From: Chlorokybus atmophyticus
Lineage: Eukaryota; Plantae; Mesostigma and Chlorokybus algae
DNA length: 64,000 nucleotides
Direction of reading: 5' to 3'
Assembly: GCA_009103225.1 (NCBI GenBank)
Contig: RHPI01002656.1
Span: forward strand, 248,001-312,000
Shown here: piece after piece, positions 1 to 64,000 of the stretch
How positions within the stretch are numbered: position 1 is the stretch's first letter
Layout: every line of letters starts with the position of its first letter
Program-made: the position numbers and the translations under genes
The notes under the pieces: generated by a model
Seen by the model: the letters and a program-made list of their open reading frames with translations, nothing else
The model's database searches: none
What the model was told of the DNA's origin: nothing

Positions 1-1113
1 GGGATGGCAGGGACAGTGTTGGTGAGGAGATGGCCCAAGGGTACGTCTCAAAGGTGCATTGCGCCCGTGCCATCGCATGCAACCAAGCGGTCTTTGTGCC
101 CTATTAACCGCACTGGGGGCAAGTTGGGATCCCGCCAGCTGTGCAACTTGTGCAGATGAACACCCGCCACCCAATGGCCTTCACCTAAGCAATATTGTAT
201 TGGTTGTGTCTTTACACTTGCATGTTGTGCTTGGTGTTTGCTTATGCTGCCCTTGAGGCGACCACTGTGTTGTTCGAAACCGCTCATGTTGCCAGTAGCG
301 TCGGGTGTGCACCTCTCTCACGTACGCTTCGGCCCAGCTGGATGCGTTGTTCTTCGTTATGCTCTCACGCTCGCAAAGCTTGTGCCACAATGCTTCTTAG
401 AACATGCTGTTGCTGCAGCTTATTGCCACGACCTTACGAGGAGAAGGCATCTCATTGACAAGTAATAGATGCAACTGCAAAGCCTGTTGCTGTGTGTGTA
501 TGCTCAGCTATGACACGCAGCTGCTGCCACGTTTTAGCAAGCCCTGCAGCAAGTGCAATTGGCATAACCGCGGCAACATGCGCTTGTGCTGAAGCCATTT
601 GACTTGCTCATCTGCACAAGATTTAACCCATGTGCACAACATGCGTTTTCAACAGGCAGTGTGTGGCTTACACGAGTCTAGCTTATGCATGCACTTGAGC
701 CAGAAGCATGCAAGTTGGGGAGCGATAGGCAAATGGAGCCATTTAACATGCTAAGCAGATTGTTCGTCGCTTGACTAGCAACTATCGTACCTGCAGACGG
801 TGGCAGCAACACTTGCAGCCATGCAGCCAGCAGCTGCTAGCACGCGCACAAGCGCCAGTGCTGGGAGGTTCGCCCAGTCTGCTTTTGGAGCGGTTGAGCG
901 TGTATGCATGATGCAGCAGCCTAAGCTACATTTGATTCTTCTGTCTCTAAGCGCTTAGTGGTCTCTGTCTCATTCTGCACTTGTAAACAGTGGCACGTTT
1001 ACACACGTCACTTCCAGTAGCTTTCATAAACACCCCCTACTAGTAGTAGAATAACCCCCCTCATTAATTGGGCGGGGGGCTGTATTAAACCTTATCAGAG
1101 CCCCCCCCCCCCN

Positions 1114-1195
1114 GCTTTCATAAACACCCCCTACTAGTAGTAGAATAACCCCCCTCATTAATTGGGGGGGGGGCTCTGACCGGGTAAATACGGTA
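1114..1195 (-). mobile_element. Possible end fragment of a small non-autonomous DNA transposon
   Basis: Minus strand reads TA|CCGTATTTACCCGG followed by G/C-tract-rich sequence, resembling TA-flanked TIR ends. No partner TIR was found, and the adjacent duplication abuts an N. Confidence 0.2.
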
Positions 1196-1417
1196 GTGCT
1201 TGCAATATAGACATTGCAGTTGTGATGTTAATGCAATATTGTGTAACTACATCGCAGACAACCAATGTACTGTCTAACACATACGACTAGGCCGAACACA
1301 GTCATTTGCTCGCCATCACTACTCAAAAAGTGATACTGACTATAGGCCCCCACTCCTTTTGCTTGAAGGGGTGTCGTGCCTTTGAACTTTGTTTCATGCT
1401 GCATGGCACACCATATA

Positions 1418-1718
1418 TGTCACGGTGTTGACCCTCAACGTGCACTTTCCTCTGGCACCCCATAACACACCAGTGTTGCCCTATTGACATCGGGTCGATC
1501 AATCTGTGTTCAACCTACTGGCTTCAAAGCCCCGCCAATTAAACGCAATCCTTATATCGGGGGGCCGCGTGACAGCCGACTGCCAGCACTGGCCTCCACC
1601 AATGGGGACGCAGTCCCCATGGCAACGAGCCTCGCTGTCAGTCCACCTAGGCAACTCCCGCCGGAAGCATCGACAATGAGTTGCAAGTAGACGAATTGGA
1701 GCAGAAGCGGCGGTGACA
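1418..1718. mobile_element. Candidate solo LTR
   Basis: About 300 bp bounded by TGTCAC...GTGACA inverted termini. No TSD is evident and there is no second copy in the window. Confidence 0.2.
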
Positions 1719-4700
1719 CTGCTTGAGACTGACCATTTGGCCCACGTTGGGGCCGATAAGCGTCTAAGGCTCAGCGAAGTAGAACCCCCGCAAGTAGTTT
1801 AGCAATAGTTGTGTATATGTTGTTAAAAACATACCAGCTGCTCTAATTGACCGTTGTTCATCCTCGGACTCGCCTTGCTTGTACACTTGTAAGTGTACAC
1901 TCTTGCTCTCATGCTTGGCCCTCGCATTTGCTACCTGCACACTGCAGCATACTTACCCTGCAGGGCTTGCTCGCACTCCACTCACTGCTCAGTTGTGACC
2001 GTGCTTGCTCGCATTTGCACACTTGGTGCTTGTGTAGTGTGACCTCGTCTTACTTAGCTATCCATTCCCGCACACATACACTGCGTGACTGTTGAGTGCA
2101 TTCCCCAAGTGTCCTTGTTTAGGAGCTTCTTGAGTAATTACCACTATTTATGAAGATAAGGGAACTACGCACCCTGACTCCTCCCGACTGTCTCCTGCAC
2201 TGTAATGTAGCGTACACGCTACATTACAGCTTCGATATCCTCTGCCTGGCCACCTGCAGGCTGCCCGATGCCCGAACTCGTTTTTGACACTTGTACACAT
2301 TCGGGTACATACTCCCATTGCGAGACACACCCTGCGGTCGAGGCCTCCTTGCACGATATACCATATGCCAGCACGCAACACACAGGCGGCGGAGTAAGTG
2401 CCCTTGACATGTATATGGTACATTCGTCCGCTAGGTTGGGGTAGTGCAAGCGGTGTTGGGGTAAGCAAGCGGCAAATCGCTGGGTCGGTGGACGGTTGCA
2501 GCCATGCAGATGTACGTCAGGCCCACCAGCGAAAGAGCACAACGTGCAAGTCTACAGCACTAACGACAGAGTGATGGTAAATTCACATTGTTTTCTACCT
2601 GCCCAATTCCTTAAATGCACAAGAGCGCTTCGCATGTATATCTAATTATCCATGTTTGTTTGGTGGCGTGAACTAGGAACTAGCTGTGATGCATTGCGTC
2701 AGAGTATAAACAAACACACACGCTCCAGGTGTGTGGTCATGGATGTAGCATAGATCCTAGGGTGTGGCAACGTGTGATCTCTAGCTTAATCCGGGAGTTT
2801 ACATGCGTCGCGTTGATCACGCTTGCGCATGTGAGCCAAAGCGCTGTGGCTTGAGGCAGCTGGTTGCTTGTCTCTGGTGCGTGCGCTTGTGTGCTTATAC
2901 ATATCATCTAGGTTGCAAGCTTGCTCCAGTTTGTTTCTGCAGACCTGCACAGGCTGCACTTGCTTGTGTTTTGCAGCGTCGCAATGCAATCCATACAGGG
3001 TTGCTTGCTACAATGTTAAGAACTGTCCTAATCAGATGGTATGGTTAGCACCGCCCAGCGGCTGCGTCTTTCATTATTGTACACAAAAGTGAAGTTGCCC
3101 TCTCATTAATTGGCATAGAGCGCTAGGGGCTTGCCGCTAACTCTATGGCGAAGTTTGCAGCCTTGCAAAGGAAAAAGCTTTGACTTCTGGTAGAATAACT
3201 CTTACTTTGACGTTGAGCGCCATTTTACCATTTATGGTAAGCAACCTCTATATGTCGTTTGTGCCACATCACGCGCACATGCACGCGCAACGCATGTGCG
3301 CGCAGACACTGGCAGCATTGTTGCATGCACTTGTTTGTTAATTTTGCCTGACTCGAACAGGTTAGGGATGATGTTTTGATGCTATTCAATAAGTTTTGTA
3401 TGCCAATTCGCACCTACATGGGCGCCAGCTTGCCAATGTTGGCTATGCTAGCCTCCATAAGAGCACGCCTGTTCGAGAGACTCATTGCAAAATGCGGAGT
3501 TCTTGGTTACATTTATAAAACGGAAAAAGGATATGAAGGCCCATTCAGGCAAGCGCCGCTCAGCATAAGAGTCTAGTGCATAACAGGTATTGTATCTTAT
3601 GCAAGGGAAGTAGTTTACTGTTGAACACCCAATAACAATGAAGCACATAAGCAGCTGTGCATGGATGCTGGCAATCAACAATTGCCAACTGTATGGCTTG
3701 CGTACGTAAAGATGGTGAGTCAAAGCCGATATGCGCAGGTTGGAAGACTTGGACGTTATACACAACAATTGTGGAAAATAATAGCGAAGCTATCAACGAC
3801 TTTACTTGAGAACTTGTTCAATTCCGCCTGAACACCACCAAACCAACTGCCCAACCGTCAATCTTGGTAAGCCAATGCAAGCACTCCCAAAGCAATCCTT
3901 GTTTATTTTCGAGCTCACGCATAGAGCACTACCATGTTGATTACCACCTAACTTCAAGTTGTCTGCATCATGCATTTGCTGACACGTGATTGGTGTTGTG
4001 TGTATAGTAGTTTTCAGTACGCGTCGCCTCTCGTGTAAGTGCCATGCGTGTTGTTGCAGGATTGCAAGGATTACATGCTGCTTGCACATCACGGTCTGCA
4101 TGGCCTCCAGGTTCAAAGAGTGCACGTATGAGATTTTCAGTCACAAAGGGATATCTGCCACACATATCGAGAGCGCTTATCGTCTTTGCAGCGGTGCGGA
4201 AGCACCTTTCATGTCACGCGTGATTTAATGCTATAATGAGCTAGTGCATGTATCGCAGTATGGCGTGTGTAGTGATTAAGACTTAACAGGCAGCAGTATA
4301 CTGACTGCAACTGTACATCGATTGGGTATTTAGTGGTAATGCGTGTTTCACGCCATTGGGGATAAAATGCAGTGCACTGCTGCACAAGGCAAAGTGGCAT
4401 ATGTGTTGTGTGCCCGAAAGACTAGTGTTTTGCCCGCATTGCCTAATAAAAGTCCTTGCAGAGCCTTGCCCATAATGATCCAAGACGAGCTGCAATGGTC
4501 CACTCTCACAGGTGCCTATATGCTTGCATGCGCAGTGCGACACCCTGTTGCGCACACTAAGCAACACAGGAAACCCGGAGCATGTATACGGCTGTAGTGC
4601 AAGGGCCATAAAGGGGTGCTCATGTCCATTGCACCTGTGGTTACTACGGCAGGCAAGCACCTTGGTTGCGCAGCACCTGCACTGCATGGCATTAAAACGG

Positions 4701-7415
4701 TTAATTGCAAAGCGTGCATAGTTGAGCAAAAGACAGCAAGAAGACGACGCTGCAGCCATGTTATGTTCAATGTGCTTACCGTGATGCAAGCTGGGCAAAA
4801 CAAAATTGCAGACTCATGACATTTACAATGATCACTTTGTTTTCAATGATACCTGCACCTGTAACTTTTCTACATACCAAGGTCCTCAAATCAACCTGGC
4901 CAAACAGCAATGCCTTACGATAAATATTGTCTACAATCGCACATATTGCTGCAACAAGCTAGGACACCATGCAGCATGCAGCCGCAGGCACCTGCTGCTG
5001 CCATAACGACAAATCGCGCATTCGCGGACAGGTTAGCCACTGAAGTTCGGATACTTCTCAGTATCTTTGTGGCAGTAACAATGTCCACCACTTGCCGCAG
5101 ACAACCGATTCTGGCGACGCTGCTTGCCTTTGTAAACAGCTGCTGAACACTGGTTGCGAAGCTCAGCAAAAACGGTTTTTATATCCGCCTCCGGGATTGC
5201 AAACGTAAGTGGCTCTCGCCCTTCTATAGAGCCCTTGTATGGTTGTCCAATCGCGCAAGCAATGTCATTCTGGTTAGTGTCAACATTCTGCAAGACTCTT
5301 TTGTGAACATCATCTACCAACACATCTGTGAAACGTGTACCAACTGTCATTACAGTAAACTTATCGCTGACTAGCTGCAGCCGCATTGCTGGCAGGCTTG
5401 GGCATTTGTCCACAACTTTTGCTGCCACCTCCAGCACCATGCAAAGCGATGCGCAAGCATACACCTGTAGCACTTTGGGTCGCCTCGTCCGCTGACTGTG
5501 CAAATTTCTTTCCTGCCTCCTTCATGATGCGGGATGCATCTGCAAGTGAGATGGCAATGATATGCCCACCCAGAAGTAGACGCTCAGTGGGTTGATGCGG
5601 TCCACTCTGAATTGCTAAGCTAAACAACATAAATTCCATCATCTGCGCGTGTTTGCATCAGATAGTTGGACAGTGAATTTGCTCCAAGATTTATATCCAA
5701 GCAGCGGGGCACTTCAAGCAATTGTAACAACTCACACATTACCGTTGATAGCTGATTGACCTGCCCTTCCTTATCGTCCTGCTGCAGCGCCGCGCGCAAC
5801 TCCTGCGTGATATATGTGCAGGCCGTATAGGCCACAATGTCTTTGCATGGCGGCTTGTAACACTCCATGGCATAAAGTGCTACTCTGGTTAAGACGACAT
5901 CTTCTCTAACAGCTGATCGAACTCCATATCCCGTGTGCGGATGGTCTTGTTAGCCCCATGCTTTGAGGTGCATACCACCGTCAAATGCGTCTGCCGGTGA
6001 ATTACTAGAATTGTGCAACTTGCATTGAATGCATAGGCTACCCACACCAACATCGCATCCTCCGGCTCTTCGGGTTCTAATGGCCATGATGACGCTGTGT
6101 TTGCTGCAGCTTTTATCATGCATGGCAAGGTTGCGAGCTTCTTAACCTTTGCCAAGTAACCTCCTTCAAAGGCATGTCACATAATGGCACCAGGCTCCAG
6201 TGACGTCCAACTTCCCTACGGATTGTGTTGCGTTGGCAATCCCACTTTGGTGGCCATGGAATTAGGTGATCAACACGCATCGCAAATTCAACAGGCAGCG
6301 GGGTGGTTGGGGAGGTAACATGGCATGGCCCTCTAAGGCCCTCGTGAGCTTTCTGGACCTCATCATTATAATCGCCCAACTGCAAGTAGCTGAGCCCGAG
6401 GGATGATTGTAGGCTTCCTGCCAAAACCCAATGCACACCCTTTCTGATCTCATATATATAATCTTTTGGTCTTTTTTGTTTATTTTGTTCTGCATAAACT
6501 CAAGGAGAACCTCAAAACTTTTCGTGAGGTTTTCCTCGAAACCGATGCAATGCTGTGTCTGGCAGGTGATATATGAGCTTGAAGGGGCGTGTTTGCCCAT
6601 GGGAGGCTGCACTGTTGCGGATTATGTTAAAATCTGCACTGTACGGCATAATGATTAAGGGCTGAGACAAAGCTAAGGACGACTTCACTTGCATATACAT
6701 GCTGCATGGTCGAGGCTGGTATCAGATGCCAGTGGACTCAGCTCTGGTCAATACAGCATACCTGAAAATGTCACAGGTGCACAAGGCAGCAGAGTTGTTC
6801 ACTTGTGCAGCGACGAGAGCAGCTTGCACTTGCCCTTATCGTCGGTTGTCGCCGCTGGTACACTGGCCAATAGATCACAGCAGCACAGGCAACTCGCAGT
6901 CTTCGCCATTGTGAAGCATGCAGCGCTTTGCTCACTGCCGCAGCTGCAGCGAAGCAAATCAGACACTTTCATCGCACCGCTCAACAACATGACACTGCTC
7001 TCAACCTGAGTCTTCCTCAACATAGCCGTCCGATCTGGGACGCATTGCCCTCTGACGCCGTCCGATGCTGACTTGTGTCCAGCTCAACGCTGTCAGCATT
7101 TGGAGCTGATATCGGTCTCTCAGACGTGCAGCAAGCAGACAGATTTAGGTGGTACAGCAACGATATCTTCCCAAGCACTCCACTGCGGTCAGCATGACGC
7201 GGCTAATTTTGCACTTTCCCGGCTATCTGACCGCGCTGGCTAACCAGTATTTCCGCTGTGTAAAATTAGGCGGCGGCGGTGGAGGCGGTGTTGGTTGTGG
7301 CATTGACGTGCACCGGGCTGGAGCTGTGATCGCTGCTGGATAGGTGCCATAGAATAAAAATGCGTTGTTGTCATCATTGACGGAGGCGCCAGCCATATTC
7401 GGGAAAGTGTGAGCC

Positions 7416-10400
7416 ATGGCTGCTGCGGTTGCTGCCAGCGCAGCCATGGCTGCGTCGTCGTCGTCGTCGTCGTTGTCCAGCTGGGAAGCGGGATTTATGA
7501 GCAGGAGGAGGCCGGCGACAACCAGCAGAACCACGAGGGCGACGGCGCCCACATCGTCAGCACGGCGCGTGGTGCTGACGCCCAGGTGCACGGCGACTGT
7601 GGGTGCTCCTCAGACTGCCTCAGACACCACCTCCACCTCCACTTCCACCTCCTCGTCGTTGTCCGTCGTCGCAGTAGCTCGCTCCCTGTCGCCGTCCCCT
7701 CCCCCGCTGCTCTCAACCGATGTCTTGGCCACGCCTGTCACCCTGCCAGAAGAGTTCTACTTGGAGCCGGGCGATGTCAGCGCCGTGCTGCCGCCTGATC
7801 CCGAGGACGGTGCTGATGCTGCTGTGGGCATTGATCCCACCCGCACCGCCATGGGTTACGTGCGTCGTGTGCTCACTTCCAAGGTGCACAACGTGTAATT
7901 TGCGCCTCTTTCTTGCATTGGCAGAAAGACACGTTGTAATTCTGTCGCAGTGTGTGTGCCAAAGCAGGTGGAATGCAGTGCACATGCTGCTTTCGGTGTA
8001 TTGATTTGCGCTACTGAGTAGCATCAACTGTGCATGCTTCACGTGTAAGTATGCTAGGCACCTGTTGCATCTGTTGCGCGTGCCTACAACTCTTATTATT
8101 CCTTGGTTACATGGTGCATATGATGTAGACCGCTGGTGATGTGCTGGCTGACGTTGCACCTTGATGCCAATGGCAGGTGTATGATGTGGCCATAGAGTCA
8201 CCCTTGGAGCACGCGCCGCGGATCAGCGATCGCAGCGGATGTCAAGTGTACCTCAAGCGCGAGGATTTGCAGTCGGTACGGTTTCCACCAAATTCTGTCA
8301 TGCGTTGCACGAGTTTTTGGGCCAACATGACTGCTATTGATATGCATGTGCGCTGGTTGCTATCTTAAGTTGTGAAGCTTTTTGTGCCAGGTTGACACAA
8401 ACGCAGCAAGCTTGCACTCGGAGTCTTGGCGAATTGCTGAGTAAAACTGGTCCATGTGTGCAGGTGTTCTCTTTCAAGTTGCGTGGTGCCTACAATAAGA
8501 TGGCCAACCTCACACCCGCACAGTTGGCCAGTGGTGTGATATGCTCGTCTGCCGGCAATCACGCTCAGGGTGTTGCGCTTGCAGCACGGGAGCTGGGCTG
8601 CAGTGCTGTCATTGCCATGCCTATAACGACACCCATGATCAAGGTAAGTTGCGAGCCTTCTGCCTTGCGTACCTGTCTGTGTGTGTATGAGGGTGCACAT
8701 GTTGAACACCGACCATGACAGGTGAAAGCTGTTGAGCGGTTGGGTGCAACCGTGGTGCTGGTTGGGGAAGCTTATGACGAGACGCAAGCATATGCGAAGG
8801 TGCGTGCAAGTTGTGTAAGGAACACATGTTCTTCTTGTCACACACCTCCCTATTGCATAGCTTTTGGCACAACTTACATATGCATTTGCACACAGGCGCG
8901 AGCACTAGAAGATGGGCGTGTGTTCATACCTCCCTTTGACGATCCAGATGTAATTGCCGGGCAAGGGACCGTTGGCATGGAGATCCTGCGGCAACATCCC
9001 GGGGACCTGCATGCCATCTTCGTGCCCGTTGGAGGCGGCGGGTTGATCGCGGGCATCGCGGCTTACGTGAAGGAGATCCGCCCTGAGATCAAGGTAATTG
9101 GCGTGGAGCCAGTCGAGGCCAACGCAATGGCGCAGTCGCTTGCGCTTGGCCATAGAATCCGTTTGGCGCGCGTGGGCGGCTTCGCTGATGGCGTGGCCGT
9201 GAAGATGGTTGGTGAGGAGACCTTCAGGATGTGCCGGAGTCTTGTCGATGGCGTCGTGCTGGTCGGCAATGACGCCATATGCGCGGCAATCAAAGACGTG
9301 TTTGAAGAGAAGCGCAGCATACTCGAGCCAGCTGGCGCGCTGGCCCTCGCGGGAGCCAAAGCTTACATCAAGAAGCACAACTTGTCCGGTGGCAACGTGG
9401 TGGCTGTGACGTCTGGGGCCAACATGAACTTTGATCGGTTGAGGCTTGTGTCGGAGCTTGCCGATGTTGGAGAGCGCAAGGAGGCGGTCCTCGCAACCAC
9501 AATTGCAGAAACACCCGGCGCATTTAAAGACTTTGTGGGGCTGCTTGGCAATGTCAGCATCACGGAGTTTAAGTACAGATACTCGCATGACAGCAAGGCT
9601 TTCATCATGTACAGGTAAGCATTGTCCTATGTATGGGGACTCACATGCGTCTCTCCCCCCTCAAATGTGCTTTGCATCCTTCTTGCCATTGCATCTGGGC
9701 AGGGGCCCGCTGCGTAGCGCTGTGCGTGCTCAGTTTGCTGGCTGGCCGTCATTTGGGTCCTGCCGCTCACCCGCTGTTGCCACCGCCTCCCTCCCGCCTC
9801 ATGCCACTGCGCTGATTGCTACCGCTGCCCCCTCCGTGGGTACGCGCTCTGATGTTTGCAGTGTTGGCGTGCCGAGTGAGGACGAGCTGGCAGCCTTGAA
9901 GCACCGCCTGGCTCAGGCCGGTCTTGAGACGCTGGACATGAGCGACAATGACCTGGCAAAGATCCACTTGAGACACTTGGTATGTTAATATTTCTGTGCA
10001 GGCTTGATGCATTGTTATCTGGTGTGGTCTAGAGCATCCATGCCTGGTCGCTTGTCGGCGGAGGTCAATGTGGTGTCCATCACCACACACGTGTGTTGAC
10101 AACTTTGTGGATGCTGCTTAGGTCGGGCGAAACTCTACAATGGCGAACGAGTCCTTGTGGCGGTTTGAGTTCCCCGAGCGCCCGGGTGCACTGCATCAAT
10201 TCCTTGAGGCGTTCAGCCCGCGCTGGAATATTTCCTTATTTCATTACAGGAATCAGGTACTCACCTTTGCAGATAATGCAATTTGCTCACAGGTTGAGGG
10301 GCTCTGGAAGTGCTTATGCGGTGTTTGCAACAGGGCGAGGGCACAGGCAATGTGTTGGTCGGTCTGCAAGTCCCTGTTGACGAGGAGGACGCATTCCATG

Positions 10401-10474
10401 GAGCTGCCCAGCGATTGGGCTATGAGTATGTTGATGAGAATAACAATGAAGCCCTCAAGATGTTCTTGAGATGA
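7416..10474 (+). CDS. OMR1: Threonine dehydratase/deaminase, biosynthetic, plastid-targeted (multi-exon)
   Basis: Ser/Thr/Ala-rich transit peptide, then [28 protein letters not shown] (PLP lysine), [44 protein letters not shown] and C-terminal regulatory domains ([17 protein letters not shown]). GT-AG introns; TGA at 10472-10474. Confidence 0.97.
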
Positions 10475-11005
10475 CTGGAGACATGACATCGAAACACCAT
10501 AGTATATAGCACATTCTTTGCCATACACGTTCAGTGTTAGCATGGTATTGAACTTGTATGTTGCAGTTATTACAGCCAGGTGTGCGCAATGCACAGCAGT
10601 AGAGTGATACTAAAGTGAAGTGCCAAAATTGGCAGTGCTGTGACGTTCTTGAGCTTACAACAGTCGCTTGCAGTGCACCACCATGTGCCCCATAATGTCC
10701 TTGCACCCCATAATGTCCTTGCACAACTTGGTTGGTGATCATCAGTGTTGTCTTGTTGAGCACCGCTAGTACTGCTTGTGCATTGCTTCGCCTAATGCCA
10801 CTGGCTTAGTCGAGGGACGGGCAGTGAGCAGTGCGACAAGAACCGTAGGCAGTACAATTACTGCTAGTCACTCGCAAACTCTACAGCTGCTTGCGAAAAA
10901 CAACACCTAGCCACAAACCGAGTTGCGCAATGCCAGCCTCTGCAGTTACCAGCTGTTGGTAAAAGAAAACCGCAGCAGCTGTGACTCGAGCAGCCTGAAC
11001 TAGCA

Positions 11006-14000
11006 TTATCCAGGGTTGTCAGTCATCCTTTTGCGCCGCTTACTTGACCTGCCTACTGGTGTCTCTTGCACTGCAGCAAGTGCGTCTGTGAGTGCAGGCG
11101 CCTTCAGCATCGCACTGCGGCGCCTTTTAGCTTGCTTCTTACTTTTCCGCTCCAAGCCTTCTTCGATGGGCTCTTCACCCTGTCCACCCCTGCCAGCAGC
11201 CGCAGCATTGTCTTCACCCCCCGCTTCATCAGCAGGCGCAACCTCCGACTCCACAGCATCAGTTGTCCTCTTTTTCTTTTTCCTTCTGCTTGTCTTGCCT
11301 TTTGCCTCGACTGTATCGGAATCATGAACACCGTCCGCAGTATCTGCTGCTGGCCTCTCTTCGGCCTCGACATGGCCGTTCGCGTCCGCTTTTTGTCTCT
11401 GATCTGCGGGGACTGCCTCCAGGACATCAGTCATGGTCAAGCGCCCCACACGATCTGCGCTAACTTGCTGTACATTGGATGCCTCTTCCACAGCATTCCC
11501 AGCAGGCAGCAAGACCGACATAGCCGCGAGCGTGTAGTCAAGGAGAAAAGTGCTTTGTACCTATACGGCTTGATGTCAGGGCAACGAGCCCCAAGGGCAG
11601 TGCAGTAAATGCTGCTCCTACAGCACGCGATGAGTCCTAGAAGCTTACCAGGCGCTGTATCCGAGCGTAGTGCCGTTGTGTGTATGGCAGCACACCTTCC
11701 AACAGCTCCTTGATGTTTGGCACCTGCAAAGGAGAACAGTCAGACGGAGCGGCACTAACAGTAATGTGCGCACAGATACAGCAAGACCTTGCGACCTTGA
11801 GACTGGCATGACACAAAGGCGGCCAACCTGCAGTAGGATCTCTGGACGGACAGCAGTCAGCATCACATGAAGGACATGCTGCGCAGTGTGACAGAACTTG
11901 GCATTTGTGTTCCACTCGCGCATGTACTGCAAGCAGGTTTGCAACCGTGACGCGTCGAACATTGCAATGATGTTCTCCAGCATCCTGTCACCCTCTGGAT
12001 CTTTAACAACATCACCGAGCACCTGCGCGTAGTACCGTCACAGCTTCAGCATGCCTAAACAAGATGGTGCAATGCAGCGAAAGCTCTGCCTTACCTTGAG
12101 CAAGCGGAACGGCTTCTGCAACTCAAACGCATATTTAACAGCTTTGGCATAGTCAGCTTGTGTAAGTGCATTGGCAAGGTCCTGCTCCATCAAGACTTGC
12201 TTCTCCTGCAGTGCATGCAGGGCGAGAAGTTAAACACCATGGCAGATAGATCATGAAGCTTTTGGTCAAGTGCAAAGAGTTCTTACATCAGACGCTCTAG
12301 CAGCCTCCTCTTCCTCTTGGGTTGTGTCCACCCACACATTGATGGTTGCATCGCCACCTCCAGATGCAATGTGTGCTTCATCCCTTCTTACAGCAAGGGC
12401 CCACACTTTGTCTTCATGGCCGTCCAATGTGGCCACACACTCGTTTGTGCGCAAAGTCCACAACTTAAGTAGGCCATCCGCACCAGCTGAGATGAGTTGG
12501 GTGCCGAGCGACATGAATGAAACCTTCAGAACGGAGGCTGTGTGCCCTTCCAATGTGCGAATACATGCGCCGTCACTGATTGACCATATCTTGATGGTCT
12601 GATCGCCAGAAGACGTGACAACAACCTTGTCCACTGGAGAGAACTCGCAGCACCATACTCCCCGCTTGTGGCCTCGCAGTGTCAGCTTCAACTGCAGTTC
12701 AGGCAGTTTCCAAAGCTTCACAGTCCGGTCCTGAATGATACACACAACATTGATGTTGAAAGCCTGAAGCAAAATGTTTCCCTCAAGGGTTAGTGTTGCA
12801 GTAGTAAATCTGATGGGCTGCAAGGCCATCTCACCTGAGAAGCACTGCACAACAGGCTGTCATTGGGCGCTATAGCAATGGAATTGATATCCTTCTCATG
12901 CGCTGAAGCAATGGCAAGTGGTTTCAACTTGAGGGGCTGACCTCCGGTGTACTTGTCCAAAGGTGACAGGTCCCATAGTTTGAGGGTCTTATCACTGCAG
13001 ATGGCATGTTAGTCACAACATCCCATTGGCGGGCGCGCTGTGCTAATAAACAAGCATACTACCTGCTGCCAGACGCTAAGTATGCTGCAGTCTTGCGCGA
13101 AAACGCGACGGCTCCAACCGCAGCAACATGCCCTGTCGCCAATGCGATGCACTTGTTGTCCTCAGCATTCCAGACACGCACCTGATGCCATGTACCAAGT
13201 GTTCAGGTTGCTCAATGGGTAAGAAGGCAAAGTGCAATATATGTTAGGTATCAGTGCTGCGTACCGTGTTGTCCTTGCTGCCTGTTGCCAGACGCAACCG
13301 TGAAGATATCGCTGGGCAAACATCCAGGCTCAACACTATGTCCGTGTGACCAGGCAATGACTTCATGCAAGCATGTGTCGTGGCATCGTACAGTCGCACC
13401 TGCAATTGATGCCATGCAGTCACGCTCATGTCATCACGACACCTCCTTTTCTTTGCAAGTCGTGACTGCGTTACCATGTGCATTGACAGTCAATGCTGAC
13501 CTGCTCGCTGTTTGTAGCCACTGCGAGATATTGGTCATCAGAGCCCGCAAATTTCATGTCAATAATGTCATCATTGTTGCCGATCAGCTGGCGTACTACT
13601 TGCAGTCGGCCCTCCCTAACTTGAAGAAAGACCAAGCGCTGGTCTGCTGTGACGCAGAGGACCTCGCGGCTTTTGCCAAATGCAAAAACCTGCAACAGGC
13701 CGCCAGCGCCTGCCAACGCAGCATCATCAAACTCGTACAAGCTCTCAGCAGTTTCGGTGCTGTAAAGCCGCACTTGGCCCTTCTCGCCAACAGCGAGGAA
13801 GTTGACTGCATTGGCCTTGCCATGAGCCGCCTTGGACTTGACAGACAAGTCAAGTAGCAACTCAGGCGCTTCTGCAATGCCCTCTAGCGCTTCAAACACC
13901 GGCACAGTGGACTTGAGAGTATTCTTGCGTAAGTCCCATGCATTCACAACCTGTGCCACCACGTTAGCACACCATGTGCGCCATCAGCATGCTTTGCGCC

Positions 14001-15419
14001 AGGTGTGGAGTCTATTCATCGTAGTACCTTGTCTCGTGCAGCTGATAGCAACGTCCATCCATCACGTGCGACAGCCAGATCTGTGACAGCACTGAAGTGT
14101 GACTTGAGCACGGCGGCGCAACTGCGTGTGACAAGGTCCCAGACGCGTACAGTGGCATCATCACTGCCAGTAAAAAGCTGCAAGCGGTGCGGATCGGGAT
14201 GAAAGACTACGCGATTCACAATGGCGGTGTGCCCCCTGTAAAAAGTTGCAAGCAACACACATGTGAGACACTGCCGAAGTACAGCACACGCTTCACATAG
14301 CTGCTACTGAGCTTCCATGAAAGAGACTTACTTGAATGAGTGCGTGCAGTATCCTTTTTCAACATCCCAAACTCGTGTAGTACGATCAACACTCGCAGTA
14401 GCTAACAAGTGGCCAGACGAATCAACAGCGAGGTCCAACACGGGCTGCTCGTGTGCTTTCCAACTTCGCTTGCATACCTGTTGGGTAGAATGTTGGGTGC
14501 TGAGAGACACCAACCTGTATATGCCCAACAAACCACTTAAGAAAAGTGTATGCAGAAGCAACACTCACCTCTGATTCGCGATCCCACCATCGCGTTAGCA
14601 AACTGCGGCTTGACGCAAACACATGACGGCCATCCGGGCTGACAGCCACAGCGAGAATCGCCTCTGTGTCGCCTTTGAATGTGGCTGTGACAGCAGCTGA
14701 GGCCAAATCTACAACCTGCTCAAGCGAAATTGCAAACACTTCAGCAAGAGAAGACAATGCTGCAAGGTTTTCTACCAGTTGAACCCTTTCTTTCTCTTTG
14801 GATGCTTACTGCAGTGCAACCTGACCTGGTGTGAAAATTCTGCTGTTTCAATCTGGTTTTGCAACAAACATGCAGTTCTGTTCTCTTGATGCTTACACAC
14901 TGCAGTGCACTCTGGCCTGCTGTAAAACTTCTGCTTCTTCAATCTGGTATTGCATGCGGGCATGTGTGCATGCACGCATGCATGCACACAATGTCAGCAT
15001 GCAATGACACAACCTGCAAGAACTAAAGGAACGGAGTTGAAATGGATTGCGCGCTGAATGTAAAAGTTGTAAGCCACAATTAGGTGGCACAATTCATACA
15101 CACTCTATACACGTGTGCAAGGGAAAGCGATGTCTTGCATATAGTGCAACAAAGCCACTCTGTGTCAACGCGGAATACTCAGGTAACGTAACAAGTCAAA
15201 GTGAGCGTCAAGCTTGGACACAAAGAGCCTTACCTTTACAAAATCCCCGCAGGGACACGCTGCAAACGCTCCATCCTGCGATACAGCAACCCGTCCACCC
15301 GAGTAGAACCTCTCTAGCTTAGATTCCACTTGAAAGGACACCTTCAAGCGCGGCTTCTCGCTGGCAGCTGATACGGCGCGTAAGGACGCGGGCGCTGGGT
15401 TCGCCAATGCCGGCGACAT
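11006..15419 (-). CDS. UTP13: U3 snoRNP/SSU processome WD40 protein UTP13 (TBL3) with acidic/basic C-terminal tail
   Basis: N-terminal LERFYSGGRVAVS, many WD40 repeats (GHTAIVNRVVFHPD, GHKRGVWCCEFSPVDK, GHTASVLKVSF, GHEDKVWAL) and a Utp13 C-terminal domain (YMREWNTNAKFCHTAQ, LLEGVLPYTQRHYARIQRL). ATG at 15417-15419. Confidence 0.93.
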
Positions 15420-16014
15420 GCCCCGCCACCCCACCGCCGCCGCCACCGCCGCCGCCGCCTGACCCAAACACTCGCCCGCAATGTGCTAACCCTAATTCGA
15501 CCCCGTCCGAACCCTGTTTCACTCGACCCGGCTCAGAGTTGTAACGGTCGATCCGGATCCAGACCGTGCCACCATGCATGTACCAAAAAGGGCGAACCAG
15601 TGCAGCAGAGAGTGGCTCCAACCACCCCCGCGGAACAAAGCATAACGTTATGCTCAACAGTTTTTACGTAAGGTTGCGCAGCATTGCAGACTGGTAGTTG
15701 AGGACACAACGTGATGCGTAGGTTATGCTAACGTGCGACGTGACCTGGGCGTCACGTGAACGACAAACTACATCTGTTGGCAGCACTGAGCGTCGCTGCC
15801 ATTTTCGCACACATACACACACGCACGCATACTCTCTCTGTACAGGTGAGGCCAACTCGTCCCTGGCATGGCCGGGCGGCGGTGGCGGGGTTGTTAGCGT
15901 GGCCTGGGTGGTCAGGGTGACGACGTTACTAAGGAGGGAGAGAGAGCATTTGTCTCAAAGCTGGTGCAGTGTGCTTCTTTTTGACAGGAGGTTGTGTATC
16001 ACCTCCTTTGCGCC

Positions 16015-19000
16015 ATGGCGGCGACGTGTGCGCCGGCCTCCGGCACATGGGCGGCCTTGTGCTTGGCGTTGTCGGTGCTGTTGCTGGGGACGTGGACGCC
16101 GTCTGTCTCAGCAGCGACGTGCAACAGGCCGGAGGGCTGCACCTTTGAGGACATGGCGGACAAGCTCGTGCTAGGAGCGACCGTGCTGCAGATTGCCAAC
16201 CACAACATCACTGTCAATGGCACGCTGTACCCTCGCCAGATGCTTGACGTAAGCGAGCTCCTCCTTGTCGTCATTGTGCTTGTTGGGTTAAGATGACGCC
16301 CTGGACCTTCCCCTAACTGTCACGACGCACACACTGCAGATAAGCGGCCCGTACAAGCGCATAGTGAGCGGCAAGGAGGCTGTGTGGATCCCCCGCACAG
16401 GTATCATCTCACATCCATCAAGTGACTCCAACAAGTGCATGCTTGTGACTGTTGGTTGATGGTTGTTGACAATTGTTGTTGTGGCTGTGCAGAGAACACG
16501 TTCCGCATCCTTTACCGCAACACGCTGGGCTCCCCGTCGCTGCTGCACGCGCACGGCCTCACCCCCGTGCACAACCTCGACGGCGTGTCGTACCTCAGCG
16601 CCCTGCCCATCAGCAACAACCGCGAAGCCATGTGCGCCTCTTGACTGTATACAGCATGCAGTGTATGATAGTGGTTGCATCGTTGCTGATGAGTGATTGT
16701 GCTTGCAGGTATGTGTACGAGTTGCATCCACAGAATGCTGGCTCGTACCTCATCCACTCCCACTACGGGTGGGGCCACGACAAAGGCATGGCCGTGCCAC
16801 TCATAGTGGGTGAGTACGAGCTCCAAACATACACATACACGCGCACGCGCACACACACTTCCACACGCACAAGCACACGCCAGTGTGCACACGTGTACAC
16901 AGCCCTGCATATGCATACTCAAGCTCTTAATCCTTACCAATCTGTTGTACCTTGTCTAGATCGAGCGCCGCCGGTGGACTATCCGCTCCTCGCTCAGGTT
17001 GAGGAGGCGACAGAGTCCCTCCTGTGGCTTGAAGAGCTTTGCCCCATCTCACGCTTTGGCCCCATCGATTGCAACCCCGAGCTCGTCCTCCAAGCCGCAA
17101 CCGTAAGCATGTTGAACAGCAACAACAACAGCAACAGCAACAACAATTCCAACGTCTCTGTGCTGTGCAGCCTTTCTTGGGGCCGAACATCGATGTTGGC
17201 TTCGGCGGTTTCAAGTATCACCTGGCGAACGACCACCTGCTGAGCGACCCGCACGTGGACTACGTGATGCCCGGGGAGTTTGTGCGTCTCCGCATCATCA
17301 ACGCCGCCGCCGTTACCCGCTACGAGTGCGACTTCGGCAACCTCGCCCCCGTCACCGTCATCGCCACTGACGGCCAATGGACCATCCCATACACTGTAAG
17401 TCCATCAACATCATCACGATGGTCAATCACACCCACACACACAACCCACGCACTACAACAGTGACAGCAACAACAGCAACAACGGAAACAACAACAACAG
17501 CAACAACAACTTGTTGATCATCGTGCAGGTGACTGGGAAGCTGCTGGTTGGTACGGCTCAGCGTTTTGACTTGCTAATCACAATGCCGAGCACGAACGGT
17601 TCGTATGCGGTTCAGTGCCACGAGTGGTCGTTGCCGTGGGCGCGCACCCGTCTGATTGCGGGCATGGTGTACGCCGTGGGCGGGTCCAAGTTCGCCCCCG
17701 TGGCGGGACAGTTCAGTGACGGGTCCCCCACAGACGGCTGCGGCCTGCCCGACAACCCTGACACCAACCCCGACCCCAACTGCTCGCAATACGAAGAGCC
17801 CAAGCAAGACATTGAGATGGCACTGAGGTGAACACCATGGACACGCACGCACACACACACGCACACACTTACACACGCGTGCGCACATACACTCACATCG
17901 CATTGCATCAATGTTCCCATAGCCATACATGAATGTCACAACGCGTGTTGTTGCCGTATAGCCGAACCCCTTGTCTCATCTCTCAGGGCATACTACCCGT
18001 TGGAAGAGAGGCCGGCAGACCGCGAGTTGACATTGTTTGCAACAACCGACATCCTGTGCAATCCCACCAACCTCTCGTCCTGCACGCCCGATACACCCCT
18101 CTTCGACTTCAGCTTCGGCAACAAGCGCATGTTCATGGCGCCCATTGGCAATGACTCCCCCTTCAGGTGTGTGTGCGCGAGTGCGCGAGAGAAGGCATGT
18201 GAGCAAATCTCACAACTACACGGTTGGCTGATGTTGTTGGTACATGTATGCACAGGCCCAACTCTGCCCCAGTGGAGGTCCAGCTTGGCGAGCGCGTGTG
18301 CATCAACATCGTTAACCGCGCCACAGGGGACCACTACATCCATCTGCATGGACATCACTTCCAGGTGGGTTTGACATCACCACGCAGTTGTCATTGTGTT
18401 GTAACAGCAGCCTATGCATGTGACTCATACCTCCTTCTCTGCTGCTTAGATTGCGGAGATCAATGGTGTGCCGATCAAGGGCGGTGCAAGCCGCGACACG
18501 TTCTTGCTGTCGGACTCCGAGCTCGGCAATTATGTTAATACTTGGGGTCCAACTTTCCAGACGCGGGTTGCCGCGCTCAACACGTCCGCGCTGCCCAACG
18601 TCAAGGTCTGCTTTAACGCCGACAACCCCGGCGTGTGGGCCGTGCACTGCCACTACACGTACCACTTCATCATGGGCATGATGACCACCATCGAGTACGT
18701 TGCCAGCGACATCAAAGCAAGAGTAAGTGCTGCGTGTACTTTTTGGTAGCATGCATTGAAACACACGAAGGATGCTACGCATTGATTGTGTGTGGCCACG
18801 CATGTGTGCGTGCGTGCTGGTGTGCACATGAGTACATTTGCTCCGGGTATAAATGGATTGAATGATGAAAACTGTACCATCTGCAGCCCCGTACCGGTTG
18901 CACGGACACCAATGCGGAGAACTACGAGCCCGAGAGCACCGTTGATGACGGCAGCTGCAAGTACTATGCTTGCAGCGGGGACCCCAACAAGGGCCAGCCA

Positions 19001-22000
19001 CTGCTCGGTGCAACCAGGTGGGTATCAGTGCCTGATTGCAATGGATGTCAACGGTGATTGGTCTGATACACCAACCACTTTCTCGTCCCCTCTTAGGTGG
19101 CCATTCCTCGCCCCCGACCCGCCGTTCAACACATCCCTTAAGAACTTTGCCGATGAACTGATTGCGGGTGCAACCATCCTCACTCTGACACCAACCACAA
19201 TTCGGTCGCCAAGTCCCGCCGAGCCCGACACAACATATGACCGCGAGCTCCTCATCGTGCGTGTCCCTCACAAGCAAACACATCAACACGTGTCCACAGG
19301 TGGCGTCAGTCGCTGACTTGTGCATTTCTGTTTGCCAGGGACAAGGACCCAACTGGAGAGTGGTTGACGGAGTTGGCGGCGTGTGGTTGAATGAAACCGA
19401 CACGCACTTCCGCATCCTTTACCGCAACAAGGTACGGCAACATACCAACATACACACAGTATGTGCATATACCTCATGTTTGCAGCAACAAACCAACAAC
19501 CAATGCTTGTGCAGTTGTCTGAGGAGAGCATTCTGCACGCTCACGGTCTGACCCCAACGACCAACATGGACGGCGTGTCGTACCTCTCTGCGCTGCCAAT
19601 ATACCCAGACCGCGAGACGCTCTACGTGTACGAGATCCACCCTCAGAACGCCGGCACATACCTCATCCACGCACACTATGGCTTCGGCCACGACCGCGGC
19701 CTCGCCATCCCCCTCGTCATCCGTAAGTACAGCATCAGAACTGCGTGTTAGTGATGAGAGTTTGTGTTTGACACTGTGTATGTGTGTCATAAACAGAGCG
19801 TCCCGCGCCTTTGAGCTACCCGCTCAGGTCCCAGCTGGCGGACTATGAAGACGCGCTGATGTTCTTTGAGGAGCTTTGCCCCTACTCCAGCAACACGCAG
19901 TACCAGCAGGAGGCCGAGTGCCAGGTCGACAAGGTCTTTGACTACGGCAGCCTCTTCTTCGGTGAGACTGAGAAATAAACAATCACAGCTACCTACACTT
20001 GGCTGTGTGTCTAGCTGTGTATGCACTCCATGTGCTGTAGCATATGACGCGCTAATGTACACATACACACTCACAAACACGCACATATGCTCACGCATTC
20101 TCATGTGCACACATGCTGAAATGGCTTGTGTGCCATCAGGTCCATACAACGACCTGGCCTTCGCGGGTTTTCGGCACTACACCGTGAACGGGAAGACGCT
20201 GGACGACCCGTATGTTCACTACACGACACCCGGTCGGCGTGTGCGCTTGCGTCTGATCAACGCCTCGACGCACACCAACTACAACTGCAGCCTGGGCGGC
20301 CTCGGCAAGGGCACCATCATCGGCATCGATGGCCAGTGGGTCTACCCGTACAACGTCACCTCCTTCTGGATCACCGTCGCCACACGCATGGACATCCTCC
20401 TAACAATGCCCAAGGTGCGTGTGTTGTGCATCCTTGGTCGGTTGCACATACACGACGCAGGAATAAACACTCAACAATGTGTTTGCTCAATGCAGGGCGC
20501 TGGAGCCTTCCCCATCATCTGTGCCGAAACCAACCTGCCATTCGTCACAAACAGGATGAAGAGCGGGTAAGTGTGACAACAACATACACAACACCCACAC
20601 AACAGAATACAGGTTGCTGACATTGTTGTAACAAATGTTGCAGATACATCTTTGTGGTGTCGGACCCCGGGCAGGGTTACCTGCTGGCGCCACCACCGTT
20701 CACATACAACATTGGCAACCCGAATGTTGGTTGCACCCGGCTTCCGCCTACTGGCCTTCTCGCTGGCTGCGACCCCTTTTTCCAGCCCACTCAGGCAAGG
20801 CTTGGGGGCAAAAAGCACACTCTCATGCGTGTAACATTGAGTCAGGGTGATGACGTGTATGCGTGTGTGTATGCAGGACTTGGAGAAGCAGCTGCGAGCA
20901 TGGTACCCCCTGGAAACGAGAGCCGCGGATCGCAATGTGACGGTGGACCTAACGGCTGACTTGCTGTGCGACCCAACCAACCAGACCACGTGCACGCGGG
21001 AGACACCCTTCCTCGTCTTCTCGTTCGATCGCAACACGTTGCACCTTCCACCCGACGGCAACGGAGCTGAGGACTACAATTTCCAGGTGAGTGTTGTGTC
21101 ATCAACTTTACGACAAGGCAGGCTTGATGCGTGTTTGACCATCTGGTTGGTTGGACACAGGCTCCGTTCAGTCCGAACCCGGACCCGATTCGCGTGCAAT
21201 TGAACGAGCGCGTGTGCATAGAGTTCCTGAACCGTGCTCCCGGCGACCACGTCCTGCACATGCACGGGCATCACTTCCAGGTCATGGAGATCAACCACGT
21301 GCCTATTACAGGCGGCGGTGCCATGCACGACACCATCTACATCATGGACTCGAACCTCGACGAGTTCTTCCCTAAGGTGGAGTCATGAACAACAACACAC
21401 AGTGAAAGCATCAAGTGGATGTACAAAGAGCACAGACTGACTTGTACATCTACATTCGTATAGGGCCCAGGGTTTGGAGATTACGTGGCCACGCTTCCAG
21501 ATGAAGAGCTTGGACAACTGAAGATTTGCTTTGATGCGGTAAGTTGACACAGGATGAGTGACTTGTACCCGCAAAGCCGTATCTTCCTAGGCACATGTTT
21601 CCTTATACTAACATGTTTGTCTCGCAGGACAATCCGGGCATATGGGCTCTGCATTGCCACTACAACCTGCACTACACGGCGGGCATGTTGACGACGGTGG
21701 AGTACGCTGCCAGCGATGTTCAGCCATCGCAACGTACGGGTTGCCAGGACCCCAACGCCGGCAACTTTGTCCCTGGTGCCACTGCCCCTGGCCGCCTCCC
21801 CTGCTTCTACTTTTGGTGCCCTGGTAAGGCGAACAACAAACAGACCAAAGCCACTTTCTCACATGTCATTGCTTGTGCGTATGTGTTTGCTTACACAATG
21901 TGGTCACTTGCAGCCCCTGTCACGACTGGTGCGGCGGTGGCAATGTTCAACCTGCAGATTGTTGGCGTCACACTGAAGCAGTATGCATCATTGGGGGGGC

Positions 22001-22933
22001 CCTCAGTGGTTGCAAGGTGAGTGGTTTAATTCACGCAGTCTGGCCACCTGTGCCCAACATCTGGAATATGACAGCATGGCTGACAAACCCTGTGCTCCAC
22101 AGCTTTATTCAAACGGACTTGTCGGCTTACTATGCGGGCCTCTTCCCTGCCAACGGCGTTGATCTGGGCTCAATTGACATACGCAACATTAGCGATAGCA
22201 CAACTAGTGCTGCAGTGAACCTTGTGGTAAGACTTGGTACACACGCACTCTCGTCTCGCTCGCCCAGTCTGCAGCAGTGTCCTCACAAAGTTTCACCCTC
22301 TTGTGCAGGTATTTGTCCGCGTGGTCCCTGTGCTTCCAGCCACTGCCTCGACACGTGAGATTCGGGATGCTGTAAGTGGGCTCATCCCCGCCGTGCTCAA
22401 CGCCACGCAGATCCTTCTCGCAAACCCCTCGCAGTACATGAACGAGACCGTGTACCGCACCGCCAGCACGGTTGTCGCTACCTCTGCTGCAACAGTCACC
22501 TGTGAGTCCACACACCTCTGTCATGCTGGCACATATCAAGGTTGAAGGTTACTGAAGGTGACTGATGTATGCTCATTTGTGTTACAGCGGAGATTTACAC
22601 ACCGCCAGTGAACCAACCACCCAAAGGCTACAAGAACCACTTGCCATTGGGATTCTTTGTTGGATTCCTTGGAGGTTTGGGACTTCTCGTCCTCGCTCTC
22701 ATGGGTAAGAACAGCATTGCTTGGTACTTATGAAGTGGCAAGGCTTGACATCAGCATGTGTGCTTACCTTGTTCACCGCTGCCCTGGCAGTTTGGGGCAT
22801 CGTGCGATATGCCAAGCGCGGCACGCGGACGCACGTGTCCAACAAGTCCAAGCCATATAGCACCGAGTCGCCGGCAGGAACGTCCGCGTCACCATCGTCA
22901 TCGGCTGCCGCAGAGAAGAAGGAGACTGTGTGA
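16015..22933 (+). CDS. Type-I membrane multicopper oxidase with two tandem complete three-domain (laccase-type) units; many short exons
   Basis: Signal peptide (WAALCLALSVLLLG...SVSA). Unit 1 motifs: LHAHG (~16546), IHSHYG (~16755), HYIHLHGHHF (~18332), HCHYTYHFIMGM (~18645). Unit 2 motifs: LHAHG (~19536), IHAHYG (~19668), HVLHMHGHHF (~21248), HCHYNLHYTAGM (~21652). C-terminal TM (LPLGFFVGFLGGLGLLVLALM/VWGIV) and a short cytosolic tail ending EKKETV*. Confidence 0.92.
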
Positions 22934-23078
22934 ACTGTAATAAAACAATAGTCACAAGGGCCTCTGCTGGCTTTGTGCAGTGAAGCTGCAGTGTACAGCG
23001 AGCTCAGCTGCGGGCCAACGACGGGAAGCCTTTACAACCACTTCAGCCACCTTTGGCTTGAGGCGTTGCACAAAGATT

Positions 23079-23112
23079 GGCCATCAATCATTGTTCAGGA
23101 TGATTGATGGCC
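23079..23112. repeat. Perfect 13-bp inverted repeat (hairpin) between convergent genes
   Basis: GGCCATCAATCAT-tgttcagg-ATGATTGATGGCC. Confidence 0.8.
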
Positions 23113-23209
23113 GCGGAGACACTGCATGATTTGTATTTATTTGAGGCTTAGGTGCTCTGTTTGTAGGAGCGCATCCATTTGTGTGTAGAAGTGTACTATA
23201 TGTTCAAGG

Positions 23210-26200
23210 CTATGTCGCCTCCGTGTCTATATGAGGCATGGTGTTACTTTGTTGAACTTGTAATCCATGCGCCTTCTGTCCTTCTTGAATAGCTTCCCTG
23301 CAGATGATTGACAACATTAAAGGTCTTAAGCAATACAACACTACAGCATCAGCAAGCAATGCCATGACCGCGTGCATGACTGCTGAGCCTCAATGCATAA
23401 GTGAACATGCCTGAAAGCGTTGACCAGCTCCATGTTTTCTGGGTCCAGCTGGCAACCTTCAAAGAATGCCGTTGCTGCGTCTTCATAACGCTTCATTGCT
23501 CTGTATGCTGCTCCTTCTCGGAAGCATGCCTGTTGACATTGACAACCAGCCAGGTTGTCATCAACAAGAGAAGAGGACTATTAGCGTATTATACGTGCAT
23601 GTTGAAGCAACTTTCCCAGCTGACCCACACAGGGGTACCACCAACACTTGCCTTAGCCCAGTCCGGACGCAGTACCCGTGCATGCTGACCATCTTGCAAA
23701 GCTCCTTCAAGATCGCCAGCATGAAGCCGTGCAATGCTACGATTGGAATGCAGAACACCGCTCCCACGATCGAACTGCAGCGCCTGCCAAGCAAGGTCCC
23801 TCTCACTACCTCGAGCGTAGCTTTGAAGGGCAGCATGCACCACACCAAAAGATGAGTTGTCGTACCTGAGAGTATAAAGCAATCGCTTGGTCAAACTGCT
23901 TTTGCCTGTATGCCTCATCTCCCGCTTGCTTGAGCTTTAGAGATTGGGCTGCCGCCTCCGGGGAGACAGGTTCTATAGTCCATGCTGTTGGTGTGGCAGC
24001 ATGGCTCGTGGGTTTACTAGAAGCACTCTGTGCTGCGATGCTGGGCGCATAAGCTCGCATCACAGACTGCACATCCCACGACGGCACATTCGGGTCGGGT
24101 GTTGTGCGCGGCAAGAGTAACTCTATCACATTGCGCTGGCCCGCAAGAGCCGCGGCACTGATAGGTGTGTCTCCCTCCTATACGACATGGAATTGACCTA
24201 AGGAACTTTTTAAACCACACATTAAGACAAGGCCCCGATGACTTACCTGATCCCTGAGGTTTGCATCTGCGCCTGCTTTGAGAAGCTCCGCCACCACCTC
24301 AGCAAAGCCACTATCAGCTGCCACGAACAAGGGAGTGACTCCTCCAGTTGCGCGCAAATTGGTGTCTGCCTTGGCCTGCAGGTATGCAATGGAGATGAGA
24401 GCCACATGTTGCGCTGTTTGCTGTCATTACATGCGTCTTGAGCTCCTTTACTCACATCAAGAAGAACCTTCACTGTGTCCAAGTCTCCTGCAGCGGTGGC
24501 CATCATCAGCGCTGTGACACCATCCTCCCTCGCAGCACTTGGCTGGATGCCCAACCATGACGATACCAACAAAGTCAGCTGCTTGTTCACGCAACAGCCT
24601 AATCCAGAGCAATAACTGGCGTACTGACTAGCATGCCATGTTAGCATGGAGAAGGGATGCAGGGTATGAAACCACCTTCGTAAGCTGTAGTTCACAAGCC
24701 GGAATCCAGCACAAGAACGTAGGCATGCTACACTAGTACCTCTGCTGCATGCTCAAGAAGCAGTTGGACGGTTTCGCAATGACCGTGGCCAGCAGCCCAC
24801 AGCAGGGGTGGGCCGTTATTGCTTGGAGCGTTGACATCGACTCCTCGCGCCAGTAGTGCCTCGGCCAAACCGTTGGCTCCTGTTTATGAACGGATGCTTA
24901 GTAAAGGCCAACGTTTTCCCTGTACTCACTGACTGGCTGCTGATAGCCCGTCAGTTCAGTGTTAGAAAAGAGAAACCAATGCAAACGGGTAAGAGTGACA
25001 ATGATAATGGCACGACTTGAAAAAGAGCGCGTGCGTATACTTCAACATCAACCAGAATGATGACAGACAAACACAAGTTGACACGCCCGCCCACCCGCCC
25101 ACCCACCATACACACACCTTCAGCAGCAGCGTGGTGAAGTGCCTGCGCGCGTGTGCTCATCTCCTTTGCTGCTGGATCCGCACCCTTGCTCAGCAGATAC
25201 ACAGCTGCATCCTCATGACCTCCTCGCGCAGCAAGCAGCAACGGCGTCTCTCCTGACATTCACCCAACATTGGCATCATGCTGTTGGTCTTGACACAGCA
25301 CTGAATATGCCTTAACACAACTGACTAGTCGGTAAGGCGCTGCAGGGTAAACATTGACAGTATCCAACCCTTGCAAGCAACCATGTTCCACATTACACAC
25401 CATGGTCATCAGCAAGGTCAACAGCAACACCGAGCTCTTCAACCAGGTAGGCGCATGCGCCCGTATGGCCGTTCAGTGCAGCAAAGTGCAGCGGGCTTCG
25501 GCCGTTGCCATCCCGCACAGACTGCACCACAGCGGCCACGCCTGCCCCTTCATCACATGCCTTTGCAGACAGCCTGCATGACGCAGCAAACAAGCTCACT
25601 TATGTCTACTTGTGCACAATGTACTATGCACAAAGTGCAGCCTTCAGCGCGGCGTACCGCAGCAGCTCGACGTTGCCCTCCTGTGCTGCCCTAAGCAAGC
25701 TGTTCACGCGCGCGCGTGCGGCCAAAGCCTCGCCCGCTCCAGTGTCTTCGCCGCGTTGGTTGCTAGCTGGCGCTGCTGCCGCTTGCTGGATTGTTGCACT
25801 GCCCGTAAGCTGCGGCCACACCTGCGCTTTCCCACACAACAACAGTCACACCTTGTGTGCATGACACTGACTGTGCGCACTGACCTAGCCTAAGTCTGAG
25901 GTGAAAGCTGCTATCTGTCAACTGCTACCACTGCCATGCCTGTAAAGGGTTCTGCTTGGCCAAGGAGACAACAACTGCAGGAGGGCGAGCTTCGACTCGC
26001 CAGTTGGACTTGTTTTTGTCAACTAGCGCAAACAGAGGGTTGGCGTCCACGAACAGGTGCTTGTCATCACGCACAGTCACTTCCACCCTCAGAGACTGCG
26101 GCTCTATCTGCAAGACGTGCAGCAAACCAGCACAGACAATCAGCCTTCAGCTTGATTGTCGCCTCAAGATTACAGAGCAGCAAGCGCATCCATCTCGCTG

Positions 26201-26489
26201 CTGTGAGTATTCCAGTGCATGCATGCTGAGAGGGTGGCAATGCACAATCAGCTCAAGTTAGCTCAGTACGCTTGACGCTGCTGCAAGAAGCGAACGCTCA
26301 AACTTGACCGCATGACAACCATACATTAAGATCAACACGATAGCCAGTGCGACATGCACAGCGACACCCATAACACCACCCAGCAACACTTACCTTAACG
26401 CTAACAGCTTGCTTGGTGGCTGCTGCGGCGGGGAGAGGTACGCGCACCTCGGCAACCTTCCCGCGGTCCGTAAACTCCGGGCCAGCCAT
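23210..26489 (-). CDS. CS (p23-like) domain + ankyrin repeats + TPR protein (TPR10-like with an extra N-terminal CS domain)
   Basis: CS-like N-terminus (AEVRVPL...LFALVDKNKSNW...VVVSLAKQNPLQVWPQL). Ankyrin repeats (GRSPLHFAALNGH, GETPLLLAARGGH, GPPLLWAAGHGH, GVTALMMATAAG, GVTPLFVAADSG, GDTPISAAALAG). TPR trio (LKQAGDEAYRQKQFDQAIALYSQ, LHSNRS, DWAKACFREG). Stop TAG at 23210-23212; three inferred GC-AG introns. Confidence 0.88.
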
Positions 26490-26920
26490 TCTGGCCCAAC
26501 CAGCCTCCGCAACAACCCCTGCCAGGCAACGAATCTACAGCAGCCTGGTGTGCTAAACCTTTTCCGCCTGTACTTGCCGCCGCCCTGCCTTTGGCCTGGT
26601 GGCGCCGATATCGACGCTCGTGCACACATTGGTCTGATATCGGAGCAGCCGGCTCGATACTTTGCCTTGCCGCGCGCGCTGGCGTTGTTTTCAGGCTCAT
26701 AGCTGAGCTGGCAAGCGGCGGCGGCGGAAGCGGCGGCGGGAGAGGGGTCACGTTGTGCGCTTGTCCAGGGCGGTGAATAGCGCGGGTGTGGTGGGCAGGG
26801 AGGGAGGACTGAGTGCAAGCTCAGCGTTCTAAAAGTTAGCAGGCCTGGTGCTTGTTATAGGTGACGACTGTCTGCTGCTGGGAGGGGAGAGTTGGGGTGG
26901 AGGAGTTGAGGGTGCCAAGC

Positions 26921-28093
26921 ATGAGCTTGTTCCGGCGGCGGCGCGAGCTGGAGGAGCCTCCTGTTGTCGAGGCGCCGGTGACGTCCGCTTCTGCTGCACG
27001 TACCACTGAGCTGCTGCCATCAGCAGAGGCCCACACGGACGACTTGTCGAGGCCGGCAGCTGGCCGGCTCTACAATCCGTACGCAGAGCTTCCAGCGCCG
27101 TTTGATATCAACCAGCTACCGGTAATGCTCAGTTCACAATCGGTGGTCGTTTGATGCGCCTATACCAGTATTCTCGCTGACTGCTGAACGAGCAGGACCA
27201 GAGCGTTGAGCTCAAGTTTGTTTGAATGCTTGCATGCATGTGTGCGCTGCGTTGCTTTGCTATGATTGCAGTTAACTGTAACCCGTTTGTAACACTCAAG
27301 CTCTTGTTTCCTGTCAGTGTTGAAGAGGAGTATCTGTGTACACACTACTCACGCACATGAGTCTGTTGCAGCTGTTGAGAGAACTTATTGAGTTGTCAAG
27401 TCTTGTACAGTGATAACAAGAGGAGTTTGCCGTATCAAGAATACCATGCATGCATGCTTGCAACGTTGCGCACTTTCCATTCAACAAAGCGCTGCTTAAT
27501 GTGAATGTTCAATGCAGGGGTTATATCAATTGCCGGATGCGCCTGAGCACTTATTCGGTGAAGAAGCGCTCAATAAGCGAAGATCATGGAGCGAAAATTT
27601 GACGTATTACACTGGCAGTGGTTATCTAACAGGTGCCATTGCTGGCGGCGGGTATGGCATTGTGGAGGGGTGGAGAGCTAAACCAGAATCAGGTCAGCAG
27701 CTGATTTCCCTAAACAAATTTGTGTGTCAAGGCTGCAGTTGTGGGAATAGTGAATTGAACAGTGTGCCTGTTATGTATGTTACAGGCGTTGATACAACAA
27801 AGTTGAGGATAAACAGGCTACTAAACAGCGCCGGACAGCGTGGGCGGACAGCAGGGAACGCTTTGGGTACTCTGGGTCTGTTCTATTCCAGTTCTGAGAG
27901 CTTCATCAGCTACTTGCGTGGCACGGACGACTGGCTGAACTCGCTGGGGGCTGGCCTGGCTTCAGGTGCAGTGTACAAAGCATCTGCGGGGCCGAGGACC
28001 GCGGCAGTGGCAGCTGCTGCTGGGGGCTTGGCGAGCGCTGCGCTGCTAGCTGGCAAGCAAGTGACCAAGCGTTATGCTCATCAATTTATGTAG
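26921..28093 (+). CDS. TIM23: Mitochondrial inner membrane translocase subunit Tim23
   Basis: YNPYAEL, LYQLPDAPEHLFGEE, RRSWSENLTYYTGSGYLTG, KLRINRLLNSAGQRGRTAGNALGTLGLFYS, DDWLNSLGAGLASGAVYK; three exons. Confidence 0.9.
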
Positions 28094-28847
28094 GCGGGCT
28101 ACTGCAATAGCACAGGGCCCATGGAGTTTTGACATTTGGCTTGCGCGGAGATGTTGGTGATGGGTTGTGCGAATCATTAGGACTTGCTGCCCCTTCATCC
28201 GAGCACCAGTATTGGCCACCATTGTGGGCATGCGGTTGGTGGTTAGTTGCTTGTGCGTGTAGAGTCTGTTTTTGCAGCTTATTGAATTCATGATAATCGC
28301 TTCACGCTTAGGCAGTGAGATATTGGCCAGATTTATTACTCCTTCTGACTGAGCAAGGTGCATGTGAGCAAGAATCCTTATTTGTTTGTGATTACTCCAC
28401 AGTCAAGAGGTTAATCTCATACATCATCATATCATCTGTTCTTTGACAAAAAGGAAAAACATGACATTAAAAGCAATGTAGCTTGTACACATCAACATGC
28501 CCGTGTGTTTATGGGCAAGTCATGCACATTGCAGAACTCTGCGCTGTAAAAGCACCATCAAGCCACGAGTACATAAATCTTTGAAACTATGCTAGGCATG
28601 CAATAAGTGCCGCGCATTCGTAATCCGTCAGTCACAATGGTAATGCAGCCACTATTGCGCATTGCCTTGAACAGTGTAACAGTGAATGTGAGCCGTATAA
28701 AAGTTGCACGTTGAGGGACAAGTTATCACGGTAATTTGTTGCAGAAGCCCTTGGTGCAAAATCTCCTTCCGGAGGACTACCGGTAGGTGGTTGGCCGCAA
28801 CCTGATACATTATGACTTTTCACGAAGTGACCTAAGTGAACTCGCGG

Positions 28848-28852
28848 AAAAA
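28848..28852 (-). terminator. Pol III terminator (T5) downstream of tRNA-Leu
   Basis: TTTTT on the minus strand about 23 nt after the tRNA 3' end. Confidence 0.55.
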
Positions 28853-28874
28853 CATCGCGTCAAAGTCAGGGATG

Positions 28875-28959
28875 TGCCGGCTGTGGGGTTTGAACCCACG
28901 CGTGATTGCTCACAGGGGATCTTAAGTCCCCCCCCTTAGACCAACTCGGGCAAACCGGC
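28875..28959 (-). tRNA. trnL-UAA: tRNA-Leu (anticodon UAA), intronless, long variable arm
   Basis: GCCGGTT/AGCCGGC acceptor stem, D arm with GAGTTGGTCTAA, anticodon stem GGGGA-CTTAAGA-TCCCC, T arm GTGGGTTCAAACCCCAC, discriminator A. Confidence 0.97.
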
Positions 28960-29161
28960 CTTGGCAACTCGGAATGGTTGAACCTTTGCAATATAAGCCA
29001 AAGGTAAACAGATTCTACGTCGTCCGATGTGAATGATCTGACGGTTAACACGGCTTTGTAAGCAGTCATTCGACGGCGATTGCAGCTTACACGTAGTGAA
29101 GGGCCTGCGCTACAGACGGCGTAGATTGCTCAAGTGTGGATGCTCAGACGCCATGTGTGAC

Positions 29162-29169
29162 AAACCCTA
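29162..29169 (+). promoter_or_regulatory. Telo-box (AAACCCTA) upstream of the plastid RPS20 gene
   Basis: Exact AAACCCTAA about 140 nt upstream of the ATG. Telo-boxes are known in promoters of plant translation-related genes. Confidence 0.5.
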
Positions 29170-29302
29170 ACGCAAGCCGCGGCCTACATTTCACCGCCGC
29201 CGCCGCCCCTGTCGCCGTCATCGCCGCCTCCTGCTGGCTTGGACTCTTGGGGTAGAAGGGGCAGCGGGAAGGATATTGGTTTGAGGGGAGAGACCTACAG
29301 CG

Positions 29303-30146
29303 ATGGCGCTGGCGCTTGGATCGGTGACGGCGTCTCTGGGCAGGCTCAGCATTGCCGCCCCCAGGCGGCAGCAGCAGCAGCGGCCTCGTGGACTGCAGCT
29401 GGCCTCCAGCAGAGCCTCCCTGCGCGGAGAGTCCCTTTCAGGTGAGAGCGGTATCTTCGACATTGGGGTTCTATACTGTCCGCAATGCGTGAACCACACT
29501 AGGCTTGATCTTGCGAGTGATGAGTTAACATTCATTCCATCAACCCAATAGTTACGATTAGCAGACCCTAGTTCTTAGAATTGATATTTTCCATGCGCAA
29601 CTGCAGTGCGTTCGCGCAAGCCTGCTGCAGCCACCCGCGCTTTTGTGCTGGAAATTGTTGCTAAGCAGAACGCCGAGAAGCGCACGCGACAAAATGAGAC
29701 GCGACGCATGCGCAACAAGGCTCGCAAATCAGAGTTGAGGACACGGGTGAAGAAGGTAAGCGCATGGTTGGTTGACTTTTGTCAGTTATTGTGTGCCGTC
29801 CATCCTGTTGTTTCAATTAATGCATGAACGTGTCAACTGCTTGGCAAATTGTTCAGTGCCATTCACCCACCAGCCTTAATCCAAACGTTGTCATTGGTCT
29901 CCTGCGTAGGTTGTGGTTGCCCTTGAAGCCTTGAGGAAGAACGCTGACAAGGAAGCCCTCGAGCCGGTTGAGAAGCTGCTTGGCGAGGCGTACTCTGTCA
30001 TTGATAAGTGCACCGGCAAGGGCACTCTGCACAAGAACACAGCCGCACGCAAGAAGTCCGCCATTGCCCGGTTGAAGCGCACCGTGCTGATTGAGCTCGG
30101 CTGGTACACGCCCACGCCCGCAACGGACGCCACTGCCTCAGCGTGA
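29303..30146 (+). CDS. PRPS20: Plastid 30S ribosomal protein S20 (bS20c), nuclear encoded
   Basis: Transit peptide, then AEKRTRQNETRRMRNKARKSELRTRVKK, AYSVIDK, KGTLHKNTAARKKS, ELGWYTP; three exons. Confidence 0.95.
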
Positions 30147-30945
30147 GACAGAGTGTGCTCTCTGGCGCGCTTGTCCCAGTTATAGGTACCACACCGACTG
30201 CCTGGTTTGCTGCCTTTGGTCGGGCAACGCTTGCGTATCGCTAAGTTGAGCAAGCTGCCAAAATGTGCTAGGCTATATTAGCACTAGCTGAGATAACTGG
30301 ATGTGCATTGTTATATACTTGTGACGGGTGAAACAGATGTGTAGGTGTGGACAAGAGCTTTTGCCTCTATGCCCAGCGCCTATTTGTATTGCAGTGAGCT
30401 ACACCAGGTCCAATGTGGTGTGATTGCGCTGTTCCCTCGCACTGTACTGCTGTCCTTGTACTTGTCAACTTCATGTTCTTGTTTGAGACCTAGAGCTATC
30501 TGGCGCTCCAAAGCATTGCACTGCAACCGAGTGTCTGGGATGCCAATGCAGTGCAATTGCCCTGGCATCCGCTCAGCGGACAACACACACAGCTGCATCA
30601 TTTTGTGCGCATATGTGGTGAGCAAATGCAGCGTGTAACCAATGTGGTTACACGCTGCCATGCCCATGGCCCTGTAGTCAATGTGGTCACTGCAGTGACT
30701 GCAGATATCCGACAGCATTGCACACGGCCATTTATAGTACTATGCACTTGCTGCGTGTGGTCCATTCATTGAGACAGTGCAAGCTACTTCTGTGACTACA
30801 GCTTCTACAGCTCTCGTCACGTACCAGGCAATACAAGCTAGCTATGTATTCTGTAAATCAGTGCTCTCACTACACCATCAATTCTGTCAATGGCCAACCG
30901 CATCTCAAACATGCCATGAGAGTGAACAGTGTAGGCAATTCTGAC

Positions 30946-31741
30946 TTACATCCATCGCCGGACCTTTTTCGTGTATTGGACATACCGCATGCCGAACTTG
31001 GACCGCATGTAGTCCTCCTCAGCAGGAATAACAATGTACACGATGTACAGAACGAAGGGGATGGCGGTGAGTACCAGCCAGTATGTGTTCATGGCGGCTG
31101 CCAGACCAGCTTGAAGGAAGAAAAAGGACATGTAGATAGGATTGCGGCTTTGTCCAAAAGGCCCGGTCGTCACGATCGCCGACACCTTCTGGTGATGCTT
31201 AACGCTGGTCTTGTTCTTTGCAAGCTCCGCCAGACTCATGTAGAAGATGAATACAGCTGCACATGCACGTATGGATGCAGCTAAGGAAAAGAGCCAGCGA
31301 ATGTGTGCATATTCAGCAGCAAGTGTTAGCATGCCCATGTGCGCACTCCTGGACATGATCACACGTATGCACACGGACACCCAAGGGCATGCCAGTGAAA
31401 ATACTGTGGGGTTCGCACTCGCGAACATGCACACACGCAACATGGGGTTGCCACTTGTGGTGAGTTGAAGCCTCCAAGTCACAACATGGATGTGTACTGC
31501 ATGTATGATCGGCACTGCTGCCTGGGGTACCTGTGGAAAGCGCGAACGCGGCCGCCAACAGCTTTACAAAGTAGTGTTCCTCAGTGAACATGATAAATGG
31601 CTTGTAGAAGAACTTGAGCATCACCCCGAGGACAATGCATGCGAGCTGAAACACGGGCGGCGGGACCTTCACTTCAGGAGAGTTGCCGGGGTCGGCCGCA
31701 TGCCCTTTGAATGGCGACAGCACGCTCTCTACCCCGCTCAT
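30946..31741 (-). CDS. Isoprenylcysteine carboxyl methyltransferase / PEMT (Ste14) family membrane methyltransferase
   Basis: N-terminal VPPPVF, IVTTGPFGQSRNPIYM, VIPAEEDYMRSKFG, YVQYTKKVRRWM*; one intron. Confidence 0.85.
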
Positions 31742-33182
31742 GGCTGCAACGCAGAATGCAGTATGCTTTGAACATCGAAATTCAATGAGTATGGTCAGCA
31801 CAAGGTGCGGCAACTTGCACGCAGTGTCAACAACACAACGTTTTGGCTGAAAAAGTGAAAGCAGTTGACCAGCAGCCGATTGGCCAGCGGCAACCACTTT
31901 TACACAAAGCTACCAAGCCAACGGCAACATTTTACAGCCAGAAGATTGAAGACAGGCAGACAACACTGCCGCCCAACACAATGTTACCGTTGTGCTGTGC
32001 ACACGGACACGCGAGGCTACATATCCACTGTACAGACGAGCGATGTGCATTGTGCAGAGCGTGATTGTCGCTGACAATGTCTGTGGGTTCAGGCCTTTGC
32101 AGATTGTATGTCAAGAAATGTCGTTGATGCACAAAGTGTAAAGTTGCATGTGTGAGGGGACCATTGCAAGCACAGTTGCAGTGACCAATGCCCTCTCGAA
32201 CGCTCACCTGCCACTCGGCGTGTTCACTCCTGTATCGTGTGTTGTTTTAACGTTTCCCTTATGCTTCTCCAATCGGCTGCCGCAAGTACCACCTCCACGC
32301 CACGCCACCCACGCCAATACCTCCGCCGGCCCAACTGACACGCCGCTGGCTCCAAACCCTAAGCGCAGCAGCAGCACCAGGCGGAAGCAGGCTGCTCCAA
32401 GCATCAACCTGCTTGGTTGTCGCTGGTACGGGCGGGCAAGAGGCGGCATAGAGGGCGCTGTGTTCACAAATTGGTGGAACACAGGACAAAGCGCGCGCAG
32501 CTAGGCTTGTTTGGTGAAGCACGCATTGGGCTGTGAGGTTGGCACAGGTGCTGCATGTCTGCAGGTCGGTGTACATCAGTGCCTTGCAAACCCAATGCAC
32601 CCGAGCGGCAAATTGTAAGCACCGGAGTCGGAGACAGAAGTGTAAGCAGAGTGGTGAGGTCCGTGTATTGACGCTACCGTTGCCGTTGTCGTTTTTGGAC
32701 AGCACAGAAGACTGCGCATCGAGGTGAGTAGCTAACCGAACTGCAAATCAAATATGTCACAATGAGACACGAGTATGAGCCGACTGCAGTGTTATTATTG
32801 CTGCTGCCTTGACAGCTGCCCTCTTTGGATCAGACACGTGTGTTGACGTAACCGCTTGGGAAGGTGACTGTGTGGCATGTGGCCGCGTGTTAGACATAGT
32901 TGCTGCTTATCATCAAGGTGTACAGCTGTGCACAAATATGTCTGCCGTGTACACAGTTATCACGCGCGTAACACAGTTGTCTAAGGGAGTATTGCGGTTG
33001 CCATGTGCATGCTATGCTCACTTCCATAGTTTATCTTAGAGCAATCCACTTTACATTGAGCCGCTAGACAAGTGCATGGTGGTTGAGTTGATGTAGGGAA
33101 TTACTTGGGAGAAAGCAGCAGCGACAGCAACATGCGGATGTGCGCTTGATCTCACTGACAATCTGGGCATAACTTGGCAGCC

Positions 33183-36100
33183 ATGGACAAGCTGTTTACA
33201 AAAGCGCTCGGCGCAATAGAGGACACCATCAACGAGTATCCAGTCAATGCGGTCCCGGCTGCACTTCCGCATTCCGCTCCGACGGACGAAACGGCAAGGC
33301 GGGCTCTTGCGTTCTGGAGAGACGTGGCATTGCAAGCCCGCAAGGCAACTTGGGACGAACAGGCAACGCAGGTATGTCGTGTGCAGTAGTATGGTACGCA
33401 TGCATGATGTGCTTGCGAACAACCACATTTGACAGTGTGTGGTGGTGTGTAGGTTGCAGACCTGCAGGAAGGCAGCTTGAAGAGCCGCAAGCGCCTGGCT
33501 GAGCTTACCAAAGAGTTCAGGTCTGGCAACTCAACCGAAGCGGACATCAAGAAGCTCATACCTTCTTATCAGTCAGAGGTAATTTATGCAAGCAAGTTCT
33601 CACACACCCGAAGAACTAGTACCAATGTGCATTGCTGCAGGTTGACAGCCTCACGAAACGTGCCAAGTTTGCGGAGGGCGCCTTTCTGGGCCTTTACAGG
33701 CTGTTTTACGATGCTGAAGACCCAACGCCAGCACTCTCCACACTCGTTGAGCTGCAGCCGCGCCTGCACATGGCTCTGAGCGACAGTCAGCGGCTACGCC
33801 AGGAGCTCGAGGTGTGTGTATGCGAATGTGGAGGCATATGAGTCCGCGTATGTGCGTGTATATGTAGGTGCGTGTGTGCGTATGAAGGTGTGCATGTGTG
33901 TGCATGCACGCAGGATGCTTGCTTACGTTAAAGGCAGCACATGACCAGCGCAGTATCCTGGGCCCAGTGTTTGTACAACTGATGGTGTTTGGGTAGGAGC
34001 TGAGAGCCAGCATGGGCGACAAGGAGGTGCTGATTGCAAGGGTTCAGCGGTTGGAGCAGCAGGCAGCAGTGTCGGTATGACTGTCGCCTGTACTGGAACC
34101 AAAGTGCTGTGATGAGAAGACTGAGACGTAATGGTGTGAGTGCAGGATGAAGCTGCTGAAGCCCGCATTCGTGAGGCGGCCAAGGAGGCGGAGGCTGCAT
34201 ATGAACGGGAACGACAGGCCGCTGACCGCGAACGGCTCGTTCAACGACAGCTGGCAGACTGCCAGAGAGAGCTGCAGCAACTGCAGCAAAGCCACGAGTC
34301 GGTGCAAAGCATGCTGTTCTCGTTACAGGTAAGCTGTTAGAGCTCTCCTCTCTTAACTCTGCAGCTGGAACGTACCCTGGGCACATGCTGATGGGATGGC
34401 AGTGCAGGCGCGAGCAGACGAAGACCAGGCGGTCAAACAAGCTGACTCTGAGACACTGTTGGAGGAGAACGAGCTTTTGCGTCAACAGGTGCGGCTGTGA
34501 CAGTTTGTCCAGACGCTACTGCATTATGCGCTTTGTATGCATGCTTAGCAACTGTGTACAGCTCAGCAAGTTGCTGAGTTGCAAAAAGTTGCTAAGCACC
34601 AGTTGCTTTGCAGGTGTTGGCGCTTGAAAAGAGTCGTGATGAACTCAGTTCTGAGTTCACCCGTCTTCGTGAAAGCGCTGTACATCCGGCCAGCGCAAGC
34701 GCAAGCGGTGACAGCATGGAATCATACCGGGATACGGAATTGAAGGCGTTGCGTGATGAGGTCACAGACGTGCGCATGCAGCTTGAGGTTGGTGGATGTG
34801 CACACATGCATGCGCACAAGTGATTGTGTTTGGAGTCCCACATGTGTGTTGTGTGCAGCTTGAGAGAAGTCGCACAGCTCAAATGTCGTTGGAGATGCAA
34901 GACACCTCCAATGGTGAAGCAGACCGCATTCGGGAGTTGGAACGCCAGCTAGACGAGCGGCCAACTGTTGCGCAGATGGAGTCCTTGCGCAAGCAGGTAT
35001 TGGTTGTTTGTTGCCACTGGCAAGTTGCTTGTCGTCTGCTGATTGCGCTTGTGCATCAAAGTGGTGGTGGATCTGTGCACCTCAACACCACAGCTGTGTA
35101 CAATCAGCATTCATGGACAGTAGTCAATGCACAAGTATGCATCGACTTCCACAATGATAATGTTCTAAGTCGCGATGTGTTCTTCTCTGCAGGTGCGAAT
35201 GCTGCAAGCGTTGGTTGATACCGAAGTCGAGGATGCGTGGGGGGCGGACGAGCAGACTGCAGCAAATACCGGTCAGCAGAATGTGACACAAGCGCTTCAG
35301 AAGAAGAACCGTCAGCTCACTGCTGAGCTGACCACCACAAAGGTGACAGCTGTTGCAATGGCGCCTACTTAAAGCAATGTGTGCAACATTTCTGATGCCT
35401 GCGTCCTGGCTTTCTGCAGGTGGCGCTTGACCAGCAGCAGTTGGAGAACCAATCGCTACAATCTCAGCTGGCTGAATCGCTGTCTGTCTGCGTAAATCAG
35501 CGCCAGCTGTTGACCAAGCTTGAAGAAGACCTTCTGCACAGCACTGCGCCATCTACCTCCTTAGAAGATGCAACCATGCGATCAGGTGAGACAATAGGTG
35601 ATACTTACCGGTTATCTGTGAGGAAAAGAGGGCGAGCGTGAGTACGCACAACTTGCCATGCGAGGATGTGGGCACATGGTGGATGTGTCACAATGCGCAA
35701 ACTATCACTTCATTTGCCGCAACTTCGATGCAGATGATGCGGAGGCCATCCGTGACAAGGCGAACACACCCTCGCCAGCAAGTACCACAGCCCCTGATGC
35801 CAACAGCATGTTAAGCATTGTCTGTGGACAACGTGACCGCTTCAGAGCGAGTGTGCTGGAGTTGCAGGCGGACAACAACCGGCTTGGCAGCCAACTCAGT
35901 ACGTGTACACACGTTCACCAGCAGGGTCCCTACAAGGCAATCTGGTATTTATCAGTTACTTGGTATCTAAAGCATAATTGCGTCATTCTTGCAGGTAACC
36001 AGCAGCTGGATTTGCAGCGGTTGCGCACGGACAACGTGCAGCTGTATGAGAAAATACGCTTCCTGCAGCGTTACCAGGGACCCAGCACGAAGCCCTTCGG

Positions 36101-36879
36101 TGCAGGGCTTACCGACTTTGCTGGGGACTCCAAAAGCCAGCGCTATGCATGCTTTGGGGCAGAGGTAGGGACTAGAAACGCAATTGATTGTTAATGCATA
36201 TTGATAATCTGAGATGAAGTCTGCACTGTAGGTAATTACTACCGAGTCGCTCGGGCGACGCCAAAATCGATATGCGTGCTTTGGGGTTAGTCCGGGATTG
36301 GAAGTCACCGATTACGAGTCAGGGGCCGTCTCAGCAGCCAGTCCTGAGGTACTGATTTTGTTTGTGTGACTTCACAGTCTTGAGATTGATCGGCTGGCCG
36401 ATCATCAGGTGCGCTACAAGAAGATGTACGAGGAGCGCATCAATCCGTTTGCGGAGTTCAGCCGACGGGAACAAGAGCAGAGTTACAGTCGCTTGCGGCT
36501 TCACGACAAGGTTGGCGCCAGTGGTACAATCTGCAAGCTGCTGCTACTGCTGCGTGTGTGTGTGTGTAAGATTCTTCTTACACCTATTGTGCAGATCACA
36601 CTGCGCAGCAGCAGGTTCTTCCTCAGCAACCCATTTGCACGTCTGTTCCTCTTCTGCTACACGATCATCCTCCACCTGCTGGTTTTCGGAGTGCTGTACA
36701 GGTTGTCAACATGCGGGCGCAGTGTGTTGCTAAGCGCCGCACAGGTCGATGCTGTCTCCGTGCAGTCTCCCGCCACCTCAGCTGCCGGGACTCTCGCGGA
36801 CAGGCTCGCAGATGCCATGGGCACCATCCTGCAATCGACACGCACTCTGACCACTGCTTCCCAGAGCGGGCAGCATTGA
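33183..36879 (+). CDS. CASP: Golgi coiled-coil protein CASP (CUX1/CASP family)
   Basis: ALAFWRD, SLKSRKRLAELTKEFR, YQSEVDSLTKRAKFAEGAFLGLY, long coiled coil, SMLSIVCGQRDRFR, LRTDNVQLYEKIRFLQRY, YEERINPFAEFS, C-terminal TM (ARLFLFCYTIILHLLVF). Confidence 0.92.
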
Positions 36880-37406
36880 CGGCAAAGATGAACACGAGCT
36901 GTATATCAATTGCTATATCAATTGCTGTGTTCTTGTGTATGTTATATTTGTGTAAATGTCGTTGTTTAATTGTGTAGGTGTATACATCCATGAAAAGTGT
37001 GTGATATGTGGTATTTACTGTACATGTGCGACATCTATACAAGCTCAGTGACGTTGCAGGGTGATGCCTGGACACAGCGGTGGTGAACATGTATGCTTCA
37101 TGCGTCCATGCATGAATGTTTGCACATTGCCTTGTCATCTTGCATGTGCTCAAGCGACAGCCATGAGCAAGCGAAGCATGCCGGGCACCTGGCGACACTG
37201 AAGTAGTAGCAACCCTGTGAAGATGTGTGTGTCTTGGCATCTCCGCAAGCTGGCGTAGACTGGGAGGCGGCGGCGGGGAGGCAGGGCAGCAGGGCGGCGC
37301 GAGCGTGGGAGCGGGGCGGGGAGGCCGAAGGAACTGCTGCCGGGAATGCGCTGGATAGCGATGGCAGCAGCGGCAGGACTGTCCGCTGCTTCAACCAGCA
37401 GGAGGG

Positions 37407-37594
37407 TGTAACAGGGGTGAGGCAGCATGCAAAGGGTAGCAAGCTCATGAACAGAGCAGAGTGTATTGAATAGCCAGAGGTCCCTCTTTTCTACGAAACC
37501 CTAACTATTCATAGTCATAATAGCCTGCCATACATCTACTCTTTAACTGTCTGATGTAACATCAGGAGCCGCCATACAGGCTTCGCCCGTTACA
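37407..37594 (-). mobile_element. LTR (3' LTR of a minus-strand Ty3/gypsy element)
   Basis: TGTAAC...GTTACA termini; aligns with 51733-51916. A purine tract AGAAGATAGGGGAAATGG lies immediately inside on the minus strand (37595-37612). Confidence 0.8.
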
Positions 37595-37716
37595 CCATTT
37601 CCCCTATCTTCTAAACGTTCGTGGTAGGGCTTCATTTGCTCTACATAAGCCGGGCGAACGGTCTGCTTGGTTCTCGCCACTCCGTCTGCTCGCTTAATCA
37701 GGTTTGAATTAGGTCA

Positions 37717-37824
37717 GTCGGGACACAAAAGGGGGAAACCCGGGTCGGGACTCAGAAATCGAGAGAGAAAGTCCGCGTCGGGACGCAAAAGCCGGCAAGG
37801 AAATGCCGCGTCGGGACATCAAAA
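37717..37824 (+). repeat. Four spaced GTCGGGAC motifs
   Basis: At 37717, 37744, 37777 and 37810 (spacing 27/33/33), each followed by A-rich bases. Confidence 0.75.
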
Positions 37825-38808
37825 TGACAAGCGACCCGATATAGTGATATCGATTATGTAGCATGGGGACGCGATTAAAGGTAATCCCAGTTTCGGGCGC
37901 CGCGTCGCTGCTCAGCATTTCGCGCGACGATGCTGATATCACCGTCGACCGGTTTTGTCGGCGTGCCGGCTCACGTCAGCCATGCTGAATGAAGCTCCAC
38001 TACATTGATGACAATTAAGCTGGCGTTATGTAACATTATTAGTGTGCTTTGTCACACTTCCTATGCTTTGCATGATCAATAAGTGTATAAAGTTTTAATC
38101 ACTTGCACATCATCACTCTTACATGCATATACACCTACATTTAATAGATTAAACATGACAATTGCAAACACACACATTTACGACCTCAAGAAACTCAAAT
38201 GGAAGGTATGGAATGCAATTCATACGTGTGTAGATAAAGCTTAATTCACACATATTAGAGCTAAGTCTTTATATTGAATGGAAGGGCTCGCTTCAAATGT
38301 CAATTACTGCACGCAAGTGCGTGTATGTACATGCACGCACATGTTACATGTAGCTGTATTTAGGTAGGTGAAGTTTTGAGGTTATAAGTCTTACACCCCG
38401 GCCGATCAAATGTTCCTGCTTGTGTGTCCGTTATTCTGCTGTGAGTGACTGATAGCTACGTTGCGCATGATCCGTTATGTAATCGGTATAACGATGGGTT
38501 GTGCCGCATGCTTGCACCCACACCTACACCATTACAAACACACATGAGAAAAAATTAGCACGCACACGCAGCATACATAAACACACAATTACATGCACAA
38601 ATGCAAGAAACCCACTGTCAAGTCACCAAGTCTTACACAAGTAGATCTAAGGGCTGGCGAAGGGGGGGCGGGGCTGTCTGCGCGACATAAGTTGCAGCAG
38701 CAACAGCAGGGCAGCATGGGTGAGACGCAACAACCGCCGCCCCAACCACACATCACAAGCGCGGTTGACTAAAGCTGCTGTTGATGGTGGAGTGACCATT
38801 ACTCGTTT

Positions 38809-41800
38809 TCACACTGGCTTTAAGGCCCTGAAATGGCCCACATGTAGATGTAAGTTGCTGTGGATGCGTGTGTGCGCGTGCGTGTTAGGCTATGTATATA
38901 TGGCGTGCGTATTGACACCTGCACCTGCAAGTGTGTGCGTGAAGCTATGTATATGTGGCGCATGCCATGTGCGTGTTGGCACATGCACGTGCGTGCGGGC
39001 GGGCGTGCGGGCGGGCGTGTATGCATGAGGCTGCGTATGTATGGCGTGCCTGTGCATGTGCGTGTGTGCGTGCGTGCGTGTATGCATGAGGCTGCGTATG
39101 TATGGCGTGCCTGTGCCTGTGCGTGTGTGCGTGCGTGTATGTCGGTGCGTGCGTGCGTGCGTGAGGTTGCGTGTATGTGGCGTGCGTGAGCGTGATTGTG
39201 TGTGCACTTGCGTGCGCGAGGCTGTGGATATGGCGGGTGTGTGTATGCGTGCGTGAGGCTGCGTGTGTGTGGTGTGTGTGTGCGTGTGCACGTGCGTGTA
39301 TGGATGTATGTGTGTATGTATGTGCGCATGCGTGAGTGCGTGAGGCTGCGTGTATGTAGCGTGCGAGTGTGAGGCTGTGTGCGTGCTGGCTCATGCGTGT
39401 ACGAGTGTGCGAGTGTGCGTGTGTGCGTGCGTGCGTGCGTGAGGCTGCGTTGTCCAACTCGCACATGCAAGCGCATGCACGCACACACATGTGCTCACCC
39501 AACCCCACCCACCCACCAGCGCGCACACGCATGCACGTGCGCTGCACACAGCGTATTGAGGCCAGAGGCGTGCCGCACGACCTCCGGTTCTCGGCTAGTG
39601 GGCTCCATCTTCCCTGAGCATACCAACATGTCAACTCGTGTTTCAGGGCACACATGCTAAGTGGGATGCGGCTTCAACTCACCCAAGGCAGCATTGTCCT
39701 TGTAATGAAACGCGAGCACCACATTCAGCCGCTCACTGAGCGTCTGAAGCTGCAGCGACACGAGTCTGCATGTGCGGTGTGGATGAGCGTGCATGATTAT
39801 GCGAGCATGGTGTGTCAGTGCATGCTTGATCCAGCTTCATGTGCGTGAGTGCCCGCGCGTGTGCATGTGTGTAAGCGTGTGTCTTTCTGTGCGTGCGTGC
39901 GTGCGTGCGTGCGTGCGTGTGCATTTCCGCATATGCGCGAGTGCCCATGCATGCTGATCTCAACGAGCCCAACCTCTGAGTATGTATGCGCTGCCAACAA
40001 GAGCTAGGCAGTGCGGGACTGAGTCCTTATGGTAGATCGCCACCACATCCCCCACAGCTCGGAAGGCCTGCAACATATGCGACTGTTGTGTGCCAGTTGT
40101 ACTTGCTCAACCAACTGTTACTATTGTCCATATAAAGTCACGCACACAAACATTGTGCGCGCATGCGAGTGCGTGTATGTACCCATGCACATGTGCATGC
40201 TGAGCACCAGTCTCTCAAGGTAGCGTGTGTAGAGTGTGGGGGAGGCGGAGGGGGATGCCGATCGCTGGAGGGGGAGGCAGCAAACACGTAAGCATCAACG
40301 CAAGTGTGTGAAAGAGTGTGCGCACGTGCATGTGTGAAACACATGCACGGTGCGGGTGTGTGTATGCGCACGCGCATCTGTGTGTAGTGCAGATCGCTGT
40401 CAATAGGCACATGCATGCGTGCGCACGCTTACAAGCGCACACGCTGACACTCGCGCAAACAACCACAGGCTCACAAGCGCGCGCGCGTGCGCTTGCGTGT
40501 CTGTGTAGTGCAATGTTATTACGTGCAGGTCGGTATGTGCACACATGTGGCACACGACTAGCCTTTCACTCGATCCACTGGGTATTGCACAGTTGTCGCA
40601 TGGATATGGGCATAAACGGGCACACGCATGCACAACTCAAATCACGCATGCATGGAGATGCACCTGTATTCTGCACCCGTATACGAGAGCACACATGCAT
40701 ACCACCTTGCATATGACCGGTGCAACATGCACTCATGGGTACATGCACGAATGCGCACAACACCGCTGCACCTTGTGCTGTGGACACGTGCAGCGGGCTC
40801 GGCCGGCCCTCTATGGCAGACAGAAATCGGGGTGAACTCCCGCTCTAAACCGAGATCCTCTTTCACCTGTAATCATCATATTAGAAGTATCATTCAGCTT
40901 TATGCAGTTCTTCACAATGACGGCAGGTGCCACTTCTATGTGCCTCTCTGAGCAGCTCTTCATGAAAAGATGGGCGGACGTGGTGCAACGAGGACGGGTC
41001 TCCGTAACGCACGCTCTCAAGAAACTTGAGCGCCAGAGCCCTGCCATTGCACTGCAAACTTTGACATGCAACATTTGGTGTGTCAAGCAGCAGCAGGAGG
41101 AAGCGACATGGGAAATGTGCGCGTGCGCATGCGGGTGTACATGGGAATGTTGATGTGCACATATTGACAAAGGCCTGAGAAGTTGCTACTCAGTTACTGA
41201 TGAGTTCAGTCATGAGGGCATTGTTTGCATACTAACAGTTGTATACTTCGATGCTCACCGTACACGGGCATGCAGGTGCGTGCGTGCGTGCGTGTACATG
41301 CACGTATCCGCCTGCATGCGCATGCGCGTGTGCGTGTGTGCGCGCACGCGGGGGTGCGTGTGTGTGTACGCATGCACACTTTGTGCATGGTCAGTCTTCT
41401 CGCGGCTCATGTCGTTTCATTGCACAAGACAGCAGCACTGTTGCAATCATCGTGTCGCATACCGGAGGCAGCGCGGTCGAAGAGCGACGCGTGCAGGCGC
41501 AACGGCGGCGAGAACCCATTGGCGCGTGGGGACGCCTCCGCAGTGATTCCCTCCCGCAGCGCCCACTGACAACTCTCCGCCCACACCTCGCACACGCTGT
41601 ACCTGCGAACCAACACGCCAACCACATTTACACCGAGACATAAACAGACAAACAAAAACAAGCGAGACACACGTGCACGCGCCGAGATATACGCGCGCGC
41701 GCGCGCGCGCACACATGTGCATACATACGCGCACGCACGCAAACACAATAACGCAATGGCATTGAATGTGTGGTTGTTGTTGTTTACCCGCATATACTAG

Positions 41801-42585
41801 CGGCGACGGTCACGATAGGCGGCGACGGTTCGTAGTCGGGTTCCTTGCCCTCGTCGAGCAGTCCATACGTGTGGACCGGCAGCGCAGGCGTGACGACCCC
41901 GCTGACAAACCGCTGCTTCGCCTTACCAAGACGGACCATCTCGCGCGGCTTGCTCACCTCCTTGTCGACAACCTGCGCTGTGCATCATTAGAGCCACGAC
42001 ACTCGTGGCATTCACATACACATGCATGATGTAATACATGTGGATGCATACATGTACGTGCATGCCACATGCACAAATGTTTGCATGCACGCGAACAAGC
42101 ACTGTGCACGCGCGGGCGTGTGCGTGCCCACACGTCTACATATTGGTGAACGTGTGTGCGCGTACATGCTTTGTTTGCGTGCGTGCTTGTGGGTCAGCGT
42201 GTACGTGCCTGTGCGCTTATGCGCATTTAAACGTCCACCAGCAGCCATGTGCATGTGTATTTGTCTGTCCACGTTCCCACTCATCACATCCATCCGAGAG
42301 ACGCTGCCTGCCACCAACAGTCGCTCCTCCACCAGGTCCGCGTTCGTCCGTCTGCGGTCCGTATGCCCCGTGCTCATGCACACACATGTTCATGCATGTG
42401 CGTGTGTGAGCAGTCACACACACACGCATGTACCAGAGCAAGTGTACACGTGTGCGCAGGCATTCATACCTCAGCCCGTCGACACACGCGCGCGCACCTG
42501 GGAGTTGTTGAAACGCGCTTTGCCAAATATCGTACTGCACATGTACGTAGTAGCTCAGCATGTGCGCATGGGATTGGTTGCGACC
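38809..42585 (-). CDS. Cryptic multi-exon gene of unknown function within TG/CA-repeat introns
   Basis: Short non-repetitive islands with AG/GT boundaries give coherent peptides: RTNADLVEERLLVAGSVSRMD, VVDKEVSKPREMVRLG...VAASICG, YSVCEVWAES...LFDRAAS, ALALKFLES...HEELLRE, VKEDLGLEREF, TLYTRYLERL, AFRAVGDVVAIYHKDSVPHCLAL, LQTLSERLNVVLAFHYKDNAALG, KMEPTSREPEVVRHASGLNT, LALKPV*. The 5' end and some middle junctions are unresolved. Confidence 0.45.
38860..39540. repeat. Degenerate (TG)n/(TGCG)n low-complexity microsatellite tract
   Basis: Continuous gtgc/gcgt/tgtg units with a recurring gaggctgcgtatgtatggcgtgc subunit. Confidence 0.85.
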
Positions 42586-42624
42586 TTGCGCTTGGGTATC
42601 CGCACCGGAAAGTGAGGGCACAGA

Positions 42625-42876
<252 letters not shown>

Positions 42877-43523
42877 ACCCACGTTGTTGATTCATAAGTG
42901 ACCAGCAGCAACGAGAACACAACAACGGCACTACTGCACACCAGCATCGGACACGTCGGTTTGTGTCGAAGCAGCAGCGAGTGCTGATGGAACATAGAAC
43001 AACAGCATATTGGTGTAGCTGCTGCTGCCACGCAATCGAAAAAAGACAAGCTAGCACAGCAGTTGCAATTGCAATTGAGAGCATATTTCACAGCCGACTG
43101 CTGCTGCTGATGCTAAATGCAGTAGAGACCAACATGGATGTGAGAAAGGTATGTAACATGTCAACAAGCACTCACTCATTGATGTCGGGGTCACCCTTGC
43201 TGCGAAGCTTGTCCATTACCTCCATGCGCTCACCTTCGACATGCGGTGCTTGGGTTGGAGGATGGAAAGGAGGTGGGGCTGGAGGCGAACCGAAGCGTGT
43301 GCCAGCAACAGGGTTGATGGCGAACTGAGGGGGAGTCAAGCTGAATCCAGGCAAAGGGGCTGGAGGTGCACGCACGGCGTTGATGATCAAAGGGATCATG
43401 GCGCTAACCATCTGTCGGATCGTCTCCGCCATGTCATTTGGGGCTGCACTACCAGTGGCCTGCAAGCATAGCATGCAATGAGAGGGCATGTCACGGTTAT
43501 GGGCACATGCATAACGGAAAGGG

Positions 43524-43889
43524 NNNNNNNNNNNNNNNNNNNNNNNNNNNNNNNNNNNNNNNNNNNNNNNNNNNNNNNNNNNNNNNNNNNNNNNNNNNNN
43601 NNNNNNNNNNNNNNNNNNNNNNNNNNNNNNNNNNNNNNNNNNNNNNNNNNNNNNNNNNNNNNNNNNNNNNNNNNNNNNNNNNNNNNNNNNNNNNNNNNNN
43701 NNNNNNNNNNNNNNNNNNNNNNNNNNNNNNNNNNNNNNNNNNNNNNNNNNNNNNNNNNNNNNNNNNNNNNNNNNNNNNNNNNNNNNNNNNNNNNNNNNNN
43801 NNNNNNNNNNNNNNNNNNNNNNNNNNNNNNNNNNNNNNNNNNNNNNNNNNNNNNNNNNNNNNNNNNNNNNNNNNNNNNNNNNNNNNNNN
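43524..43889. other. Assembly gap (366 N)
   Basis: Run of n flanked by G homopolymers. Confidence 0.99.
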
Positions 43890-44344
43890 GGGGGGGGAGA
43901 GGAGGATATGCATGCAAGTTTCGCAATGCGCTTACACTTACATTGCCATAGGCAGCTGCTGCTCACTGTCGCCGGTATGTTGGTGCCTTGTTGTGGTGGT
44001 GTCGTTCAGCTATGGCATAACCGCGAGTGGGGCGGCTGGTTCGCTCCATGATGGCCTTTGCGCGCTTGGCTGCTTGTGACGAACACTCACCAAGTGGTTG
44101 CTTCCCCCTCCTGCGCTTCGGTGCATCCTCCTCTTGCGTTTCCAACTCCGCATGCCAGTCAATGGCATTGTCGTGTAAAGTATCATCCTCATCCTTCTCG
44201 AGCTCCTCGTCTTTGCTGGCTGCTTTGTTGTCATCCTGCACAAGAGTATCACACCCTTGTCAGCTGTGGTGTTACGCCTCAACAATGAACGTGCAAGCCA
44301 GCATGTGAGGACAATGTAAACAATAGCTGGAACAGTATTGACAG

Positions 44345-44705
44345 ACCAACTGCCAACACTAACAAGGGCTGCCAACTGTAGATGATTGAAGGAACAATAC
44401 CAAGCATGCAAGCATGTGAATGCCAACGCATACACTTGCTGCAGTGTCAATGAGCAATAATGAAACAGCTTGAAAGCATATGCAGATGGTAACAGGGAAA
44501 AGCAGCAGTTGTGACAGACTCTGCAAGCATGTGCAACTGCCAATACTAACACTAAGGGCTGTCAACTGTAGATGATTGAAGCAACATCAACGAAGCATGC
44601 AAGCATGTGATTGCCAACGCATATACTTGCTGCAGTGTCAACAAGCAACAATGAAACAGATTGGAAGCATATGCAGAGGGTAACAAGAACAACAGCAGCA
44701 GGGAC
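44345..44705. repeat. Two diverged tandem copies of a ~185-bp intronic unit
   Basis: ctaacactaagggctg...caagcatgcaagcatgtga...tgccaacgcata...tgctgcagtgtcaa...gcatatgcaga occurs twice. Confidence 0.75.
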
Positions 44706-45099
44706 ACCTGTGTTTGCATAAACCAAGCATGACATATCAGCTGTGCACCAACCTCTGGGTCGTAAGAGCGCTCGCTCCCAGAAGGTGTGGTGTCGGTGAT
44801 TTTACCATCATCGAGGGCAGGCAAGCTCTTCTCCTGCTCCTCCTCCTCGTCTTGTCGTCTTCATGGGCTGCAAGATCCTCGTGTTCCTCCTTGTCGTCGT
44901 TCTCCTCATCATTATTGTCGGAGACAAAGAGTGCTGCTGGCTTGACGGCCTTTGCATCCTTGCCTTTGTTAAGCGCTGCAATGTTATTGGCTGCAATGCA
45001 AGCGGCTGGTTAAGTTACAAGATGATGTGCAGTCACAACAATGCAACCGTTTTTTGAAAGAATGCAGGCAGAGTCACAACGGCAAGAATGTGACGCAGT

Positions 45100-47345
45100 G
45101 TGACAGCACTTGACATGGCAGAATCTAGCCTATCTACCTCTTACCGTATTCCAAGGGCGAGCAACATGCTGCAAAACACCCAAGCAATCCTCTATCATCG
45201 CTGCATGAACATCATCCTTGATAGCTTAGCCAAACGGGCTAGCCGCACGGGCGTTGAGTTGACTTCCTATGAATGTGAGTCGTGCACGGCATATCCTTTG
45301 CTATGGACATTTATCGCCGACAATGAGGAGCAATGGTGCGCGACGCTTATTAAGTCCAGCAATAGAACAAGCCACCCGTGTGGTTATTGCATGGTAAGCA
45401 TCATATATATACATGAGCATAAGACATCAAACTTGTTCATGGCTGCGCACCTTCAAGCTGGCAGCTGTTTGCTGCAAATACCAGCTGTTGACTACAGGTG
45501 AAAGCTGCTGACTTGAACGCATCCCAACTAAACTATGAGTTGCGGGCGGAGAGCATGATGATTGAAGTATACGACATGGCCCGCGAGTTGTTTAATGAGG
45601 GGAGCCGACAAGCACCTCAGCAATTGCTTGATAAGTTCTCTACGCATGATGTCAATGTAAGTGTGCTTGCTGTCTTCTGCACCACACTATATTGCATGCT
45701 GCTGGTTGACAACAGCAGATACAGTTAATTGCAGTGGACAATGGCTTGTACCTACAGAACGGGTTATGGGGCTTCAGACATTTCAACCACCCCGCCAATA
45801 GGGTGTACGAAGCCATCACACCGGAGCAGCTGCATACATGCGAGTCCGGCATCTTCTCATCACTTATGCAGGTTCCGTGAGTGGGCTGCGGCGAACATTG
45901 CGGGCTACACCACGGCAATACGCACGGCCAATCACAATCCCAATGCCATATCTTTAACGTATTTAGGGCTCCGCGTTCCGTCATTAAAGAAAGACTACAT
46001 TGGTAAAGCAGCTTTTCTTATGGCTTTTCAGCACCATTATGAAGGTGATTTGCATCGCCGTGAGCGGCGTGTTCGTTTTGCCGAACGGTAGTGACCCAGT
46101 GCTTGAGTGCATTTATGCGTATGTGGAACTCGTGGTACTTTGACGCTTTTGTTCGGCATGAGGCAAGGGGATATATAAAAGCACTCCGCACCATTGAGGA
46201 GCTATGGGACAGATGTGCCGAGCTTCTTAAGCAACACTTTAGCGAGTATCAAACGACGGTGTGGCGGACATGGAAGTTTCAATGGTGCTCGCGGTTTCCT
46301 TCGGCCATTCGTGCTAGGGGCTCCACACAAGAGTACAATGCCAATCCCGGCGAGAAAAAGCATTGAAAAGTTGCAAAAGCAACGTGGAGGTAGACACATG
46401 CTTTAATTCCTCTGCAGCTGACTGTCAATGATGCAGTGGACTTGTTTAATGCTGCAGTATGACGGTACGCAGTGCTAAATGACAATATGCGACAAAGCCT
46501 CTAACAAAGAGAATGCAGCAAAGCAGATTGCAATGCACATATCCCGCAGCAAGGCTCTCACCAACGCGGCGCTGCATGAGTTGCAACAATTACAACACTT
46601 TAAGCGCAATCCCAGACAAAATAAATACCCAATGACTACGGCGGCTTTGGCAATGGGCAATAATTACCTTGGTGGGCGAGAGAGGGACCGCTTCATTACA
46701 ATGGAGGAGCTCAACATGGTGGAGAGTTGGCTCAATGTCGGCTCTGAGCACACTGGCGTATCAACCCGCCAACTCTTTAAAGCGTGCCCCGAGTTGAACC
46801 GCATACGCTACCTTCTCTCTCGACGTTTGGCCATTATTGAGGACGAGAGTGCAGGGGGTGACGGCATCAACATCGGGACACCATCAACGTGGCCAAAGGT
46901 ATGATGTAATCTTTACAAATTTGTCAACCATGATACTCAAGAGTGCATATAAATTGCTACCAGCATCATTATAACACTTATACTGCATCAGTGACTGTGC
47001 ATAATAGTTGTGTTTGCAGGTGCAGCGCATTTGCATTGTTAAATGCGTGTACATTGGCGGTGTGGTGAGCAACTATGGACATGTTGTTGTGCAGACTGGG
47101 CATTGTTCAACAAACTTTTACGGCCGTGAGGTCTTTTCAAACGTGGCGGTAGATGGTGGTGATGATGAAAAGTGATTCGGCCAACTTCGTTTGGTGTTTG
47201 GTGTTAAAGACACGCACAACCACATGCACAACTTTGCCTTCCTCAAGTGGTATCGTGAAGCGCGCCCGCGAGCACGCACTGTTCCCGGCATGAAGAGGTT
47301 CGAGTGGGACCCGAAGGTGTGTCGAGGAGCCCGCGAACAATAATA
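45100..47345 (+). mobile_element. Plavaka-type transposase remnant (spliced, pseudogenised)
   Basis: YPLLWTFIADNEEQW...HPCGYCMV (cf. the ADYPEQ...CPxC motif), YEAITPEQLHTCESGIF (cf. PDxLHxxxxGVF), and C-terminal VFSNVAVDG...*FGQLRLVF...AFLKWY. In-frame stops and frameshifts; the 5' part is missing. Confidence 0.7.
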
Positions 47346-47924
47346 CGACAGCCTAAACATTAACTTGTTGATGCGCCTAGCTCATACTGTGCCTGATTTT
47401 CAATGAGAACACGTTCTACCCTAATTTGCATATGTGGGTAGAGAAGTTACTGATACAGCCCTTGATAGTTGTATGATGTATGCGAGTTGTCATGTGATGT
47501 CCTGCTGCAACGAAAACTTAAGAGCATAGCTTACACAATCGAGATAGCGACTTAAGTTAAGACGCGCATAAAGGTTATCTTGCCAGGCAGTGCTGAATGA
47601 GCATTGGTAAATGGAGCATCAACGCATGACAGCTTTAAACAATGTTATAATGATGTCAAGTTTGTCATTGATGTCACATTACTTGCATGGTTGCAAGTAT
47701 TTTATGGCATACATGAGCAAGTCTCATTGCCAGCATACCATATATGCTAGTTGCACACGTTGCTTTGCCTAAACACGCCGGATATTTAGCTGTTATTTTT
47801 GACATATATTGCATCGGCCTGTCATTAACTCATGAACTGATGCAAAATGACATAAACCCTTGTTACTGACGTTAAAAACAGGGTGTACACTCACTTTATT
47901 GCCACTGACTGTCTTGCCAACTAT

Positions 47925-51690
<3,766 letters not shown>

Positions 51691-51732
51691 AGCGTTGTCT
51701 CCGTGCGCTGCCTTACCCCGCGTCTTCACCGA

Positions 51733-51916
51733 TGTAACAGGGGTGAGGCAGCATGCAAAGGGTAGCTAGCGCATGAACAGAGCAGATTATATTGAATAGC
51801 CAGAGGTCCCTCTCCTTACGCAACCCTAACTTTTAAAGGTCATTACCCGCCATGTATGTGGTCTTTAACTGTCTTATGTAAGATCAGAAGCGGCCATAGA
51901 GGCTTCGCCCATTACA
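51733..51916 (-). mobile_element. LTR (5' LTR of the minus-strand Ty3/gypsy element)
   Basis: TGTAAC...ATTACA termini; homologous to 37407-37594; gag ATG at 51688-51690 just inside. Confidence 0.85.
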
Positions 51917-52092
51917 AGGGGTTTTGCCGCCGCTTCCCTCCGAAGCGGTGCACCGCAGCTCCCTCCTCCCACACGCCAGCTAGCGGCTGCAGCGGGGAAA
52001 TTCAAAGGCTAATCTGTTCGGCCGTGGATGCTGCATGCAACTCAGCCTGCTGACGGCAACATCAATGATTCCGGTAAGGCTGACCGGCATAT

Positions 52093-52390
52093 GTGTTGCT
52101 TATCAGTTGTTTTGCCTCTTGCGGTTTACACGTATGTTGCGGTCAAGTAGTTGGGACCTGCAACAGAACATGGAAAGGTTGGCTCTTGTCATGTCAGTTG
52201 TTTTGCCTTGCGGTTTTCATGTGTGTTGCGGTAAAAGTCAAGTAAGTAGTTGGGATCTGCAACAATAAGCCGAAATCTTGGCACTTGTTATGTCAGTTGC
52301 TCTACCTTGTCGTTTCCAACTTATTTGCGATGGAAGTCAAGTACTTGGGACCTGCAACAGAATACAGAAAAGTTGGCACTTGTCATGGAG
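52093..52390. repeat. Degenerate tandem repeat, about 3 units of ~95-100 bp
   Basis: gtcaagta(g/c)ttgggacctgcaaca...ttggc(a/t)cttgt(c/t)atgtcagttg recurs near 52142, 52237 and 52336. Confidence 0.75.
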
Positions 52391-54968
52391 TAGTATTGCT
52401 CCCGCTAACTAACCCATACAAGTAATATATAAGTAGATTCTCTGACTTGGAGCACGAGGCATACGCCCAAGTGGGCGAAACCTTTTTACGACAAATTTTA
52501 GAAATTGCTGACAACTCTGAAAACCAACTTTGAAGATTGAGTTTGGAAACATTTGACGACCTTGAAGACTAACAATCAGGAGTAGAGCAACAGTTGAAGG
52601 CGTCAAGAGACGAGATTAAAACCTTGCATGGAATGCGTAATGATCTGCTTGGCAAGATGTTTAAGCAAAAAGTAAGAGACATGCCCGAAGTATAGTTGAT
52701 AAATGTTGATGTTAACATGCGGTTGGAGTCTAATCAGGATTTGAGCGACACGTGCTGACAATTATACGCGATTTGAGTTTTAAGAAGAAGCATTTACGCG
52801 TGGAGTGGCAGCTTGAGATAAAGGATTTGTGTAAGCTAGAATTGTTGGTCACTAGCTACACTGGCACTGACCTTCCACAAGGAAGGAAGAATGTGCGCCG
52901 ACCATGTCAACACAAGGAGCATCCGCTGCCATTGCCATCGAGGTGTCAGTGACATTGGGCCTTACCGACATTATACGCGCAAACACGTGCGATGAGCTAT
53001 TGCATGAAGTCCGAGAGTGCCGCAACTTCGACGCAGTTGTACGGGTTGTCACAGGACTAGGGGACAACGTGGACATGCCCTTGCGGGAAGCGGCCAATGC
53101 CACGAATATCATTTCGGTCACGAAATTCCATGCCCATTGCTATATAGGATATGGAATCTAGTCAACCCCAACATATGTAGCATGTGTACATATTGCGTAC
53201 AAGATATGCGCACGGTTGTTGTAGACATGCATGTATATAGTTGCACAAGTATGCAAGACCGAATAGTGGTGTGTAAATGTAACACGTGTGGTTTGCATTA
53301 TGACAGCGGTTTAAGGCAATATGGAGCGGTGGTGCCAGCTGAACTTGGCATAAGGTGTTGCCAGGCAGCATCGCAAGTTTCATGGCAAGAACTGGCCTTG
53401 CATTTGGTTACGTTGTGTTGCGTTGTGTTGTGTTGTGTTGTAAGGTTTTGTAGAAGCAGTGCACAATTATAGCTAATGGCACTTTGCAACCAAGCACTTG
53501 TGTAGAATGTATGCAATGGTGTGCATGTGTGCTGTGCTATTTGCTTTTAATCAAATAGGAGAGATCTCTCATGTCTACATGTGCATGCACGTGCATGTGG
53601 GGCGCGTGTTTGCATCTGTGCATGTCCCTCTGCATGCACGTGCTTTTCGGAACGACTGTCGACTGAGTCACTTCGATCTCCACGGTATGAATTATGGACT
53701 TAGCAGATTTTGCAGCAATCCGTCATGACATGCGGCGAATAGACCCTTTGCGTTAATTGCTGTGTCTACTGCTGATGGTCCTCCCACATCGTGGCCTGAG
53801 ATAGTTTACTGGTCACCATCCATTCAAGACTTGACTCAGCATGGGATGGTGGAGATGTGGGAGGGACTTGAGCTGTTCAGACATTTGCACACCCATCGTG
53901 GTGAGTCCTCCTTGGTGACTGTAATGTCGTTATGTGCATAGCAGCGATTGCTTTAGAATTCACTTCGTCAACAAGCTCTGTGTATGAGGGATGGTGTTAT
54001 GCTGAGGCTTTGAGTTGTCCTGCCATCACATTAGCAGTGCATGCAATCCTCCTTGTTGTATTATTGCTCCGTTGCAAAGTTGCAAGCGCTTGAGCATTAT
54101 CTGAACGATGTCTTGCCTGGCAATGGCCCTTGCGTAGTGAGCAGCTCCATGTTGCATTGTTTCAAGACTTGCTTGAATTAACATAATCTTTTCTCCGTGT
54201 GCTTCAAAACATGCAGCGCCTCGCCACCTGTTGTTTCCTACAACAGATGGTGTGAGGATTCCCCTCAGTCAGCAGTGAATGGAGTATACGCAGGGGAGCT
54301 GCACACAGAACTTCACAGGTTGAGTCTCCCACGCATGCATGCATGCACACACGGCCACAAGCTTGGCCAAAAGCATTGCATGCAATGTTGCACCAGTAAG
54401 GGTCAACCTTGGACGTAACTCCCCCCCCCCCCCCTTCCCCGCGGGCGCGGCNGTCAGCAGTGAATGGAGTATACGCAGGGGAGCTGCACACAGAACTTCA
54501 CAGGTTGAGTCTCCCACGCATGCATGCATGCACACACGGCCACAAGCTTGGCCAAAAGCATTGCATGCAATGTTGCACCAGTAAGGGTCAACCTTGGACG
54601 TAACTCCCCCCCCCCCCCCGCCTTCCCCGCGGGCGCGGCCCCCGGCCCTCGAGGATTGTAGATGACCTCACAGGTTTGAAGGGGGAATGTACACTAAGAG
54701 CGGAGGTGTCGACAGCCTTCAAGCATGGTTTCGTCAAGCGCACGATCCTTCATAAAAAATGAGGTCCTGGTAACTGGTAGTGAGTGTCTACACGATAAGT
54801 ACAACACCTGCGGAGCTAGACTTGGAAGCTACAACTTCAGATACTGTCCAAGAGAGACCACAAGCTGCATGGAGTTTGCCTGTACTACAGTTGAATAATT
54901 GGTTGAACCTCGACCCAGTCATTTTGCTACAGTACACTATGCACAATCAACACTGAACTACGTAGTGA

Positions 54969-57900
54969 CTAGTGCGTACTGTACTGCTTTAAGTGCACAG
55001 TGCTACACACGGTCAGCTGCAATGCGCGTGCAATGAATTTCGCCTGCTGTGCTTGCTCATTCTGGTGCACCTTGTACATGTACACCAGCAACTCGAGCCC
55101 CAACAGCCTGCCAAGCTGAGCTTCTCGTTGTGCCTGCAGCAAATGTGAGTGTGCCATAAGCGCAATATGCTGGAAAGACTGCAGCATGTATAATCATAAG
55201 GTGTCATGCACCAGACGCCGATGAGAAACTCCTCCTATCATGCAGTTTAAGCTACCATCCTGTACGCTATGCACAAATTTACCTGTGGCCAGATGGCATA
55301 CTCTTCCGGTGCCACGCTGATAATGTCGCAAAGAGCCTTAGGAGTGCACAGAGTCTCCATGCAAGCCGTCCCATCATCCACCTTGACTGCTCCTGCTTTA
55401 GGTATAACAATGCACAGGTTACAGCCTCACAAGAGAAGCAGGATACTGTCTAATGCCATTACAACAAGGACTTCACACGCAACTGACCTTCGTACTGGTA
55501 GCAACACTCCGTTGGAAGGCAGGGTACTTGGCACAGGCTGCATAAATCTGGACTACCAGCATTCATGCCTGCAGCCACTCGCGCACCACAACGAGCGTGC
55601 GCCTTGTACACAGCAATACTCTGCTTGTCAATGCCAGCCAGGACGACCCTGGACACCTGTGAAGTGCGTTGTAAGCACACATGGACGTACACAGGAGTTC
55701 TTGAGAGCACATTCCTGACCTGCTGGCTTGTGCCGTTAACACAATACAGAGGCAGGGCTGCATTCATAGCAGGAGATGTCAGCCTTGCCAGCAACATGGT
55801 CAGGTTGTTTAAGCAAGAAGTCGGCTCGTTCCGCCATATGCAGCCACCTGGTCTGAAGCACCAGCAAGCCGTATAAGCACCATATGCAATATCAAGCACG
55901 TGAGTGATAAGGATACTGCCCACAAAGCCCTGTTGGCGTGTTACAACAATACAACAGTGTCGATATTCATAGAGGTGTCACACATCCTTACAACAGCAAT
56001 TCTATGTTGAGCGCGACTATCCGCGTAAGCATGTCACTTGTGCGCAAAGTTGCACACAAGCATATTGTGTTATGCGAGTCATCGTGCACATTGCCGGATA
56101 CGAAAATGTTGTTGCATCAAAGCAGTCGACCAGCTGTTTGCAACCACCATACCTGTCGTGTACAAAGTTGGCTGTTGTGCACAGGCCTTTGACAAGTATC
56201 TGCTGCCCTGGTTGCAGAGGCTCCGTACTCCATCCTCTCTCCATGATCAGCGCAACTTCCAAGCAGCCAGTACGATCTGCCAGTTGCATACTGCAGACAC
56301 AGCATGTCATGTGCAACGCATGTGTTATGGTTTCACGCATGTACTTTTATCACAGACAGTCAGGTGTTGCTGATGCATGTTTGCGTATATACTTGATTAG
56401 TGAATGTCACTGCGGTTACGTGAGCCGCACCTTACCTGAAGTTTTGGCTGCTGCAGCTGCAAGAGGCAGTTGAGTCTGTGACGCTGCCACTGCTCTGCGA
56501 GCGACAACAGTCTTCACTGTGCAAGCGTCTCAGCTCCAAGACCGTCCCAACCATCGCGACATTGCGCATGCGAGGATGTAAGTCTGCAATCAGCACCTGT
56601 GCTGCTATCAGTTCAGGCCATGTGAGTGCAGTGAGTATGACCCCAACACTGACTGTGCATATGCTTCCTGGCAAAGCAACTTCAGCATTGAATCAGACCT
56701 GCTCCGTGCAGCGCCTGCAATCTACCCATCCTTCTCCATCTTGTTGGTAACCTTTGCTGTCACAGGTGATACTCTGTTGCATCCACACGTTAGAAGCATT
56801 TGCTTCTTGTCGAGCATGACAGACGCACCGGTAGAAGACACTTGCCTGTGCTTGGCTTGCAACCGGCACATGGATGACTGTTGCCTCCGTATGCTCCAGC
56901 CACACGAGGCCCTGAGACTGTCCTGATTGTTGCTCAAGAGCGCGCACAATCACTGCGTTATGGACGACGATGTGCTCTCCCTCACTGTTTGGCACAAGAG
57001 GAGGTATCATTGCTGTATGATCAGCGAAAACCATGGTTTCATTTCAACGCTTTAACTGTGGTAACAACTGTCAAAGCAACACTACCTACAGCCCGTGTCG
57101 CATGCAGCACAGGACAAACTGAAGCAAATGGCTTTGCACAATGCAGCACTGACCTTAGCAAGCTGACGACATCAATGTGATGTTGGTAGAGCAGCACTGA
57201 TATGGTTATGGCAATGTTGGAAAGGTCGGAGAGTATGATGCGTCTCCTTTTGCCATCAGGTGCATTCACAGCTGGGCATATGCGTAATATTCTGCGAAAC
57301 AGTGGTTGTTTGCTTTCACTGCAAAATTGCTGCGCTTGGATGCTACCTTGCAGCTACCTGCCATGGACACTGCAAGGCGTGCCAGTTTCTTGGATGGATG
57401 AGACAGCTTCTCCAACAGTGCTTATCTGCCCGTACTTTTGCGACAACCGCGCCACGATGCCCATATTCTCCTGGTTAAGCATGCATTTACGGGTTTTGTT
57501 GGTCACATGTCAGCACATGACCAGAAGTTCTCACAACCATTGTGTCTACTCGTTGCACAGCATGGCAAGCGTCTGCATACCCCTTCATGGCAGATGAGAC
57601 AGTTCTCTGTCGGCAACAGCACTGCTGGTGCACAAGTCGGCCTGTTCAGAGACGGCTCTGTGCAGTCAGCATCATCTACTGCTGTGCGAAGGCGTACATT
57701 CCCGTGCAATCGGCAGCTGGTTAGGCGCATCCAGCTTCCAACCTGCAACACAGGAGGTGCTGAAGTTGCCAACTCCGCAAACCTGTGCGCCAGCATGGCT
57801 CAGTTCTTGGCCAGAGTTACAGGGCGAAACACCAACATTCAACACAAGCCAGCAGCTGAAGCACCAAAGGGGCATGCCCTTACGCACTTGTGGTGCAGGT

Positions 57901-58742
57901 ACATGTTGACTGAGCGGTTACTCCAAGCGTCTGTAAGAGCCAGTAGCACTGTGCCTGTGCCTGCATTGTCAACGGGCAACAGGGGTCGTCTGCATCATCG
58001 TCAACGTGCGTAAAAGCTGCAAGCAAGTAATGAGTGACATAGTATGCTTGAGGGCATGGTAGAATGGGGCGAGAGGGACGGCATTCTGCAACTTGTTGGA
58101 AATTGAACAGCGCAAAAGTTGAGTTTGCGACATTATGATGCATAAACCTGTCACAAAATTAGCTGATGATGTCCCTAGCAAGTATACCTTGCTTGGTTAC
58201 AACATTGGTCACGAGTGCATCCAAGACGGCGCCTTCTGGCACATAACCGCGCTCATACAGGCTGGTCACAGTAACCACCTGAAGCCAACCATTGTGTTAC
58301 TGTTCGTTGGACAAAGTCTGATTGTTGCACCTGTTAACAACTGTTCATGCAGCGAAGAATATTTGCCCCTGAACTATGAGTACCTTGTCGGAGAGGGGTC
58401 GACGGAGCAGTTGCTTCTGTCCAGCAGTACCGCTCTTTGGCGTACACGCAAAAGCGGGCGTCCGTGAGGCCGCCTTCCAAGCCTGCGCTCATTTTCAGTC
58501 ATGCCCATGCACAAATTGCATGCCACGGAACCACTATGTTGCACTTGTCTCACCAGGCTAAGCTCTGTTAAGAGGACAGCATTGCTGATTCCTCCAGGAT
58601 ACGCCTGGAGCAGCTGGACGACAGCCGCTGCCAGCCATCCCCAGGGCGGGTGTGGGAGCTTCGTCGCGGCAGCAGGCCCAACTCCACCACCACTCGTCTC
58701 AAGCTCTCGCCCCGCCCAGTTGACCAGCTCCTCGACGTCCAT
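54969..58742 (-). CDS. Multi-OB-fold nucleic-acid-binding protein of the plant CDC24_OB1/2/3 (At3g17030-like) family
   Basis: PPWGWLAAAVVQLLQAYPGGISNAVLLTELS matches the family N-terminal motif as recalled (SWSWVASRILKTC.AYSSGVT.AILLSDLS). Also LAHRFAEL...LLPTE, LIADLHPRMRNVAMVGTV, and HARCG...CSLCQVPC zinc site. Exon boundaries only partly resolved. Confidence 0.75.
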
Positions 58743-58800
58743 GACCACGACAAGTACGCCGCCGTCCACCACCGCCGCCGCCGTCAGCTTTTGGGCGCCA

Positions 58801-58808
58801 AAACCCTA
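58801..58808 (+). promoter_or_regulatory. Telo-box in a ~240-bp bidirectional promoter
   Basis: AAACCCTAG between divergent ATGs at 58742 (-) and 58984 (+). Confidence 0.45.
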
Positions 58809-58983
58809 GCACACGTTTGAACACTTTGAACAGCGTTGTTGCGTCATGGCTATGCGTCAGCACACAACCGTCACTACACATGCGGGTTTCTGGGGCCCCA
58901 ATATAGGCTCCTAAGTTGGGTCCCTAACGCAGGGTCCGGAGCGGAGAAGGGATTCCGACCCTACTGCTAGGGCTGGGTGTGGA

Positions 58984-60544
58984 ATGTTGTTAGCGGGAAT
59001 GGACGAGGCGACGGCGGTGGCGGCGGCCGCGGAGGGGATGGGGGTGGTCCTAGGGGAGGGTAAGCTGGAGGCGCAGAAGGCGATACTCGAAGAGGTGGCT
59101 AGGATGCAGCGTGAGGAGAAGCTGCAGCAACTGCAACAGGAGCAGCCACAGCAGCAAGACGAGGTTCAGCCGGCTGGGGTGGAAGCCAATGCGCCGTCCA
59201 CCGCTGTAGAAGCCGTTGCTGCTGCTTACGGTGATGGCGATGATGACGACGACGATGAAAGCGACGACCAGGCGGAGCGCAGACGACGGCGAGGACGGTA
59301 TTGCCGTTGTTGTAGCCGTGTTGAGTGATTGAGACCATGCGTTGCCTACGTTTTGCATTGTATGGCGGTGAAGCGTGGGCAGTGCCGCAGAGAACGCTTC
59401 TTGATTGAGCTTATAGTAACCTTGCATGCATGTTGAACATTACATTGGTAACATGTTTCCATGCACGACGGTAGTGCAATAGAACGCGCACCAACATGAC
59501 TAAATAAGCAAGACCTCTGCACTGCACATCATGCTGCCTATCAAGCCGACTTTTTGCTGCTGCTGTTGCAGAAACTTGGAGCAGCGGGGTGCATATGACG
59601 ATGCAATGGACACTCGTCGTGAGCGAAGCCGAAGCCGAGAGCGCGACAGAGACAGAGAACGAGACAGACACGGAGACAGAGACAGAGAAAGAAACCGAGA
59701 TAGAGATAGAAATAGAGACAGAGACAGAAACAGGCATGAGAGGGTGGGAGAGAGGGGCAGAGACTTGCCGCGCCACAGAGACAGCAGGGATGATCACCAT
59801 CGGTCAGAGCGGAGGATGCATGATCGGCCAGAGGTACTTTACCCTTATGCGAAGCATGAACAAGAGTACTCGCTGCAGTCTGCATGCATCAGGTTGCTGC
59901 GTTGCTGAACTTGCCAACGGCTGGTGGGTTTTCAGGACGATATTGGGCTGAAAGTTGGACGTATGCGCAGTGACTATGTTGCGGGTAAGTTGAGCATGCA
60001 AGCATGTGGTTGCAAAGATTGAGTTTATTGCACTGCTTAACTGGAGCAATTATGCCATACAGAGCATAAACCCAACCGTGGTCGGGAGCGACAGCATCCC
60101 TACCAACAAGCGCGCTGGCAGCATGACCGTTCCACAGTCAATGGCAAAGCCGACAACAGAGCAGCGAGGAGAAACGAGCGGCCAGCACCATCCTCAGCAT
60201 ATGATCCCGACGACCGCTATGATCCGTTTGCACGCTCTGCGGGTGTGCAACCGAGTGCAGCGGTTGATACAGGCAGGCAGCGTGACAGCTATGAGCACCG
60301 AGGCTCAGGTCGCGCAGATACCAGCGAGCAAAGGTGGGGAGGCGACAGAGCTGCGCGCGGGCATAGAGCGGATGCTCCTCGCAGGTTTGACCAGAACAGG
60401 GCGCCAGGCGAAAAGGGCCCGCGGTCAGGGTCGCCAAAATGGTCGCATGACAAGTTTGAGGAGGTCGTGCGCGAGCCGACGCCGCAGAAAGATGAGTCAG
60501 CAGAGCAGCAGAGAAAGCTGTTGCTTGAACGGCTGCTGGCATGA
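58984..60544 (+). CDS. Acidic + RS/RD-repeat protein with a C-terminal KWSHDKFEE motif (Btz/CASC3-like; RNA-processing related)
   Basis: Acidic exon 1 (DGDDDDDDES), RSRSRERDRDRERDR exon, final exon ...KWSHDKFEEVV...LLERLLA*. Internal splicing uncertain. Confidence 0.6.
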
Positions 60545-61075
60545 GCTCTCTTGTCGACGAGTTGGGTTTTCTCCCAGTGGGCAAGCTGTTTTCCTGCCAT
60601 GCAGTGTTGCGAGTGCGCTTTGACTTGCATCCCAGCTGTGCACAGAGTGTTGCCAGGCAGACGTTGAGACATGCATTGTCAGTTGCATGGTATGATCTGC
60701 ATTCCTGTATTGCTGGCCCACTTCACTACGCTTGCACACAGCAGTCAAGGTGATTGTCTATGCCAGTCTATACATAAATCTCCAAGACTATCCTACACAT
60801 GCAGTTACTGCCTTGCACACATTCAACATGTTGAACACCAGCATGCATGCAAGGTTACCACATACACATACCTCAGTCCCACAGCAACCACGTATGTGCC
60901 GACCAGACCAAATGCGATGTGCATGCCCTATCTGAGAGAGACAGCGTAGTTGCATGCGCGTGCTAGCGTGTTAGTGTGCTGCGCTGTTGCGTGGCCCTGT
61001 GCTGGACGTTGTTGCTGTGACGTGTGAGCTTAGGCATAGCCATGGACATGACCCGCACCCACTGTATGTCTGTGA

Positions 61076-61800
61076 TTAATGATCAAGATTCTTGAGATCA
61101 AAAATCTGAACGAGCTTCAGGTGAAGCAGACAGGATGCAGTTCTACACAACACCGTCGCCGTTCTATTGTACACCAGGACATCGATCATAGCTTCATAAC
61201 AGCAGCAAGCATTGACGAACCTACAAAAGTGCTTGGCACTTCTGTACACCTTGGTAGCGCAAGGACGGCAATTAAGGCCATGCAACAGCCCGTGACCGCA
61301 AGTCTTATCCCACCAGCACATCTAAATCTCCAGCGAAGTCAGCATACGCTGCACTATCTGCCCCTGTCGTCTGCCATCGATGTGGTCGACACGGCCACTA
61401 CTAGAAGGACTGCACGGAAGAGTACGGGAACTTGGTGTGTGACCACTGCCACAATACCGGTTACTTGGAGGCAGTCTGCTACTCCAAGCACCCTGAGTTG
61501 AGACCCTTAGGCAGCTACGATGGCAGCAGCGGTTACAACAACAACAACAACAGCGGCAACAGGGGCAAGGAGCCAGCCGACAACGGTAATAGGGGGAAGA
61601 ACAACCCTCCAAAATAAAAACAGAACCACCAAGGTGGACCCAAGGCAGGCAACGCCGGTCGCAAAGCGCCTGCTGCGAAGGACACAGAGGTGTTTGCGGC
61701 CCTCATAGCACGGATGGATGAGCTTTATGCAATGCTGAAGGTTACGGGGGATGAATATCGCGCATGCTACATGGCACGATGGGCATCAATGGGAGTGAAG
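61076..61800 (+). pseudogene. Retroelement gag remnant with two CCHC zinc knuckles
   Basis: CHRCGRHGHY*KDC (~61372) and CDHCHNTGYLEAVCYSKHPELRP (~61438), followed by an Asn-rich linker. Stop and frameshift present. Confidence 0.65.
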
Positions 61801-62358
61801 CGTAAGGAAGTCGCCTCGCCTACCCGCGTACAACCACCATGGCGAACCCGAGGGGACGCCGGGTCATCCTCCACAGGTTGAACAGCTGGTTCTGCTGGCC
61901 AAGGGGCAACAACAGCAGCAACAACTTCAGCGCCTTCATCGGCTGCCACCACGGGTGCCTCGTTGTCTGCATCGGCGGAAGCCCTTGCAGATCCCACTAC
62001 AGCTGCTGCCATACAAGCCGCCACAACCGCCGCCACCACTGCCGTCGGTGAAGGTCTCACGGCAACTATTGCTGCGACCTTAGTTGTCCTTGCTGCCGAG
62101 TTGATGGCAGCAACCTCGTCAGCAGCAACCATCGCCACTGTTAACCCCACTGCGCAGCCAACCAGTATTGTAGCTATCACCCAGCTCAGTATTGCTGCCT
62201 TGGAAACAACCATGGCCGGACTATCAACGTCCACCATAGCTGCCACAGGGGCGAGGCCCTCCACGTCCATGACAGCAAAGGCAGCCTCAACCGGCGCAGC
62301 TGACGTATCAGCAGCACTTTTCCCGCTCGGATAAGGACCAACGCGTACAGCCGCTGTC

Positions 62359-63863
62359 ATGTCAATCACCCCGGCGCACGTTAGAGGTGACCAGTTCATG
62401 TGGCGCATTGACGAGGATGCTATATGGTGTCGATACTGTCCCTCTTTATCGTCACGAGCTAGGCCACGACTTCGGCACTCTTCGCATCACCGACGAGACC
62501 CTCGCCATGTTCTGGGATCTGTACTACCGAACTCGATTGACTCCGCAGCGCTGCTAACATCTAGCACTGCTGGAACCACCCAACCAAGAGCCGTCCAACC
62601 TGGACTTCGAATGACTTGGACCCGCAGGTGTTTCAACTGTTTCGGACATTTGCTGCGCGTCCGCTGGGCTAAGATCCTGAGTTGGACACATGCTCATGGC
62701 GTGAGCAATGTCGCCGCTTCTACGCACTGAATCGAGCTCGCCAATTCCGTGAGCAGCAAGAACATGTGGTCCGCCGTCGCAAACGAAATTACTTTGAACA
62801 AGTCCATCGAGACATTGATGAAGCACCACCTGGCGTCATGATCAACGACACCCGCGATGAGGCACATGGCAACATTTGGGTAAACAGGCCGCAGCATCCC
62901 ATCGACGAGGATCGAGAGCGCATCAGGCTCGTTCAAACGGGGGCGTTGAGAGGATATTTTAGGAGGGAAATCGCTGCCCTCATCGTCGACATGACCAACA
63001 CATGGCTAGCAAATCAGCGTCAACCAGGGAAGGGGTATCTTCAACAAGGAGCCCACCCACATCTCGCTGGTCAGCAAACACACGGGGAGCGACAGTTGCG
63101 CACACGCTTGCTGCAGGAAGCCACCCCGGGAACGTTGCAACAACAAGGCCCGGAAGGCGCCACACTCAGAGGGATGCTGCAACTACAGGAAACCACGGGA
63201 GAACGGGCTCAAGTACTCACATGGTTGATCAACAACCACCCTGCAGTTCCACTGCTCGCATTCCTGTCGAGACTGCATTGGATGAGTGCGTTCATGCGCT
63301 CTGTACGGCAAGCCTACGACCAAGTGGTGGACCAGTTGCGTCCGTATGGCATTCGTGACAGAGTCACCATGGAGGTCGCCCTTATGCATCTACCAGGCAT
63401 AGAGGCAGCACGGTAACTTCGGCGCATCGCGCAGGCCTATGACAACCAACGTCGGCAGCAGGACTCGCCCGACACTCTGAGAGGGCGAGCCATGACAGTG
63501 ATCGACGTAGGGATTACCGGAGGCCGGTGGGATACGTATATGCGGAGCATCCTTGGGATATCCACCATTGGCGACGCATTGGGAAGGCAGCTGGTACGCG
63601 CCGTCTACCTCACGCCTATGCCTCAGGTGGAGGGGTTTGCCGATTGGCGTTATCACCCCTCAGCCACATTGAAGGGCACACTTGTGCGTGAGGTCGTTCA
63701 TGCACTCTATTGGACCAACAGGGAGGCAGTGGCAGCAATGGAACGCGTTCCTCCACCACCACCACTAGCAGCTCCTGGTCTCGACCCATCTCCTCGTCGC
63801 AATCCACCACCGGCGCCAGCACCACCCGGACAGGGGCCAGGGCAGGGGGGTGAAACAGAATAA
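62359..63863 (+). pseudogene. Long interrupted ORF of unknown family downstream of the gag remnant
   Basis: The 244-aa ORF (62682-63416) continues in frame past TAA at 63414-63416 into 63492-63863. Upstream pieces are linked by a stop and frameshifts; Pro-rich C-terminus. Confidence 0.45.
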
Positions 63864-64000
63864 GGGAGTGCACCAGGACAGGGCACAGCTCCTGCTGCAG
63901 GAAAAGGAGCCATGGCAGCCTTGAGGTCCAGCACTATGGAGCACCATCCCACCACAAATGCTGTTTCTCGACGTCCCCACGATCGCGCACGGCTCAACGC

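What the first reader, a model, noticed from the sequence alone, without database searches (positions are those of the whole stretch)
16015..22933. Double laccase: two complete three-domain multicopper oxidases fused in one membrane-anchored protein
Seen in sequence: one spliced reading frame runs signal peptide - MCO unit 1 (~16150-18720) - Cys linker - MCO unit 2 (~19100-21720) - Cys linker - juxtamembrane domain - TM - short tail. Both units retain all four copper motifs (HxHG, HxH, HxxHxHGH, HCHxxxHxxxGM with axial Met), so two independent T1/T2/T3 sites (8 Cu) are predicted. Established: known six-domain MCOs (ceruloplasmin, hephaestin, Chlamydomonas FOX1) come from triplicated two-domain units with one trinuclear cluster. 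Inference: this is a separate route to a six-domain MCO, possibly a cell-surface ferroxidase or oxidase with two catalytic heads. The units are well diverged but share at least two intron positions (after RQMLD/RELLI and after PLIV/PLVI), consistent with an old internal duplication.
Basis: partly seen in the sequence, partly recalled or inferred. Interest (0 to 1): 0.88.

Follow-up and report, generated by a model that had tools for sequence, protein, structure and literature searches.

The report
Two copper oxidases in one protein
This gene of the early-branching green alga Chlorokybus appears to encode one membrane-anchored surface protein made of two complete copper oxidase enzymes joined head to tail, a layout shared with its relative Mesostigma and that I found in no paper; no RNA yet shows the join between the two halves.

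Summary
On the + strand, 16015-22933 can be read as one 27-exon open frame of 1,441 codons. All 26 introns are GT..AG and there is no internal stop. The order is signal peptide, three-domain multicopper oxidase (MCO) unit 1, a 44-residue three-Cys linker, MCO unit 2, a stalk, one membrane helix and a short basic tail.

Both units keep every type-1 and trinuclear copper ligand. They share two introns at the same position and phase.

The window is Chlorokybus; the public JGI model covers only 283 residues of unit 2. Mesostigma viride has a colinear two-unit protein (45% identity), and the linker is conserved in it. Mesostigma also has predicted proteins with 6 and 10 units.

A sister Chlorokybus species differs at five exonic sites, all synonymous, against nine differences in 110 intron bases.

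The weak point is RNA. The only available contigs are mostly a multi-intron antisense RNA. They confirm only two sense introns, and neither is at the unit 1 to unit 2 junction.

So the fusion is well supported by sequence and comparison (about 0.78) but not shown as a single mRNA. The substrate is unknown.

It is a new variant of a known enzyme kind. It is not unique: it also occurs in Mesostigma and on one unrelated environmental contig. I found no paper describing it.

The parts
16015..22933 (+). Whole coding region: 27 exons, 26 GT..AG introns, 1,441 codons plus stop
   Evidence: Model built. Introns 16-21 are identical to those of the JGI model P0004. Introns 19962-20139 and 22705-22790 are seen as + strand joints in RNA contigs.
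16015..16113 (+). Signal peptide (residues 1-33), hydrophobic core then SVSA before the mature start
   Evidence: Translation. It aligns with the N-terminal leader of Mesostigma P0003. No signal-peptide predictor was run.
16114..18722 (+). MCO unit 1 (residues 34-588; exons 1-10). Ligands H117, H119, H161, H163, H487, H490, H492, H563, C564, H565, H569, M574
   Evidence: Pfam pieces, invariant ligand columns, coordinates.
18723..18886 (+). Intron 10 (164 nt, AGA|GTAAGT...TGCAG|C, phase 0), the first junction intron. If retained, the frame stops after 10 codons
   Evidence: It is the only in-frame single-intron solution. Not seen spliced in RNA.
18887..19017 (+). Exon 11: three-Cys linker (residues 589-632 with the first base of exon 12)
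   Evidence: Conserved against the Mesostigma A-to-B linker (GCT.TN..., TVDDGSC, three Cys). No Pfam hit.
19018..19096 (+). Intron 11 (79 nt, CAG|GTGGGT...CTTAG|G, phase 2), the second junction intron
   Evidence: RNA contig 19009-19247 runs through it unspliced, and another contig ends at 19018.
19098..21732 (+). MCO unit 2 (residues 633-1185; exons 12-22). Ligands H724, H726, H768, H770, H1083, H1086, H1088, H1159, C1160, H1161, H1165, M1170. No signal peptide of its own
   Evidence: Pfam, ligands, P0004 identity, synonymous-only differences in X3.
21733..22640 (+). Second three-Cys motif plus a stalk of about 160 residues of unknown fold (residues 1186-1373)
   Evidence: Aligns with the post-B region of the Mesostigma proteins. 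The AlphaFold model was unusable, pLDDT 33. The Atlas gives only a weak SEA-domain lead, 0.68.
22641..22804 (+). Single transmembrane helix (residues 1374-1399), split by intron 26 (22705-22790)
   Evidence: Hydropathy maximum 2.39. Intron 26 is confirmed by a + strand RNA joint.
22805..22933 (+). Short basic, Ser-rich cytosolic tail and TGA stop. TGTAA and AATAAA-like motifs follow directly
17976..22990 (-). Spliced antisense RNA with at least 8 minus-strand introns: 18344-18430, 18653-18894, 20535-20680, 21254-21666, 21821-21951 (alternative 21952-22047), 22147-22220, 22500-22644 (GC-AG), 22698-22767. It has no long ORF
   Evidence: Joints, splice-end check, longest ORF 146 aa, no significant Pfam hit in the long minus-strand ORFs.

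Best explanation
The locus is one nuclear gene of Chlorokybus encoding a type I membrane protein of about 155 kDa. Its extracellular part carries two complete, independently liganded three-domain multicopper oxidase units (A then B) in tandem, joined by a short three-Cys linker. Unit B is followed by a second three-Cys motif, a stalk, one membrane helix and a short cytosolic tail. Each unit should take one electron at a time from a substrate at its own type-1 copper (His-Cys-His plus axial Met) and reduce O2 to water at its own trinuclear cluster, so 8 Cu per chain is predicted. Shown here: the open spliced frame, both ligand sets, the three-domain MCO fold of the Mesostigma unit A, conservation of the A-linker-B-stalk order in Mesostigma, and purifying selection on unit 2 exons. 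Inferred: that one mRNA and one polypeptide span both units, the topology, copper loading and the substrate. By analogy with the membrane-anchored eukaryotic MCOs Fet3p and hephaestin (from my own knowledge; FOX1 is usually counted with them), my leading guess is a cell-surface metal oxidase (ferroxidase) at about 40%, then a wall or scale phenol oxidase at about 30%.
For: - Two ordered sets of Cu-oxidase_3, Cu-oxidase and Cu-oxidase_2.
- A 1,441-codon frame with 26 canonical introns and no stop.
- Only one in-frame splice solution across 18722 to 18887, and a strong one across 19017 to 19097.
- All 12 ligand positions are invariant in both units.
- Mesostigma P0003 aligns colinearly over both units, the linker and the stalk (631/1406 identical). 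Position-specific features are shared unit 1 with A and unit 2 with B.
- The JGI model P0004 independently uses six of my unit 2 introns.
- Two sense introns are confirmed in RNA.
- 5 of 5 exonic differences from a sister Chlorokybus are synonymous, against 9 differences in 110 intron nt.
- Unit 2 has no leader, and unit 1 has no anchor of its own and reaches a stop only if a junction intron is retained.
- The AF2 model of Mesostigma unit A (pTM 0.82) matches ascorbate oxidase, Fet3p and laccases.
- The neighbouring genes are ordinary eukaryotic ones.
Against: - No RNA record shows either junction intron spliced.
- One contig runs unspliced through intron 11.
- No RNA run was listed for 16015-17830.
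- RNA depth is zero over 17000-17800 and 19400-19800.
- Most joints belong to an antisense RNA.
- The public annotation has only a fragment.
- The Mesostigma comparison rests on predicted gene models.
- The unit tree does not resolve unit 1 with A and unit 2 with B.
- No curated family cut-off is reached, so the substrate is open.
- No iron permease gene lies nearby.
Confidence: 0.78

Rival explanations
1. Two products rather than one. The units are expressed separately: a secreted unit 1 ending at a stop in a retained junction intron, and/or a unit 2 to TM transcript from an internal start. The fusion frame would then be used rarely or never.
For: The contig 19009-19247 runs unspliced through intron 11 and another contig ends at 19018. 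Retention of intron 10 or 11 gives an early stop. Both confirmed sense joints lie in or after unit 2. No RNA run was listed for the 5' half of unit 1. A frame open from 18786 into exon 12 contains Met codons.
Against: The unspliced contigs fit the antisense RNA equally well. Unit 2 would lack a signal peptide, which I expect a copper oxidase that is loaded and exported through the secretory pathway to need. The linker peptide and both flanks are conserved in frame in Mesostigma in all eight A-to-B junctions examined. The space between the units is only 375 nt.
Confidence: 0.13
2. The sense gene is silent or decaying, and the real product of the locus is the spliced antisense non-coding RNA.
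For: At least 8 minus-strand introns are seen, one of them in three runs, against 2 sense introns. Most sense introns are unspliced in the abundant contigs.
Against: The 4.3-kb frame is intact across 26 introns and every copper ligand is kept. All five exonic differences from a sister species are synonymous, while sense introns diverge about six times faster. Sense splicing is seen at two introns. The antisense RNA has no ORF over 146 aa and no significant Pfam hit.
Confidence: 0.05
3. Artefact of my gene modelling: the true exon set differs enough that one unit is incomplete or the frame is broken.
For: 24 of 26 introns lack RNA support. The donor of intron 25 (22502 or 22541) and a few acceptors are judgement calls.
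Against: Every intron is canonical and of typical length. Exon ends were fixed by gap-free matches between the units or to Mesostigma. Six introns match the JGI model exactly.
Confidence: 0.04

Closest known systems
Mesostigma viride predicted proteins Mv00461 (P0003, 1,756 aa, 2 units), Mv21288 (P0002, 5,038 aa, 6 HCH motifs) and Mv18537 (P0001, 6,257 aa, 10 HCH motifs)
   Same: Same order of leader, A, three-Cys linker, B, three-Cys motif and stalk. 45% identity over 1,406 aligned positions. P0001 also ends in a single TM helix and a basic tail.
   Different: Mesostigma repeats the whole A-B-stalk module up to five times with near-identical copies. P0003 ends in a Root_cap domain instead of a TM helix. 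These are unpublished automatic models, and some B-to-A junctions look mis-spliced.
Bacterial three-domain 'FtsP/CotA-like' multicopper oxidases (Azospirillum, Rhodospirillaceae and other Alphaproteobacteria)
   Same: They are the nearest single-unit relatives found (about 27-40% identity to the unit 2 fragment P0004, over 33-72% of it), with the same three Pfam domains and all ligands.
   Different: They are single units of about 480-520 aa with no tandem repeat, no Cys linker, stalk or eukaryotic TM tail. They are separated from the algal units by a long branch.
Fet3p (yeast ferroxidase, PDB 1zpu)
   Same: A three-domain MCO on a type I membrane anchor with a short cytosolic tail. It is one of the two best sequence and fold matches among solved structures.
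   Different: It has one unit, not two. Identity is only about 19%. I did not check its Fe(II)-binding acidic residues, and no permease partner lies nearby.
Six-domain MCOs: ceruloplasmin, hephaestin and Chlamydomonas FOX1
   Same: Six cupredoxin domains in one chain. Hephaestin is also anchored by a C-terminal TM helix.
   Different: From my own knowledge, those are three two-domain repeats sharing one trinuclear cluster between the first and last domains. Here each half is colinear with a whole three-domain MCO and has its own full cluster ligands. The octopus hephaestin-like protein P0068 matched the unit 1 exon query far more weakly (E 3.3e-06).
Environmental ORF P0146 (2,071 aa, JGI sample 3300017228, locus L001)
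   Same: Several complete three-domain MCO units in tandem in one uninterrupted ORF.
   Different: It is only distantly related (38% identity over the matched C-terminal stretches, weak profile scores). Its units are about 515 aa, its tail is Arg/Asp/Ser-rich and not a TM helix, and the organism is unknown.

Membership tests
Three-domain multicopper oxidase (laccase-like MCO superfamily) | Cu-oxidase_3, Cu-oxidase and Cu-oxidase_2 cupredoxin domains in that order | tested here: met
   Found twice, in order, on exon translations. The Mesostigma orthologue scores 2 stretches for each family.
Three-domain multicopper oxidase (laccase-like MCO superfamily) | Type-1 Cu ligands His, Cys, His (plus axial Met) and eight His in four HxH motifs for the trinuclear cluster | tested here: met
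   These columns are invariant in both units, both Mesostigma units and six bacterial MCOs.
Three-domain multicopper oxidase (laccase-like MCO superfamily) | Three-cupredoxin fold | tested here: met
   The AF2 model of Mesostigma unit A (pTM 0.82) matches 1aoz, 1zpu, 6klg and 2xu9 at E about 1e-29 to 1e-31, with TM 0.66-0.77 by target. The window's own units were not modelled.
Three-domain multicopper oxidase (laccase-like MCO superfamily) | Binds four Cu per unit and reduces O2 to water | not testable with these tools
   Needs purified protein.
Six-domain MCO of the ceruloplasmin, hephaestin and FOX1 type | Three two-domain repeats with a single trinuclear cluster between the first and last domains | tested here: not met
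   Each half aligns end to end with a three-domain MCO and carries all eight cluster His. Units 1 and 2 are 47% identical over their whole length.
Fet3p-type ferroxidase | Type I membrane anchor C-terminal to the oxidase | tested here: met
   One hydrophobic helix at residues 1374-1399, followed by basic residues.
Fet3p-type ferroxidase | Acidic Fe(II)-binding residues beside the type-1 site, and a partner iron permease | not tested
   The residue-level alignment to 1zpu was not examined. An Asp directly precedes the first type-1 His in all four algal units (GDH), but its role is unknown. No permease-like ORF was found among the large ORFs of 1-38 kb.
Plant laccase, ascorbate oxidase and CopA (NCBIfam TIGR03389, TIGR03388, TIGR01480) | Score above the curated family cut-off | tested here: not met
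   On the Mesostigma units: 54.8-68.8 against 558.9, 50-51.9 against 614.8, and 73.5-90.3 against 478.95.
LPR1-type bacterial-type plant ferroxidase | LPR1-like sequence with the acidic triad | not tested
   Naumann et al. 2022 (PMC9168544) report no LPR1-like gene in Mesostigmatophyceae or Chlorokybophyceae. I did not repeat their search.

The most novel reading that the evidence does not exclude
A and B are not redundant copies but a fixed, functionally specialised pair. The pair would have been kept in the same order since before Chlorokybus and Mesostigma split, and amplified as whole A-B-stalk modules in Mesostigma. That would define a new class of modular, multi-headed cell-surface copper oxidases with 8 to about 40 Cu per chain, possibly held in check by a spliced antisense RNA.
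Probability: 0.3. Interest if true: 0.75.

Novelty: new variant of a known kind. Interest (0 to 1): 0.55.

Why it matters
From my own knowledge, multicopper oxidases are usually described as two-, three- or six-domain proteins, and the six-domain type has a single oxygen-reducing cluster. A natural chain with two complete three-domain enzymes, and in Mesostigma perhaps ten, adds a different way of building large copper oxidases. It gives a natural test case for whether tandem catalytic heads act independently, cooperate or divide substrates. It sits in the earliest-diverging streptophyte algae, where surface redox chemistry (iron uptake, wall or scale cross-linking) bears on the move to land. 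It also shows that the public annotation of this genome misses most of a 1,441-residue gene. The enzymology itself is conventional, so the interest is moderate.

Tried and rejected
- **RNA proof of the junction.** A second run search over 16015-17830 listed none. A protein search with the Mesostigma junction (P0003:520-720) found no junction-spanning fragment.
- **Mesostigma genomic DNA.** I wanted to see whether its linker lies in one exon, but P0003 is not on record.
- **Unit phylogeny.** The four unit lineages are nearly equidistant (47-52% identity). In the AU test, orthology scores 0.26, independent duplication 0.058, and only the crossed pairing (unit 1 with B, unit 2 with A) is rejected at 0.018. 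The claim that the pair is ancestral therefore rests on positional features, not on the tree.
- **Stalk fold.** The AF2 model was unusable (pLDDT 33). The Atlas gave only a weak SEA-domain lead, which I did not adopt.
- **Two-unit AF2 model.** Not run, because a trial alignment put all 70 bacterial homologues on unit A and left unit B without depth.
- **Antisense ORFs as a hidden gene.** No significant Pfam hit (best E 0.067, below cut-off) and no ORF over 146 aa after splicing.
- **Copper-response GTAC enrichment upstream.** None found.
- **A homopolymer frameshift at 21993-21999.** I considered this to explain the frame change in the stalk. I rejected it in favour of intron 22017-22102, which gives a gap-free match to Mesostigma.
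Full report
**What is in the sequence**

The region is an intron-rich eukaryotic gene on the + strand. Open stretches translated from 16426-18746 hit Pfam Cu-oxidase_3, Cu-oxidase and Cu-oxidase_2 in that order. Stretches from 19395-22017 hit the same three families again in the same order.

I fixed exon ends by requiring GT..AG, an open frame, and gap-free matches between the two units or to a Mesostigma homologue. This gave a model of 27 exons and 26 introns of 68-178 nt, running from ATG 16015 to TGA 22931-22933. It codes for 1,441 residues with no internal stop.

The parts of the protein are:

| Part | Residues |
|---|---|
| Signal peptide | 1-33 |
| Unit 1 | 34-588 |
| Three-Cys linker | 589-632 |
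| Unit 2 | 633-1185 |
| Second three-Cys motif and stalk | 1186-1373 |
| Single hydrophobic helix | 1374-1399 |
| Basic, Ser-rich tail | 1400-1441 |

**Copper sites and the internal duplication**

I aligned both units with the two Mesostigma units and six bacterial MCOs. The His of HxHG and HxH, the His of HxxHxH, and the HCH...H....M block are all invariant. Each unit therefore has its own type-1 site with axial Met and its own eight-His trinuclear cluster.

Units 1 and 2 are 47% identical. They share two introns in the same column and phase; the other nine introns of each unit are at different places. The duplication is therefore old and happened in a gene that already had introns.

**Which organism, and what the databases hold**

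An exhaustive profile search with the last exon of unit 1 gave only four strong hits.

- P0004 is JGI Chlorokybus model Chrsp78S07737. Its residues 4-286 are identical to residues 933-1215 of my model. It then reads through the donor at 21824 into intron sequence.
- So the window is Chlorokybus, the public model is a fragment, and it independently uses six of my introns.
- The other three hits are Mesostigma viride models with 2, 6 and 10 matched stretches.

The Mesostigma protein P0003 (1,756 aa) aligns colinearly with my model across the leader, both units, the linker and the stalk, with 631 of 1,406 positions identical. The linker is conserved (GCT.TN, TVDDGSC, three Cys). So are the first residues of the second unit (F-L-x-P-x-P, then DEL..GA..LTLT).

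Unit 1 shares its N-terminal EGC.FE...VLG.TVL...NITV and its linker type with Mesostigma A. Unit 2 shares its C-terminal GC..P.A.NFVPGAT...C....C type with Mesostigma B.

A tree of the units does not resolve this. The four lineages are nearly equidistant. In the AU test, orthology scores 0.26, independent duplication 0.058, and only the crossed pairing is rejected. I therefore base the claim that the A-B order is ancestral on the positional features.

In the longer Mesostigma models the A and B copies are almost identical to each other. Most B-to-A junctions are the same short peptide, with no leader or anchor between modules. So (A-B-stalk)n giant genes may be real there, although some junctions look mis-spliced.

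**Evidence of selection**

A contig from a related Chlorokybus (run X3, 95-99% alike) differs from the window at 14 places within 20129-20808.

- Five lie in my + strand exons (359 nt covered), and all five are synonymous.
- Nine lie in 110 nt of my + strand introns.
- A 116-letter replacement in that contig also falls inside intron 16.

This fits a coding frame under purifying selection. It is independent of any gene predictor.

**RNA evidence, the weak point**

Only three small 'RNA?' runs held the locus, and only one read-laying was allowed. Most joints are CT..AC on the + strand. Read on the minus strand they are canonical GT..AG introns, plus one GC..AG.

- They occur at 18344-18430, 18653-18894, 20535-20680 (seen in all three runs), 21254-21666, 21821-21951 or 21952-22047, 22147-22220, 22500-22644 and 22698-22767.
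- The abundant contigs run straight through most sense introns.
- After splicing, this antisense RNA has no ORF over 146 aa. The long minus-strand ORFs that I scanned have no significant Pfam match.
- One X1 record reaches beyond an end of the laid stretch. If the antisense RNA continues to the right of 22990, it may be read-through from the convergent minus-strand ankyrin gene near 24.2 kb. That is a guess.

Two joints are sense introns and match my model exactly: 19962-20139 and 22705-22790. The second joins the two halves of the membrane helix.

Neither junction intron (18723-18886, 19018-19096) is seen spliced. One contig (19009-19247) passes unspliced through the second, and another ends at 19018.

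Three further checks came back empty:

- No RNA run was listed for 16015-17830.
- No junction-spanning protein fragment was found.
- The Mesostigma locus could not be fetched.

A single mRNA across both units is therefore inferred, not shown.

**Why I still favour one gene**

- Only 375 nt separate the last codon of unit 1 from the first of unit 2. Of these, 131 nt are an exon whose peptide is conserved in Mesostigma in the frame set by unit 1.
- Reaching unit 2's frame needs exactly the 79-nt intron that has the best splice sites.
- Unit 2 has no leader. Unit 1 has no anchor, and it reaches a stop only if an intron is retained.
- The same A-linker-B join occurs in all eight Mesostigma junctions examined.

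I put the fusion at about 0.78, separate products at about 0.13, a silent or decaying gene at about 0.05, and a modelling error at about 0.04.

**What kind of oxidase**

- The nearest single-unit relatives are alphaproteobacterial 'FtsP/CotA-like' MCOs at about 27-40% identity, on a long branch.
- Among solved structures the best sequence matches are a Pseudomonas MCO (6vow) and Fet3p, at E about 1e-15.
- An AlphaFold model of Mesostigma unit A (pTM 0.82) is an ordinary three-cupredoxin MCO. It matches ascorbate oxidase, Fet3p and laccases about equally well. Its linker is of low confidence.
- No NCBIfam laccase, ascorbate oxidase or CopA model comes near its cut-off.
- Naumann et al. 2022 found no LPR1-type gene in these algae.
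- The flanking genes are housekeeping types (threonine dehydratase, WD40, ankyrin, Tim17, PEMT, CASP). There is no iron permease among them.

The substrate is therefore open. Ferroxidase is my leading guess, only by analogy with other membrane-anchored eukaryotic MCOs.

**Comparison and novelty**

This is not the ceruloplasmin, hephaestin and FOX1 type of six-domain MCO, which by my own knowledge has one trinuclear cluster. Here there are two full three-domain enzymes in series.

The layout is not unique. Mesostigma has it, possibly in multiples. An unrelated environmental contig carries one 2,071-aa ORF with at least four units.

Three full-text searches and a look through the Chlorokybus and Mesostigma genome paper found no description of such a protein.

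I rate it a new variant of a known kind, of moderate interest. It is real, conserved and unannotated, but the chemistry is conventional and the key transcript is still missing.

Noticed in passing
window 17976-22990, minus strand: A multi-intron antisense RNA overlaps most of the oxidase gene. It has at least 8 canonical minus-strand introns and one pair of alternative splice forms. The intron 20535-20680 is seen in all three runs, including a sister species. It has no ORF over 146 aa. Several of its splice sites are formed by the codons of the copper motifs (Leu-His of HxH, HCH).
   Followed up: partly
window 24243-24695, minus strand: An ankyrin-repeat ORF is convergent with the oxidase gene. 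It is a possible source of the antisense RNA by read-through. This was not tested.
   Followed up: no
P0001 and P0002 (Mesostigma viride models Mv18537 and Mv21288): These predicted proteins of 6,257 and 5,038 aa carry 10 and 6 HCH motifs, arranged as repeated A-B-stalk modules whose copies are nearly identical. Most module joins are the same short peptide with no leader or anchor, so these giant genes may be real. A few joins carry an odd 25-residue insert that looks like a retained intron.
   Followed up: partly
L001:1656-7871 (JGI sample 3300017228): An unrelated environmental contig carries one uninterrupted 2,071-aa ORF with at least four three-domain MCO units and an Arg/Asp/Ser-rich tail. 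A second 576-aa frame is open at the contig's 5' end.
   Followed up: partly
window 20415-22017: The public JGI gene model Chrsp78S07737 (351 aa) covers only residues 933-1215 of this gene. It starts at an internal Met and ends by reading through the donor at 21824. The rest of the 1,441-residue gene appears unannotated in the collections searched.
   Followed up: yes
window 16810-16959, 17103-17170, 17396-17528, 17828-17986: Several introns of unit 1 hold CA/CACG-type microsatellites and CAA/CAG runs. The read tool skipped 17111-17154, 17456-17522 and 17835-17876 as repeats.
   Followed up: no
window 15843-15984: There is a possible 5'UTR intron (CAG|GTGAGG ... TTTTTGACAG|G) just upstream of the start codon. 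ACGTG and CACGTG motifs lie near 15730-15760. There is no GTAC enrichment.
   Followed up: no
window 8722-9618 (+), 12266-13962 (-), 27512-28093 (+), 30946-31515 (-), 35658-36194 (+): The neighbouring ORF pieces hit threonine dehydratase (PALP), WD40, Tim17, phospholipid methyltransferase and CASP. This is an ordinary nuclear gene neighbourhood, so the oxidase is not a contaminant contig.
   Followed up: partly
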